Shown here: positions 1 to 64,000 of the stretch, piece by piece | Layout of the letters: each line of letters begins with the position of its first letter | How positions within the stretch are numbered: position 1 is the stretch's first letter | Origin: an uncultured Bacteroidota bacterium | Lineage (GTDB): Bacteria; Bacteroidota; Ignavibacteria; Kryptoniales; JAKASW01 | Direction: 5' to 3' | DNA: 64,000 nucleotides | Assembly (NCBI GenBank): GCA_963768145.1 | Contig: CAVYHK010000025.1 | Location: forward strand, 96,001 to 160,000 | Made by a program: the position numbers and the translations under genes | Notes under the pieces: model-generated | What the model was told of the DNA's origin: nothing | The model's input: only the letters and a program-made list of their open reading frames with translations | Database searches by the model: none

Positions 1-103
1 TCACGACAGGAGTTCCATTCGTCGTCTGGCGGAAAACCGGATCCCTCGTTAGATTTCCGGCAATTATGACGCTATTCATTTCAGGCATCTTCAAATCAGC
101 CAT
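1..103 (-). CDS. ssb: Single-stranded DNA-binding protein, N-terminal fragment (gene continues past window start)
   Basis: My own minus-strand translation from the ATG at 101-103 gives MADLKMPEMNSVIIAGNLTRDPVFRQTTNGTPVV.., the canonical SSB OB-fold N-terminus (N-x-V-x-x-x-G-N-L-T-R-D-P). GGAGGA lies just upstream. Position downstream of rpsF fits the usual rpsF-ssb synteny. Too short to appear in the ORF track. Confidence 0.8.
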   Translation of the reverse strand, partial: MADLKMPEMNSVIIAGNLTRDPVFRQTTNGTPVV

Positions 104-181
104 AGATCCTCCATCATAAATTTATCCTATGCTTCTCACGATCTCTCTCGGAACTGACCCGGGCAAACTTCTCCCGGCGAT

Positions 182-592
182 CTATTTTCCATCATGCTCT
201 CTTCCAGTCATAGCGGTCGAAATGTCAGCCTGCACGGTTCTCGAACTGCGCTGGCGACGCCGCTTCTTTACACCTGCACGCGCCTTTAACATGTTCTTGT
301 CGACCACAATGGTAAGGTGGCGGATGACGTCCTCGTCAAGCTTGAACGCCTGTTCCAGCTTAGGAATCATGTCTGTGGGGGACTTGTGCAACAGCTGGAC
401 GTAGAAACCTGCGTTCTTTTTCCTAATAGGATAAGCGAGACGCCTTCTTCCCCAGCGATCGGCATTTGTCACCTCGCCGCCATTCTTCGATATGAACTCC
501 TGATAGCGTGTGATCACGGTCTCGACTTGATTATCTTCGAGATTAGAATTTACGATAAAGGTTGTCTCATATTCACGTTGAGCGATATTCAG
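182..592 (-). CDS. rpsF: 30S ribosomal protein S6
   Basis: The track ORF 182..517 (..ADRWGRRRLAYPIRKKNAGFYV..) is S6. Homology continues upstream of the track GTG: my translation gives LNIAQREYETTFIVNSNLEDNQVETV. An in-frame TGA at 599-601 lies inside a GGAGGTG motif, so the only start candidates are CTG 590-592 or ATC 584-586. The 5' end is therefore uncertain. Confidence 0.85.
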   Translation of the reverse strand: MNIAQREYETTFIVNSNLEDNQVETVITRYQEFISKNGGEVTNADRWGRRRLAYPIRKKNAGFYVQLLHKSPTDMIPKLEQAFKLDEDVIRHLTIVVDKNMLKARAGVKKRRRQRSSRTVQADISTAMTGREHDGK

Positions 593-636
593 TTTGCTTC
601 ACCTCCTTTGCAGACCTAGCAGGTTCTTACTGCCTG

Positions 637-1209
637 TCAGGTCTTCGTTTCTTGATTAAACCTATTCATCGCAGCCTCCATCCCTTCGCTGATGAACACA
701 AACGCCGCATTGGCGGCATTCTTCACCATTTTTCTTACCTCTGGAATTTCGTCTGCGGAAAAATCAGACAGAACAAAATCCACCATGTATCTGCCCGGCA
801 CAACTTCGCCGGTTCCTATTCCGCATCTTAGCCGCGGAAAGCCATCGTCGTTCAAATGATAAATAATCGAAGAGACTCCGTTGTGACCGCCATCGCTGCC
901 GCCCCTTCTCAAACGGAGTCTTGCAAGGGGAATATCAAAATCATCATACACGATCAATAGGTCATCCAGATGGACACCGAACCTGTCGACGGCATCCTTC
1001 ACAGCGACGCCGCTGTTGTTCATGAAAGTGGTTGGTTTCACCAGGACAACTTCATCACCGGCGGGAGCAATTTGGGTTACGTAATATTCCCCTCTGCCCG
1101 GAGAAAATCTCTTTCTCGATTTTGAAGAAATTTCGTCAAGTACCATGAAGCCAACGTTGTGGCGTGTTTGCTCATATTCATGTCCAACATTTCCCAGTCC
1201 GACGATCAT
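637..1209 (-). CDS. pth: Peptidyl-tRNA hydrolase
   Basis: MIVGLGNVGHEYEQTRHNVGFMVLD..GGHNG.. are classic Pth motifs. I set the start at the internal Met (1209); the track start at 1263 is also possible. Confidence 0.9.
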   Translation of the reverse strand: MIVGLGNVGHEYEQTRHNVGFMVLDEISSKSRKRFSPGRGEYYVTQIAPAGDEVVLVKPTTFMNNSGVAVKDAVDRFGVHLDDLLIVYDDFDIPLARLRLRRGGSDGGHNGVSSIIYHLNDDGFPRLRCGIGTGEVVPGRYMVDFVLSDFSADEIPEVRKMVKNAANAAFVFISEGMEAAMNRFNQETKT

Positions 1210-1272
1210 CTTCTTCCCCAACCTACGCAATTCCTCATACGGATTAAAACCTTGACCAACCACTCTATCGGC

Positions 1273-2001
1273 TTACTTCTTTTCCTTCTCTTTTTCCTTC
1301 TCCTTCTCTTTCCCCTTCTCCTTTTCTTTTCCCTTTTCCTTCGGACCCTCTTCCGTCTCTTCGCCTTCCTCAGCTTTCTTTGCCTTTCCGATGACTTCCG
1401 GCTCGGTCGGCTCTTCACCTTCCACGACAGCCGCTGCTTCCGGAGTCTCCTCCTTAATTGTCGGAGGCGGAACTATAGTTACGATCGCCGACTCGGGATT
1501 ATCAAGAATTTTCACCCCTTCCAATTTCACATCCTTTATGTGGACCGAATCTGCAATGGCAAGATCCTCTACTTTGATCTCGATGGATTCCGGCACCTGC
1601 TCCGGATCACACTGGATTCTAATTCTGTGAATCGAATGCTGGATAATGCCTCCGTCTTTCACTCCTTTAGGCGTTCCGACAAGCTGGACGGGCACTTGAA
1701 CCGTTATCTTCTGCCCTTCTTTGATTCCGTGCAGGTCGAAATGCAGTATATTGCCGACAACAGGATCAAATTGCACTTCATTCAAGATCGCTCGACGTTC
1801 AGTTCCGTCCTGGAATTTCACCTTTATAAGATGAGCCGAACGCGAGGTCGCAAGGCTTCGGACGGGTGCTTCGTCTGCCTGCACAACCACATTCTCGGCT
1901 CCAAGATAAAACACGCCGGGAATTTTTTTCTCGGCAAAAAGCCTCTTCGATTTCTTCCCCAACAAAGTCCTTTTCTCAACATTCAAGACAACTTCTTCCA
2001 T
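1273..2001 (-). CDS. rplY: 50S ribosomal protein L25 / Ctc family with Lys/Glu-rich C-terminal tail
   Basis: The N-terminal roughly 190 aa has L25/Ctc-like sequence (..EVQFDPVVGNILHFDLHGI.. IQVPVQLVGTPKGVKDGG..). GAGGAAACA precedes the ATG. The tail (EKGKEKEKGKEKEKEKEKEKK) is encoded by a purine/pyrimidine-skewed simple repeat at about 1273-1390. Confidence 0.85.
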   Translation of the reverse strand: MEEVVLNVEKRTLLGKKSKRLFAEKKIPGVFYLGAENVVVQADEAPVRSLATSRSAHLIKVKFQDGTERRAILNEVQFDPVVGNILHFDLHGIKEGQKITVQVPVQLVGTPKGVKDGGIIQHSIHRIRIQCDPEQVPESIEIKVEDLAIADSVHIKDVKLEGVKILDNPESAIVTIVPPPTIKEETPEAAAVVEGEEPTEPEVIGKAKKAEEGEETEEGPKEKGKEKEKGKEKEKEKEKEKK

Positions 2002-2009
2002 TGTTTCCT

Positions 2010-2943
2010 CTACTTAATTTCAAATAATGAACTAATAGATTCATTTTGGTAAGTTCTTCTGATCGCCTCGGCAAAAAGTCTGGCGACAGATCTCACTTCA
2101 ATTTTTTCCGATTCGTGTTTCAACGGTACCGTGTCGCTTACGATGAGCTTCTTAATCGGACTGCCGTTAATTCTTTCAAAAGCGTTACCGCTGAAGACCG
2201 GATGTGTGCATGCACCATAAACATCAGCCGCACCTTCGGATCTTCAAAGCGTTCACTCCAGCAACAAATGTTCCGCCTGTATCGATAAGGTCATCAACTA
2301 TCAAAACATTCTTTCCCTTCACGTCTCCAATAATATTCACAACTTCAGCAACATTTGCCTTCGGTCTTCGTTTATCGATCAATACGAGATCGGCTTCGAG
2401 ACGTGTAGCATATGCTCTCGCGAATTTTATTCCGCCGACATCCGGCGACACGACGACTAGGTTCGATATCTTCAAATCTTTAATGTACTTCACAAAAACA
2501 GCAGATGAATACAGGTGATCCACCGGAATGTCAAAGAAACCCTGTATTTGCGCCGCGTGCAAATCCATCGTCAGCACACGATCCACACCAGCGTGAGTCA
2601 GCAAGTTGGCAATCAGCTTCGATGATATAGCGACCCGCGGTTGATCTTTCCTATCCTGGCGCGCATATCCGAAATATGGTATTACCGCCGTTACTCTCGA
2701 TGCAGACGCGCGTTTTGCAGCATCGATCATGATAAGAAGCTCCATCAGATTCTCTGCAGGCGGAAAAGTGCTCTGGATAATGAACACGTCTGCGCCGCGG
2801 ATGTTGTCTGAGTACTTCACCCAGATTTCGCCGTCGCTGAAATTTACGATTTCTCTCTCACCGAGAGGCTCGCCTATCTCGCGCGCAATTTTTTCCGCAA
2901 GCGGAATATTGCTGCGGCCGGAAAATATTTTTATACCATCCAT
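2010..2943 (-). CDS. prs: Ribose-phosphate pyrophosphokinase (PRPP synthase); frame broken once near 2238-2239
   Basis: The track ORF 2224..2973 ends prematurely (..DDLIDTGGTFVAGVNALKIRRCG*). My translation of the next frame continues with EGAADVYGACTHPVFSGNAFERINGSPIKKLIVSDTVPL..RSVARLFAEAIRRTYQNESISSLFEIK*, stopping at 2010-2012. That is the normal Prs C-terminus, and the total is about 311 aa. The likely start is MDGIKIFSG at 2943. Confidence 0.85.
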
Positions 2944-3145
2944 TATGGCTTTTGATTTTCTCTTGTTCAGCAAGGATTCTCTGCAGTCGGAGAATTCGGG
3001 TTTCCAGTAAAGTCAAAACTCTATCGGAAATACCTTGCCGGTCAGATAGTCTGAACTCAGATTTGTTAACAGCATTTCACGCATAGAAACGCCGTCTCGA
3101 CCATTCCCGCAAAGCTGTCGACTCGGCGAGACGACATGCGTTTCG

Positions 3146-3222
3146 CTGGGGCGGCAGGATTCGAACATACGAGTGTCCCGCAATGCGGGATGCCTTACCA
3201 ATTAGCTGATGCGTATAAGACC
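3146..3222 (-). pseudogene. tRNA-Gln-like remnant: good T-arm and 3' acceptor strand, shortened anticodon hairpin, degenerate 5' half overlapping the GIY-YIG stop
   Basis: The minus strand reads ..CATCAGCTAATTGGTAAGGCATCCCGCATTGCGGGACACTCGTATGTTCGAATCCTGCCGCCCCAG. From TTCGAATCCTGCCGCCCCAG onward it matches the intact tRNA-Gln at 3457..3528. The anticodon arm is TCCCG-CATTG-CGGGA (a 5-nt loop), and the 5' acceptor strand cannot pair. Confidence 0.45.
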
Positions 3223-3451
3223 CAGAAACCTTTCAGTCCCTTTGAGTAGCTTAAGCTGCCGCTCACGGCCCACCGCCTCCGATCGTGTCTCATATTTTTC
3301 AAAGTACACTATTGACCACGGACTGTAAGGCCGTTGCCGATTTCACTCTTCCTTCGTTATGCCTTCTAAGCCTGTTTGCCAGATCATTAGTCTGACCGAT
3401 ATAGAATCTCTTCGCTGTAAGGCTTCTCAGCACATAAACGTAGAAGTCCAT
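3202..3451 (-). CDS. GIY-YIG nuclease family small protein (UPF0213/COG2827-like), one frameshift near 3334-3335
   Basis: My own translation from the ATG at 3449-3451 gives MDFYVYVLRSLTAKRFYIGQTNDLANRLRRHNEGRVKSA, which contains the GIY..YIG motifs. The frame then slips by one base, and the next frame reads RPYSPWSIVYFEKYETRSEAVGRERQLKLLKGTERFLGLIRIS* (stop 3202-3204). The 250-nt length fits a 1-nt insertion. It is missed by the ORF track because both halves are under 60 aa. Confidence 0.7.
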
Positions 3452-3456
3452 CTATG

Positions 3457-3528
<72 letters not shown>

Positions 3529-3549
3529 ATTCTGGGACTCATAACAAAC

Positions 3550-3627
3550 TTGAGGCGTTTCAGCATCAGCATCCAATCCTGCGAGTGTCCCGCAAAGCGG
3601 GATGCCTTACCACTTGGCTACGCCCCA
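3550..3627 (-). pseudogene. tRNA-Gln-derived tRNA-like unit B (78 nt)
   Basis: The minus strand is TGGGGCGTAGCCAAGTGGTAAGGCA TCCCG CTTTG CGGGA CACTCGCAGGATTGGATGCTGATGCTGAAA CGCCTCA A. The 5' half is identical to tRNA-Gln. The 3' strand CGCCTCA can still pair with TGGGGCG through one G-U pair. The anticodon loop is only 5 nt, and no canonical T-arm (TTCGAAT) is present. Confidence 0.5.
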
Positions 3628-3648
3628 ATTCTGGGACTCATAACAAAC

Positions 3649-3726
3649 TTGAGGCGTTTCAGCATCAGCATCCAATCCTGCGAGTGTCCCGCAAAGCGGG
3701 ATGCCTTACCACTTGGCTACGCCCCA
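3649..3726 (-). pseudogene. tRNA-Gln-derived tRNA-like unit C (78 nt, same sequence as unit B)
   Basis: Same sequence as unit B, shifted by exactly 99 bp. Confidence 0.5.
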
Positions 3727-3999
3727 ATTTCTCAATTCAGAAAGAATTGCGACGCCTGGGATTATGCCAAGCGAACTTCTTAATGCGTCGTGGCGTAAAA
3801 TATAGCTGTTTGAAAGGATAAAACCAAAGCTGAAAGAGCATGAGTTTACGCTGGCCTGCGTGAGACAAGCGCATCGCATCCCTCAAGCCTCGACAAGATA
3901 CCCCGGCGCGATGAGCAATTCATACGTGCGGCTTACCGTTCGTCATATCGAGTTGCCGCGAAACCACCGCTGAAAGGTGAGTCGTACTGAGCTTGTACC

Positions 4000-5424
4000 C
4001 TATTTCAACATCAACATTTTCTTCATCGACACGAATTTCTGTCCGTCATTCCCGACAGCATTGATCCGGTAGAAGTAAACTCCACTCGAAAACTTTTTCA
4101 TGTCAAAAATCTGGTTGTACCTCCCTGCATTCATCGTTCCGTAATTCCATTCCTCAACTCTCTGTCCCAATCCATTATACAACTCAAGCGTAACACTCGA
4201 CGTTTCCTTCAAATCAAATCCAATTGTCGTCGCAGGGTTGAATGGATTCGGATAGTTCTGGTACAAAGCGCAACCCTTCGGAATGTCTACCTTCACCTGT
4301 ATCGGCAAGTAATCCTTTTTCGTCCCATCGGAACTCACACTCTCGACCGTGTACTCATAAGTATGACCATTAACGATATGACAGTCCTTGTATGAGTATT
4401 CTCTTCCGGTTGTAGACGTGCCTAGTCCACGTAAAGAAGGGTCCGATGTGTAACTGACTATCAACGACGGAACTCCCTTCGCAGCGTCCCTCCTAATTAC
4501 GTTGAAACCAAGATTGTTGATTTCCGACTGCGTCTGCCAGGTTAAGACTACTGCCCCGTTTGTGGCGGTCGCCTTGAAGCCGGTAGCCTCAACGGGGAGA
4601 GGATTCTCTGCCGAAGGAGCAGCGCTCACCTCATTGCTGAATCCACTCTCCAATCTCGCACTATCTATTGCCGTCACCTTGAAGTAATATGTCGTGCCGT
4701 TTGTCAGTCCGATCATTATCTTTGTCGTGTCGGTGATGGACGCCGAGGAAGAATCCACGAGCGTTTCGTTGCCCGAAATCGTGCTGTAATAGACACGGTA
4801 TTTCAAAAAATCAGCTTCGGTATTTCTGTTCCATTTGAGGGCGACTTGCCCGTCGGCGGCAGTCGCGACAAGATTCTGTGGTGCCAAAGGAGGCAAATTA
4901 ATGCCGTGATCAGCAGTAAACGCGTGGACGATCATCAGAGACTTGATCGTCGCATCTGTAATCGTCAGCCTACCCTGACTGCTGAGATCAAGGTTGAGTT
5001 TTGTTCCTCCAGTCGCAGCATCGTACATCTGAAAGGAACCACTCCACAGCTTCGTCGAATCCCATGTTATTGTCACAGGGTATCCTGACGAACTTGGTTG
5101 AAACTGCAGCGTCCATACATTCTCTTCGCCTTGAGCACTCAGGGTATCGCGGTAATCGATAGATAGGCCTTCGACACCCGGATCAAGCCAACGGACATCG
5201 AAGGCTCCCGTCGGAGGAAGGGGCGGAAGCTCATACTCTCCCAGACCAACATCGATGCCGGAAGTTGCCCCGTAGAGTTCGCCGAAGCGCACCGTGTCCG
5301 AAACACCACCGTTGTCTGAAAGGGTCAGCTTCAGCGAGCCTGTGGACTGTGCCATGACAGGTTCCATGGTGTAAAATGCCAATGCAACCGTCATCGAAAA
5401 CAACTCGATATAAAGACGTTTCAT
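4000..5424 (-). CDS. Secreted Fn3-domain protein with T9SS C-terminal sorting domain
   Basis: It has an N-terminal signal peptide (..AFYTMEPVMAQS). Its Fn3 module (APQNLVATAADGQVALKWNRNTEADFLKYRVYY..TYYFKVTAID) closely resembles the one in the 2386-aa protein. The C-terminus has LYQNYPNPFNPATTIGFDL..GVYFYRI.., the Por/T9SS CTD signature. Confidence 0.75.
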   Translation of the reverse strand: MKRLYIELFSMTVALAFYTMEPVMAQSTGSLKLTLSDNGGVSDTVRFGELYGATSGIDVGLGEYELPPLPPTGAFDVRWLDPGVEGLSIDYRDTLSAQGEENVWTLQFQPSSSGYPVTITWDSTKLWSGSFQMYDAATGGTKLNLDLSSQGRLTITDATIKSLMIVHAFTADHGINLPPLAPQNLVATAADGQVALKWNRNTEADFLKYRVYYSTISGNETLVDSSSASITDTTKIMIGLTNGTTYYFKVTAIDSARLESGFSNEVSAAPSAENPLPVEATGFKATATNGAVVLTWQTQSEINNLGFNVIRRDAAKGVPSLIVSYTSDPSLRGLGTSTTGREYSYKDCHIVNGHTYEYTVESVSSDGTKKDYLPIQVKVDIPKGCALYQNYPNPFNPATTIGFDLKETSSVTLELYNGLGQRVEEWNYGTMNAGRYNQIFDMKKFSSGVYFYRINAVGNDGQKFVSMKKMLMLK

Positions 5425-5448
5425 TGAATCCGCTATTCCTCCTGTTTC

Positions 5449-8400
5449 CTATTTTACGAGAACGATTTTTCTCGCAAAGGTCTGCCCTTCCGTAGTCAAC
5501 CTCACAATGTAGACACCAGAGGAGAAACTCGAAGCATCGAAGTTGACTTCGTGGCTACCACCCGGATATTCCCCGCTTGCAAGCGTTGTGACTTTTCTGC
5601 CATTTATGTCGTAGACACTCAACTCGACAACTTGAGCCTTCGGCAGATCAAACCTTATTACAGTGGATGGATTGAACGGGTTTGGAAAGTTTTGCTCCAG
5701 GTTTATCTCAGTTGGGATTGTGTTCTTCAATTCATGGAAAGTGACAATAGTCGGGACGCACCTGAGGATAAACTCCTGTTCAGTGGAATCTGAGATTATT
5801 AGGCTGGCATCTCCACTTATCTGAGTCCTTTTTGCACCGCTCGCTTTATTCTCGATCACATAGTACTTCATTCCACCCTGAATGATGTGCCATGATACGG
5901 TCAATGGGTAGTGGCTCGTTTGCACTTCCACAACGAGATCAGTGGAATCGGACTTCTGGGGAGAGACTCCAGAAACCTGTCAGATCCAAAGCGTGCATCG
6001 AATGCATCGTCAGGTGGCTTTGGTGGAAGTTCATACTTTAGCAAGGTTGTGGAGTCAAGGTCTGTCCTGCCAAAATAGAGTTTCTGAGAGAAAGAATCCG
6101 CATCGGCAACCTTTAAGTAATTAAGTGTGTCTAGGAAAGATCCGTTCACGCCCGCGGGATCAAGAGAAAAGAGGGAAATGTCAGTCTTCGTTAAAGCGTC
6201 AGTCTTAGCGATCAACATTCTGGACGAATAGATCCGACTGGCGTCAGTTCGCAGAATCAAGCTACCGGGATTGAAGACCTTTACCCAATATCCCATTCCA
6301 GGTACGAGTGAGTCGGCAACACGATACCCGCCCGTGAAATCAAAATAGAAAGAGGACACGTTTCCCGGCGGGGACTCATCAATACTGTCCACATCGACCG
6401 GGGCACTAATCGAGCCGATCAGGTTCCACCCGGCTTGGACGGAGAAGGTGTCGACTACAATTGGAAGGCCGATGAGACTCATAACAGAGGATGAGCCGAA
6501 CTTCAGCCAATAGCCGTGCTCGTTATGAAGAGTATCTGCCGAAACATATTTCTGATCGAAACTGAATGCCTTCGACGTCGCACCGGGGAACAAACTGAGC
6601 AGTGCATAAATGTCAGGAACCACTGGGACGGACACCATATTCCATGCCGACGACAAGTTTTCAGTCACCGTTATTTTCCGTGATTGGATTTGATAATACC
6701 CATCGGTCGTTCCAGTAAGGACATTTTTGCCCGATGTGTCACTCAAAACCACGTTTGACAAATGAATTTGAAATGTCCCCACCGTATCGCCAAGGTTCAC
6801 GGGCAGATCCATTACTGCGCCAGAGTCTGATGCGAACGGGGCAAGCGAAGGCGAGTATGCGATTACTCTGATGATACCCGACGTCAAAACTGATGCGGTG
6901 ATGACATGGTCCTTTTTTCTTGACGTCAGCTTGACTGAATCCAATACCGCAGCGATTGCAGGAGGAAGCTGAACGTCGCACTGAAAACCTGCTATGGCTT
7001 TCATGTTATCAAGATTGAAAGCAATCAGTCCGCTCTCTCCCTTGAACCCGACACCACCGGCGACACTCAACACATTTGGCAGATAGACATTCGCAGACAT
7101 GTTTACGTAAGCCGGGTCATGCTGCGAATCGTTGCTCCTGATTGTTATCTGAGCATTTTGTGCGCCTTCCTGTGTTGAATGAAATAAGATTACGACATTG
7201 TCCGAATTTCCCGGCGGTATGGTCGCTGGAACCACAAATGAAGTATGGAACAATGAATTATTGATAGAAAATGAATTTATCACAAGCGTGTCGCTGCCGG
7301 TATTTGAAATTACCAGCGTCGCACTTGCAGTATCTTTAGCCGAAACACTGCCGTATCCTATCGAGCTTGTGCTGAGCGAAAGCGTCGGTGATATAACCTG
7401 AATGCTGCCCGCATAAGAGCCCGACATTATGTTTGCAGCCGCTGAATCACTGATCACCACACTTGATGGCGGTAGTGCATAGCTGCCGCCTTGACCTTGC
7501 ACTAAGAAGTCCATTGTCAGGACGACTCCGCCGGTATCCTTGAAGGCAGAATTCGAAGGTGAATAGGCAATGACTGTCAGTGTATTCCCTGTCGTGTCGG
7601 CCGCCACGACGTGGTCAGTAGCCCTGCTCGAAAGATATACCGAACCACTTATGAATTTCGCAACGGATGGAAGCGGTACTCTAAACTGAAATCCTGTGAA
7701 TCGCTCCATGTCGTTTACAGAGACCGGGAGATGAAAGATGTAACCGGAGCGCCCGTTCGCAGAACCAACTCTCAATTCATTGACCGCAAAAGCTACACCG
7801 CCTTCCGTCACTTTCCGACTGGGACCTGCCGGATCGTCGCTTAAAATTGTGAGGATGCCGCTGTAAGTCCCTTTCTTTGAAGACATGAAAATGACATTTC
7901 TCATGATGCTTCCGCCTGCAGGTATTGTGGCAGCAGAAGAGTCATTCATGAGGAAGATATTTTGATTCATTGACATCTTAGATATGTGCAAATCAATGTT
8001 GCCTGTGTTCTTAAGCGTAATTGTCTGCGTTGCATCCTGGTACAGCGGCACTGACCCAAAGTTGATATCCTGAGGCGAGATATTAAGTTGCGGCGCGTTC
8101 AACGTGAAGAGTCCGCCATAGGCAGCGGTCAGAATATTGTGCTCAGCCGAATCGGCCACTGTCGCGTTCTGAATGCTAATTGGATAGGTCCCAGGTGCAC
8201 TCCCGCTGGCGAAATTTAAGGTGAGGACTGCTCCCGATGTGGCTTTGAATGCGCTCAAGCTAACCGAATACACAATTATTCTTAGCACACCCGGCGACAC
8301 GACGCTTGCTGACAAAGTTTGGTCGGCGGCCCTTGAAGTGAGCTGGGCGGAGCCGTCAACGTAAGTCAGGACGCTCGGATAATTGACATCCAGTTGAAAA

Positions 8401-8570
8401 CCAACGAAAGGCCCATCATTAGAAATGCAAAGTGAAAAAAGGGCGGTCTCATTTGGGCCTGTGCTTACACTGTCGAGGTGCATGACAGTCGAGGCGTGAA
8501 GGTCGGATTCTGCCAGCAATAAAAGCGCTGCGAGAAAGACAACCGTTTCTATTTTCTTCTGATATTTCAT
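5449..8570 (-). CDS. Large secreted protein with 3 x (cohesin-like + Ig-like) modules and a T9SS CTD; single frameshift near 5905-5930
   Basis: The track ORFs 5901..8570 and 5449..5931 overlap in different frames. Reading ..LPRSPIPL then LVVEVQTSHYPLTVSW joins them. Three repeats have the pattern FQLDVNYP../FQFRVPLP../FQCDVQLP.. ..LTSR..DH.. ..IRVIAYSPS..F....G.V. These alternate with NFGSV/GYGSV ..L.N.G...L.I Ig-like modules. The C-terminal ORF carries EQNFPNPFNPSTVIRFDL..GVYIVRL (CTD). Confidence 0.7.
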
Positions 8571-8606
8571 AAAACACCTTCAGTCAGGTAACTTGTCCGT
8601 AAATCA

Positions 8607-11600
8607 TTATTTCAGCATCATCATTTTGCTGACGCCGATTATCCTGAGCGCACCACCATCCCGCACCCTGAACTGGCAGAAATAAACTCCCGATGCCACG
8701 GAAATACCGTTGCTGTTCCTTCCATCCCAGATGACTTCATGGTAACCTTTGCTTCGAGTTCCCTGTTCGATCACTCTGACCTGACGACCTAGAATATCAT
8801 AGATGACCAACTGGACACCGTTGACGTCATTCGGCAGGCCGTAACGGATTGTCGTCGTCGGATTGAACGGGTTGGGATAATTCTGGAAGAGTGTAAATGC
8901 CTCCGGAACGACAGGCACACCGTTGTTATACAGCTTCACTGAAATTGATTTCCCATCCGAAGAAGAAAGAACAGCGGAGACAAGATGGATTCCCTCCGCG
9001 CCGCTTCGAAGGAGAGCAATCTTCCCCTTAGGTATGAAATTTCCTTTCATGCTGTACGCAAGGACAACCGCAGTGTCTCCTCTGAGCTTAGCACTGGAGA
9101 CTTCAAGGCCGTCCAATCCTTCGAGGCTGCTCAGCAACTTGGTGTCTGTGCATCCGGCAAATCTCAATTGAATACCAGCCACCATCAGAGGTGAATCAAG
9201 CCAAATCTTGTCATTGACAAGATTCAGCGTGGCGTCTTGTTGTGATGATTTCGATGTACTCGCGGCAGCAACGCTTCCTTTTACCATGCTTGGACTCGGA
9301 TGGAGGATCAAGTTGATCGTGCCAATCACATCAAGCACATTTATAACGCTATCGTCGTTAACATCCGCAGCGGCAAAGATGAACGGCTGCGGATTCTGAC
9401 CCAGGATATAAGAAACGTCCGAAATCACATCGAGCACATTCAGCGTATGAGTCGCCGTTCGCATCGCCAGGGCTGGACGTTAACGCCATTGTTCCCACAA
9501 ACTTGGAGTAATCGCTCTCGGTGAAATCAGTGCTGACAACTTTGTAGGCGTAGTAGTAATTCTTGCCGGGAGTGACATTGAAGTCCGTGTATGTCGTGTC
9601 GGTAACCAATTTTGTGCTTATCAGAGTAGTGTCAGAATAGGTCGTATCTGTCACGTTATTGAACCGATACATATTGTAGCCCAAAATGTCTGGCAGGTCC
9701 GGCTTGACCCAGTCAAGCTGCACTTTCCCAAGTCCTGGAGTTGCGGTAAAGTCAACCGATTCAGTTCCGGCAGCATCGATGAGGAAACTAAACCTCATAT
9801 TCTCCACAGGTATATCAAATCCTTCTGGATCCTTTGCGCCCTCGACGCGGATGGTATTTGTTCCATCGCCTGTGTAGAGCTTTACGGTTTTGTATGCCGT
9901 CCAGATTTTATGGTCACTAGACCAACGGGCAGAATCAGTTACCGCTTGTTGGTTGAATGGATCGCGGACACCAAATGAAAGCTGCGGTGTGTAGGTTGTG
10001 TCCATCGGTCGATTGAAATACACATCAAAACGGTGCGGCCCGACACCGATGGGGTTCATAAGATTTTTCTGGTCCTGTGGGTCAACGCTGTCGACCAGAA
10101 CTTTCCAGACCATGCCATGAGCGGAGTCGGAGGGCACCGAAAGGTAAGGCTTGAAATTCACCATAGGCAGGTTCGGGTCGTCCCAGAAATCATAGATTTT
10201 CCCTTCAATCCTCGTAGAGTCGACGGTTCCCCAGTATTGATTAGGGATGTTAATAATATCGCCGTTTCCAGTGGTATAAACCGCGTAGGAATTCAGTCCA
10301 AAACCGAGGAAGTTGTTGCCTACAGACGTGACATCAGTGGTAGGAGAATATATTGAAGTCGGATGATAACCAGGATTGTAGTTCGAGAGTCGATTGAAAT
10401 TATTGTAGCTTCCTGGAAACTGCGGTTCATACCCAACCATATAGCCCAGAGAAGAGCTGCAGTAGTCCATGTTGCACTTGTAAAATGTTGCAGGTTGGTT
10501 ATGCATAATCGAAAACGGTAAATGCGCAATTCACAAATATGCAATTTGAGAAACTGAAACTAGGTCCCAAGAACATGGCACCGACCCAAACGTTGGGATT
10601 GGTACCTGTAGAGATTCCTTCGAATTTGCAATGGTCAAACTGATAGTCGCTTCCTTGGTAATACGATGAAGCGTCGCCAAAGCCATCATTCGTTGAAACG
10701 AACTGCGTATATGAAAATGTAAAACTCCCCAAACCTCTCAAGCCGGATGGCCCATTGAAAACGATGTTACTGTCCGCCGTTCCGTTGGCAATGATGTGCC
10801 CTTTATTGACAAGCAAGTTGTTAAGAACAATTTTCGTCCCAGGATCGATTGTCAGAGTTTCCGTTGGTGCCGACTCTGAAGCTCTGGTTCACAAGCCAAA
10901 TCCTGTTTGCTGTTAACGTCATTGTCGAATCCATTACGCCTGCAAGTTGTTGCCCGTTGCTCGCAGTTAATACGACCTGTTGTCTCGTGGTGTCCACTGC
11001 TCCATGATACCAAAGCGTCGCCTGGAACACTATATTCCTCCCCTCGGCAACGCTCGGCGATATCTGGATTACGAAAGGATTTGTTTCATTTGTCCTCGTC
11101 GCATAAGGACTGATGCTGCCGAGGAATGCAACGGGATTCAGTATATGTGCAACTGACGTATCCTCAAATTCGCCAAGGCTCAGGCCAACAAAGACGCTAT
11201 CTGATTGACCCCAGGTATTTCTCACCGTGAACCATTGCTGAATTGTCTCGCCGGCGTCAACGAGGCCGTTATTGTTATCACCCGCAAGCGTGTCAACGAT
11301 AGTATTGGATACGAACCAAAGGGCAGGGTTTGCCTGAACATTCAAGGCTGAGAAGAGATTTATATTGCCTGAACTTGTGTTGATTAGATTTCCCCACATT
11401 AATTCCTGTGATTCCTCGGGGTGGAGCTGTCGATAAAGCGCCACAGCTCCCGAAACTACCGGCGTTGCCATCGATGTCCCAGAGTAAACTCTGTAATTCC
11501 CATTCGGAATCGTGCTTATTATGCCGTCTCCCGGAGCCTGCAATTCATAATTCCATAAGTCTGAGATACTGGCTGTAGACCGGACCGTCAGGGTCAAAAT

Positions 11601-12829
11601 TACTAAACGATGCAAGACCACCAAGCTTGAGAAGTTGCCTGCACCCCCAAGACATACGAAAGGGCTGCGGGAAAAAAAGGACCCAGGGGCGGAGGATATA
11701 TCGACCTCCATCATTCCCCGCCGCCGCCACGAGAACACACGTGGCATAAGCGTTTTGCAAGGCTGCTTCCATAGTCAAAGATTCTGCATAACTTCCAAAG
11801 CTCATGTTTATGACAGTTGCGCCTTTCATGACTGCGTAGTAAATGCCCTGTGTAATCGTCGCCACGTCACCCTGCCCATTGCTCTGGAACACTTTGACCG
11901 GCATGATCCTGGCGTGCCAATCAACCCCGGCAATCCCTATTCCGTTATTCCCAACTGCACAGGCGATTCCCGCTACGTGCGTGCCATGGCTGTTATCGTC
12001 GCTTGGGTCGTTGTCGTTGTTGATGAAATCCCAACCGTGAATATCATCGACATATCCGTCGTTATCATCGTCGATACCAGCCACTCCGTCGGCTTCAGCT
12101 GTGTTGAGTCCAGATGTTGTCGGCAAGATCGGGATGATGCCAGTCGACTCCCGTGTCAAGAAATGCGATTATCTGGCTTGAGTCCCCGGTTGTCGTATCC
12201 CATACCGCGTCGGCATGAACTGCCGGGATTGCCCACTGCTGCGAGTACAAAGGATCGCCTGGGGTCACGACGTTCGGAGATTTGGGATGGTGAACGTCGC
12301 CGTGTTCGTTCAAGTACTCCTGAATGCCCTGTGGAGTAATTATGCCAGACTCTGGTTTATCATCCACAATAGAATAAATGTAATCTGGCTCTGCATAGAC
12401 GACATTTGGATCACCCTTCAATGCCTGGATTGCATCGAACTGTTTCGATGGATCTTTGACAGTGAGTTCATAAATGTTGTGCAGGCTTGGCCTTTGGAAT
12501 GTATAGCCGTTGAAAGATTTTAGCGTCTGCGGTTGCTCAAGAGGCATCGCGTTCTTGAAAACCTTTGCAACCGATGTCACTTCGTATTGCTGGAAGATCG
12601 CATCGACAGTCGGCAAACCGGTTTTCTTCAAGCCCTGTGACTCGCCTGGAGTGACACTCGCCCCATCTTTGAACCTTACAAGTATGACCCCGGGAACAAA
12701 GTCCGCCTTTGTCATGCTCGCGTTGAGCTTGACCGGTTCGCTCGGTGAGTTATTAGAAAATAGCGGTGTCTGCGATGACGCACTCTGTACCAGTGCAAAA
12801 ACTATCGAAAGAAGTAATGCATTCCGCAT
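8607..12829 (-). pseudogene. Disrupted tandem paralog of the downstream-listed S8 peptidase (six ORF fragments, at least 7 frame changes)
   Basis: The ORFs 12095..12829, 11545..12159, 10821..11747, 10499..10816, 9358..10506 and 8607..9464 align in order to the 1387-aa protein at 12951..17114. They cover the signal peptide and prodomain, the D/H/S catalytic motifs, the beta-helix region, Fn3, the dockerin-like segment and the CTD. Around 11545-11750 the homologous reading alternates between two frames three times. Confidence 0.75.
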
Positions 12830-12950
12830 TGCCCAAAACCTCCATTCTTAGTTCTCTGAGAACTCTCAGTTACCATGAGAGTTCGCTGACGCTCTTTGAT
12901 AGCATTTTGAAACTCATGCGGGACATTTCCAAATCATGGCTCACCACTTA

Positions 12951-15900
12951 TTATTTCAGCATCATCATTTTGCTGACGCCGATTATCCTGAGCGCACCAC
13001 CATCCCGCACCCTGAACTGGCAGAAATAAACTCCCGATGCCACGGAAATACCGTTGCTGTTCCTTCCATCCCAGATGACTTCATGGTAACCTTTGCTTCG
13101 AGTTCCCTGTTCGATCACTCTGACCTGACGACCTAGAATATCACAGATGACCAACTGGACGCCGTTGGCATCTTTCGGCAGACCGTAGCGAATCGTAGTC
13201 GTCGGATTGAACGGGTTGGGATAATTCTGGAAGAGTGTAAATGTTTCTGGAACGACAGGCACACCGTTGTTATACAGCTTCACTGAAATTGATTTCCCAT
13301 CCGAAGAAGAAAGAACAGCGGAGACAAGATGGATTCCCTCCGCGCCGCTTCGAAGGAGAGCAATCTTCCCCTTAGGTATGAAATTTCCTTTCATGCTGTA
13401 CGCAAGGACAACCGCAGTGTCTCCTCTGAGCTTAGCACTGGAGACTTCAAGGCCGTCCAATCCTTCGAGGCTGCTCAGCAACTTGGTGTCTGTGCATCCG
13501 GCAAATCTCAATTGAATACCAGCCACCATCAGAGGTGAATCAAGCCAAATCTTGTCATTGACAAGATTCAGCGTGGCGTCTTGTTGTGATGATTTCGATG
13601 TACTCGCGGCAGCAACGCTTCCTTTTACCATGCTTGGACTCGGATGGAGGATCAAGTTGATCGTGCCAATCACATCAAGCACATTTATGACGCTATCGTC
13701 ATTAACATCCGCGGCGGCGAAGATGAAAGGCTGCGGATTTTGACCCAAGATATATGAAACGTCAGATATTACGTCGAGGACGTTGACGGTAAAGTCTCCA
13801 TTTGCATCCCCCGGATTTGATGTCAGCGCCTTGGTCCCGACAAACTTGGAGTAATCGCTCTCGGTGAAATCAGTGCTGACAACTTTGTAGGCGTAGTAGT
13901 AATTAGTTCCGGGAGTGACGTTGAAGTCCGTGTATGTCGTGTCGGTAACCAATTTTGTGCTTATCAGAGTAGTGTCAGAATAGGTCGTATCTGTCATGTT
14001 ATTGAACCGATACATATTGTAGCCCAAAATGTCTGGCAGGTCCGGCTTGACCCAGTCAAGCTGCACTTTCCCGAGTCCTGGAGTTGCAGCAAAGTCAACG
14101 GATTCAGTCCCGGCAGCATCGATAAGGAAATTGAACCTCCTATCCTCAATAGGTATTTCAAAGCCTTCTGGATCCCTTGCGGTAGCAACCCGGACAGTAT
14201 TTATCCCGTCGCCGGTGTAGAGCTTAACGGTCTTGTATGCCGTCCAGATTTTGTGATCAGATGACCAGTGGGCCGAATCGGCCACTGCTTGCTGGTCGAA
14301 CGGATCTCGGACACCAAAAGAAAGCTGAGGGGCATAAGTCGTGTCCATCGGACGATTGAAATAGACGTCAAAACGATGAGGACCGACACCGATTGCATCA
14401 AGAGTGCTATCGAGCGGATCGATTCCATCGATAAGCACTTTCCAAACATGCCCATGACTGCTATCTGAGGGAACATTCAAATAAGGCGTGACGACGCTGG
14501 CTGGGCCGCTTCCCCGGACAATAAAATCATTAAATGTCTTTTTAATCTTCAACGAATCGGTTCGTCCCCAATAATTCAGCCCGGTGTGTGCATAATCCAC
14601 GTTTCCGTCCACGTATAAATCTTCCTCCACTCCCGCACCCAGATTGCCAAAGATTGAGTTACCACAAAATGTCTCCTGTGGATCCCTGACATCGAAAACC
14701 CCGTAGACAGCAAATCGATCCAACCCGCCATTCCTTATGAATAAATTGTCTGTGTAGTAATCGAGCGGAGAAGTCTGAAGCCAGATAAGGAATTGATAAC
14801 CGCCAAACGGATTGTCCGTTACAATGTTTCTCTCAAACAGCACTGGACTTCCATAAAGCGTAGGCGCAACATTCACAATGCTCGTGAATATGCAGTTCTT
14901 AATGACAACGCTATCTCCTCCCCAATTGATCGCTAGTGCGACACTCATGTCGTGAAATTTTGTGTAATTCAGGAAAAGCTTGCATGGTTTCTGGTTGCTC
15001 TGAATTCCCTCACCGGTGCCGGATGGATACCCGCTAACGTCGATCAAGCTGTCGGGCACACCTGCCGCAATCAATGTCCCCCAAACATCCATTAATTTTC
15101 CTTGGTAGAATACTATATGCGTACCAGGCAGAATCGTGAGAGTAACTCCGCTGGCAACCCTGAGGTTGTCCTTTACCAGATAGAGTCTGTCCGGCGTCCA
15201 AACGGTATTTGACGAAATTATGCCACCCACTTGAGTCCCATTTTCGACCGTGAGCACCACCTCCTGTTTCACCGTATCCGACGATCCCTTGCCCCAAGTT
15301 GATGCCTCGAAGACAACATTCCTGTTGTTCGTAATATTGCTATTGAAATGTATTTCCAACGGATTATGTTCATTCGTTCTAATTGCATAAGGACTGATAC
15401 TCCCGACCAACGCCTTATCGATGAGAATTTGTGCAATTGATGTATCCTCGTATTCGCCAAACCCTATGCTAACGAAGACGGAATCAGACTGTGCCCAGGT
15501 GTTGCGTAAAGTGAACCACAGTTGAATTGTTTCACCAGCGTCTACTCTTCCGTCTCCATCTCCGTCCAGTGTGTCGACTACAGTATTAGACACGAAGCTC
15601 AGCTTTGGTTCACCAGATACATTGAGAGCCGAAAAAATATCGATATACGTTCCCTCGGTATTTATCAAATTCCCCAGCATCAGCTCTTGGGATTCTCCAG
15701 GATGAAGTAATTCATATAGTGCTACGCAACCGGCGACAATCGGAGTCGCCATGGACGTTCCGCTGTAAACCCTGTAGTTGCCATTCGGAACGGTGCTGAT
15801 GATTCCAGATCCCGGCGCCTTCAATTCGTAATTCAGCAAATCGGAATAAGCACTATAGATAGGGCCATCCGGGTCATAATTTGAAAATCCGGGCGGTGTC

Positions 15901-17114
15901 GAATTCCCCAACGCGTCTCCTGCCTGCACGCCCAACACGAAAGAAAATGCAGCCGGATAGAATGGACCGAGAGGTGGTGGATAAATAGAGGCTCCGTCAT
16001 TGCCAGCAGCAGCGACAAGAACACACTGAGCATAAGCATATTGCAACGCATTCTCCATCGTCAACGATTTTGCGTAACTTCCAAAGCTCATGTTTATGAC
16101 AGTGGCACCTTTCATGGCTGCGTAGTAAATGCCCTGTGTAATCGTCGCCACGTCACCCTGCCCATTGCTCTGGAACACTTTGACCGGCATGATCCTGGCG
16201 TGCCAATCAACCCCGGCAATCCCTATTCCGTTATTCCCAACTGCGCAGGCGATTCCCGCTACGTGCGTGCCGTGACTGTTGTCGTCACTCGGATCGTTGT
16301 CATTATTTATGAAATCCCAACCGTGAATATCATCGACATATCCGTCGTGATCATCATCGATGCCAGCTACTCCGTCGGCTTCAGCTGTGTTGATCCAGAT
16401 GTTGGCGGTAAGATCGGGATGATGCCAGTCGACTCCCGTGTCAAGAAATGCGATTATCTGGCTTAAGTCCCCGGTTGTTGTATCCCAAACTGCGTCGGCA
16501 TGAACTGCCGGGATTGCCCACTGCTGCGAGTACAAAGGATCGCCTGGGGACACGACGTTTGGAGATTTGGGATGGTGAACGTCGCCGTGTTCGTTCAAGT
16601 ACTCCTGAATGCCCTGCGGAGTAATTATGCCAGACTCTGGTTTATCATCCACAATAGAATAAATGTAATCTGGCTCTGCATAGACGACATTTGGATCACC
16701 CCTCAATGCCTGGATTGCATCGAACTGTTTCGATGGATCTTTGACAGTGAGTTTATAAATGTTGTGCAGGCTTGGCCTTTGGAATGTATAGCCGTTGAAA
16801 GACTTCAGCGTCTGCGGTTGCTCAAGAGGCATCGCGTTCTTGAAAACCTTTGCAACCGATGTCACTTCGTATTGCTGGAAGATCGCGTCGATGGTCGGCA
16901 AACCTGTTTTCTTCAAGCCCTGTGACTCTCCTGGAGTGACACTTGCCCCATCTTTGAACCTTACAAGTATGACACCGGGGACAAAATTCGACTTCGTCAT
17001 ATTTGCTTCAAGCTTGACAGGATCCGAAGGCCCATTGTCACGGAAAAGTGTGGACTGCCCATGGACAGTCTGGACAGCGAAGGACAAAAGGAAGAAGACA
17101 GCAATCTTATTCAT
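12951..17114 (-). CDS. Subtilisin-like S8 serine peptidase, multidomain: prodomain, S8 core, beta-helix-like region, Fn3-like, dockerin-like pair, cohesin-like module, T9SS CTD
   Basis: The catalytic motifs are LDTGVDWHHPDL (Asp), HGTHVAGIA (His), AAAGNDG (oxyanion Asn) and GTSMATPIVAG (Ser). It has a signal peptide (MNKIAVFFLLSFAVQTVHGQ). The dockerin-like repeats are DANGDFTVNVLDV / DVNDDSVINVLDV. The CTD is FQNYPNPFNPTTTIRYGLP..GVYFCQF. Confidence 0.9.
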   Translation of the reverse strand: MNKIAVFFLLSFAVQTVHGQSTLFRDNGPSDPVKLEANMTKSNFVPGVILVRFKDGASVTPGESQGLKKTGLPTIDAIFQQYEVTSVAKVFKNAMPLEQPQTLKSFNGYTFQRPSLHNIYKLTVKDPSKQFDAIQALRGDPNVVYAEPDYIYSIVDDKPESGIITPQGIQEYLNEHGDVHHPKSPNVVSPGDPLYSQQWAIPAVHADAVWDTTTGDLSQIIAFLDTGVDWHHPDLTANIWINTAEADGVAGIDDDHDGYVDDIHGWDFINNDNDPSDDNSHGTHVAGIACAVGNNGIGIAGVDWHARIMPVKVFQSNGQGDVATITQGIYYAAMKGATVINMSFGSYAKSLTMENALQYAYAQCVLVAAAGNDGASIYPPPLGPFYPAAFSFVLGVQAGDALGNSTPPGFSNYDPDGPIYSAYSDLLNYELKAPGSGIISTVPNGNYRVYSGTSMATPIVAGCVALYELLHPGESQELMLGNLINTEGTYIDIFSALNVSGEPKLSFVSNTVVDTLDGDGDGRVDAGETIQLWFTLRNTWAQSDSVFVSIGFGEYEDTSIAQILIDKALVGSISPYAIRTNEHNPLEIHFNSNITNNRNVVFEASTWGKGSSDTVKQEVVLTVENGTQVGGIISSNTVWTPDRLYLVKDNLRVASGVTLTILPGTHIVFYQGKLMDVWGTLIAAGVPDSLIDVSGYPSGTGEGIQSNQKPCKLFLNYTKFHDMSVALAINWGGDSVVIKNCIFTSIVNVAPTLYGSPVLFERNIVTDNPFGGYQFLIWLQTSPLDYYTDNLFIRNGGLDRFAVYGVFDVRDPQETFCGNSIFGNLGAGVEEDLYVDGNVDYAHTGLNYWGRTDSLKIKKTFNDFIVRGSGPASVVTPYLNVPSDSSHGHVWKVLIDGIDPLDSTLDAIGVGPHRFDVYFNRPMDTTYAPQLSFGVRDPFDQQAVADSAHWSSDHKIWTAYKTVKLYTGDGINTVRVATARDPEGFEIPIEDRRFNFLIDAAGTESVDFAATPGLGKVQLDWVKPDLPDILGYNMYRFNNMTDTTYSDTTLISTKLVTDTTYTDFNVTPGTNYYYAYKVVSTDFTESDYSKFVGTKALTSNPGDANGDFTVNVLDVISDVSYILGQNPQPFIFAAADVNDDSVINVLDVIGTINLILHPSPSMVKGSVAAASTSKSSQQDATLNLVNDKIWLDSPLMVAGIQLRFAGCTDTKLLSSLEGLDGLEVSSAKLRGDTAVVLAYSMKGNFIPKGKIALLRSGAEGIHLVSAVLSSSDGKSISVKLYNNGVPVVPETFTLFQNYPNPFNPTTTIRYGLPKDANGVQLVICDILGRQVRVIEQGTRSKGYHEVIWDGRNSNGISVASGVYFCQFRVRDGGALRIIGVSKMMMLK

Positions 17115-17863
17115 GATATTACTCCCTCAGAGACCCAAGAATTTGACAGGCTTTTAACTAAGCAACCGTTCAGCGTAATCATGTTTCCCCTCGTTTTCAC
17201 CTGCTATATGATATGGTCGCGCATAATCATATGCGCTGGAATTATCAATCGTGTCTAATGGTTACCGAATCAAGAAGGATTAGAAACCAGACCTGGAGAT
17301 TCCGTATCTCCCATCAATCCACCGAGCTGATCCGCCTCCTTCAATGTCCGACCTATATTCACTTACCACCACTTTTCTTAACGATCAGTGGAAGCTTTCG
17401 GAACACCCTCCTGAATTCTGTATTAATGTACTGCGGTTGAACCCAAGAGTCAATTCTCTGAACTTCGCCTCCTCTTATGACGTGATCTCACTCACGTTCC
17501 GGCATTATAGTGAAATTGGCATCTTGCATGGGTCTCGTCGGTGATAAGATACCCCTGCGCGAAAGCCATCGATACAAACAACTCCCCCATTTGTGATTCC
17601 GAGCAACGTCGAATGAGCCATCGAAAAGCGGGTCGCGCTTGCCCCGCCCCTTTTTTCTCATGTCCTTCAGAATGCAAATTCAAGCCGAACAACTGGAGAG
17701 GTTAATCACTCCGCGTGCGAGACGTCCAGCGAAGTCGGGGACGTGAACAGCCATCCCAGCAGCGCCCGATCTCATCTGACTACATCGGAGAAGAAACCCG
17801 GCGTGACCATAGCGAAATCCGCCATAATTCCGCAAAGAATCTTTAAGCCGCAAATTCTGTATA

Positions 17864-17897
17864 CAAAAAAACCCGGCAGGATTTCCTGTCGGGTTTT
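17864..17897 (-). terminator. Rho-independent terminator after the 721-aa lipoprotein gene
   Basis: The minus strand is AAACCCGACAGG-AAAT-CCTGCCGGGTTTTTTT. It is a GC-rich imperfect 10-bp stem followed by a T7 run, about 20 nt after the stop at 17918. Confidence 0.7.
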
Positions 17898-17917
17898 TGC
17901 AATTTGAAGAGAATTGT

Positions 17918-20083
17918 TTACGGAGTGAAGCGCCTCACGGTTGAATATGCAGTTGTACCGGCGGCATTCGTCGCGCTCACGCGCCAATAATACAACGTCC
18001 CGGTTGTCAAAGCCGGTGCCCCGGCGTTGTATGTGGCCGCCGTAATTCCGTTCTGATCCACAACGGTGGTGGCAAACGTGTTTACAGTGGAAATCTGTAA
18101 ATGGTATGATGTGGCACCATTGGCGGTTTTCCACATCAAAGTAATTGGCAAGCCAACTAATGTGGCACCGTCATTGGGACTACTTAATATCGGCACCGGA
18201 GGTGCTGAAAATGTGAATACATTTGTAGTTGGATCTATTGAATTTCCCGCGAGATCGGTCACAGCGGTCGGACTTACCTGCAACGAATAACCTGCAGGCT
18301 GTGGTAAATCGGTCGTTACTAGGAGCTGGACATGGTATCGGTTTGATCCAGCGTTGTGTCCAAGATAATCGGCCTCTCTGATGTTAAACAACACAGTGTC
18401 AGGATTAAGGATAGTGTAGTTTGACGCTACCTCCGCAGCGCTTACAGCCAAAGGCTCGGAAAATTGCAAAGTGTAAAGCCAATCATATGCTCCTCCAGCA
18501 GCAGCAACCGTGACGTTCGTCAGTCGAGGGCTGACGTTGTCAGTAACCGTAATGACGTTACTTGACGTACCTTCAACTAAGTCCTTGCTGACCGCGCGCA
18601 CAATGTAACTCACGTAACCGGCGCTGAGCGGGTCATTGGCACCTAACGGGACAACGAGAGAGCCCGAATTCTCCTGGAACTGAACTCCCTGGTAGTCGGT
18701 CTGCAGGAGTTGAGAAGAACCCCCATCAACGCTTTTGTAAATGTTGTAGCTTCGAGCATTTGGATCATAATTCCATTCCAAAGCAACGGTCCCGCCGTTG
18801 TAATCTAGATATCCAAATTGGCCAGGCACAATGCGGCGAGTCACAACCGGTGCGGCCGGCACAGTGGATCCACCGCTGGTTGTGAAATCAAGAGGCTCGA
18901 AGTCACCCGTGATCAGCTGATTATTCTTCAGAGCATTACCCGCAGCATCCTTAATCTTGCCGGAGCCAAAGACGCCCGTCATGTCGAGAGTGTAACGGGC
19001 TGAACCGACCAAGCCTTGAGGGACAATTGTAAGCTGGCAGAAGGTCGAGTTCCATTGAGCAGTAAATCCTAATGCGTCGCTTGCTTTCTTCAAGCCATTA
19101 AAGTTAAACGCAATATCATCGAGCATTGTTTTACTCCCCAAAGGAAGGCTGGTGCTTGTATACGCAGTCTGTTTGATCGGTTCAGAGAATGTGTAAACGA
19201 TTTGGAGACCTGTTGCCGACACATCCGAATTGTTCTCTGGCGTTATACTAATCACAGATGGATTGACAACATCAACTGGTGTAAGCATGATTTGTTCAGC
19301 AGGGACACCAGAACGCAGTGAGTCAATCGTGAGATTTGGAGGAAGTGTTAGGAAACCAGGAAGTTTTCCCCCTTGGGAACCGTCATTGCTGACAGCCACA
19401 ATATTGACTGTCAGACCATTGTCCACATTCTTGAATTGATAAGCCCCATTCGAATCGGTGGAAGTCTGTGCCATCGCGACTCCCGGGACTACTGTTTCGT
19501 CATACAGAGTGACTAAAGCACTCGGGACGGGCTGCACGTTTTGGTCGACTACCTCTCCCTTCACCGTCGTGTTCAGATAAGAAATGTTGAGAAGGACACT
19601 TCCTATCATTCCGTTTATCGAACTTGAATCGTTTTGTCCAACTGACGTGAAGGTAATATTGGCAGTGCTGTAATAGTAGGCTCTGTACTTTTTGTTTGGA
19701 TCTGTTTGAGACGAATCGTAAGCGAAAAGCGATATTGTGAAGGTGTAGGAGCCTGAAAAAACGCCCGCGCCATTTACAACGCTGTACTGTCCCGCAGGGA
19801 CGTCTGCAAATGAGAACGCACCCGCACTGTCTGAAAATGTCGATTGGACCGTACCATTATAGCCAACCGAGATCTTCGCCCACGGCACAGGCTCGCTAGT
19901 TACCCAGTTTCTTATCAAACCGGTAATAGTTCCTTTCGGCTGAGTCGTTTGGCCCGAAGGTGTGAGCGGCGTCGAGGGATTCTTGGTGCATCCCCACACC
20001 GATAATATGAGCAGTACAATGCTCAGTTTAAAAAATGCAGAAGATTGAGTAGTCATAACTTTGATCTCCAATTTAGTTTTCAA
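17918..20083 (-). CDS. Surface lipoprotein with CarboxypepD_reg-like and Ig/Fn3-like modules (no T9SS CTD)
   Basis: The lipobox-like signal is ..LLILSVWGC. The sequence is beta-rich and repetitive. The C-terminal module LSSPNDGATLVGLPITLMWKTANGATSYHLQIS..LYYWRVSATNAAGTTAYS is the same module type that separates the propellers in the 2386-aa protein. Confidence 0.6.
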   Translation of the reverse strand: MKTKLEIKVMTTQSSAFFKLSIVLLILSVWGCTKNPSTPLTPSGQTTQPKGTITGLIRNWVTSEPVPWAKISVGYNGTVQSTFSDSAGAFSFADVPAGQYSVVNGAGVFSGSYTFTISLFAYDSSQTDPNKKYRAYYYSTANITFTSVGQNDSSSINGMIGSVLLNISYLNTTVKGEVVDQNVQPVPSALVTLYDETVVPGVAMAQTSTDSNGAYQFKNVDNGLTVNIVAVSNDGSQGGKLPGFLTLPPNLTIDSLRSGVPAEQIMLTPVDVVNPSVISITPENNSDVSATGLQIVYTFSEPIKQTAYTSTSLPLGSKTMLDDIAFNFNGLKKASDALGFTAQWNSTFCQLTIVPQGLVGSARYTLDMTGVFGSGKIKDAAGNALKNNQLITGDFEPLDFTTSGGSTVPAAPVVTRRIVPGQFGYLDYNGGTVALEWNYDPNARSYNIYKSVDGGSSQLLQTDYQGVQFQENSGSLVVPLGANDPLSAGYVSYIVRAVSKDLVEGTSSNVITVTDNVSPRLTNVTVAAAGGAYDWLYTLQFSEPLAVSAAEVASNYTILNPDTVLFNIREADYLGHNAGSNRYHVQLLVTTDLPQPAGYSLQVSPTAVTDLAGNSIDPTTNVFTFSAPPVPILSSPNDGATLVGLPITLMWKTANGATSYHLQISTVNTFATTVVDQNGITAATYNAGAPALTTGTLYYWRVSATNAAGTTAYSTVRRFTP

Positions 20084-20167
20084 CTAACAACTAGGCTTTT
20101 CCTTCTTTGTTCCTACGGTCAGTGGCCATGGCAACAAGAAGCTTCTAGAAACCTTGCTTATGGCGGA

Positions 20168-20857
20168 CTAAGATGATTTTACCAACGGCACCGTTACCTT
20201 GATTCCTGCCGTAAAACCTTGGAGGGTAAAATCAAGTTCCGACCGCTCCGGGAAAGGAGTTGTCTCATACCAGTAACCACATTCTAACGAGAACGATACA
20301 CCGGAAGCATGGAAAAACTCTACTCCTCCTGTTCCATGAAGTTGGAACAAACCTCCATTCACCCGTGCGACACCAACCTGATCATTGTAACTCCGCTGAG
20401 TGTTGAGCCACACGTATCCCAACCCGGGACCGATAAAAAACGACACGCGTTTTACAGGGAAATTGAACAAATATGTCCCGCCGGCATAATACATTTGGAG
20501 GAAGTCTCTGGATTGAGCCTGCCCTATGGAATTGCCGAGCTGAGATTTGTACAAACTCGCGCCGAGTTCCACCTGAATCGATTGTTGTTCCACGGGAGAG
20601 AACTTAATTCCTCCCATCAATGAATAATAATCCTTGAAATCGCTTCCGGCTGGCAGGAAATAATTCTTTTCAATGGTCTTGTAGACGGCATTCACATCAG
20701 TGAACTTCGGAGAGAAATAGTCTGCCGAAATAAAAAACGAATATGATGGAATTAACCTTTGCGGCATCTCCTTTTGCTGTGCCTGAGTCAACTGAGGCGG
20801 GCATAAAAGAAGCATGAATGGAAAAAATAAACTTATGCTCAGAAGATTTTTCGTCAT
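20168..20857 (-). CDS. Probable outer-membrane beta-barrel protein
   Basis: It has a signal peptide ending ..LTQAQQ and alternating aromatic/Gly beta-strand patterning throughout (..FFIGPGLGYVWL.., ..VSFSLECGYWYE..). I recognise no specific family. Confidence 0.45.
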   Translation of the reverse strand: MTKNLLSISLFFPFMLLLCPPQLTQAQQKEMPQRLIPSYSFFISADYFSPKFTDVNAVYKTIEKNYFLPAGSDFKDYYSLMGGIKFSPVEQQSIQVELGASLYKSQLGNSIGQAQSRDFLQMYYAGGTYLFNFPVKRVSFFIGPGLGYVWLNTQRSYNDQVGVARVNGGLFQLHGTGGVEFFHASGVSFSLECGYWYETTPFPERSELDFTLQGFTAGIKVTVPLVKSS

Positions 20858-21473
20858 TTAATAGCTCCTTTCCTGGTTAATATGGTTTCATCGTTTGTCG
20901 CTTAGGTGCCATTAATCCTCAAAATGAATCACCATTTCCTTACCCACCCTTTTTGATTCCCCTCTCTGATTTCCACGGAGGGGACGCAGGGATGGGTCAA
21001 ATCTTTGTTTGACGCTAGTATCAAATAATGCCAAGCCAACGATGAGCAATCTCTATAAACAAGATGTTTTGAGCACCTTCTCGTCGACAGCAGCCTCTCT
21101 GATCGCCTGACTTCAGAAACTAGATGCGGATACTGAACCCGGATTGAGGCGCGTACGGGCAAGTGCTGGAAACAATACCTGCTAGAGACGAAGTGCTCTT
21201 CCGGCGATACCGAATCGAGCGCGGCATCGTCCAGTCTATACCGATTTATCATCAACCATCCCAATGATCGGCGCAAGCTTTCGAAACGCTACCCTGTGAC
21301 GACGTTGCCGAATGTCTGCTTCATAAAAGAATCTCATTCTTGCTCCTTTGCCTACGGACGAAATCCAAGGAATCTACTCGACGCAACGTCGGTAATGTAT
21401 CATACTTGAATTCAATAATCAAATCTTTGGCAGTCTATCAGTTTCAATCTTCCACAAAATCCCTAGGCGTTTT

Positions 21474-21569
21474 TTAACCGCGAAGGTCGCAAAGGATGCG
21501 CCATGTGCGCCGAGAATAATTACTATCCCTTTGCGCTCTTAGGGCCCTCTTGGCGGTCTTTGCGGTTAA
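21474..21569. repeat. Palindromic REP/MITE-like element (TTAACCGC...GCGGTTAA termini)
   Basis: The sequence is TTAACCGCGAAGGTCGCAAAGG...CGCCGAG...TCTTTGCGGTTAA. The arms are built from (A/C)CGC(A/G)AAG-type 9-mers and their complements. A second copy lies at 22547..22632. Confidence 0.7.
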
Positions 21570-21662
21570 GTTCAAAATGATACACTACCAAATCTTTCAG
21601 CTCCCTTCACTCCACGGCAATAGCTGATTCTTAATTCCCACCTAGCTCCGGAAAAACAACGC

Positions 21663-21959
21663 TCAGAATCCATGCTCCGCCATGTTCTTCATCATTCTTG
21701 CATCGGTCCAATTCCACCATTTCAGTTTTTCCGGCTGCTGATCGGGCTTCTCTGTAGAAGCGTAATAAACCGCACACCTGAAAACATACAGAAGGCACCG
21801 ATCCTGAACGATCCCTTCCTCCCTGTTTATCAACTCATAAAGGGATTCCGGATTCTTGCCCCTCAAGTCCCGTACTGACTTGATTCCAATTTTAAGAAAA
21901 TCTTGCGCAATAGATTTTCCGACTCCGGGAATTTGTATTAGGTCTTTTATCGAATTCAT
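21663..21959 (-). CDS. Helix-hairpin-helix domain protein (Cdd1/pathogenicity-locus-like)
   Basis: MNSIKDLIQIPGVGKSIAQDFLKIGIKSVRDLRGKNPESLYE.. carries an HhH motif (IPGVGK). The family assignment is from memory of PF11731-type proteins. I chose the start at the internal Met; the track start is 21998. Confidence 0.55.
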   Translation of the reverse strand: MNSIKDLIQIPGVGKSIAQDFLKIGIKSVRDLRGKNPESLYELINREEGIVQDRCLLYVFRCAVYYASTEKPDQQPEKLKWWNWTDARMMKNMAEHGF

Positions 21960-22139
21960 GATTGACCTTTTCTTCCTATCGTTATGACTGCTGATCAACG
22001 GTTTGACTCAAGAATCTATTCGGCACGATCCAATAATACAAACCCGACAAATGGATCACACGCTTTTTCAATTGCAATACTTTTGCATCTGATTTAACTT
22101 CTTGACAAACGCACCAACACAAATAGAAGGAGATGCAGA

Positions 22140-22538
22140 ATGTCGCAGTCATTTAAGATTTCAACTACCCTGCCGGCTGCCGCAAAACAAGTTTATCGAG
22201 CATGGCTAAGCGGCAGAGAACATGCAGCATTCACGGGCGACGCAGCAGAAGTTGATCCGAAAGTGGGTGGTCATTTCACAGCTTTCGGTGACTACATAGA
22301 AGGAACGAATCTCGAGCTTCAACCAAACAAGAAAATCGTACAAGCCTGGCGAACCACCGAATTCCCGCCAGGAAGTGAAGACTCCAGATTGGAGGTGACG
22401 CTCGATGAAATCGATCAAGGAACCAAGCTTACACTTAAACACAGCAAGATCCCCGACGGTCAGGCAGACTCGTACAAAGACGGGTGGAGAAAATTCTATT
22501 TCAAGCCGATGAAAAAATATTTCGGAATGAAAAAGTAA
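22140..22538 (+). CDS. SRPBCC superfamily / Aha1-domain (AHSA1-like) protein
   Basis: The size (132 aa) and sequence pattern are typical of Aha1-domain SRPBCC proteins (..VYRAWLSGREHAAFTGDAAEVDPKVGGHFTAFGDYIEGTNLELQPNKKIVQAWR..). GGAG precedes the ATG. Confidence 0.7.
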   Translation: MSQSFKISTTLPAAAKQVYRAWLSGREHAAFTGDAAEVDPKVGGHFTAFGDYIEGTNLELQPNKKIVQAWRTTEFPPGSEDSRLEVTLDEIDQGTKLTLKHSKIPDGQADSYKDGWRKFYFKPMKKYFGMKK

Positions 22539-22546
22539 GAATATTT

Positions 22547-22632
22547 TTAACCGCAAAGGGCGCTAAGGTTCGCCGAGTGGTTTGTCTTGAGTCATACATA
22601 TCTTTGCGTAACTTTGCGTTCTTCGCGGTTAA
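22547..22632. repeat. Palindromic REP/MITE-like element, second copy
   Basis: The sequence is TTAACCGCAAAGGGCGCTAAGGTTCGCCGAG...CTTTGCGTAACTTTGCGTTCTTCGCGGTTAA. It starts 9 nt after the stop of the SRPBCC gene. Confidence 0.7.
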
Positions 22633-22662
22633 ATGTTTTTGTCTTAGCTGTGCCATGCTAGC

Positions 22663-25311
22663 TCACATATTAAACCAGTACGTAAACTTCACTAGAAAAA
22701 TGTTGTCGGGACGCGCGGAGATAAGGCTCTTCAAATCACGATTTATCTCCATAAACCCTGGGAATTGCGAGTCAGTCCTATTCTGAGTCCACACAAGATA
22801 CAAAGTTGAGCCGGGGATGTACTCCCATCTCAGGATGGCATCTCCGCGCAGAGATTTGAAATTGAAGTCCGGATCTGAGAAAGTAAACGGCGCGCCTTGC
22901 CCACCGGGGTCAACCTGGTACGTGCCGTCATCTTCCGTAATAGTGCTTCCATCCCTGCCGTAGAAGTTGAAGTCGTATGAACTCGGCTTCGCAAGTTCTT
23001 TGTAATCCCGATAGCTTCCAGCCGAGATGAGTGGCTGTGCATAAAGCTGGAAGCTCAATTGAGGAGTGAATGTCCAATCAAGGCGAATGTTCGCCGATAA
23101 TGTCTTCTGTCTCAACGTCGCAAACACGTACCGTCCACCGAATGTGTTAACGGCAGCCGGATCGACGAAATTTCCAACCCACTGTGCATCCCAATTCGAT
23201 TGCTCATAGGATGGGCCGAAAGTGAATGAGATATTCGGTTTGGGGATCCACTGAACGCCGACGCTGTATGTCACATCATGGTCACCGGTTTGATAGTCTG
23301 CGGTATATACTTCTGTATTGATGATCCATGATTTCCTATCGTCGGAACTTGCTCCTCCGTCAACCCACCAGCCAGGCAGGTTCAAAACTCTTGGACCGCC
23401 GCGAGTCGAGTAATCACTTACTGACTGTGTGTTATAGCCGGAATTTTCAAAGATAGAATAGTAATTCAAGAATGTGATCCTACTGAACGCGAAATAACCA
23501 CTTCCCGTCAGTTTCCCGCCGTAATCATAATTCTTGAACAAAGCGACGTAAACAGCACCGGAACGCGCAATCGTTCCTGGGTCCGTCCATTGATAGCCCG
23601 TCACCAAATGACCGTTCATAACATCCCCCCGCCACATGAAACCAAGATCATTGACATCGAACCTCGGATCGATGATCCCAAAAGCGGCATTGACATAAAC
23701 ATTCCCTTTCTGCTTGTTCAATGCAAATCTGCCTGCATACCCCGTCAATGAAGTCGCATTGCTATCTAGATGCAAATATCCGGCGTCAGGACGCTGCATG
23801 TAATGCGGCTCACTTTCCTGTAACGAGATCATCCTCACTTTGTCCCCCCTTATCTGGCTCATTCCTGTCCATCCGGTCAAGACCCATTCCTTATCACTAT
23901 CCAGGAATGTCCAGCCATCTGCAGCAAGAGCCAGATCGCTGCTGTTAAGCTGGTCTCTTAATGTATCTGCCGTGAAATTGCGCTCGGCCAATGTTGATAT
24001 GAATCCAAAGCCCTGGCTACCCCCGTTCATCTCCCTACGAGCTCTCGCAACGCCATAATATGTCAGAGGTTCTACAGGGAATGTGAAAATATTCCCTGAA
24101 GTGTCCACTTGCGCATTCTCACGCGCGGTAACTGCCTGTATCACCCCAATAGTCCAGCCAGTGCCGGTTCGCCCGGTAAGTTTTGCCGCACCAATAATCG
24201 GCGTGCCGACGGGTTCATCAATGTAATCGGCAGAGGGAATACTCCCCTCGGGAGAACGGCCGATTCTTCGACTGTAAAAGAATTGCGGAATTCCAAAATT
24301 GAAGTTCCAGTAATTGTTCGAACCGCCATAACCGAAATTGTTGAAAATATTGGCGCCTTCAATGAAAAACGGCCTCTTTTCATCATAGTAAGTCTGGATG
24401 TCACTCAGGTTTACAACCGCGGGATCAACTTCCACCTGGCCGAAATCAGGATTTATGGTTCCGTCCAAGGTCAAATTATTACCTATCCCAACTTTGAAAT
24501 CTCCACCGATGCCCGGAGTGTATTTCGAGCCGTCATTGAACGGATCACCTGATCCGACATTCAGATACTCGGCTTTGGTGGTGAAGTATGGAAGTAATTC
24601 AACGGGTCGGTGGGCATCAACATCTTTTATTCCTACCATGTCGATGAATCGGGAGACGAATCCGCTGGAGTTCTTTGGTGTAAAGACCACGTAGTCATCC
24701 TCATTATTCCTGCCGATGAATCTTTCGAAGTCGACCCCCCAGACGTAGGAGCTGTCTCTCTCAAATCTCAATTGCGAAAACGGAATTTTCATTTCGGCGG
24801 TCCATCCGAGAGAATCAATATGAGCTCTTCCTTCCCAAACCCCATCCCACGTGTTGTCACTCCAGTCGTCATTGTAGAGCACCCCGTCACCTATTGTGCC
24901 GGCGGCGTTTATTCCAAAATAATAACCCGACCGGCGATCATGGTACGGATCTATGTAAAAAATGAAATAGTCCGAAGAAACTCTGGTATCTCTTCGAGCC
25001 AGCCGGGCAACAATCGAATCGGGTGCGGTATCATACATTCTTGCGGCAACGTAAATGGCTTCGTCATCGTAGGCAATCCAGACTTCTGTGTGCTGGGTGG
25101 GTTTTGTTCCCTCGTTCGGATCTCGTTCGACAAATCTCGCGAATCCTGTGCGATGCCAAACATATTCCGATAGAATTCCATCTGCTTTGATCTCAGAATT
25201 GGACCGAACTGCTTCGATGCACGTCGAGTCATTTGAATCTGCAAGCAGCGATGAACTGGTAAAAAGGAAGCAGAGGGTTATTAAGGTGAAGCATGGCAGC
25301 AACCGCCTCAC
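22663..25311 (-). CDS. CBM9-like / DUF5916 family outer-membrane-associated protein
   Basis: After a signal peptide, the N-terminal region (DG.L.E..W......F....P.EG..P...TEVWIAYDDEAIYVAARMYD..) has the CBM9-like pattern. A long beta-rich C-terminal region ends in ..FLVKFTYWFNM. The family is assigned from memory. Confidence 0.65.
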   Translation of the reverse strand: MRRLLPCFTLITLCFLFTSSSLLADSNDSTCIEAVRSNSEIKADGILSEYVWHRTGFARFVERDPNEGTKPTQHTEVWIAYDDEAIYVAARMYDTAPDSIVARLARRDTRVSSDYFIFYIDPYHDRRSGYYFGINAAGTIGDGVLYNDDWSDNTWDGVWEGRAHIDSLGWTAEMKIPFSQLRFERDSSYVWGVDFERFIGRNNEDDYVVFTPKNSSGFVSRFIDMVGIKDVDAHRPVELLPYFTTKAEYLNVGSGDPFNDGSKYTPGIGGDFKVGIGNNLTLDGTINPDFGQVEVDPAVVNLSDIQTYYDEKRPFFIEGANIFNNFGYGGSNNYWNFNFGIPQFFYSRRIGRSPEGSIPSADYIDEPVGTPIIGAAKLTGRTGTGWTIGVIQAVTARENAQVDTSGNIFTFPVEPLTYYGVARARREMNGGSQGFGFISTLAERNFTADTLRDQLNSSDLALAADGWTFLDSDKEWVLTGWTGMSQIRGDKVRMISLQESEPHYMQRPDAGYLHLDSNATSLTGYAGRFALNKQKGNVYVNAAFGIIDPRFDVNDLGFMWRGDVMNGHLVTGYQWTDPGTIARSGAVYVALFKNYDYGGKLTGSGYFAFSRITFLNYYSIFENSGYNTQSVSDYSTRGGPRVLNLPGWWVDGGASSDDRKSWIINTEVYTADYQTGDHDVTYSVGVQWIPKPNISFTFGPSYEQSNWDAQWVGNFVDPAAVNTFGGRYVFATLRQKTLSANIRLDWTFTPQLSFQLYAQPLISAGSYRDYKELAKPSSYDFNFYGRDGSTITEDDGTYQVDPGGQGAPFTFSDPDFNFKSLRGDAILRWEYIPGSTLYLVWTQNRTDSQFPGFMEINRDLKSLISARPDNIFLVKFTYWFNM

Positions 25312-26105
25312 TTGCCTCCCCCTGGTTTCAAAATCTCTATGCTGCCATTAACGGTTTCCGCATCAAAGTCGGCATTACCATCGCCGACCTTTCCCTCAAT
25401 TGAATCTCCAACTTTAACAAATGAGTGCTCATCACTTTCGCGTGAAGACACCAGTCCAAAATCGTTTGAAATGCGCCCGTTAACTGCCTTCGCTTTGATC
25501 TTCGCACTCAAGTCGGCGGGCAAACAAGCGTCAATTGAGCCATTTACGGATTTTAGTGTTACATCGGCTCCGGATTTCAATGAAGCAAAGACTGCGTCAA
25601 TCTTGCCATTGACTGTCCCCAAACGGCATTCATTCTTAGCATCCGAAACATGGACATTCCCATTTATCGTCGATGCATCTATGCTCCCTCCAACACCGTT
25701 AATATCTATTTCACCATTAATGGTTTTTATTTTATCCAGGCTGGCATTCTTCGGAACAGTGATGGTGTATTTCACCCATGGTCCATTTTCGTTGCGAGTG
25801 TTGCTGTCTTGAGGATACTTGGTATCAATGTCCACAAGATCACTCGATGCGTTGACGACGATCTGTAAATGTTCCATCATGTCTTTATCATCAGCATGCT
25901 TTACCGCATCCACCCTGACTTCATTCTTATCCCACACTTTTATCTCTACTCCGCCATTAACATTATTGAGTCGCACCTTCCCATCGGGAGACAGCGAATA
26001 AGATTGATGAAACTCCTCGGTAATTCCATTTTCCAGTACGAACGCCCGGCTTGAACTGCCCGCGAGAAGAATAAGTCCCGCGATAAACAACTTCATGGCT
26101 TTCAT
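25308..26105 (-). CDS. DUF4097-family beta-strand repeat protein (putative adhesin fold)
   Basis: It has VNG.I../.NG.I. repeat strands (VNGGVEIKVWD, INGEIDINGVGGSIDASTINGNVHV, VNGKIDA, VNGSID, VNGRIS, VNGSIEI) and a signal peptide. Its stop overlaps the next gene's start by 4 nt. Confidence 0.7.
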   Translation of the reverse strand: MKAMKLFIAGLILLAGSSSRAFVLENGITEEFHQSYSLSPDGKVRLNNVNGGVEIKVWDKNEVRVDAVKHADDKDMMEHLQIVVNASSDLVDIDTKYPQDSNTRNENGPWVKYTITVPKNASLDKIKTINGEIDINGVGGSIDASTINGNVHVSDAKNECRLGTVNGKIDAVFASLKSGADVTLKSVNGSIDACLPADLSAKIKAKAVNGRISNDFGLVSSRESDEHSFVKVGDSIEGKVGDGNADFDAETVNGSIEILKPGGGK

Positions 26106-26128
26106 GTGATTAATCCTTCCTGTAAAAG

Positions 26129-27268
26129 TCATTTTGAAAATGAGCTAAGTTTCTTGATATAGATGTTTCCGCCGGACGTATGAAGGTATATCGCCTGACC
26201 TCCACCATTCAATAAAATTTCTTCCATCTCGTTGCCATAGCCGTTCGATTTGTTGGATAGAACAACAGGCAAATCGGACACTATGTCATTGTCGTTTCCA
26301 CCGGAAACCTCTGCCTTAATGCTTGCCTTGGCGTCCGCTGGAATGTACAAATACACATCGCCGCCGCTTGATTCTACTCTGCTTTCCTCGTCACCTTTCG
26401 GGGTGATCCCAACTTTGACGGTTCCGCCCGACGATGATACATCAACCGATCCTGTGGCATTCGCGACTTCAATGTCTCCACCTGAAGTGTTCGCCGTAAC
26501 ACGGCCATTCCCCGAGCTCACCGAGATATCGCCGCCAGAAGTCGAGATGCTGACACTTCCGCCGATTTTCCCAATTATCATATCTCCACTGGAAGTGGTG
26601 GCATGCAGCTCGCCGCCGACCTTCTCAATGGTGACGTCCCCGCCTGCAGTAGAGGCATCTAGATTCTTCCCGACGGTTCCAACCGAGATGTCACCGCCAG
26701 AGGTGGAAATCTCCAGATTATTGGCCGCGTGGTCCACCTGAATATCTCCTCCAGAGGTGGAAAGGGTGGCGTCTTTTTCTAAATTGTGAGCGATTATGTC
26801 TCCACCAGAAGTTTTGACATCAACCGCACCGTTCACATCATCGATTATGAGGTCCCCTCCCGAAGTTGAAAGGCCAACATCTCCGGTAATTTGCCCCTCG
26901 ACTCCGACATCACCGCCTGAAGTCGAAAGGTCCAGATTGAAATTCGAGGGAACATAGAAATTGAATTTCAGGTTGCGGTTGCTCCCCCACCATCCTCCGT
27001 GAACTTTATACTGCACGCTAATGGTATTGCCAGACTGATCCGTCTCTACGCGGTCGGCGTCCTCGCCAATATCTTGCGCGATCATTTGAACTTGTAATTT
27101 GTCCCACACTCTAACCTGGATGTCTCCCGCGCTCACTGAAACAACCAGCTTTCCGCCCTTGGAAACGGAAAAGTTCTTTTGTAAATCGGATGAGCTGTTC
27201 TCATTGCTTACCGCCAGGCCCGCAAAAGCGAGAACCGCGAAGATTGAAGTGAGAATAATTCTTTTCAT
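26129..27268 (-). CDS. DUF4097-family beta-strand repeat protein
   Basis: At least ten TSGGDI/SGGD repeats are present (STSGGDVGV, TSGGDLII, TSGGDIIA, TSGGDIQV ..), plus a signal peptide. It has a 4-nt ATGA overlap with the downstream gene. Confidence 0.75.
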   Translation of the reverse strand: MKRIILTSIFAVLAFAGLAVSNENSSSDLQKNFSVSKGGKLVVSVSAGDIQVRVWDKLQVQMIAQDIGEDADRVETDQSGNTISVQYKVHGGWWGSNRNLKFNFYVPSNFNLDLSTSGGDVGVEGQITGDVGLSTSGGDLIIDDVNGAVDVKTSGGDIIAHNLEKDATLSTSGGDIQVDHAANNLEISTSGGDISVGTVGKNLDASTAGGDVTIEKVGGELHATTSSGDMIIGKIGGSVSISTSGGDISVSSGNGRVTANTSGGDIEVANATGSVDVSSSGGTVKVGITPKGDEESRVESSGGDVYLYIPADAKASIKAEVSGGNDNDIVSDLPVVLSNKSNGYGNEMEEILLNGGGQAIYLHTSGGNIYIKKLSSFSK

Positions 27269-27269
27269 T

Positions 27270-28221
27270 TTAAAGCTCCGTAATTCCTTTCAGCATATTT
27301 GCTGCTTTTAGTCTTACATATTTATTTTGATCCGACACTGAACTTTCTCTCAACACATTCAAAAGGTTCGGATCGACAGTTTTGGTAGTTGTAGACCTCA
27401 TTTCTTTCTCCGACAAATAATTAATCGCCGCCACGCGCATCCCGGGATTCTTGTCACTCTGAAGAACGAATAGGAGCGCATCTCTTATTTCATTATCGAA
27501 CGGCAATTTCTTCAGTGAAAGAAGAGCTTGCCTGCGTACACCGGCGTTGTCATCGGTCTTGGCAGCTCTCAGAATAGCCCTCTCAATTTCCTTCTCGGGT
27601 TTTCCCGATGTCTCCAGCATTCCGACCGTTTTCAATCTCACGCCTGGATTGTCCGAATTGACAAGTGCATACGCTAGAACCGTTTGAATGCTCTGATCAT
27701 CCAACGATCCTTTCATCTCGTAACGCTTGACAAAGTCGAAGGAAAACCGAACCTCGCCGGATCCCTGGTCGGTCGAAAGGAAACGGATGTTGTCGATTGC
27801 AACATCTTCTTTGTTCTTTGAATTAAGTTCGGATAGTATCGACGCGGCGTTCTTTTCAGGTCGATTAAAGAAAATAAAGCTTGCCGTCGCCCCCACCGCC
27901 AGCGTTACAAATGCAATCACCGCGACCGCATATACTGGTACAGGTGCAAATCTTGGCTCAGGCCGACCGAAACTTGTATTCCGGAACGTTTCTACCCGCG
28001 AGAAGCACGCGATGAAATTCATCCCTCGCTTCAAGAAGATCCTTATCAAGATGCGAATCATCCCCGCGTTTTTGCTGAAACATGGTTTTCTCAAGACTCT
28101 TTTGAAAACCTCCGCATTTCAAACACGAAGATAAGTGGTGTTGCAACTTTGCCTTTTCCGCCGGCGAAATCTCTTCGTAGAAATCCAAAACGATCAATCT
28201 TTCAAATTTTCTATGCTTCAC
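27270..28221 (-). CDS. Anti-sigma factor: zf-HC2 N-terminus, one TM helix, periplasmic HEAT repeats; frame broken once at about 27960-28010
   Basis: The ORF 27958..28221 carries H-x3-C-x2-C (HHLSSCLKCGG). The ORF 27270..28094 carries a TM segment (VPVYAVAVIAFVTLAVGATASFIFF) and HEAT-like repeats (DNPGVRLKTVGML / DDNAGVRRQALLSL / DKNPGMRVAAINYL / NKYVRLKAANML). The two ORFs overlap in different frames. Confidence 0.65.
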
Positions 28222-28233
28222 GGTTTGATTCTC

Positions 28234-28857
28234 CTATTCAAGGACTCCTTCGAGTTCTTCTTGCAGCCTTCGGACTGCCACGTACAGATGCTTCTTCACC
28301 GTTCCTTCGGTGCAGTTTGTCAATGAGGCGATTTCTCTCAGCAGATAACCCTCGTAGTGTTTCATTGTGAACACCAGCCTCTGCATCGGAGAGAGCATGC
28401 CAAGAGCTTGTTCGATTTGCTTGGCAAGCTCGGCCCTCATGAACTCTCCTTCAACGGAATTAGAAATTCCCGTGCCGGGGTCGGGATCAATTTCACCTTC
28501 AATCGTCTGAGAATTCTGCTGGAATAAGTCCATGCTTCTCTTCTGGTTATACTTGAAACTTAAACAAACATTGCTGGCAATTCTGTAAAGCCACGTCGAA
28601 AACTCACTCTTCATCTGAAACTTCTTAAGCGAATTAAAAGCACGTATGAGGGTCTCTTGATAAATGTCTTTGGCGTCATCCGAATTCCGCGTGAACGAAA
28701 ACGCGAGCGATAATACACGTCTGTCATATTTCTCGACAAGTTTCTCGAAAGCGTCCGCATCTCCATCTTGAGCCTGAAGAACCAGCTCTCTATCAGACAT
28801 TTTCTCCTGCCCGGGTTCCGTTGTTTCCTCTTGCTTTCGCTTTAGTTCTTTCTTCAT
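28234..28857 (-). CDS. ECF-type RNA polymerase sigma-70 family factor
   Basis: Region 2 is ..FEKLVEKYDRRVLSLAFSFTRNSDDAKDIYQETLIRAF.. ..FSTWLYRIASNVCLSF. Region 4 is LSPMQRLVFTMKHYEGYLLREIASLTNCTEGTVKKHLYVAVRRLQ. Confidence 0.9.
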   Translation of the reverse strand: MKKELKRKQEETTEPGQEKMSDRELVLQAQDGDADAFEKLVEKYDRRVLSLAFSFTRNSDDAKDIYQETLIRAFNSLKKFQMKSEFSTWLYRIASNVCLSFKYNQKRSMDLFQQNSQTIEGEIDPDPGTGISNSVEGEFMRAELAKQIEQALGMLSPMQRLVFTMKHYEGYLLREIASLTNCTEGTVKKHLYVAVRRLQEELEGVLE

Positions 28858-29112
28858 ATATTTCGACTCAGAATAGCCACAAATAGTTGGGGGGAAAAGG
28901 AATTTTGAATCATGAATCCTTAATCATAAATCTAAGAAAATATCTGCATGAGTTTAATTGCTCCGATCAGGCAAGTTCCTCTGAGCGTACGGTTACCGGA
29001 CGTTTTGGTGTACAGTATTCGACTTAATAATGGGGACGATTTTTTCAGCGGGGGATCGGCCCAAAATTTCAGGACCAGGATCCGATTGCCGCTTTTCGCA
29101 GATTAATGAGCC

Positions 29113-29760
29113 TTAGCCATGCAAAAGCGTATGCAGTGAGCTTACCAGAAAATAAATCGACAACAGAGCCAGCACCACCCCCAATGCATAGTTCACTTTT
29201 TTCATCGTCGATTCCGGAATAAAATTCTTCGCCCAATGAAGAATATTTGAAAGCGTAAACGAATAGGAAATCAGTCCAGCGCCGCCCGCAAGTAAGAACA
29301 TCAGCGATGTCTTTGCGTCATACCTTGACACCAATCCAATATCTTTCATTAGCTTTGCGCCAATGAGCCACCATACAATCATCATGGGATTTGTGACGGA
29401 CAGCGAAAACCCGGTAACGAAGGAAATCCGTTTATTTTTTAGTGTGGCATGAGTTGCCTCGAGCATTCTGGTATTCCTGCCGTCTCTGAGTGTGAGGAAA
29501 GCGAGGAGCCAGAGAATTACCGTGGCGACTAATCCAAAAACAGCTACGACGATCTTGTTCCCGAGGAATGGTGCAACTCCGAAGAGTGCGATAGCTCCAT
29601 ACATCGCATCGGAGCTTACAGAACCTGCGCAGACCATATAAGCCGCACGAAGATGACCATTGAGCGCGCGCTTCGCGATCTCGACCTGGATTGGACCGAT
29701 CGGAATCGCAGCCAGGAATCCCAGAACGTATGCCGAAAATAGGAATAAAAAGGTGTTCAT
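29113..29760 (-). CDS. LysE/RhtB family amino-acid exporter
   Basis: It is a 215-aa protein with about six TM segments and the N-terminal motif ..GFLAAIPIGPIQVEI.. typical of LysE-type translocators. Confidence 0.75.
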   Translation of the reverse strand: MNTFLFLFSAYVLGFLAAIPIGPIQVEIAKRALNGHLRAAYMVCAGSVSSDAMYGAIALFGVAPFLGNKIVVAVFGLVATVILWLLAFLTLRDGRNTRMLEATHATLKNKRISFVTGFSLSVTNPMMIVWWLIGAKLMKDIGLVSRYDAKTSLMFLLAGGAGLISYSFTLSNILHWAKNFIPESTMKKVNYALGVVLALLSIYFLVSSLHTLLHG

Positions 29761-29886
29761 TTAAATTTGATCAATGTCTAAGATAAACTAACCGCGGTAT
29801 GCAAAACAAATGATAAGAAGTCAATAACAAAATGTTAAAAAGACGAACCTTGTCATTTTGTCCTTATCTTCCGCGAGAGGTTCCGA

Positions 29887-31638
29887 CTACGAAAATCTCA
29901 TGCACACTTGAGTTATGTCATCGCTCTGAGGAGCATCGCCGACAAAAGAGGTGACTTCATTTTTAACTATCTCTAAAATTTCAGCTGCAGAACAAGTAGA
30001 GCTTCGGGCCAGAACTTCCTCCAACTTCTCTTCTGTAAACTGCTCGGCGTCAGAATTCATCGCTTCGTTTATTCCGTCGGTAAACAAATAGAGCAAATCT
30101 CCATTATTGATTTTTTCCTCACCTGCTTCGTACTTCACATCTTTCAACACACCGAGCAGCAGTCCACCCTTATCAAGTCTGACAATCCCGCCGCCGGATT
30201 TCATTAAGAATGGATAATTATGACCCGCATTTACATATCTTAAAGTCTTATCCGCCGAATTGTAGATCGCGGCAAAGAAAGTTATGAACTTGTCGAAGTC
30301 GGTGTTTTCATAAACGATGTCGTTAAGCCGCTCGCAGACTCTGACGAGCTGCATTCCTGTTGTTATCAAAGCGTGAAAAGCCGACTGGAGGTTTGCCATG
30401 AGCAGTGCCGCAGGAAATCCTTTGCCGGACACATCCGCTATCGCCACGCAAAGCAAGTTCTCGTCGAGTTTTATCACGTCGAAATAATCGCCGCCCACCT
30501 GCTTTGTCGGAATGTGGAACGCCCTCACATCAGAGCCCGCAAACTCCGGCATTTCCCGCGGAAGAAGATTCTCCTGTATCGTGTGCGCAAGGTTCAATTC
30601 TTCCTCCAGGCGCTGCTTCGCTAAAGACTCCTCAAACAATCGTGCGTTGTCGATCGCCATGGCCGCTAGATTGCACAACGAGGAAAGGAAACTTATTTCG
30701 GAATCCGAGTAATCTGCATGCGACATTCTCTCACCAAGAATTAACATGCCACCCGGTCTCCCCTGAAGTTGGAACGGGATCGCAACGTCGGCGCCTATCT
30801 CAACGAGATTCTTTGCCGCCGGATTCTCCTTCGCTATTTCCGCCAGCTTAACAGGATGGCCTGAAGAACAAAGCGCCTGCCCATTCGGCGCAGCGGAGAA
30901 ATCAAACTTTTCTATCCCTGGCAGTCTGTTGACGACGATCTTTGCCTTTGATTCATGAATCAAGCAGATTGCAAACTTCCTCGCACCGGTCTGTCCCATG
31001 ACAGCAAACTCAAGTGTTCTCACGGCGCGAGCTTCATCGATGAGCAAATTGAATTCCTTGCTAAGCTCAAACAGTGTTTGGAGCTCTTGCACCCGCCGCT
31101 GCAGCTCAGAGTTCGAATCCTTGTACTGCTGGAACACGCTCGCATTTTCAATTGCCGCCGCAGCAATGTTGCACATGGTGGAAACAAATTCGATCTCGGC
31201 GGGAGAAAGTTCACCGCCACCCGATTCAGATCGGGCCAGAAGTTTCTTCCCAACAAACAAATAACCGAGAAGATGCTGTGACGTCCGAATTGCAAATATC
31301 CTGTTCACACCGGCGTCAATTAACTCTTTCTTTATCGAATAATGAACTGCTGCTGCCTCCGTCGATCCTTCAAGGTCCAGAGTAAACAACTTTGAGAGCA
31401 TCGAGTCGTTCAGCGAGAATCCTTTCGAGATTCTGATGAAGCTCTGGTCTCTGGTGGAAAAGAGTTTCGGATCGACCACGGCCGCGCTCTTCGAAACGGC
31501 CAGCTTGCCCATCGACGCAAGCATGATGTGATTCAAGATGAATTTATAGTCGAGGGAGGAGTTGAGAATCTTCGCGGTCTCAATCAGAGAGGTTAGCTCA
31601 ATGATTTGATCGCCGCCCTGATCAGGATTTCGGCTCAT
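29887..31638 (-). CDS. GAF-domain PP2C (SpoIIE/RsbU-type) serine phosphatase
   Basis: The C-terminal PP2C motifs are GGDYFDV..IADVSGKGFPAALLMA..NAGHNYPFL..LFTDGINEA..DDITQV. Two GAF-like regions lie upstream. Confidence 0.85.
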   Translation of the reverse strand: MSRNPDQGGDQIIELTSLIETAKILNSSLDYKFILNHIMLASMGKLAVSKSAAVVDPKLFSTRDQSFIRISKGFSLNDSMLSKLFTLDLEGSTEAAAVHYSIKKELIDAGVNRIFAIRTSQHLLGYLFVGKKLLARSESGGGELSPAEIEFVSTMCNIAAAAIENASVFQQYKDSNSELQRRVQELQTLFELSKEFNLLIDEARAVRTLEFAVMGQTGARKFAICLIHESKAKIVVNRLPGIEKFDFSAAPNGQALCSSGHPVKLAEIAKENPAAKNLVEIGADVAIPFQLQGRPGGMLILGERMSHADYSDSEISFLSSLCNLAAMAIDNARLFEESLAKQRLEEELNLAHTIQENLLPREMPEFAGSDVRAFHIPTKQVGGDYFDVIKLDENLLCVAIADVSGKGFPAALLMANLQSAFHALITTGMQLVRVCERLNDIVYENTDFDKFITFFAAIYNSADKTLRYVNAGHNYPFLMKSGGGIVRLDKGGLLLGVLKDVKYEAGEEKINNGDLLYLFTDGINEAMNSDAEQFTEEKLEEVLARSSTCSAAEILEIVKNEVTSFVGDAPQSDDITQVCMRFS

Positions 31639-32086
31639 TTTTCAAATAGCGGACAAGTCTTACTTCGTTTGCGGCATTTCTATCCCCACGAACCGGTTCT
31701 TCGGCATGGTACTCAACGCTGTCCATCAGCTTTCGCATCAGGAAAATTCCTAATCCGCCCGCCTTGTGCTTCTTCATCCTATCTCGAACGTCCGGAACCG
31801 GCACCTCCTCCGGCCTGAAACTTGCCCCCCAATCGCGCACAACAATTTCGAATTCAATTCCGCTCGCCAGGATTCTGACCTCAAATTTCGTTTCCGGATT
31901 TCCCTTGTATGCATGCTTAATGACGTTCGTGCAGGCTTCATCCACAGCAAGAGTGATCTCGGAGACCTCTTTGTCGCCAAAGCCAAAGCTGATCGCACGT
32001 TCATTGACAAACTCGCGAACATCCGAAAGAGCAGTCGTAATGCTTCTGAATATTCTCGAGTCGTCTATTTTATCTGACCTTTTCAA
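31622..32086 (-). CDS. Anti-sigma regulatory factor / serine-protein kinase (RsbW/SpoIIAB-like, HATPase_c)
   Basis: The N-box is AVDEACTNVIKHAY and the G-box is AGGLGIFLMRKLMDSVEY. Size is 154 aa. Confidence 0.8.
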   Translation of the reverse strand: MKRSDKIDDSRIFRSITTALSDVREFVNERAISFGFGDKEVSEITLAVDEACTNVIKHAYKGNPETKFEVRILASGIEFEIVVRDWGASFRPEEVPVPDVRDRMKKHKAGGLGIFLMRKLMDSVEYHAEEPVRGDRNAANEVRLVRYLKNEPKS

Positions 32087-32116
32087 AATATCTCACGTTG
32101 TTTTTTCGCTTATGCG

Positions 32117-32467
32117 TCACTGAGCGCGGAACTTCTTCAGCGCCTCATCCTGATCTTTGTAAATCTCATAAAGGAAAGGAAATCCAAGAAGATCGAACAC
32201 GTTAAAAACTTTCTGTTGCATGTTTGCCAGCTTGATGTCACCGTGGTTGTTGCGTATCTCGTCGATATACGCCATGAAGACGCCGAGCCCCGCACTCGAT
32301 ATGTAATTCAGCCCATCGAAGTTCACCACAATGTTAAACTTCCCTTTGCCGATAAGTTCCGTAAATGTTTTTTCAAGTTCAGGCGCGGTATGGGCATCGA
32401 GAAACCCGTGAAGCTCCATCACAATTGCATTTCCTGAATCTTTAGTCAGCACTTTGAACTCGTTCAT
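32117..32467 (-). CDS. STAS-domain anti-sigma-factor antagonist (RsbV/SpoIIAA-like)
   Basis: It is 116 aa. The phospho-acceptor context is ..LNYISSAGLGVF.. (Ser in the DSSGL-like motif). Confidence 0.85.
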   Translation of the reverse strand: MNEFKVLTKDSGNAIVMELHGFLDAHTAPELEKTFTELIGKGKFNIVVNFDGLNYISSAGLGVFMAYIDEIRNNHGDIKLANMQQKVFNVFDLLGFPFLYEIYKDQDEALKKFRAQ

Positions 32468-32585
32468 TTATCCCTCCACTCAAAATTTTCTATCTGCATT
32501 TCAAATAACAACAAAGGCACAGAGGCACAAAAGAGTGCTCCTTCTCTTTGTGCCTTAGCAGCTTTGCAACTTTCCAACTGTATCT

Positions 32586-34667
32586 TCATTTCCATTTCAA
32601 AATTAGCACAGTCGTATCATCAACTGCATCGGTGCCCTGCGAAAATTCCGCCAAAGCCCGGATGATGCCTCCCTTGATTTCTGTCGCAGTTCCGACACTC
32701 AATCTCGCCAATAAATTGTAAAATCGTTCTTCTCCAAATTCATTCCCATCAGGATCCCGCTGGTCGGTCACGCCATCGGTGTAGAACACCAGCGTGTCTC
32801 CAGATTGGAGAGAGACTTTTTCCTCTTCGAGGTGTTTTCCAAAGTCCTGTGACTGTTCGATTCCGAGCGCCGCGCCTGATGGCTTTATCAGTTTGAAGTT
32901 ACCTCCAGTTATCAAGACAGCAGGTGTGTGTCCAGCCCGAACCAAAGCAATCTCTCCCGTCTGAGAGTCAAGCATACCATAAATCAGGGTTATGAAGTAA
33001 CTTTTTTGAAGTGTGTTTTCCACCGCCTCGTTCGCCGCCATCATGAATTCCAACGGCGTTTTCGCGGACGCAGATCGAGATTGAAAAATTCCTTTCATGT
33101 AAGCCATGTAGAAAGCTGCCGACGTTCCTTTTCCGGAAACATCTCCGACCACAAATGCAAACCTCCGGTCATCGATGTTGAGAAAATCCACGTAATCTCC
33201 TCCGACTTCAAACGCGGGAAAAGCTAGAAAATCTGTTTCAAACTTTTCCGTCCTTGGGAATACGGTCGGCATAAGCTTCAACTGCATTTCGTGAGCGATG
33301 CGCATTTCATGCTGGAGACGCTCATTCTCAATTGATTTCGTGAAGAGTAGAGAATTCTGTATCGCTACCGCAGCCGTATCCGCAAAGGCGCTGACCGTGG
33401 AAATCTCCTCCTCATCAAAAGCATAAGGCATGTCGCTGGCAACATAGAGAATACCGATAGATTCGTCATGGGCAGTCAGCGGAACCGCGAGAAGTGACTT
33501 GGCAGGAAAATCTTTCAGATCATACTTTGCAAAATCATCGGCATCCTGGATCAGAATTCGATTCTTTGCGCAAACGAACTCACGCAATTTGTCAAAATCA
33601 AAGCCTGACAGCTCGTATTGGCTTGTCCTGTAAGTTGCACTGATCTCCATTCTGGGGTCAGTAGTCGGCGCTGTTGTTCCTTCTTCCCTCTCTGCCGCAT
33701 TTTTCCTTAGTTCGATCCACACCTTGTTAGCCTGCGAGACAGCTCCGACGACAGAGGCGGTATTATTGAGGACCTCAGACGTATCCATGACGTTCGTGAT
33801 CACCTTGCTCAAATTCTGATAGGAGTCAAGCTCCCGCTTCTTTTTCTCAAACACGCTGGAAGTCGGGATATGAAACGTGGTCACGACGAAAGCGAGCGAA
33901 AAGTAAATAGTCAGAAACAGGAATATTATCTTGGAAAATTCTTGAACTGGCACGCTGTAGAATTGAAGTACGCCGCCAGCCAGGTCTGCAGGACCGATAG
34001 AAGCGAAAGAATAACCAAATAGAAGAATCAAGAAGAACGAGTGCACAAGTGACTTGTACTTCTCTTTGCGCGAGAGGAACACGATCCAATTCATGCTGAC
34101 GATATGGAGAACGGATATAATGATCGCAATCACGAAAGCTATTTGCGCAAGTGTATTCATGAAGGATGAAGATTGAAACGCGCTGAGCACTGCGGAAGCA
34201 ATGGCGAATCCGATGAAGAATTCAAATCTTCTTCTGACTTTCTTTTCGGGCTTGATATAAATCATACCAGCCATGTATATCAAAAGAATAAATACGAACG
34301 TGCAAATCCCGAATGCAAATACTGTAGTCGCAAGAAGCTGCAAGATATTCTGCGGAATAAATTTTCCCGAGACGTTTCCTTTGTTCTCAAGCATAATTCC
34401 CCAGGTGGAAATTATTGCGGCAGAAAAAAATCCGTATGCGACGAGCCTGCGAAGCGACTCGAGAGGTTTAAGCTGCTTTCTGTCGCGCCACAATTTTACA
34501 GCCGCATATAGGAGCACAAACGCCACTATCGAGAACAGATCGCGGATGGTGTTTAAGACCGGATCGTTCAAATTGATGGCAATTCGGATCCAATCGTAAA
34601 CAAGCAGGACAACCGCTATTGCTCCTGCGGAAATAAGATAAAGGCTGTTTCTGAAATTTATTCGCAT
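32586..34667 (-). CDS. Integral-membrane sensor (about 8-10 TM) with GAF and a PP2C (SpoIIE-type) phosphatase
   Basis: The N-terminal 270 aa is multi-TM, followed by a GAF-like middle region. The PP2C motifs are GGDYVDF..VGDVSGKGTSAAFYMA..RAGHTP..FYTDGVTD..DDTTVL. Confidence 0.85.
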   Translation of the reverse strand: MRINFRNSLYLISAGAIAVVLLVYDWIRIAINLNDPVLNTIRDLFSIVAFVLLYAAVKLWRDRKQLKPLESLRRLVAYGFFSAAIISTWGIMLENKGNVSGKFIPQNILQLLATTVFAFGICTFVFILLIYMAGMIYIKPEKKVRRRFEFFIGFAIASAVLSAFQSSSFMNTLAQIAFVIAIIISVLHIVSMNWIVFLSRKEKYKSLVHSFFLILLFGYSFASIGPADLAGGVLQFYSVPVQEFSKIIFLFLTIYFSLAFVVTTFHIPTSSVFEKKKRELDSYQNLSKVITNVMDTSEVLNNTASVVGAVSQANKVWIELRKNAAEREEGTTAPTTDPRMEISATYRTSQYELSGFDFDKLREFVCAKNRILIQDADDFAKYDLKDFPAKSLLAVPLTAHDESIGILYVASDMPYAFDEEEISTVSAFADTAAVAIQNSLLFTKSIENERLQHEMRIAHEMQLKLMPTVFPRTEKFETDFLAFPAFEVGGDYVDFLNIDDRRFAFVVGDVSGKGTSAAFYMAYMKGIFQSRSASAKTPLEFMMAANEAVENTLQKSYFITLIYGMLDSQTGEIALVRAGHTPAVLITGGNFKLIKPSGAALGIEQSQDFGKHLEEEKVSLQSGDTLVFYTDGVTDQRDPDGNEFGEERFYNLLARLSVGTATEIKGGIIRALAEFSQGTDAVDDTTVLILKWK

Positions 34668-35047
34668 GTTACTTAATCTAATACTTGCTCACCATTTTTT
34701 TCTTGCCATATGCCAGTAAATAATTCCAGCATCTTCTTCCTGTAAGGTACAGTGATGTTCCTTATCTACTCTTCGCATTCTTCAATGATTTGTTACGAAA
34801 AAGCGTTGGCCACAAAAAGGAGATGTTTTAGACCGACTTTGTCGGAAGAGACGCAAAGCAAGAGCGGGGTGGGTGGATTACAGAAGCGCGATTAAGCCTT
34901 GCGCAGTGTCGGATCGAAATCCCTTTTCCCCCGGTTGATTGAACTTGTTCGAAAATCACTTTTCGTCGCCCCGAACTTTGGAGTGCAATGTCCCAGTGTC
35001 CCGCCTTCGCGGGATTTCGGGCTGTAGTAATGAGAGTGTTGCCGAAT

Positions 35048-35133
35048 GGATTCTTCACTGCACTTCGTTTCGTTCAGAATGACAAAACCGCTTCATTATG
35101 TCATTCTGAGGGAGTGGAACGACCGAAGAATCC
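35048..35133. repeat. Imperfect 86-bp palindromic element (GGATTCTTC..CAGAATGAC / GTCATTCTGAG..GAAGAATCC)
   Basis: The arm termini are exact complements (9 bp outer, 10 bp inner: TCAGAATGAC/GTCATTCTGA) and the middle is imperfect. It sits in the 660-bp spacer between two minus-strand genes. Confidence 0.6.
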
Positions 35134-35331
35134 ATCTCTTTCTCTGTGGAGCTTATTCGGCAACACGCTACTAACGGAGGGAATCAAATGCTGAGATGCA
35201 GCTTTCATTATAGTTTATTAAACGCGGCGGCATGCCGCAAACCGGAACAAGTTCAGCATGACAACCTTTGTGTTTGTCGGACAGCCCCGACATTGGCGGT
35301 ACCTAGCATTCGACTGAGGGAACATCTGTTC

Positions 35332-38300
35332 CTACTTGATCAACGCCATCTTCTTGACCTGACTATAATTCCCGGCATTAATCCTGCAGAAGTAGACACC
35401 TGATGCCAAACCAGTCCCATCAAACACCGTTTCATAATATCCTGACTGTTGAACCTGATCGACAAGCGTTCTCACCATTTGGCCAAGGACGTTGTAAACC
35501 TTCAATGTAACCCTGACATCCTTCGGGATTTCATATCTGACTATCGTTACCGGATTGAACGGGTTTGGATAATTCTGGTACAACTCATAATTCTTCGGAG
35601 CATAGATGGCCTTGATCGAGTCGATGTAATTCCCGCTTCCAATCAGCAATGCGTAGCTCTTATACTTGTAAGCTCCGCTAATTGAAATGCTGTCGGTTGT
35701 CTTCAGGTTATAAAAAGTGTGTGTGCCATTATCCACCAGATAGACGTCGCAGTTCTCAAGTCCGCCCGTTAAGGCAGGTTTCATCGCTGCTGTCTCCTTT
35801 GTGAGGTTCTTGACTTCAATGTCGAAAGATTGTCCTTTGCCGACCTCACTTCTAACATCCGAGAACAATTTCTTCCAGTAGCCTTTGGCATTCTGATCGA
35901 CAATCTGAATGCTCATGTCGGTGAAATTGTCCGGAGGCGCGAAGATATTCAGCCTATTAAGAGTGTCAGAGACGGTCGGATTAAAGCCGACGGTAATTGG
36001 CAGAGGCATCCTACTTCTCGACGACAATGACAGCTTGATGATATTGCTCCGAACTGAGCTTATTCCTTTGGAGAATCCTTCGACCCTGCTTTGGCTCGGT
36101 GCGCTGTAAGCATACGGAATCTCGAGCGATGCCAGGTCTTGGTTGTTATAGAAGTAATAGCCAAGATAGGGATCGAACGAGCCTGTTGTGTCGTAGCTCC
36201 CCTTGAAAAAATAGATCGGTTGAACAACGCTATTCAGAGTTTCAACTGAAGACCATGTAACACTCTTTTCAAATGGATTGGAAATGAGATTCCAGCCGCT
36301 ATGGAGTGTAATCGAATAGCAGTTGCTTGTATCCAGGGGCACGGTTGCCGCATTCGTTGATACAGTAAACGAATTTTTACTGAGTATCCAGAATGCCGTC
36401 CCAGGCATAAAATAGAATCTTCCGTCGCTGGGGTATTCCACGTAATAGTTTTGATCATCGCCGTTGTCCCAATAAGCGTCCCAGTCGGAACCTTGTGTCC
36501 CTGTGATCACTTTTCCCAATGGGATATCAATCGCACCCGGCAAGCCGATAATTCGATAACCTGTGGAATCCATCACGCTCGGGGGCACATATCTGGTCGA
36601 TACCGTTATTACGGATGGATAAGTGAAAGTCGTAAAGCTCCAGACAGCCGACCAACCGCTTGAACCACTTGAGCCGGTCGCATTTACACGCCAATAGTAA
36701 GTTGTCCCTTGAGACAGACCCGTTACCTCTTGTGAAGTTGATGTCAGCTTTGTTTTATCGAAGGCGGTGGTCGCGAATGTCGAATCTTTCGACACTTGCA
36801 GTTCATAACTTGTCGCGCCTTTAGAAGCGCTCCATGTCAATGTCGGATTTGTCGCGAGTCCCGTCGTACTGTTTGCCGGACTGGCAAGCGTCGGTGCAAG
36901 CGGTGTCACAAGAAGAGAAGAGATACTCGCGCGGTAAATCCCGTTGCCATCGGTTCCGGCAAAAATGTAGCCTGAGGAATTGATGACTAATGACACAATC
37001 GCCGCGGTGCTTGTCAGACCGGTCTGTGTCCAGCTTGCGCCGTTGTCCGTTGAAAGGTATACACCAACATACCCGGCAAAAATATAACCGGAGGAATTGA
37101 TGGCTAATGATTGAACAGTCCTAGTCGTCATACCATTATTTACCTGCGACCAACTCGTACCGTTGTTCGTTGAAAGATATACACCCGCACTATTCGTTCC
37201 CGCAAAAATGTAGCCAGACGAATTGATTGCTAGTGACAAAATCTCGCTGCTCGCCAAACCTACCTGCGTCCAGCTCCCGCCGTTGTTCGTCGAAAGATAT
37301 ACACCTAACTCCGTTCCGGCGAATATGTAGCCGGAAGAAACACTGATGGCGAACGAATAAACAACACCGGCATTCGTCAATCCATTATTTGCCGCCATCC
37401 AGCTCGTGCCGTTGTTCGCTGAAAGATATACCCCCCCATCAGTTTCAGCGAAAATGTAGCCGGAGGAATTGATGGCTAATGAATAAACATTGCCACTCGT
37501 CAAACCGGTCTGTGTCCAACTTGTACCGCTGTTCGTCGAAAGATATACGCCACTACTGGTTCCGGCAAAAATGTAGCCCGAGGAATTGATGGCTAAACAC
37601 ACAATACCACTAGTCGTCAAACCATTATTTACCGCCGTCCATGTTGTACCGTTGTTCGTCGAGAGATATACACCTCCACCCCAAGTTCCGGCAAATATGT
37701 AGCCGGAAGAATTGACGGCTAATGCCATAACATAGTTATTCGTCAATCCATTATTCATCAGGGTCCAGGAAAGCTGATTACCGGTCGTGAAGCTCCAAAT
37801 CGCCGACCAGGCACTCGTTCCTGCCGAATCAGTCGCATTCACCCGCCAGTAATACTTTGTCTGAGCTGACAAACCGCTTACTGCTAAAAACGTGTCCGCA
37901 ACCGTAGTGTCAGTGTATGCACTTGCAACAAATGTCGAGTCCGTTGAAAGCTGTACTCTGTAAGAAAGCCCCGCAGTCTGACTGACCTTCAAGAGCCTTC
38001 CATCCTTTCTCACAACCGCGTGCTTCGCTGCACTCGAAACGTAACTCGCTACCACTGTTGAGCCGTTCCATGTCAGTGTCGGACTGGTCGAAACTCCCGT
38101 CGAATCGTTTGCCGGGCTGGCAAGCTTCGGCGCTGGTGGCGGCACAGCAGACGGGATACTCGCACGATAAATCCCGCCACCATACGTTCCGGCAAAAATG
38201 TAGCCGGAGGAATTAATGGCTAATGGCTCAACATCGCTATTCGTCAAACCATTATTTACCTGTGTCCAGCTCGTACCGTTGTTCATTGAAAGATATACAC

Positions 38301-41300
38301 CACTGCCATACGTTCCTGCAAAAATGTACCCGGATGAATTGATGGCTAATGAATAAACATAGCCACTCGCTAAACCTACCTGTGTCCAACTCGTACCGTT
38401 GTTCGTTGAAAGGTAAACCCCATTCTGGCCGGTGCCCGCAAAAATGTAGCCGGAGGAATTGATGGCTAATGACACAACCCCTGTACTAGACAAACCACTT
38501 TCTGTCCAACTCGTTCCATTGTTCGTTGAAAGATATACACCTCCAACACCCCCTCCGGCAAAAATGTAGCCGGATGAATTGATGGCTAATGAATAAACAT
38601 AGCTACTCGTCAATCCATTATTTACCTGCGTCCAACTTGTACCGTTATTCGTTGAAAGATAGACACCACCTCCATTTGTTCCGGCAAAAATGTAGCCCGA
38701 GGAATTGATGGCTAATGAATAAACCCAGCTACTCGTCAATCCATTATTTACCTGCGTCCAACTTGTACCATTGTTCGTTGAAAGATAGACACCACCTCCA
38801 TTTGTTCCGGCAAAAATGTAGCCGGAGGAATTAATGGCTAATGAATAAACCTCGCTGCTCGTCAAACCTACCTGTGTCCAACTCGTTCCATTGTTCGTTG
38901 AAAGATATACACCTCCGCCATACGTTCCGGCAAAAATGTAGCCGGAGGAACTGATGGCTAACGAATAAACATCAAGGTTCGTCAAACCATTATTTATCTG
39001 GGTCCAAGTGATAGAAAGCTGATTTGCCGTCGTAAAGCTCCATACTGTCGACCAGGCGCTCGTTCCTGCCGAGTCAGTCGCATTCACCCGCCAGTAATAC
39101 TTTGTCTGAGATGACAAACCGCTTACCGCTAAAAATGTGTCCGCGACGGTGGTGTCAACGTACGAACTTGCAGCAAATGTGGAGTCCGTCGAAAGCTGTA
39201 TCCGGTAGGAAAGTTCACTCGCCTGATTGACCCTCAGGAGTCTTCCACCCTTTTTTATAGCCGCTTGCTTGGCAGTGCTCAAAAAGGAGCTGGTTAATCC
39301 GGCAGGACTATTCCACGTCAACGTAGGACTGGTTGAAACTCCCGTCGTATCGTTTGCCGGGCTGGCAAGCGTCGGCGCAGGCGGAGGCGCGGCAGATGAA
39401 ATACTCGCACGATAAATTCCTCCACCCCAGGTCCCGGCAAAAATGTAGCCGGAGGAACTAATGGCCAAAGGCTCAACATCGCTGTTCGTCAATCCATTAT
39501 TTGCTTGCGTCCAGCTCGTACCGTTGTCCATCGAAAGATATACACCGTTGCCATACGTGCCGGCAAATATGTAACCGGAGGAGTTTATAGCAAATGACAT
39601 AACCTGCGCACCAACCAAGCCGACTTGCGACCAGCTCTTCCCGTCATTCGTTGAAAGATATACACCGCTATCAGTTCCGGCAAAAATGTAACCGGAAGAA
39701 TTGATCGCTAATGCACGGACATTACCGGTATTCATCAAACCGACCGAGTTCCAACTTGTCCCGTTGTCGGTTGAGAGATATATACCTTGATTGGCGCTGA
39801 TGTATCCCATTCCGGCAAAAATGTATCCGGAGGAATTGATAGCTAATGACAAAATATTTGGGCTGCTCGGCAAACCATTGTTTACGGGCGTCCAGTCCGT
39901 CCCGTTGTCAGTTGAAAGATAAATGCCGCCGTAAGTTCCCGCAAAAACGTTGCCCGATGAATTGATGGCTAACGCCGCAACAGCATTGTTGCTAGTCAAA
40001 CCTGCCGGGGTCCAACTCGATCCATTGTCCGTTGAAAAAAATGCTCCAGAACTAAAATACCCGACACCGGCGAAGACATAACCGACTGGATTGATAGCGA
40101 ACGAGTAAACCTCGGTACCCGGTAATCCTACCTGTGTCCAACTCACACCGTTGTCCGTTGACCGAAACACACCGCTGCCATACGTTCCGGCAAAAATGGA
40201 GACGGAGGAATTGATGGCCAGCGACTGGACATAGCTATTCGATAAACCGTTGTTTATCTGGGTCCAGGAGATAGAGAGTTGATTCGCGGTCGTAAAGTTC
40301 CACACAGTTGACCAAGGACTCGCTCCTGACGTGTCAGTCGCATTCACCCGCCAGTAATACTTTGTCTGAGCTGACAAACCACTTACTGCCAAGAATGTGT
40401 CAGCAACCGTGGTGTCGACAAATGAAGTTGAAACAAATGTCGAGTCGGTCGAAAGTTGTATTCTGTAAGAAAGCTCTACTGTCTGACTTACCTTCGAGAG
40501 TCTTCCATCCTTTTTCAGAACCGCTCGCTTGGCGGTCTCCATCAGGGAACTCGATACTCCTGTCGGAGCATTCCATGTCAGTGTAGGATTGATTGAGACT
40601 CCTGTCGAGCCGGTGGCAGGACTGGCAAGGACTGGAGCAGAAAGTGAATTACTGGGCTGCCAACCATCTTCGTGATATAGCGAATCAATTTCCGCAGAAC
40701 TCAATGCCCGATTGTAAATCCGAATATCGTCGATAGAACCAGTGAAAAGACGGCCAAGGTCTTTCTGTCTTCCAATCGCGAACCACGCGTCAGAGTATGT
40801 TATCGAGCCATCCCACGAAACACTCGTTGAGGGTTGAAGAACCCCGTTGTAATATATTTGCGCATCTTCATTTGCTTTTCGCGACGCAGTAACCATTACC
40901 CATTGATTGAGCGGGACAACTGCATCGGCATTAGCCATGTGCCATGAACCATTCCCAATCTCGAAATGAATATGCCCTGCGGGTGATGTTTGCCCGTCAG
41001 AATTTGTCCGTCCGTCGATAAAGATACTTGCCCCGGAAGTCGTTCCATCATTCTGGCTTCCTACGATCATCCCAAGATCTCCCTCACCATTATTGGGATA
41101 ACCAGTTATGAAAATCCATGCAGATAAAGTAATCTCATTTTGTATTTGCAGGTTCGCAGGGATTGGATCAGCGACAAATATATAACTACTTGAACCGTCG
41201 AAGCCGTATGCGCTATTTGCGTTCCCGAATCGATCTGTGGTAAGAGTTGCCCCCTCGCTTGTCCCGTCGTTGCCATTACCGGAGGAATCATCGGCATTGC

Positions 41301-42492
41301 CACTAAACGGATAGTAAGCCAGCAAACCTTGATTTAACGATTCAGGGGTAGCACTCACTTCATTGCTGAATCCACTCTCCACTCCTGCGTTATTCACAGC
41401 CGTAACGCGGAAGTAATATGGCGTCCCGTTGGCAAGTCCAGTCAATGTCTTCATAGTATCGGTGATGGATGCCGAAGAAGAATCAGCGAGCGTTTCGCTG
41501 CCGGCAGTGTTTCCCTCATAGATTCTGTATCTTAAAAAGTCAGCCTCGGTGTTCCTTTTCCATTTCAGTGTAACCTGTCCGGCACCGGAGGCGGCGATTA
41601 GGTTTTGAGGAGCGGCAGGCCCCCCGCTGATAGGAGTATATGTCCGCTGTATGTTTGAGATACGCAATTCATCTACGCATCCGGAGTATCCTGTATGTGT
41701 GCCGAGCAGCATCATCACCGAACTTCCGTATCCTGAAGCCGGACTCCCTGTATTCACATCGCTTCCTACCAACGTTCCATTGATATAAAGCTTGGCTCCA
41801 GTACTGCCCCATGTTGCGGCCACATGCGTCCATGTATTTATTGGTACCACGGCGGTTCCGGAGTTCATACTAAAAGCCGCCCACGCCTCTGCACTAAGCT
41901 GACCGGTTGAGCTCACAAACATTCCAAAAGTCCATCCACCACAGGAATGGTAATATTGTCCCTGTTCCAAAAGAGATATGTTGCTTGGTCCGTAAGCTGT
42001 TAAGTACACATAAAATTCTAATGAACCATCGGGAACGCTCAGAAGCTCCCCACCTGGATATTCCAGATATGACGGCGACCCTGCGGGTTGACCGACAGGA
42101 GGATTTAACATAAGCGCTTGATTGAAACCACTCGGTCCGGAGATATAAGAATAGCTCGGAGTAGCCGAGGGCTCCTGAGTACATGCTTCGCCAGTTTCAG
42201 TGTATGCGAGAATATTCGCGCTTGTTGAGCCGTCAAAGTGGTCGAGGAGAACGGTATTTGCGTCGGAAGTGTACGGAGCGTTCTGCGCAAAAACTCGAGG
42301 TGTGATTAGAAGGAAAAGTACGATGAGGATTCCTTTGAGGAATCCCTCGGATTTTCCAGGCACAAATGAATAGCTCTCATCCTTGAGAGTTTTTTTTCTC
42401 CGCGAGGTTTTCTTCGCTATGCCTCCAGAGTATGATGTTGACATGGGTCTCGAATCTCGGAACCCGTTTAGCCGTCTACTTTGCACCTTCAT
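35332..42492 (-). CDS. Giant (2386 aa) secreted T9SS cargo: LamG-like x2, Fn3, then 4 Fn3-like linker modules bracketing 3 BNR/Asp-box beta-propellers, C-terminal CTD
   Basis: I count about 21 blades of the form ..SLAINSSGYIFAGT.GGGVYLSTNNGTSWTQV.., and the string SSGYIFA occurs 18 times by my count. S-x-(D/N)-x-G-x-(S/T)-W is the BNR/Asp-box. The linker modules have the form LASPAN..G..T.PTLTW...YYWRVNATD..G.S.WS..W.FTT. The LamG-like N-terminus includes ..LRISNIQRT, ..DDIRIYNRALS. The CTD is LYQNYPNPFNPVTIVRYEIP..GVYFCRI. The start is either 42492 or the Met at 42444. Confidence 0.85.
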   Translation of the reverse strand: MKVQSRRLNGFRDSRPMSTSYSGGIAKKTSRRKKTLKDESYSFVPGKSEGFLKGILIVLFLLITPRVFAQNAPYTSDANTVLLDHFDGSTSANILAYTETGEACTQEPSATPSYSYISGPSGFNQALMLNPPVGQPAGSPSYLEYPGGELLSVPDGSLEFYVYLTAYGPSNISLLEQGQYYHSCGGWTFGMFVSSTGQLSAEAWAAFSMNSGTAVVPINTWTHVAATWGSTGAKLYINGTLVGSDVNTGSPASGYGSSVMMLLGTHTGYSGCVDELRISNIQRTYTPISGGPAAPQNLIAASGAGQVTLKWKRNTEADFLRYRIYEGNTAGSETLADSSSASITDTMKTLTGLANGTPYYFRVTAVNNAGVESGFSNEVSATPESLNQGLLAYYPFSGNADDSSGNGNDGTSEGATLTTDRFGNANSAYGFDGSSSYIFVADPIPANLQIQNEITLSAWIFITGYPNNGEGDLGMIVGSQNDGTTSGASIFIDGRTNSDGQTSPAGHIHFEIGNGSWHMANADAVVPLNQWVMVTASRKANEDAQIYYNGVLQPSTSVSWDGSITYSDAWFAIGRQKDLGRLFTGSIDDIRIYNRALSSAEIDSLYHEDGWQPSNSLSAPVLASPATGSTGVSINPTLTWNAPTGVSSSLMETAKRAVLKKDGRLSKVSQTVELSYRIQLSTDSTFVSTSFVDTTVADTFLAVSGLSAQTKYYWRVNATDTSGASPWSTVWNFTTANQLSISWTQINNGLSNSYVQSLAINSSVSIFAGTYGSGVFRSTDNGVSWTQVGLPGTEVYSFAINPVGYVFAGVGYFSSGAFFSTDNGSSWTPAGLTSNNAVAALAINSSGNVFAGTYGGIYLSTDNGTDWTPVNNGLPSSPNILSLAINSSGYIFAGMGYISANQGIYLSTDNGTSWNSVGLMNTGNVRALAINSSGYIFAGTDSGVYLSTNDGKSWSQVGLVGAQVMSFAINSSGYIFAGTYGNGVYLSMDNGTSWTQANNGLTNSDVEPLAISSSGYIFAGTWGGGIYRASISSAAPPPAPTLASPANDTTGVSTSPTLTWNSPAGLTSSFLSTAKQAAIKKGGRLLRVNQASELSYRIQLSTDSTFAASSYVDTTVADTFLAVSGLSSQTKYYWRVNATDSAGTSAWSTVWSFTTANQLSITWTQINNGLTNLDVYSLAISSSGYIFAGTYGGGVYLSTNNGTSWTQVGLTSSEVYSLAINSSGYIFAGTNGGGVYLSTNNGTSWTQVNNGLTSSWVYSLAINSSGYIFAGTNGGGVYLSTNNGTSWTQVNNGLTSSYVYSLAINSSGYIFAGGGVGGVYLSTNNGTSWTESGLSSTGVVSLAINSSGYIFAGTGQNGVYLSTNNGTSWTQVGLASGYVYSLAINSSGYIFAGTYGSGVYLSMNNGTSWTQVNNGLTNSDVEPLAINSSGYIFAGTYGGGIYRASIPSAVPPPAPKLASPANDSTGVSTSPTLTWNGSTVVASYVSSAAKHAVVRKDGRLLKVSQTAGLSYRVQLSTDSTFVASAYTDTTVADTFLAVSGLSAQTKYYWRVNATDSAGTSAWSAIWSFTTGNQLSWTLMNNGLTNNYVMALAVNSSGYIFAGTWGGGVYLSTNNGTTWTAVNNGLTTSGIVCLAINSSGYIFAGTSSGVYLSTNSGTSWTQTGLTSGNVYSLAINSSGYIFAETDGGVYLSANNGTSWMAANNGLTNAGVVYSFAISVSSGYIFAGTELGVYLSTNNGGSWTQVGLASSEILSLAINSSGYIFAGTNSAGVYLSTNNGTSWSQVNNGMTTRTVQSLAINSSGYIFAGYVGVYLSTDNGASWTQTGLTSTAAIVSLVINSSGYIFAGTDGNGIYRASISSLLVTPLAPTLASPANSTTGLATNPTLTWSASKGATSYELQVSKDSTFATTAFDKTKLTSTSQEVTGLSQGTTYYWRVNATGSSGSSGWSAVWSFTTFTYPSVITVSTRYVPPSVMDSTGYRIIGLPGAIDIPLGKVITGTQGSDWDAYWDNGDDQNYYVEYPSDGRFYFMPGTAFWILSKNSFTVSTNAATVPLDTSNCYSITLHSGWNLISNPFEKSVTWSSVETLNSVVQPIYFFKGSYDTTGSFDPYLGYYFYNNQDLASLEIPYAYSAPSQSRVEGFSKGISSVRSNIIKLSLSSRSRMPLPITVGFNPTVSDTLNRLNIFAPPDNFTDMSIQIVDQNAKGYWKKLFSDVRSEVGKGQSFDIEVKNLTKETAAMKPALTGGLENCDVYLVDNGTHTFYNLKTTDSISISGAYKYKSYALLIGSGNYIDSIKAIYAPKNYELYQNYPNPFNPVTIVRYEIPKDVRVTLKVYNVLGQMVRTLVDQVQQSGYYETVFDGTGLASGVYFCRINAGNYSQVKKMALIK

Positions 42493-44263
42493 ATATCACC
42501 CAATCACTTCCATAAAACGTTGGTGTCTGTGTTTTGCTGTTTAACCTTCTCGAATAGTAAGGAACGCCGTTCACTTCATCGGCTGTGAACTCATAGAGCT
42601 GCTTTGCGGTGATGGTCTTGTTGTGTTGATAATCTGCTCCGCCTTGCAAGCCTTTGAGGAAGAAATAGGTGAACAAACTCTGCTGCTTGTCGCTGTACCA
42701 GCCACTCACCTGATCTCCGCTGGCACTTGTTATAATCGTCGCGTTGGCAGAAGCCATCGCATCTTTATTCACAGTTATGTAGATGGGACTCACGTTGGCA
42801 AGCAGAGATCCTTTAGCCGAGCTTCCGGAAAAGCACGCGTCCAAAACAACGGTGACATGTTTCAGCCCTTTCTCAGCATCGATCTTGTCGAGATTGGAAT
42901 AAAGCGTCTTGAGAGAATATCCGTTCAGTCCAACATGAGTCGGATCGCAGTCAACGGGGACAATGTATCCTTCCTTTGAATCTGTGTCAGGTGCACCATG
43001 GCCGCTGTAATAGATGTAAACCTCGCTCCCCTTTCTAACATAGTCGTACAGTTGACCCTTGAAATTCGACTCATTTCCAAAGACACGTGTCATATCCGAC
43101 TGGGATGCATTCTCTATATAAATGATGTTGTCAGCTTGAAATCCCATCGTGGTGACGAGGTAGCGCTTCATGATCGCTGCGTCATTCAAGGCGTATTCCA
43201 CTCTTGGCGCATTTGTGTAATCCTTATTCCCGATGACTACGGCAAAAGCATCGGGCTTCACTTGTGCGGCAACAGGAAGATTCTCGACAATATCAAGTTT
43301 CAGGTTTGCCACGTTTGGCATGTTGAGGTCCTCCGTCTTCCTCGCGGCAACCACAATTTCTTCCGGCTTTTTCTGCGGTGTATCGAATGGAAGCTCGAGG
43401 GTCATGTCCATGGAATACTCGCCGCTTCTCTCGCTCACCGCAATGTCTATACGGACATCGGTCGCACGGTTGTTCGTGATCAGATTTGTGGTCACGTCTT
43501 TATAGTCTCCAGGTTTCAAGTCACCGAGATTGAAGACCGAATGAAAAACGCCGCCTTGTTCCACCGCCGATGAATCGAGTGAAATTACATTTTCCCCAAG
43601 GGTAAGAGAGGCAACGGTGCCGGAACTGGTGGTACCGCCTCTGTTTTGCAGCCTCAAAGTCACTGTCACATTTTCACGTTTCTGGATCTTCCCTGTCCTG
43701 CTGGGTTCCTGGACTCCGTAGTCAACCAGATTTACATTGGGCGGCCGAAATGCTAAAGTGGGAACAACAAGTATCTTTTCAGGGTCGAGGTCAAATCCGT
43801 TCTTCTCAAGAACCTTGAGGACAAACTCGACATTGCCCGTCGAAATACCGTGAGAGCCTTTCAACAGTACACGCGCCGACATTTCCTCATTAGGTGCAAG
43901 GCGTGGAATGGCGGTGGGGTTTGTAACTTCAATACCGGAGTTTTCTATTGATGGGACAAGCTCTACCTGACAATTCTCGGCAGGTTTCCCGCCGATGTTT
44001 CGAAGCGCTACAAGAACCTGCGCGCCTTCGTCGGCACCCAGAGCATTATCTCCGGATGCGTCCTTGAATGTGATCTCGGCAGTCAGGAATGGGCTATAAG
44101 CGTTTATTTGATTTTTCTCGTTGGCATTGGCGCTCTGGACAGGAACAGGAGTCATGGTTGGCGCAACTGGTTTTAGAGCTCCTGTTTGACTCTTGCCCGT
44201 GGCCGTCTGTCCGTAGGCAAGACCTGCCAGGAACATTACACAAATGAAGAATAGCTTTTTCAT
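42476..44263 (-). CDS. Secreted caspase-family (peptidase C14) protein with N-terminal Ig/CARDB-like modules
   Basis: It has a signal peptide (MKKLFFICVMFLAGLAYGQ). The C14 core has ..FAVVIGNKDY.., the catalytic His context YIYYSGHGAPD, and the catalytic Cys context VTVVLDACFSGSS. Confidence 0.8.
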   Translation of the reverse strand: MKKLFFICVMFLAGLAYGQTATGKSQTGALKPVAPTMTPVPVQSANANEKNQINAYSPFLTAEITFKDASGDNALGADEGAQVLVALRNIGGKPAENCQVELVPSIENSGIEVTNPTAIPRLAPNEEMSARVLLKGSHGISTGNVEFVLKVLEKNGFDLDPEKILVVPTLAFRPPNVNLVDYGVQEPSRTGKIQKRENVTVTLRLQNRGGTTSSGTVASLTLGENVISLDSSAVEQGGVFHSVFNLGDLKPGDYKDVTTNLITNNRATDVRIDIAVSERSGEYSMDMTLELPFDTPQKKPEEIVVAARKTEDLNMPNVANLKLDIVENLPVAAQVKPDAFAVVIGNKDYTNAPRVEYALNDAAIMKRYLVTTMGFQADNIIYIENASQSDMTRVFGNESNFKGQLYDYVRKGSEVYIYYSGHGAPDTDSKEGYIVPVDCDPTHVGLNGYSLKTLYSNLDKIDAEKGLKHVTVVLDACFSGSSAKGSLLANVSPIYITVNKDAMASANATIITSASGDQVSGWYSDKQQSLFTYFFLKGLQGGADYQHNKTITAKQLYEFTADEVNGVPYYSRRLNSKTQTPTFYGSDWVIYEGAK

Positions 44264-44281
44264 AGAATCATCTCCGTTCTG

Positions 44282-44785
44282 TCAAGGCCTCAATGGCGGA
44301 GCCGGGAATTGACTCCCTCCACCAGACTTTTTGAATACGTCGGTGCCGAAATAGACTGCGGCTCCACCCGCGACTAACGCGCCTCCCACATAATACAGCC
44401 ATGATGCCCCTCCCTTTTCCACTCCAAGCAATGTGGCGTTCACCTCGAAATAATAGTCGTCTCCATCAAGTCCGTAGGGCATGTCTTCGTAAAGCTGCCA
44501 CACTATTTGTCTATCAGCTCCTGCGTATGTGCCGGTTCCAACATCTCCTGCGACAGTTTTTGGGAGCATCCGGAAAAATGGCTGTGACCCTCTTCTTAAG
44601 CTCAACTGTATCTTGTAAGACTTATCTGTCGGACCGGCAAGATCATAATGAACTACTACGTTGCTGTCTTTCATTGAATAAGAAACGTTGGTAACGGTGA
44701 TTTCCTGCGAAAGGCTTGATTTGCCGCTTAGCAGAACAAATGCTATGCTGGCAGCATAAACCGCAATTGTTATCCTCTTTCTCAT
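44282..44785 (-). CDS. Hypothetical membrane-anchored protein (signal peptide, beta-sandwich-like ectodomain, C-terminal TM)
   Basis: MRKRITIAVYAASIAFVLLSG.. is followed by ..YKIQLSLRRGSQPFFRMLPKTVAGDVGTG..IVWQLYEDMP.. and a C-terminal hydrophobic segment WLYYVGGALVAGGAAVYFG. No family was recognised. The start was chosen at the internal Met. Confidence 0.45.
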   Translation of the reverse strand: MRKRITIAVYAASIAFVLLSGKSSLSQEITVTNVSYSMKDSNVVVHYDLAGPTDKSYKIQLSLRRGSQPFFRMLPKTVAGDVGTGTYAGADRQIVWQLYEDMPYGLDGDDYYFEVNATLLGVEKGGASWLYYVGGALVAGGAAVYFGTDVFKKSGGGSQFPAPPLRP

Positions 44786-45257
44786 CTTACCGTCTTTTCC
44801 TTCCTGTGTTGCTCTGCGTGAGATCGACACTTATTCCGCTCCGTGGAATCTTCTTTACGCGGAATGTCTCCCCTGTCGATACCAAAGAGACCGTGGTAAT
44901 GAGCTGAATGTCCGTCGCTGCGTTCTTGCATCTCACCATCAACCTTTATGCCTTTTCTGTCAAATTCAGAGAACGATAGTGCCGACAACCTCCTGGTATT
45001 TCAACCCCTCCTCCGTCTGCTCGAATGTAGATCTGCATCACATTCACCGCTTCCAACTCCAAGGCAACCTTGTAACCACCGCGTTACTCAGAAACCTTTG
45101 TTCTGATGCTCTCCAAGTAATGGATTGGACGCCCACACCTAATTTACACAGCGGTTGCAGAGTATGCAACCTGGAACGCCGGCAGATGTGCCCAGCCTCA
45201 CTCGCCTTCGTACTACCTCGAATAGTCACCCGCGCTGCCGGGCGCCTGGTCCTCAAA

Positions 45258-46348
45258 TCATTTTTCGAGCACAAGTTTCAACGAAATGCGGTTCGTCGGA
45301 GGGAGAGCATCCGCATAAGAAAATTTTGCAAAGGCATAATCGATTTCGAGTTTCGGAAGCTGAATTCCCGCACCGACCGTGAATTGTTTCACTTCATTGT
45401 AGCCCGCCCGAATGGCGATGACATTTTTATAGCTTACTTCAGCCCCGGCGCGCAACATCCGCACCGAGCGGACCAAGATGTACTAATGAGGAAGACCGCA
45501 TATTGTCAAAATTGAAAAGCAGATCCACTGCAGGCGTAATGCCGAATGAGCCGAGCGAGAAAGTCATATGCGGCACCTGTTGCAAGCGTCGGCGTCATCA
45601 CTTCTGTCGTCCCGGTTGTCCACGCAACGACTGTAGTCGTTGCATTTTGCAGGTTAGCTCCGAGACTAAGATTCTTGAACGGAGTGTACAGCACCCCACA
45701 TCAAAACCGATTCCCGTTCCGGAAGTTGTGCCGATGCTGCTGCGGAGCAATTTCACACTCCCGCCGTAAGCGAAGTAGTCAGTCGACTGTTTTGCATAGC
45801 TTCCGACCAGCGCAAAGTCGGTCTCTCCAAAAAAGGTAATTTTTGAGTAGTCCAACTCTGTCTAGGCTATCTACCGAAGGATTGATTATTGGAATAGGAT
45901 TGCCACTTTGATCGGTCTGCAGTCCCGCGGAAAGCGTGTTCGGCACTCCGCTGACACTCAGAACGACGGCGCTAAGTCCAACGGTCTCATCTTTCGAAAC
46001 CTTGATGCGCCAGCGCGCATAATTGTAGCTGACAATGTCGCCGTACCGCTGATCATGCATCAAAATTATTTCCGGAAATTCCAGCTTTGACAAACCGGCA
46101 GGATTCCAGTAGCCCGATGTCACGTCGTTCGCTGCAGCGGTGTAGGCACTTCCCATTCCGAGTGCTCTTCCGCCGACACCGATCGACAGGAAATCGTTCG
46201 CATACTTGGCAAGTGTGATGCCTACTCCTTGAGCGCTGACATTACCATAAAGGATGAGTGACACGCAAAAAACGAATAACGTCCACGCGAAGGCAAATGC
46301 GCCTCCGTGGAAAAAAATGAACGTTGAGAAGGCGGGAGAGCAACACAA
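45258..46348 (-). pseudogene. PorQ/PorV-family-like outer-membrane beta-barrel gene, frame broken at least 3 times
   Basis: The ORF 45779..46348 contains ..FLSIGVGGRALGMGSAYTAAANDVTSGYWNPAGL.., a motif I recall from PorV/PorQ/UPF0164 barrels. The fragments 45598..45855, 45506..45694 and 45258..45476 (..IDYAFAKF..RISLKLVLEK*) continue a barrel in other frames. Confidence 0.5.
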
Positions 46349-46449
46349 TTTTCTCGTTCGTAACTTAAGATTGTCCGTTCGACCTCATTTTCTTTGCTCC
46401 ATGGTTAGATGGTCGCAACTCTTCATCCTTCACTCATCGCTTCTATTTT

Positions 46450-48183
46450 TATTCAATTGGTTCAGCACCGAATTCATCCTTCAAGTACTTGATTAGTGGA
46501 TCGTCTGCCTCTGAATCAACTGCCCGTTCGGTCGGCAACAATCGTGAAATCGACGGCAACTCGAACTCCAAGGTTTTCTGAATTTATCCTGGATATAATT
46601 TTTGTAAGGCTTGGTCATCCCGACAACCACTTCATTCGGGAGCACCAAGCATAAGCCAACCATTTTTGATCCCAAGCGGTTTCAAGTTTATCAGTTGTGA
46701 CCACACTCCAATTCTCTCCTTCCTAACTGCCTGAAGGAGTTCTTCCCACCTCACGGTGATTTCTTGAAATGAAGATTCATTGCTCTGATTCGGCGCGGGC
46801 GGCTCCTTCCGGGGAGCACTGCAGCTGCTTTTCTTCGGGTCCGATCAGTCATTGGTAGCTTCGAAACCGGCGCGAAAGGCATTCACGCTTGATCCCGTTG
46901 TCAAAGCGCACGGAGTGCCTGTGATCGACCCGCTGAGAACAAAGTCCTCGTTCCCTTACCGATCTGCCGACTGGAATTGCTTTGAGCGGGCTGACGCGGA
47001 AAGTGAACGAGCCTATTGTTCGCCTAAAGAGCTACCAGAGGTCAAGTTTTTTTTTAACTCTTCAATTTGCTGAAGAAGCTCACCAAGTTGACGGATGCTC
47101 CATGATTTACAAGCTGCAGCAGCGTCATCTCAAGCTTTATTCTCGGCTGCGAGACATATTTAATCTGCTGCATGGCTTCGCTTGTGATTTTCAGAAGTCT
47201 AAGAAGATCGAATCTGTCAAATCTGAGAGCCGTTATCCAAGTATCTTTTGCGGTAATCTTCAGATGCTTCGATGAAATCCGACTTTTCCCGTCGTGCCGG
47301 CGACGATAAATTGCGGATATGTTCGGACAGTCCTTCAAGAAAATCCACAGGATCATATCCTCGGGAGATAATCTGTGCCGCAAGTTCCACTGCGCCTTTG
47401 GAATCGTTCTTCTCCATCAAGTCAGTCAGTTTGAAGAAGAGGTCGAGCATCCACAAAGCTCAGCGCATTCGCCACGACTTCATGCTTGATATCATTTCCA
47501 CAAAACGCGGCAACCTGATCGAAAATACTCATCACATCGCGCATCGACCCGTCGCCTTTCTTTGCGATCATCATAAAAGATTCTTCATCAACGGAAATTT
47601 TTTCTTCTTTTGCGATGAAGCGAAGGCGTCGATAATTTTCTCAATCTCGATTCTCTTGAAATCAAATCTCTGACATCGCGTGAGAATCGTCGGAATGACT
47701 TTATGCGGTTCAGTTGTCGCAAGAACAAAAATCGCGTACGATGGAGGCTCTTCAAGAGTTTTCAACAATGCGTTGAAAGCTTCCTTAGTGAGCATATGAA
47801 CTTCATCGATGATGTAGAGCTTGTATTTCAATCGCGAAGGTGAATAACGAACCGATTCGCGCAAGTCTCTGTATCTCATCGATGCCACGATTTGAAGCTC
47901 CGTCAATTTCAATCACGTCCAGACTTCTTCCTTCGGTGATCTCTTTGCAGACATCGCATTCATTGCACGGTTCGCCATCTTTGACGTTCGGGCAGTTTAT
48001 CGCTTTGGCGAATATCCGTGCAGTCGTGGTTTTCCCGACGCCGCTCGGACCGCTGAACAAATATGCATGTGCGATGCGGTTGCGGACAATCGCATTCTTC
48101 ATCGTGACCGTAACATGCTCCTGTGCCGTCACTTCATCAAAGCGCATCGGGCGCCATTTGCGAGCAGTTACAAGATAGCTCAT
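46450..48183 (-). CDS. dnaX: DNA polymerase III subunit gamma/tau; as assembled the frame is broken at least 5 times
   Basis: The N-terminus is [50 protein letters not shown] (Walker A plus zinc module). Next come ..[33 protein letters not shown], then later fragments in other frames (47217..47456, 47054..47383, 46493..46675). My translation finds the true C-terminus ..[17 protein letters not shown] with the stop at 46450-46452. Confidence 0.85.
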
Positions 48184-50587
48184 CTCTTGATCTTGTCATT
48201 AGTGAAGACATGCTTCAATGCGTCTTCGATTCTTCTCGACGGGAACGATCGTAATTCCTTCTTTCAATTTCGCCGGTACTTCAACCAAATCTTTCACATT
48301 CTCCTTCGGGTATCAGAACTTTCTTGATGCCGTATCTTTTAGCTGCAAGCATTTTCTCCACAAGCCCGCCAATCTGCAGGACTTCGCCGTTAAGATTGAT
48401 TTCTCCGGTCATGGCAACATCGGTGCGAAGCAGGTTTTTGCCCGCAGCCGAAATGAGTGCAACTGCCATCGTGAGCCCTGCAGATGGGCCATCTTTGGGA
48501 GTCGCACCCTCCGGGACATGGATGTGAAGTTTCTTTTCCTTTATGAAAGTTCTTATGTAATCCCGAGACGGTTCGCATTTGCGCGCACATAAGTCAACGC
48601 CGCCCGCGCAGATTCCTGCATGACATTGCCGAGCCGGCCGGTTAATTGCACTCTGTCCGGTCCATCCATCAAGATCGCTTCCACATTCAGAATATCGCCT
48701 CCTCCACTTGTCCACGCAAGACCAACAGCTACACCTAGCCGATTCTTCTTGGCGAATTGTCTTGAATGGAATTTCGGCACCCCAAGAAATTCCTCAACTT
48801 TTTTCTCGTCGATCACAATCCGGATGATTTTCTCTCGCTTCCGCATTCTTCTGACCGACAATTTCCCTCGCGATCTTTCTAGCAAATACCGGCGATGGAA
48901 CGCTCAAGATTTCTGACGCCGGCTTCCCACGTGTATTCGCGAATGACTTTCAGCTAAAGCCGAATCTTCAAACTTCGCAAATTTCTCCTCAATGCCATGA
49001 GCTTTTAATTGCTTCGGGATAATATGGCGCTTTGCTATTTCAATTTTGTCAAAATCGAGATAGCCCGGAAGCTCAATGACCTCCATCCTGTCTTCAAGCG
49101 GCTCGGGGAATGTTGTCACGAACATTCGCGGTGGTGATGAACAGAACTTTTGATAGATCATAATCCACTTCCAGATAATGATCCTGGAAAGAATGATTTT
49201 GCTCCGGATCAAGAACCTCAAGCAAGGCGGCCGACGGATCACCATGAAAATCATTAGCCATCTTATCAACTTCGTCCAGAAGCATAACCGGATTGACAAC
49301 GCCGGCCTTCTTCATAGCCTGCAGAATCCTGCCAGGCAGAGAACCCACATAAGTTCTGCGATGTCCCCGAATCTCAGCCTCGTCCCTCATTCCGCCAAGC
49401 GACAGGCGGACGAATTTTCTCCCGAGTGCGCGTGCAATCGATTTCGCCAGCGAGGTTTTGCCGACCCCCGGAGGACCGACAAAGCAGAATATCTGTGACC
49501 GCATTTCTTTCACAAGATTGAGGACCGCAATTTGTTCGACGATGCGTTCCTTCGGCTTTTCAAGCCCGTAATGATCTTCGTCCAGAATGTTCTTTGCATG
49601 CTCGATGTCCAGATTGTCCCGAGTCTTGTCATGCCATGGCACATCAATCAGCCAATCGAGATAATTTCTTAAGACGGTTGCCTCCGGCGAAAAGGGTTGT
49701 GTTCTTTTCAACTTATCAAGCTCATCAACAGCTTTCGCCTTTGCCAGTTCCGGCATATGTGCCTTCTCTATTTTCTCTTTCAAGATCCCAATCTCACCAG
49801 TCGGGCTTTCTTCGCCAAGTTCATCCTGCATTATTCTTACCTGCTCTTGCAGGTAATATTTCCGCTGGTTTTTCTGTATGCTGTCCTGGACCTTGTCGTC
49901 GATCTCCTGTTCAATCTTCAGAATGTTAATTTCCTCTGTCATTATTCTTATCATGTCTTCATATTGCTCGCGAAGGCTCTTTAAGCTGAACAATTCCATT
50001 TTCTCGGGAATCGAAAGATCCAAATTTGACAGGATATAATAAAATTTGCGATCGGGTTGTTCCATATTCTCGAAAGACATGATTGTCTCCGGAGGGATAT
50101 CGCGGCTGTTTCTCACGTAGTCTCGAAATAGTTGAGCAGCGTGTTTCACGTAAGCGTCGAGTTCAATTTCCTTTTTCTGCGACTGAGCATTCATTGAATA
50201 ATCTGCATGGAGAATATGATTCTCCTCGAAAAACTTTTTCACAAACGCCTGAGCGACTCCATCGACAAGAACCTTTAGAAGCCCATTGGGAAGTTTCAGA
50301 ACCTGTAATACTCGTGCTACCGTGCCGACCTGGTAGAGTTCGTCATTTGTCGGATCTTCCAGTGTGCTATCCTTCTGAGCAATCAACAGAACGAATTTGT
50401 GATTCTTCGAGGCATACTCCACAGCTTCTACAGACTGTTCCCTTCCCACAAGAATCGGGAATAGCATATAAGGAAGCACCAATGAATCTCTCAGGGGAAG
50501 AACGGGAAGTTTCTTCGGGATGTCCTCAATATCCATTACTTCTCCGGCTTGATCCATTTCCTTATATTCGTTCAACCTTCCTCCCAT
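48180..50587 (-). CDS. lon: ATP-dependent Lon protease; N-terminal two thirds intact, C-terminal third (48180-49300) broken by many frame changes
   Basis: The ORF 49094..50587 has the LON N-domain ([23 protein letters not shown]) and the AAA+ domain ([17 protein letters not shown]). The fragments 48904..49299, 48553..48885 and 48281..48715 carry ..[15 protein letters not shown].., ..[16 protein letters not shown].., ..[23 protein letters not shown] (catalytic Ser context). My translation gives the C-terminus ..[16 protein letters not shown] with the stop at 48180-48182, overlapping the dnaX ATG. Confidence 0.9.
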
Positions 50588-50941
50588 GGATGACTTTCAT
50601 CTGAAATTTTACCGAGAAAATATAGTAGACTCCGCAGGGTTAAACAAGGAAAGAAGGGGCTGTCGGCCTAAGCCGACGACTCCGGTCAGATCATGGATTA
50701 TTACTGAGGCGGTCCGTCATGAGATATCGGAGGTTCATGAACCATCACGTGAGACAGCACCGCCGCATAGAAAATATGATTTCATCCAGCGATGAATTCA
50801 TGCCGAGACCCCGCACGCCCCGCGAAGCGAGGTCCAGCGGTGACTCGCAGCATAATGGGCTGCAACATGCAATGCTTCTTTCTTAAGTTGAACCAGTTGT
50901 ATTATCTTATTGTGTAGTCCATTAAACATGGTTAGGCTTCA

Positions 50942-51802
50942 ATGTTCCGTCCTCTTATCAGGATCTTCTCCATTCTGTTCATTCTTATTTCCTCTCTTCG
51001 CGCTCAGGTTTGCATCTCTTTTATAGGCGACTGCACGATCGGCAATGATATCCGCTGGCCGGAGTTCGACAAATCTGTCGCGAAGAAGGGCTACGCATAT
51101 TTCTTTTCGAATGTGAAGAACGTGCTTTCTGCCGACGATTACACTGTTGCGAATCTCGAAACCGCGATAATCGATTCCGGAACCGCTGTCGAGAAGGAGT
51201 ACCGCTTCCGAGGCAAACCGGAATACTTGAACATCCTGAAACAGGGCGGCGTCGAGTGCGTGACAATCGCCAACAATCACACGCACGATTATGGAGATGA
51301 GGGATTTGCCTCAACAAAAAAATATCTGGCACAATACGGAATCGATTTCTTTGGGTACGAAACACATCTTGCCAGGAATATTAAAGGTGTGAAGTTTGCG
51401 TTCATTGGAAACGCTTTTCACCTGGGGCCGAATACAATTGCATATATAAAAGCAATCAGAGATTCAGTTGATTTTATAGTGGTCGTTATGCATTGGGGTG
51501 AGGAAAAACAATACGAACCTGACGAGGAGCAGAAAGCCCTGGCGCGCGAACTGATCAATGCTGGCGCGGATTTGATCGTCGGACATCATCCGCATGTTTT
51601 GCAGCCGATCGAGAAATACAAGGGGAAATATATTGCTTACAGTCTCGGGAACTTTGTTTTCGGCGGGAATAGGAATCCGCACGACAAGAAGACGATGATA
51701 CTCCAGGCGTTCTTCGAAAAGGGGAAACCGGTCACGGTCAAAGAGATCCCATGCAGGATATCGTCTGAATTTTGTCCCATGGTGGTGCGGCGAAAGGATT
51801 GA
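50942..51802 (+). CDS. CapA/PGA_cap family metallophosphatase-like protein
   Basis: FIGDCTIGND.., ANLETAI.., VTIANNHTHDYG.., VVVMHWGEE.., GADLIVGHHPHVLQPIE.., YSLGNFVFGG match the CapA family motif order. Confidence 0.8.
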   Translation: MFRPLIRIFSILFILISSLRAQVCISFIGDCTIGNDIRWPEFDKSVAKKGYAYFFSNVKNVLSADDYTVANLETAIIDSGTAVEKEYRFRGKPEYLNILKQGGVECVTIANNHTHDYGDEGFASTKKYLAQYGIDFFGYETHLARNIKGVKFAFIGNAFHLGPNTIAYIKAIRDSVDFIVVVMHWGEEKQYEPDEEQKALARELINAGADLIVGHHPHVLQPIEKYKGKYIAYSLGNFVFGGNRNPHDKKTMILQAFFEKGKPVTVKEIPCRISSEFCPMVVRRKD

Positions 51803-52189
51803 AGGCTGAAATTTCACCGAATATTTCCGCCACGCTTCCCATGTCGACTCCGTGTGATGAGAAGCCCCTTTATCCTGCTGCAGCGGATTCGGGGAAACAA
51901 CCAGGAACCGGCTATGGCTGAGTGTTCTATGGTTTGCACAGAATTCTTTGTGGGCCCGTCCCGCGACATTCAAGTCAAAGAAAGCAAATCCATACTCCAT
52001 TGATATCCGCATTGTCTGCAAAGAACTGACTTTGAACTTTCAGCTCCTCGTGACTAACTTTTTGCCGAAGACATGCCTTTGGGACAACCCACAAAGAGAA
52101 ATGTTGGCTGTTCGGAAACATCGAGCAACCGAGCTGCATAATTAAAAAACGTGATTCCCGGACACATTAACCGGGAGAAGGAGTTTCAA

Positions 52190-54460
52190 ATGAAGATTCG
52201 AGTGGAAGACGCTCTTCTATACCATTCATCAGGCAGAAAAGGGAAAGTCGAAGTCGTGCCCACAAAACCATGTGTGACACAACGTGATCTGTCACTAGCC
52301 TATACGCCAGGAGTCGCAGAAGTTTGCAGGGCAATCGATAAAGATCCGGATTCGGTTTACGAGTTTACCGCAAAGTCAAATTTGGTCGCCGTGCTTTCCA
52401 ACGGCACGGCAGTGCTCGGGCTTGGAAACATCGGTCCACTGGCAGGCAAGCCTGTCATGGAAGGCAAGGGGGTTTTGTTTAAGAGGTTTGCGGACATCGA
52501 CGTCTTCGACATCGAAATCAATTCAAAGACGCCTGAAGAAATTGTGGCAGTCGCAAAAGCGCTTGAGCCCACCTTCGGTGGGATTAATCTCGAGGATATC
52601 AAAGCACCGGATTGTTTCTACGTGGAAGAAAAATTAAAGGAGACGATGAATATTCCTGTGTTCCATGATGACCAGCATGGTACGGCCATAATCAGCTCTG
52701 CTGCTTTGATGAATGCGCTGGAAATTGTGGGCAAAGATATTTCGAAAGTCAAGATTGTCATCAATGGAGCGGGTGCCGCAGCGATCGCGTGCACAAAACT
52801 TTACATTAGACTCGGCGCTAAGATAGAGAACGTATATATGTGCGATTCCAAAGGGCTCATTTACAAAGGAAGACCGATCGACATGAACCCTTACAAGGAA
52901 CAATTCGCGCAGCAGACAAACCTTCGAACTCTTTCCCAGGTAATCGCCGGCGCGGATGTGTTTGTCGGACTTTCCGTGGCAAATGTCGTGACAAAAGATA
53001 TGATTTGCTCGATGGCAAAAGATCCGGTAGTCTTCGCGATGGCGAATCCAGATCCAGAAATAACGTATGAAGACGCCACCGCCTGCCGGGCGGATCTCAT
53101 TATGGCGACCGGCCGCAGCGATTATCCGAACCAGGTGAACAACGTACTCGGCTTCCCATTCATTTTTAGAGGAGCACTCGACGTTCGCGCTCGTACTATT
53201 AACGAGGAAATGAAGATCGCCGCAGTGAAAGCACTCGCAAGCCTTGCAAAAGAGCCGGTCCCCGACTCCGTTAAGAGGGCCTACGGCGGACTAGAGTTCG
53301 AATTTGGGAGAGATTACATTATTCCAAAACCTTTCGATCCAAGAGTGATAACATGGGTCGCTCCAGGAGTCGCAAAGGCGGCAATCCAGACCGGGGTCGC
53401 AAGATTGCAGATCGATGACTGGGAAAAGTATGTCTTCCAACTGGAAGAGAGGATGGGGATAACAAGAAGCGTGGTGAGAACTGCAATTGTGAAATCCCAG
53501 CATAGCGGCATGCGGATAGTATTTCCCGAAGGCGAAGAGCCGAAGATACTTTACGCGGCACAGATGATCCTCGATGAAGAGATTGCCAAACCGGTTCTTC
53601 TCGGCAGGAAGTCTCATATTGAGATGAAGGCTCACGAAATGAAGATTGATATTGAAGGAATAGAAATAATCGACCCGGAGCATTTCGAAAAAGCCGAGCA
53701 ATACATCGAGGAACTTTTCAGAATGCGGCAGAGAAAGGGATTCACACGATCCCGGGCAGCGAGGTATATGGAGAGAGCCAACTATCTGGGCGCTATGATG
53801 GTACACATGGGCGATGCCGACGGACTCGTGTCTGGATTGACTCAGACCTACCCAAGCACAATCAAGCCCGCATTACAGGTGATAGGAATCGCTGAAGGAA
53901 GAGACCGGGTCGCAGGGCTTTACATTATAATGACAAAGCGGGACTCTTATTTCTTCGCTGACACCACCGTGAATATTGATCCCACGGCCGAGGAACTCGC
54001 GGAGATTGCAATCATGACCGCCGAAGTTGTAAAGCGATTCAACATTACACCGAAGATTGCCATGCTTTCGTTCAGCACATTCGGGAGCACGCGACTTCCC
54101 CAATCAATCAAAGTTCAGAAAGCAGTAGAGATTGTGCACAAGCTGGATCCTGACCTGATAGTTGACGGCGAAATACAGTCGGACATTGCGCTCTCGCCGG
54201 ACGTTATCCAGGAGATTTATCCATTCTCAAGCCTAAAAGGTGGGGCGAATACTTTTATCTTCCCGAATCTAGACGCCGGAAATATCGCCTACAAGCTCAT
54301 GGGAAAAATCGGCGGCGCCGCCTTACTCGGACCAATCCTGATGGGAATGAAAAAACCGATTCATGTTCTTCAACAAGGATGCGACGTGGAAGCAATCGTC
54401 AATATCGCAGCAGTGTGCGCGGTCGAAGCTCTCGACAGAAAGAAAGGAAAGGTAAATTAG
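52190..54460 (+). CDS. maeB: NADP-dependent malic enzyme with C-terminal phosphotransacetylase-like domain
   Basis: The evidence is ..[22 protein letters not shown].., [20 protein letters not shown], then a PTA-like C-terminal half. I set the start at the ATG at 52190, preceded by GGAGAAGGAG; the track start is 52151. Confidence 0.9.
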
Positions 54461-56053
54461 ATGATTCTCCATCGCTTTCTTCTCGCAGTTTGTTTGTTGG
54501 GCACCATTGCGCTTGGAGGCTCACGCAAAACGACAAACCGTTCAGAGGTGCAGACGGTCTCAAGAGTTGATTACGAAGCAGCGGGCGTAGAGGCATTGCG
54601 GCATTTCAACATCGCGCATGTGCGATATGCTCTGGATTATCTTGCCTCTGATTCACTTGAAGGCCGAGAAACAGCCGAACCGGGACAAGAACGGGCAGCG
54701 GATTTCATAGCGAAGCGATTCAAACAGCTTGGTCTGAAACCGTTGGGCGATGATGGTACATACCTCCAGCAATATTCCGTCAAAATTCATTCCATCAGCG
54801 ATTCTTCGTTCATCGAAGCAGATGGGAAACACTTCCGTAACAACACAGACTTCTTCGTCTTGCCTTTCGGCGCCGGAGACACGACTGTAGTCTCAACGGC
54901 CGTGTTCGCAGGATATGGCTTTGAAAACAGTACATACTCCGACTATTCTGGAATTGACGTGAGAGGAAAAATCGTACTGCTTCTGGCAGGCAACCCTCCG
55001 TTTGCAGATACGAATGATATCATGATCAAGACGAAATTGTACAAGCGAACGAATGCTGCGAAGCATGGCGCGGCAGCAGTACTCCTCGTCGCAAGAGGAG
55101 GAGACACGGAGTTTTCAAAGACCCGGCAGCACTATAACTCCTTGTTTGGCAATAACATTATGACTCTGGATACCGGCACGAAAGAAACAAGGATGCCAAC
55201 CATGATGCAGTTGGTCTACGTCAAACCTGAGATCGCAAACGAACTTTTGAAAAGTCGAGGAACTGACATAGAGCATATCACTCAGAGGATAGACTCATCA
55301 AAAACTCCGGCATCTTTGCAGCTTGGCAGCATAACCGCCAGGGTAAACCTTGTCTCAGAATCCCGCCGGGCACAAAATGTCGTCGGAATGTTAGAAGGAA
55401 CTTCGCTGAAAAATGAATACGTGGTTTATTCCGCACATTATGATCATCTCGGCAAGACACCGGAGGGTGTTGTCTACCATGGCGCAGACGACAACGCATC
55501 CGGCACAAGCACTGTAATCGGCATCGCGGAGACTTACTCGGAGTCAAAAATAAGACCTAAAAGAAGCATAATTTTTTTGACGGTCTCGGGAGAGGAAAAA
55601 GGTCTTCTCGGCTCCGAATATTTCACTTCCCATCCTCCGGTGCCGATCAAAGACATAGTAACTGATCTGAACACCGATATGGACGGCAGAATCGACACAT
55701 CGTATGTAAATCGCGACAGTAATTATGTCTTCGTGATCGGCAGCAAACGGCTCAGCTCGCAGCTGGATTCAATGCTCGTCCTTGCGGATAGCCAATCGGT
55801 CAAAATCAAATTAGACTATTCGTTTGACTCTGCCAACGATCCGAACCAATTCTATTATCGCAGTGATCATTACAATTTTGCCAAGAGGAATATTCCCGTT
55901 GTTTTCTTTTTCGACGGCAATATCCCGGAATACCATAAACCAACAGATACGAGCGACAAGATAGATTTCCCCATTCTTGAAGAAAGAGCCAAGTTGATTT
56001 TCATGACGGGCTGGAAAGTCTCAAACCTAGATTGGCGATTGCAATTGAACTGA
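54461..56053 (+). CDS. M28 family zinc aminopeptidase with PA domain
   Basis: It has a signal peptide. The motifs are ..SAHYDHLG..GADDNASGTSTVIGIAE..FLTVSGEEKGLLGSEYF..SDHYNFAKRNIPVVFFF, the M28 metal-ligand motif series. Confidence 0.85.
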   Translation: MILHRFLLAVCLLGTIALGGSRKTTNRSEVQTVSRVDYEAAGVEALRHFNIAHVRYALDYLASDSLEGRETAEPGQERAADFIAKRFKQLGLKPLGDDGTYLQQYSVKIHSISDSSFIEADGKHFRNNTDFFVLPFGAGDTTVVSTAVFAGYGFENSTYSDYSGIDVRGKIVLLLAGNPPFADTNDIMIKTKLYKRTNAAKHGAAAVLLVARGGDTEFSKTRQHYNSLFGNNIMTLDTGTKETRMPTMMQLVYVKPEIANELLKSRGTDIEHITQRIDSSKTPASLQLGSITARVNLVSESRRAQNVVGMLEGTSLKNEYVVYSAHYDHLGKTPEGVVYHGADDNASGTSTVIGIAETYSESKIRPKRSIIFLTVSGEEKGLLGSEYFTSHPPVPIKDIVTDLNTDMDGRIDTSYVNRDSNYVFVIGSKRLSSQLDSMLVLADSQSVKIKLDYSFDSANDPNQFYYRSDHYNFAKRNIPVVFFFDGNIPEYHKPTDTSDKIDFPILEERAKLIFMTGWKVSNLDWRLQLN

Positions 56054-56401
56054 CAGTTGCCGCGTTCTAATCTATCTTAGGGCATTGTGATCTCAAGCGG
56101 CTCCAGATGCGAGAGCCGTCATCCCAATGAGATATAAGGCACGGAGGATCGTGTGTCGACATTTCCGTTGTCGGTTTCTCCGTTTGTGAGGGGAAATCTT
56201 CTTGCCAAGCCGATTGCTAACACATTCACAGAGAAGATGGTAGTTGTGCCGCAGGGACAGTAATCAATACTGCCGTCGCAAGTCTGCTCTTAAAAAAAAA
56301 TCCAAAATGTACGACGCCTCAAAAAGGGGTGCGTCCAATTTCGGAAATTTTAATCTTTTGGATTTGAATTCGTCCGCGACTCTGAAGCCGAGGAGTGAAT
56401 T

Positions 56402-57004
56402 CTATTGAGCAGGCAGCTCCTTGGATTGAAACACGCGCGATTTAAGTCTCGTAATCTCGCGCTCTTTGGTTTCCAACTGGTTGTACAGATCCACAAGATG
56501 GTCATAGAACTGGCTTTCGAGAACTCTCACTTGTGAGACATCATCGAAATGGAATATTATTTCAGAACTTGTCCCCTGAAGGTAATACGCCTTGACTTTG
56601 AAGTACTTGTCAAGGTCCTTCTGCTTAAGAGTCCCAATCCCTTCTCCCTGTTCTTTGCACTCACTAACTACCGTATCGAATCCCGTTGAATCCTCAGGCT
56701 GCAAGAATTCTTCTACATCCAGACGTTTCCCGCTCTCCAGCTTCAACGGCAGCACCTCATGCGCAAATTGATTTGCGTAGATCAAGTTTAATTCACAGTC
56801 GGTGACGACAAGCGGGATTCTCACCGTCTCAAAAAGTCTGTAGAAATCTGATGTAATTGTAAAGTTTGCCACGATCACTTCACGTGCATCTATTATGCCG
56901 TCAAAATAGCCGAAAGCGAGTGGAATGCAAGCTGTACCTCTTTCAGGCAGCCGGCATGTTACAGCAAAGTAAATTTCAGTTACAATTATTTCACGGACCC
57001 GCAC
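56402..57004 (-). CDS. Hypothetical cytoplasmic protein, PAS-like fold plus C-terminal coiled coil
   Basis: ..LFETVRIPLVVTDCELNLIYANQFAHEVL.. resembles a PAS core, and the tail ..LVDLYNQLETKEREITRLKSRV looks coiled-coil. The start is uncertain. Weak call. Confidence 0.35.
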   Translation of the reverse strand: MRVREIIVTEIYFAVTCRLPERGTACIPLAFGYFDGIIDAREVIVANFTITSDFYRLFETVRIPLVVTDCELNLIYANQFAHEVLPLKLESGKRLDVEEFLQPEDSTGFDTVVSECKEQGEGIGTLKQKDLDKYFKVKAYYLQGTSSEIIFHFDDVSQVRVLESQFYDHLVDLYNQLETKEREITRLKSRVFQSKELPAQ

Positions 57005-57081
57005 TTTTAGAGAAAGGCCGCAAGGGACAGGAACTCCTTACGCGAGTTACATTAATTCGACCCTTGAGTCTTGCGGCGTGA

Positions 57082-57423
57082 TCAGTTTCCAAGGTAAACA
57101 ATGCTAACCTTCGAGACACCGGCAAGTTCTTTTAAGGTTAGAACTTCACCCGATTCCTGACTCAAGTGATTCGGAGCCGACGTCTTCGGCTGCCCGAAAA
57201 AATCCAAAATGACAGCGACATTGCCAGAGGTGTGGAGAGCTATTGCACCACCACCCGCCTGATTTGTCAAGAAGATACCCGAATCATGATCAGTTGATGT
57301 GACAACAATTGCTGGCGGTGCGATTACCGTCAGTGTTATCTTTGCTGTCGCGGTTACCACCTGTTCTTCAGACGTCGAAACGCAAATCAACGATCCGAAA
57401 ACAGGAAGTAGGACCAACGACAT
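57082..57423 (-). CDS. Small secreted beta-rich protein (113 aa), possible minor fibre subunit
   Basis: The internal Met at 57421-57423 is preceded by GAGGAG. The signal-like N-terminus is MSLVLLPVFGSLICVSTSEEQ, followed by ..KITLTVIAPPAIVVTS... The long track ORF (to 57720) has an implausible N-terminus. Confidence 0.4.
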   Translation of the reverse strand: MSLVLLPVFGSLICVSTSEEQVVTATAKITLTVIAPPAIVVTSTDHDSGIFLTNQAGGGAIALHTSGNVAVILDFFGQPKTSAPNHLSQESGEVLTLKELAGVSKVSIVYLGN

Positions 57424-58135
57424 GCTGAGTCTTCTCCTCAATACGTCCACCCGCAAGTTTAACAAGACTAAGTCCAAGTAGGTTCCTGCGATCGAAGCAA
57501 TAATGGAGTGATTCAAGCATTCGTACGGAGAACGCTCGGCATCCGGATTTCCGACATCCATCGTTAGCCAAGAAAAGAGATTCACGGAAGAAGAAGAAAT
57601 GCTCGGGCAAACGCGACACGTGTTTGGCGAAGCAAACCGAAGAGGACCCAGCACCCTGATGTGCATTGCTCCCCATAGACTCGTGGGGGGAAATTCAAAA
57701 GGAAGAACCCGTGCCCCCACAAGAAAACATCAGGGTAGCTCCTGCGGAGTTATTGCTTTATGGGCTGTTTGGATTCTTATTCCGTTCGCCTCAACCCGCG
57801 AAGCACGTTACGCCGTCATGCCAAAGTGACTTGACCTGACGCGCAAAGTTCAGGGGTTGTGCTGTGTCAGGATTTCAAGATTCGTTGGTAGGATCTGCTA
57901 TGTCGTTAGAAAGACATGTAAACTTGAAAGCTCAACAAGAGAACCGTTGCCTTTTCCCTGCGTAAGCTCTTGGCTTCGCCGCAAATTTCTCACCGGTTCC
58001 TCGATGAATAGAAGCATCAATCCGCAATGCCGATTTTTCTTGGGTAGGCATCAACGCAACAGGGACTGGCGAGATTCCGTTCCACCACGGTTTATATATT
58101 GGGTGTCCCATTGCGGGAGCCCGAGATTCTTTGTC

Positions 58136-61083
58136 CTAAGGCAAAATACGTTTCCCCACGCTGTCCATCATGAAAGAATGGGTATACTGGAATTTACTGA
58201 GAAACAGAGTCAGCTTCTCCATGGCGTTCTCTATCGTCTCGATCGTATCGGATTGAACCAGATATAGCTTCGAACTCTCATTCAAAAAAACACTCAGTTT
58301 CTCTCCAGTCTCTTTTCTTGCCTTTGCTGCAAATTTCTCTGCGCTTCGACGGCCAGGGAAAGCATTGATCTGGATTACAAACTTTTCTTTGTTCGGAGTC
58401 ACCGGAGCGGGGGATGGCGAGATATTTATTTCAGGCGGCTTTTCAGGAAACTGACCGGCTGTAGCAATGGTAACCTTGGATTTCACATCTCGCAACAGGA
58501 TTTGCAGACCTTCCACGTAGTCGCCGCTCTTTGTCGGTCTCACCTCGAAGGTCAACACGGCAGGGTCAGCAACTATCCCCAGCATGGATAGCTGGCTTGA
58601 GTCCACATAGGCAATATACTTTCCGGGAGGCATCCCCATATAATAGAAAGTCCCATCACTGAAGATTACCACCGATTTCTGAAAATCGGCGGAGATGGTT
58701 CTAATTTCAAGTGTCAATCCGGGAATTGCCGTTGCGGTCTTACCTTCTATTTTCAAAACAGTGCCGTCTACGATTCCCCCCGCAAAAAATGGTATATCTA
58801 TCGGTTTATAAGAATTCGGATCCGTGATAAAAGAAAAGGACCTTATCTTGGGGATCAACAACGGATTCCGGATTGAAGCTAGATCGATATCAGCGCTGTA
58901 CTGTGTGTATGGAAGGAGGTTCCATTCTCTTGCAATTCCATCACCCGACACTTCTGACGATACCGCCTGCCTCAAAGTCACTGTACCACCTTTAATAACT
59001 TCATCGCCGCTGTCACAGATTCCGTTGTTGTCATTGTCAACGTACATTCTCATGGACGCCGCTGAATGCCCTACCCATTCGAGGTTGTTGAAGACAAAAC
59101 GGTCATATTCCTTGTCGTAGCCTATTGAGCCGGAAAGATTTTCGGTGAACCATGCCTCTCCGTTCTGTACTTGAGCGTTGCTCGTAGAACGCGTGGATGG
59201 TAAGTCCGCCACTATCTGAAGACTCAATACGGAAAATCTGTTTACGAAATCTCGCTCCACAGCAACCGCAACCCTGACATATTGATGGACATTTTTCGAA
59301 AGCTCGAACCTTATATCATCAAGCGAATTCTTGAGAGCACCATATCTCATCGTGGCATTCAGGAGAGCACCGTTCAGAAAATCGAAATCTCCCCGAGAGA
59401 ATAGCAATGAATACAAAATATTAGCCGTTAGTCCATAGTTCCTGAAGACGGAGCCCTCGCCGTAGTCAAGAATTGATGTCTGATAACCGATTGATGTATT
59501 GATTTGACCAAAACTGGAATTGAAGAAGGCAGAGTAGCTGAACGATGTTTGACCACCGACATATTCCTGCCAGATTGCAGAAGTCCTCACATTGAAGGAG
59601 CTGGTCAGCAAGGAAAGCGGCACAAAAATGTCCGCCTGAGCATCCTCAAGTTTATTACTTGGGTTGTAGAGCAAGTTCTTCTGGTAATGAGCATATTCGA
59701 CATCGAAAGACGCCTGAGATGGATAAAGGGCATTGAATGTAGACCGGTAGAATGCAGAAGGTGCAGCATTAAGACTCACCATGTATTCAGAGCCAATTCT
59801 CAGGGAGAGCGCATTGTAGAAAAGAGGTTTTTGGAAAAGGGGATCATCAACATAATCAACACCGATTTTTTCTGTAAGCCAGTCTGCAACGCCTCCCGCC
59901 GCCTCGGCAGAGAGGAAGTTATCATTTGTGTTGTTCAGTTTACCTCCTCCAACCGAATATGTGAATTGTCCGGTGGGTACAAAGGTGAACGGGATCTGCA
60001 GCCTTCGGTCGGATTCAATCACTTCGCCGCTCGGTCCATAGTACTTTAGCTGGACAAACGAAGTGCCATAAACGAGAGGGATCATAAAATGGGCGTAGCC
60101 AGCAGTGTCGGCTTTTGAGTAGCCCACAAGCTGTCCGTTGAGGTAAAGCTCCACATCCCAATTAGGATTCGTTTTCGCATCAACAGCATATTTACTGAAC
60201 ATCGTTCTCACGGTAGTAGGCTCGTTCGAGATCTGAGCGCCGCGAAAGCCATATTGCGTCAGCCCGTTCGAAAAAAGGTTGCCCAGCCCCGCATAACTGA
60301 TGTAGTCGGTCGAATCAAAAACATATTTCCAACTTAGATCGCTCGAATAGAGTCCGGAATTATGTCGAGAAATGTTCCCGAAGACCGTGCCTTCAGCCTC
60401 TCCGCCGAGTATTTCTCCACCACCCGTCAGGTTATAATTATATTCCGATTGACCAGCTTCACCAAAGCCGCTTAGCGAATAGTCGAGCACGCCACCATTC
60501 AAAAGGGACCGATCACGCCGATAGACGAGCGGCGCCTGCAAGAATGAACCCTGCGGAGTGGTAATCAAATAATTCCGTCGGGTTTCTCTCTGATATTCCG
60601 TGACAATCGGAAGTTCTGTTTCCGTCAAGAGCGACAGAGCTAACGAACTGAAATCGACCGAGAAGTTTAAATTGAAAATCTTATTAAACAAGGATGGCAG
60701 GACATAAAAGTCCAATTTACCAATGATGGCCTGGCTGCTGTCGAACTCTATTTCTCTATCGCCTAACCGAGCAACATGTTTCGCGAAGTTTATTTCATAG
60801 AGATTGTCCGGCTTAATGAAGAAACCACTGAGTGTTGAGTCTTTCATATTGATTGACCCGTCTATATGAAGCTCTTTGAAGACCGTGCTAATTGGGATAT
60901 AGGCGGAATCGTTTTCGTAAATAGCGCTGATTATGGTATTTACAATTCCGCTATAATTAAAAGAGAGGTATATTTCTTGCGACTGATCAGAAGGTGTTTG
61001 CCCCTCGACCTCCGCCGCAGAGACAAGGCTTATGACAAGTATACAGCTCCAAAAAATTCTCGAATACAGATTTCCTGCTCCAT
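58136..61083 (-). CDS. Usher-sized (about 980 aa) outer-membrane beta-rich protein with C-terminal SdrD-B-like, CarboxypepD_reg-like and SPOR-like domains; frameshift in the homopolymer at 61051-61056
   Basis: The track ORF starts at 60847, but the same frame stays open upstream and encodes a signal peptide (..IFWSCILVISLVSAAEVEGQTPSDQ). The only ATG (61081-61083, MEQEICIREFF) is one base out of frame across a T6 run on the coding strand. The C-terminus has ..MYVDNDNNGICDSGDEV.. (SdrD-B-like), ..DGTFYYMGMPPGKYIAYV.. (CarboxypepD_reg-like), and ..FVIQINAFPGRRSAEKFAAKARKETGEKLSVFLNESSKLYLVQS.. (SPOR-like). Confidence 0.5.
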
Positions 61084-61138
61084 CCTAAGTTCTTTAGAAC
61101 TCACAATTGTAAGCTGTCAGTGCGGCGTCAAGAAGGTT

Positions 61139-61960
61139 TCACTGGACGGAAAAGTTTATAGTCTTTTCCACCGCAGGCGTTTTCAACAGGTCGTCTTGCG
61201 AGATATCGGTTCTCTCCGACGAAAGCTTGATGTCTGCAGTATATGAACCTTCGGGTAACTTAGAAAGTGGAACAGCAATCTTGAAAGCCATGTTGTCCCG
61301 ATAGATCGCTATAACTTCTTCTTCGCTGTCCATTTTGTTGCCTGCTTTGTCCTCAACCACTGCAGAAATCTTCCCGAAGAAAGGAGAATTCCCTCCATGA
61401 GTCACCTGCGCCAGGAAATTCATCGAGGTTGAGTCCTGCTTGACTTCAATATTGGGCAGATCGACGCTCGTCAGGACACTCCCTTTCTTGTAAATGATAG
61501 TCGTGACCTGTTCGAGCACAAATGTAATATTTGCTGTGATTCCAGTCTTTACCGTGTCGATCGTTTTTGCCTGTGGAGTTGAACTTGTCACGAGCCTCGT
61601 CCAATACTCTCCATCCGACAAATTCGCCGGCGGCGCCACAAGCAATCGAACAACCTGCTGCTGATTGGGATTGACTATGAACTTTTGCGGAAATCCTCTG
61701 ACCCATTGCTGACACGAATGCTTCTCAGCCATTAGACTGTCGTCGTATTGCATTCTAATGTTTCCTGACGAGTCCGACTCGGGAAAGCCAAATCTGAATG
61801 AAACAGAGATTTCCTGAGGTGTGTTCGAACGATTCATTACTACGAACGTTCCGAATCTGGACTGGTCACTCATAAACAGAATTGTCGGAGCCACAATTAC
61901 TTGTGCCTGAGTCAATGAGGAGACCAGCAAAACTGTCGCGAAGATTATGATTTTTTTCAT
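61139..61960 (-). CDS. Periplasmic PapD-like pilus chaperone candidate
   Basis: It has a signal peptide, then VIVAPTILFMSDQSRFGTFVVMNRSNTPQEISVSF.., which has the PapD-type pattern (strand A, then a conserved basic residue, then '..v.N.s..p'). It is about 250 aa, consistent with two Ig-like halves. Its position between the pilin-like genes and the usher-sized gene also fits. Confidence 0.5.
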   Translation of the reverse strand: MKKIIIFATVLLVSSLTQAQVIVAPTILFMSDQSRFGTFVVMNRSNTPQEISVSFRFGFPESDSSGNIRMQYDDSLMAEKHSCQQWVRGFPQKFIVNPNQQQVVRLLVAPPANLSDGEYWTRLVTSSTPQAKTIDTVKTGITANITFVLEQVTTIIYKKGSVLTSVDLPNIEVKQDSTSMNFLAQVTHGGNSPFFGKISAVVEDKAGNKMDSEEEVIAIYRDNMAFKIAVPLSKLPEGSYTADIKLSSERTDISQDDLLKTPAVEKTINFSVQ

Positions 61961-62229
61961 GGCTGTAATTTAATGAATAAAAGATTCTATCTCAATTGTC
62001 CAATAGGTTATTTCCAGCGAAATTGTGCCACTGCAATTGCCGGCGGGCTGATTTTTAACAAATGCCGCAATGCTTCGTTCAAGCCAGAAGCAACAAATGC
62101 GTGTACTAGTCAAGGTCACCGTTGAGCCAAACAAGACCGACGTTGAGCCCGCCTGCTTCCCTGAGGAACTGTCGCGAAGCGGCATCCTGTCCGACAGTTT
62201 AACTCACGCAGAGCAAGAAGCCTTCGCCG

Positions 62230-62264
62230 AAAAAAAAGAGAAGGCTCAGCACTGCTAAGCCTTC
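62230..62264 (-). terminator. Rho-independent terminator/attenuator between the pilin-like genes and the assembly genes
   Basis: The minus strand is GAAGGCT-TAGCAGTGCTG-AGCCTTC followed by TCTTTTTTTT. It lies about 70 nt after the stop of the gene at 62332. Confidence 0.65.
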
Positions 62265-62331
62265 CTTTGTCTCCATTACCTTTGCCGCGCACTGGATCAT
62301 GCAGGCTTGTCCAACAGGACATCTCAAGTCA

Positions 62332-62847
62332 TTAGTAGGCTACTTGAAGAGTGTAAGTGCCATCCCACTCGCCAGGTGTGGCATCACTACTTACTGTCAC
62401 CGCGCCACCCACGAACACCCATGCTTCACCGGTTGCTGACAATGTCAGATTCGACGCTGCCGATTGGGTGCCGCTTTGGTTGTCGTTCGTGGTGTTGTAA
62501 ATAGGCGACCCTGGGGTGAACGTCACCGATCCTACCTCAGTTCCGGTCTTCAGAGTAAGATTATTAGGAGTGGTCCAGGTAAGGGTCAGTGTAGCATCAT
62601 CATTTCCCTTCACATCAAACTCGCCATATTTAGCAGGCGCAGCGTCATTTGAATTTATCGTTTTTGAATTACCCTGCACCAAGATTCCAAAAGCCAGATC
62701 CTGAACAGGTGCGACAGACACAGACGCCCATACAATTGTGCTTATATTCACACCGTTACTTGCGCTAGACCCGGTTTGGCCAGATTGTGCGAATGACATC
62801 GCAGCAAGACCAAGAATCATCGCTACGACTAACATTAACTTTTTCAT
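62332..62847 (-). CDS. DUF4402-type secreted pilin-like protein (SCPU/Csu-pilin-like)
   Basis: The signal peptide is MKKLMLVVAMILGLAAMSFAQ. It has ..DLAFGILV.. and the C-terminal signature GEWDGTYTLQVAY* (G-x-[YW]-x-G-T-Y-T-x-Q-V-x-Y at the very end). The start was chosen at the internal Met. Confidence 0.6.
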   Translation of the reverse strand: MKKLMLVVAMILGLAAMSFAQSGQTGSSASNGVNISTIVWASVSVAPVQDLAFGILVQGNSKTINSNDAAPAKYGEFDVKGNDDATLTLTWTTPNNLTLKTGTEVGSVTFTPGSPIYNTTNDNQSGTQSAASNLTLSATGEAWVFVGGAVTVSSDATPGEWDGTYTLQVAY

Positions 62848-62929
62848 GATTTTTCTCCATTTTAAATTTGTTAAGAAATTTCGTCCTCCTGATTGTCGGA
62901 CGGCTGTCAAAAAACTCTTATTCATCTTA

Positions 62930-63442
62930 TCAGTAGTTTACTTGTATGGTATATGTACCGGTGTATTTTCCCGAAGCGAGATCCGGAAGCGGGTTGTCGT
63001 TGTTTATGTGACCACCGAGCCACAGAAAATAATTGCCGCTGGCAGGACTCAGTGTCTCGCTGATTGTACCGAGAGACAAGGTCCCGGAACTTCCCTGATC
63101 ATTTGCCTGGTTCCCATTTACCGACGGAGTGAATGGAACCATGCTCGAGCTTAAGGAAAGGTTCACTGATGCCGGCAATGCAATGGTCACAGCCGTGTTC
63201 GGCTCACCCGCAATTGTAAACAGTGGGATGCTTGAGGCAGTCTTAGGATCTACAGCAGGAACAGGAAATCCGGGATAAGCAACTCCGAAATCCAACGTTC
63301 CGGTTTCTGTTATACTAAGTGCCTGTTCTACAGTGATCGAAATCTGCAATGACGCATCAGCACTGCTTTGACCAGATGCGGGCAAGGCAAGCGGGAGAAG
63401 TACCAAAACCAAGAAGAACAATCTCTTCAAGAGCGATTCCAT
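62930..63442 (-). CDS. DUF4402-type secreted pilin-like protein, paralog
   Basis: The signal peptide is ..LFFLVLVLLPLALPASGQ. It has ..TLDFGVAY.. and the C-terminus SGKYTGTYTIQVNY*. It lies 5 nt upstream of the paralog. Confidence 0.6.
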   Translation of the reverse strand: MESLLKRLFFLVLVLLPLALPASGQSSADASLQISITVEQALSITETGTLDFGVAYPGFPVPAVDPKTASSIPLFTIAGEPNTAVTIALPASVNLSLSSSMVPFTPSVNGNQANDQGSSGTLSLGTISETLSPASGNYFLWLGGHINNDNPLPDLASGKYTGTYTIQVNY

Positions 63443-63768
63443 TCTCAAAAGATTCATAAACACAAACCGGTCTAGCCGGTAAGTTTTCATTCCGAAGTAT
63501 CTCAATATCACGCTCTTCATTGTCACTTCTAATATGTCAAGCTGCGTGCCAAAGAAGAGATGCAGAAAGCTAGAAATCTAAGGGTTTTCAGTTTCCAGGA
63601 TGGGCAGGATTACCAATCCGTAATGGGCGGAAGGGAGAAAGTAACACTCGGAAAACGAAATGTGGACAGCTTGATTTGAATGGTCTTGGAGCTTTGGAGG
63701 GAATCAGCGAACCTCTGACCTTTCACTCATCGCTTTCCGGTTTTCAATTTATTATGATCGACCCCACC

Positions 63769-64000
63769 TTACTGCTGAATGGGAACGTGAACCTGACGAA
63801 ACCATTTTTCACATTCGAGAATCTCGCCCTTCAGTTCTTGCCCGTCATTCGTCTTCATCACTGCCTGACGAGCCGAAGTTCGTCCTATCAGATCAATCGC
63901 CAGGTTCCTATACCGCGGCTCGAATTCCCCCTTGTTACTGAATCTCAGAAATCCGCCACCGCTACTGGAGTCGTACGAGACTGTCATGTCAAGGAAATCT
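63769..64000 (-). CDS. Hypothetical protein, C-terminal fragment (frame stays open to window end)
   Basis: The track ORF begins at 63987, but the codons 63988-63999 are in frame and stop-free (..DFLD-MTVSYDSSSGGG..). No family was recognised. Confidence 0.3.
   Translation of the reverse strand, partial: DFLDMTVSYDSSSGGGFLRFSNKGEFEPRYRNLAIDLIGRTSARQAVMKTNDGQELKGEILECEKWFRQVHVPIQQ

Follow-up and report, generated by a model that had tools for sequence, protein, structure and literature searches.

A probable chaperone-usher fibre-assembly locus, very divergent and with DUF4402 subunits, in an uncultured bacterium

Five co-directional genes lie on the minus strand of the window, the 64,000-nucleotide stretch of DNA analyzed here. 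They encode two DUF4402 subunits (A and B), a 273-residue periplasmic protein, an outer-membrane protein of about 980 residues and a small secreted protein; the original prediction had listed the same five, and all are present. Over positions 51583–61769 a separate Logan assembly, L001, agrees with the window at 99.98% identity and without gaps, showing that the region is genuine and no artefact of assembly. Standard domain annotation is blind to the operon, and neither the usher nor the chaperone of the window has a significant sequence match in Pfam, NCBIfam or the PDB. Every locus compared below is from a MAG or a metagenome.

Subunit A (62930..63442, minus strand; 170 residues from the ATG at 63442) and subunit B (62332..62847, minus strand; 171 residues) are pilin-like proteins that exceed the Pfam DUF4402 gathering score of 25.2 bits, A with 39.2 bits (E = 1.3e-9, or 3.2e-10 without the signal peptide) and B with 31.1 bits (E = 4.2e-7). 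The predicted family is thus correct for both, under accession PF14352 rather than the PF13505 given at the time. The predicted terminal motif, G-x-[YW]-x-G-T-Y-T-x-Q-V-x-Y, is exact: A ends in SGKYTGTYTIQVNY and B in PGEWDGTYTLQVAY, each directly before the stop codon. Subunit A is secreted and consists of a signal peptide, an N-terminal strand of alternating hydrophobic residues, an LDFG motif, an FLWLGG motif and the C-terminal GKYTGTYTIQVNY. Subunit B, which is 36% identical to A, has a signal peptide similar to that of the first gene in related clusters and is likely the major subunit. In the subunit alignment A3, family members share the alternating strand near the N-terminus, the motif L-x-FG and an aromatic residue at the C-terminus; the subunit folds may be incomplete and completed by a donor strand. 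Between genomes the subunits are 27–39% identical, compared with 96% for the chaperones and 88.6% for the flanking DNA, a pattern that surface-exposed proteins would be expected to show. The Csu pilins, which had been placed in DUF4402, are members of SCPU (PF05229). The relationship between the two families does not reach significance (SCPU, E = 0.04–0.1; hhalign against CsuB, E = 0.003) and hints weakly at a link.

Directly 3' of subunit B is an intrinsic-terminator-like hairpin (GGAAGGCTTAGCAGTGCTGAGCCTTCT; 62265..62239, minus strand), whose 12-bp stem contains six G-C pairs and is followed by CTTTTTTTT, with a T8 run; the whole element occupies 62229..62265. This is the strong terminator that had been anticipated after the subunits. 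A homologous hairpin lies 3' of the equivalent (first subunit) gene in about 18 related loci, where changes in the stem are compensatory. It probably attenuates transcription, giving more pilin mRNA than chaperone and usher mRNA. Positions 61973..62203 (minus strand) hold a decayed 3' remnant of a gene for a two-domain DUF4402 subunit of about 300 residues, which relatives carry immediately 5' of the chaperone gene. The remnant matches the DUF4402 profile A3 (E = 1e-5) and aligns with the final 60 residues of L005 6214-7098 and L007 5830-6759, up to the terminal ITY. It comprises 77 codons, has no signal peptide, has GG changed to ER and has lost its stop codon.

The 273-residue protein (61139..61960, minus strand) carries a signal peptide (MKKIIIFATVLLVSSLTQA, followed by Q). 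Its AlphaFold (AF2) model, with a pLDDT of 88.4, shows the two Ig-like domains of a PapD-like chaperone. Foldseek matches the model to EcpB, CsuC, Caf1M, FimC and PapD with probability 1.0 and E of about 4e-9 to 1e-7, and dozens of chaperone-usher (CU) chaperones are among its matches at that probability. The best match is a Gram-positive WxL-interacting protein (WxLIP), not a CU chaperone, and TM-scores are modest (0.4–0.6). Aligned with CsuC by hhalign, the protein scores a probability of only 8% (E = 0.004); the alignment pairs the invariant P91 with Pro59, R122 with Arg89, ANLSDG with ANLPDG, and I145/F147/L149 with Val110/Phe112/Met114. Invariant columns were read from alignment A1 and residue roles were taken from the literature, in which CsuC Pro59 is the superfamily-invariant proline, Arg89 the non-classical carboxylate anchor and Val110/Phe112/Met114 the donor residues (PMC4654587). 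By this correspondence, P91 is a candidate for the kink in strand D1, R122 for the carboxylate anchor, I145/F147/L149 for the G1 donor strand and Y157-x-K159-G160 for the hinge.

The large outer-membrane protein (58136..61069, minus strand; about 977 residues if started at the CTG at 61069) has the architecture of an usher. In its AF2 model (pLDDT 83.7), an N-terminal domain (60623-60997) precedes a 24-strand barrel (59087-60529), in which six strands are followed by a six-stranded plug (59993-60202) and then by the remaining 18. Two beta-sandwich domains follow the barrel, one CTD1-like with a calcium-type DNDNNGxxDxGD motif (58883-59065) and one CTD2-like, resembling CarboxypepD_reg (58487-58858), and the chain closes with a disordered Pro-rich linker (58391-58480) and a SPOR domain (58163-58381), all on the minus strand. 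Searching the PDB with Foldseek, we find that the best 19 matches are exclusively FimD or PapC (E = 1.7e-30 to 9e-9) and that an unrelated protein comes next (5e-8). By hhalign, the usher family profile A4 aligns with CsuD at a probability of 95.9% (E = 6.4e-9) over 505 columns spanning plug, barrel and C-terminal domains, and profile A2 at 93.5%. FimD reaches 21.8% with A4 (8–22% overall) and EcpC 4.3% with A2, so that the best-matching class, as judged from these profiles, appears to be the archaic one. The Pfam Usher model fails on nearly all members of the family; one full-length homologue, P0179, passes it (E = 3e-11, 43.2 bits where 27.1 are required).

An atypical set of C-terminal domains had been predicted for this protein. 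That description does not hold for the SdrD_B-like and CarboxypepD_reg-like domains, which have aligned counterparts among the CsuD C-terminal domains, but the linker and SPOR are truly extra. SPOR scores weakly in the window usher (E = 1.4e-3) and strongly in homologues. Homologue lengths are 1032–1190 residues, against about 980 here, and in relatives two or three copies of SPOR occupy this position. A decayed duplicate of the linker and the start of SPOR (57950..58156, minus strand; tblastn with residues 51-119 of the P0123 C-terminus, E = 2.6e-8) spans the usher stop codon and the sequence just downstream, inside a gap of about 690 bp that holds no conserved gene.

The translation-start region of the usher (61049..61083, minus strand) is unusual. 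The usher reading frame continues 5' of the first ATG (60847) and stays open to about 61069; usher homologues have a signal peptide followed by QEIYLSFNYSG, and the window encodes this in frame upstream of 60847. No in-frame ATG, GTG or TTG precedes the signal peptide. What the region contains, on the minus strand, is an ATG out of the usher frame (61083), a GGAG (61081-61078), an ATC (61071), a CTG in the usher frame (61069) and a T6 run (61056-61051). The same layout is repeated in L090, L007 and L010, and an ATC stands in the usher frame in 11 other loci.

Gene E (57082..57441, minus strand) encodes a small pilin-like protein that is secreted, has about 113–119 residues and ends in VSIVYLGN. 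It starts near 57441 (TTG) or 57423 (ATG) and not at 57720, the upstream portion of the 212-residue open reading frame not being conserved. The gene lies immediately 3' of the usher in 24 loci (homologues include L007_117 and L005_146), has no Pfam match and is connected with DUF4402 open reading frames by jackhmmer; it probably encodes a minor subunit. Downstream of the cluster, a cytoplasmic PAS-like protein of about 157 residues with a C-terminal coiled coil (56402..56872, minus strand; Pfam PAS_8 E = 0.003, under the cut-off) keeps its place in 18 loci by jackhmmer, and may be a regulator or just a neighbour.

Subunit, chaperone and usher genes are adjacent in 84 of 89 loci, which come from Kryptoniota, Ignavibacteriota, Balneolales, Gemmatimonadota and Zixibacteria. 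Clusters contain two to six different subunits, and at 50% identity the usher family falls into about 2,800 clusters. Chaperone fold, usher barrel with plug, and gene co-conservation across several phyla each came out in favour of the original chaperone-usher interpretation. We consider it likely that the locus encodes a complete chaperone-usher apparatus for assembling fibres, one that has diverged very far and that, among known systems, stands nearest to the archaic (sigma) ones, Csu for example. The host group consists mostly of uncultured environmental bacteria, in which the chaperone-usher pathway is undescribed.

A different reading would make the likeness coincidental, the large protein being an unrelated peptidoglycan-anchored porin or transporter and the 273-residue protein a generic periplasmic protein with two Ig domains. 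Pfam finds only SPOR, SdrD_B and CarboxypepD_reg in the former, folds with two Ig domains are common, and WxLIP is the best structural match for the latter. The usher-specific topology, with ushers alone among the best 19 matches, the alignment to CsuD from plug to C-terminus, the Pfam Usher match of P0179 and the strict adjacency of the three gene types largely refute this reading, which we regard as highly improbable. Alternatively, the machinery could be of chaperone-usher type with a product other than a long pilus. Such a product might be a short polyadhesin, a coat resembling a capsule, or a layer in the coat of a spore or cyst, as has been proposed for the spore coat protein U systems of Myxococcus. 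The subunit family is neither SCPU nor classical fimbrial, the subunits of a cluster are diverse, and peptidoglycan-binding modules are linked to the usher. However, pilus operons typically have a major subunit followed by a terminator, together with minor subunits, and the closest relatives, CsuD and CsuC, build thin pili (PMC9452303). We consider a non-pilus product unlikely.

The family could also be genuine and the window copy a decaying, non-functional relic. Decay is evident: the two-domain subunit has been lost except for its 77-codon remnant, one SPOR remains in the usher beside the broken duplicate beyond its stop codon, and the usher signal peptide has no canonical start codon before it. 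Lon and DnaX are fragmented elsewhere in the window. Yet A, B, the chaperone, the usher of about 980 codons and E are intact open reading frames that retain the family-invariant residues, and L090–L092 (88.6% DNA identity) keep both the reduced layout and the start-region arrangement with their reading frames intact. Absence of a canonical start is common to at least 14 species with intact ushers, and substitutions in the usher frame 5' of the T-run are synonymous or conservative. A relic is, in our assessment, quite unlikely.

For the preferred reading, a divergent fibre-assembly system, we propose the following mechanism. Subunits A, B and E would be exported by Sec and each captured in the periplasm by the chaperone, whose G1 strand (I145/F147/L149) would enter the incomplete Ig-like fold while R122 anchors the carboxylate of the subunit's C-terminal tyrosine. 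Chaperone-subunit complexes would dock at the N-terminal domain of the usher; in polymerization, the N-terminal strand of the next subunit would replace the chaperone strand, and the fibre would exit through the 24-strand barrel after the plug moves aside. The C-terminal SPOR module may tether the machine to peptidoglycan. The hairpin 3' of subunit B would raise the ratio of pilin to machinery transcripts, and the weak, non-canonical start codon may hold the usher level low.

Compared with the classical type 1 (Fim) and P (Pap) pili of E. coli, the usher has the same plan: an N-terminal domain, a 24-strand barrel whose plug follows strand 6, and a pair of domains at the C-terminus. Also shared are the local motifs NGGVLDYSLSG/NAGLLNYNFSG and FRGAQ, the two-domain chaperone fold and a stem-loop 3' of the major pilin gene. 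In contrast, usher similarity to FimD is low by hhalign, which finds no match between the chaperone and FimC; the chaperone lacks an Arg8/Lys112-type anchor, and its pilins have no relationship with the Fimbrial family (PF00419). Among the alternative pili (E. coli Ecp, CFA/I), EcpB is one of the chaperone's best structural matches (E = 4e-9), P91 aligns with EcpB Pro60 by hhalign, and an E-x-aromatic-x-R motif is common to both (E118-Y-W-T-R122 here, E-R-Y-Y-R(89) in EcpB). EcpC, however, is the weakest usher match among the three classes, and the subunit family of Ecp and CFA/I is not shared.

The archaic systems, Csu of Acinetobacter baumannii (CsuA/B-A-B-C-D-E) and CupE of P. aeruginosa, differ from the window locus in several respects. 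Csu subunits are SCPU rather than DUF4402, the Pfam Usher and PapD models fail on the window proteins, and the usher gains a linker and a module for binding peptidoglycan, which is SPOR in the window and TPR, OmpA or LysM in relatives. CsuE is a two-domain adhesin, whereas the post-usher subunit here is tiny, with about 90 mature residues. The quoted distribution of archaic systems is Proteobacteria, Cyanobacteria and Deinococcus-Thermus (PMC4654587), a range that does not include the five host groups listed above. The order of subunits, chaperone, usher and further subunit is the same, gene E taking the place of CsuE after the usher, and CsuD is the closest usher profile. As in the DUF4402 subunits, CsuA/B, which ends in DTLLVTVNF, has a donor-like strand at the N-terminus, the motif L-x-FG and an aromatic residue at the C-terminus. 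In strand A1 the chaperone has nothing equivalent to the classical Arg8/Lys112 pair, an archaic trait, and its correspondence with CsuC covers Pro59 and Arg89, the loop ANLPDG, the donor residues of strand G1, and the hinge YxKG.

Five ORFs, all co-directional, lie on the minus strand at 57082–63526: two small DUF4402 subunit genes (A and B), the genes for a 273-aa chaperone and a ~977-aa usher, and gene E (~113–119 aa). The predicted five-gene layout stands with two of its boundaries revised. Gene E starts near 57441 or 57423, rather than 57720, and the large gene reaches past its first ATG, upstream to about 61069. L001, an independent Logan assembly, is 99.98% identical to the window, without gaps, over 51583–61769, which rules out an assembly artefact for the machinery genes. 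At lower coordinates, the Lon protease and DnaX genes (47571–50587, minus strand) are broken over several frames, while Lon of the related locus L007 is intact at 795 aa. The split genes suggest that this part of the assembly contains indel errors or is locally decayed. Single-base features of the window require independent support. An Rfam search of the intergenic gaps found no RNA family.

At the sequence level, Pfam PapD_N matches the 273-aa protein only at E 0.029, and PDB sequences gave no real match to it, even with a 31-sequence profile. An AlphaFold model built from the 31-sequence alignment (AF2, pLDDT 88.4) consists of two beta-sandwich domains. Searching the PDB with Foldseek returned dozens of chaperone-usher (CU) chaperones at probability 1.0, confirming that this protein has the PapD-type Ig fold expected of it. 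The matches include EcpB (4e-9), CsuC (8e-9), Caf1M, FimC, CupB2, PapD, SafB and CfaA; the sole non-CU protein among them is a WxL-interacting protein from Enterococcus.

We also aligned the chaperone family profile with CsuC of the archaic Csu pilus, using the authentic sequence from the annotated A. baumannii csu operon. The hhalign match is weak and local (E 0.004, probability 8%). Within this weak alignment, at 8% probability, the family-invariant P91 and R122 pair with CsuC Pro59 and Arg89, ANLSDG with ANLPDG, I145, F147 and L149 with Val110, Phe112 and Met114, and Y157-x-K159-G160 with YGKG. In CsuC, no residue other than Pro59 (strand D1) is invariant throughout the CU chaperones, Arg89 serves as the carboxylate anchor typical of the archaic and alternative classes, and Val110, Phe112 and Met114 are G1 donor residues (PMC4654587). 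The alternating pattern of the G1 strand is conserved in our family, and Pro60 of EcpB also pairs with P91. FimC, from a classical system, gave no hhalign alignment with the profile, and strand A1 of the chaperone (QVIVAPTILF) lacks the Arg of the classical Arg/Lys pair. The domain 2 partners in CsuC, Tyr196 and Arg174, were left unaligned, as global-mode hhalign did not reach domain 2.

The AF2 model of the large protein (pLDDT 83.7) contains the predicted 24-strand barrel with a plug, which is inserted between strands 6 and 7. An alpha/beta N-terminal domain (residues 1–125) precedes six long barrel strands (166–257), the plug, a six-strand insert (266–335), and the eighteen further strands that complete the barrel (345–628). 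Two beta-sandwich domains follow (645–705 and 714–837), then a disordered linker (840–869) and a SPOR-like module arranged beta-alpha-beta-beta-alpha-beta (873–945). As modelled, the protein has the architecture of an usher extended by a SPOR-like domain, and the sandwich domains are the family's form of the usher C-terminal domains. In a Foldseek search of the PDB, FimD and PapC account for all of the top 19 matches (E 1.7e-30 to 9e-9), among them the isolated translocation domains 2vqi, 3ohn and 3fip; the first unrelated protein appears at 5e-8. Alignments to full-length FimD cover about 900 columns.

Standard sequence searches return little for this protein. Pfam Usher (PF00577), PapC_N and PapC_C do not match the window usher even at E ≤ 10, Pfam giving only weak SPOR, SdrD_B and CarboxypepD_reg hits, and NCBIfam gave no match. 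PDB sequence searches with the chaperone, usher and subunits, as single sequences or profiles, yielded chance matches only, for example PET hydrolase and NOMO. The homologue P0179, full length at 35% identity and 89% coverage, scores 43.2 bits with Pfam Usher against a cut-off of 27.1. By hhalign, the usher aligns with FimD across strand 1, the plug and strand 7, a region containing the motifs NGGVLDYSLSG/NAGLLNYNFSG and FRGAQ. The 53-member usher profile A4 aligns with CsuD over 505 columns (95.9%, E 6.4e-9), taking in the plug, barrel and C-terminal domains and ending at CsuD residue 791 of 832, and a further usher profile, A2, matches CsuD at 93.5%. Because the hhalign probabilities for FimD (21.8% and 7.9%) and EcpC (4.3%) are far weaker, the archaic class is by this measure the nearest known relative.

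The two small proteins share the predicted C-terminal motif, ending in GKYTGTYTIQVNY and GEWDGTYTLQVAY directly before the stop. Both exceed the gathering score of DUF4402 (PF14352, 25.2 bits), A with 39.2 bits (E 1.3e-9) and B with 31.1 bits (E 4.2e-7), and the two share 36% identity. Common to the subunit family alignment are a signal peptide, an N-terminal strand in which hydrophobic residues alternate, an invariant FG, mostly inside L-x-FG, a [FY]-x-W-L-G-G motif, and the C-terminus G-x-Y-x-G-T-x-T-x-x-V-x-Y with a conserved terminal Tyr. Pfam detects DUF4402 in 12 of 14 subunits and SCPU (PF05229) in one of the 14, below threshold (E 0.043, 14.6 bits versus a cut-off of 22.4). By hhalign, the subunit profile gave E values of 0.04 with CsuA/B, 0.029 with CsuA and 0.003 with CsuB, none significant alone; the same N-terminal region is paired in all three, and L-x-FG is also paired with CsuA and CsuB. 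CsuA/B, confirmed as PDB 7zl4, has the layout of the DUF4402 subunits: a donor strand, LNFG, and then ...GDYKDTLLVTVNF. DUF4402 is probably a distant relative of the SCPU pilins and not a member of that family. Judged from these sequence patterns, the subunits would be complemented by a donor strand of the chaperone and would then exchange strands with one another, and the putative product of the locus is a fibre. Gene E has no Pfam match; it is tied to the DUF4402 ORFs by jackhmmer, and in 24 loci it is conserved immediately 3' of the usher. Assignment to the type V (FimA/Mfa) pili of Bacteroidota was rejected, as lipoprotein signals are absent from the subunits and the two machineries are unrelated.

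The pilins are hypervariable between genomes: their identity is 27–39%, compared with 96% for the chaperones and 88.6% for the flanking DNA. No DNA alignment was obtained between the pilin genes of the window (62332–63442) and those of the near relative L090 (4537–5741). Such divergence beside a conserved chaperone and flanks is the pattern expected of surface-exposed, diversifying proteins, suggesting that the exposed subunits are under diversifying selection or are replaced as cassettes. A tblastn search of a plasmid collection with a strong DUF4402 member gave no match.

Following subunit B is the anticipated hairpin and T-run terminator, a 12-bp stem and then CTTTTTTTT (62265..62239, minus strand). 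About 18 loci retain a hairpin after the major-type subunit gene, and compensatory changes in its stem, such as GAAGGCTTAGC/GCTAAGCCTTC versus AAAGGCCTGGC/GCCAGGCCTTT, imply selection on the structure. Its sites include L007 5623–5650, L010 6040–6069, L012 4681–4712, L016 6869–6897, L022 4901–4930 and L027 5362–5391, among others. This conservation, with its compensatory changes, supports a role in which the hairpin would set the ratio of pilin to machinery. Related loci carry a ~300-aa two-domain DUF4402 gene directly before the chaperone, which may encode a tip or adhesin subunit. The gene has been lost in the window lineage and in L090; a pseudogene at 61973–62203 (minus strand), corresponding to the C-terminal ~60 residues, is its decayed 3' remnant in the window. 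L090–L092, from the nearest relative, have the same reduced layout.

The usher has an unusual translation start. No ATG, GTG or TTG precedes its signal peptide in the window and at least 13 related species, and an in-frame stop lies just upstream of the start region. In place of a canonical start codon is a conserved GGAG-N6-ATCTG element, within a start region at 61049–61083 (minus strand) in the window, 7677–7720 in L007, 7877–7920 in L010, 6880–6945 in L090, and near 7900 in L013, L015, L017, L019 and L023. The ATC of this element is in the usher frame at most loci. Four loci differ: in L090, L007, L010 and the window, a spacer shorter by 1 nt together with a conserved T6–7 run shifts the frame, and it is the CTG (61069 in the window) that is in frame.

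The arrangement could reflect a sequencing error, an explanation we reject: the independent assembly is identical at this site, and the same arrangement recurs in L090–L092, L007 and L010. A second candidate is a programmed -1 frameshift on the T6/T7 run. Between the ATC and the T-run, the four genomes differ by TAT/TAC and TCG/TCA changes, which are synonymous in the usher frame and would change I to T and R to Q in the alternative frame. This substitution pattern favours the CTG start and makes the frameshift less likely. The element and its phasing suggest that the usher initiates at ATC in most loci and at CTG in the window, L090, L007 and L010. Weak near-cognate initiation of this kind would keep usher amounts low.

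The SPOR model (PF05036) scores 19.3 bits on the window usher, compared with a cut-off of 21. The SPOR-like module is modelled at a pLDDT of about 90, with strands at residues 873–880, 901–906, 911–916 and 942–945 and helices at 883–897 and 922–935. PF05036 is found in most usher homologues, with P0179 at E 1.7e-16. Over 53 usher representatives, Pfam reports CarboxypepD_reg in 32, SdrD_B in 30, SPOR in 5, and TPR and LysM in one each; Pfam Usher sees a single one of the 53 (about 2%). Another homologue, P0169, has OmpA at its C-terminus. Because these domains (SPOR, TPR, LysM, OmpA) differ among representatives, the peptidoglycan-associated tail of the usher is variable. The extreme C-terminus is modular in P0169, P0183–P0186 and members of A4, where SPOR repeats, OmpA, LysM and YbgF-like TPR interchange. 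Every tail module is peptidoglycan- or Tol-Pal-associated, suggesting that cell-wall tethering may be the selected property. The window usher has one SPOR domain and its relatives two or three repeats. Between the usher and gene E, a gap of ~690 bp (57451–58135) holds no conserved gene and contains a degenerate duplicate of the usher linker and SPOR start (57950–58156, minus strand).

Homologues of the chaperone and usher occur in Candidatus Kryptoniota, MAGs named 'Bacteroidetes bacterium', Balneolaceae and other lineages. A chaperone motif was used to scan GTDB, each species being represented by a single genome; it gave 139 confirmed matches, and 80 loci were kept. Gemmatimonadota supply the majority, and the others come from Kryptoniota, Ignavibacteriota, Balneolales, Zixibacteria, Eisenbacteria, GN15, Kapaibacterium and Chitinophagales. 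For each component (subunit, chaperone and usher), a profile was run against every ORF of 89 loci. An usher-like ORF lies immediately downstream of the chaperone in 88 and DUF4402 ORFs lie upstream of it in 85. The predicted clustering of subunit, chaperone and usher genes, adjacent and in the same direction in the window, recurs in the 84 of 89 loci where all three are present, and Pfam-annotated neighbourhoods agree with this co-occurrence. The usher profile, searched against 1.84 billion proteins, recovers 2,817 representatives at 50% identity (E ≤ 1e-30); all of the best 150 are full length.

Several neighbouring genes and variant clusters were also observed. A small cytoplasmic PAS-like protein with a coiled-coil tail, possibly a regulator of the operon, is encoded at 56402–56872 (minus strand), and in 18 loci its gene lies at this same position just downstream of the cluster. 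Two large secreted proteins (4000–5424 and 35332–42492, minus strand) carry Por_Secre_tail, the C-terminal sorting domain of type IX secretion, confirming that the organism has T9SS cargo. Further large proteins, secreted or at the surface, are encoded near them: a dockerin-bearing S8 peptidase, a cohesin/DUF1573 protein and a peptidase of caspase-like type. In L004 (2236–7347), a 1703-aa GBD_T9SS_assoc protein sits between chaperone and subunit. In L002, from a Balneolaceae genome (11100–15945), FliG-like, MotA/ExbB and MotB-OmpA-SPOR genes are immediately 3' of the usher, and in L089, a Chitinophagales MAG (7001–14769), the subunit-chaperone-usher cluster occurs twice in tandem.

Together, the folds, the CsuD match and the co-conserved genes support the original prediction of a chaperone-usher system. 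The system is homologous to an archaic CU pilus and operates like one, in a scheme whose donor-strand steps and fibre are predicted. We further propose, with slightly less than even confidence, that it is the founding example of a deep, unrecognised CU clade, sister to or basal within the archaic class. The clade would be defined by DUF4402 pilins and by ushers tethered to peptidoglycan via interchangeable SPOR, OmpA, LysM or TPR modules, and would be widespread in Gemmatimonadota, Kryptoniota, Ignavibacteriota, Balneolales and Zixibacteria; its ushers would form about 2,800 clusters at 50% identity. If so, DUF4402 acquires a function, CU pili reach phyla thought to depend on pili of other types, and ushers anchored to the wall emerge as a design.

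DUF4402, a domain of unknown function, is given a concrete, testable role as candidate pilin of a CU fibre. The literature, as far as it is searchable, nowhere mentions DUF4402 or PF14352, and in it we found neither ushers paired with SPOR domains nor anything relevant on CU systems in these phyla. Thousands of usher-family members are labelled only 'SPOR domain-containing protein' or 'hypothetical', an annotation gap. Most carriers are uncultured bacteria of soil, sediment and hot springs, groups in which adhesion and biofilm formation are poorly understood. The carrier phyla lie outside the distribution quoted for CU systems (PMC4654587). The candidate peptidoglycan-tethered usher and its conserved non-canonical start point to ways of anchoring the machine and controlling its stoichiometry that are unreported for CU systems. 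SCPU subunits are one defining feature of the archaic class, whereas the subunits here are DUF4402 proteins; compared with archaic CU systems, the usher described here carries an additional, putatively wall-binding module.
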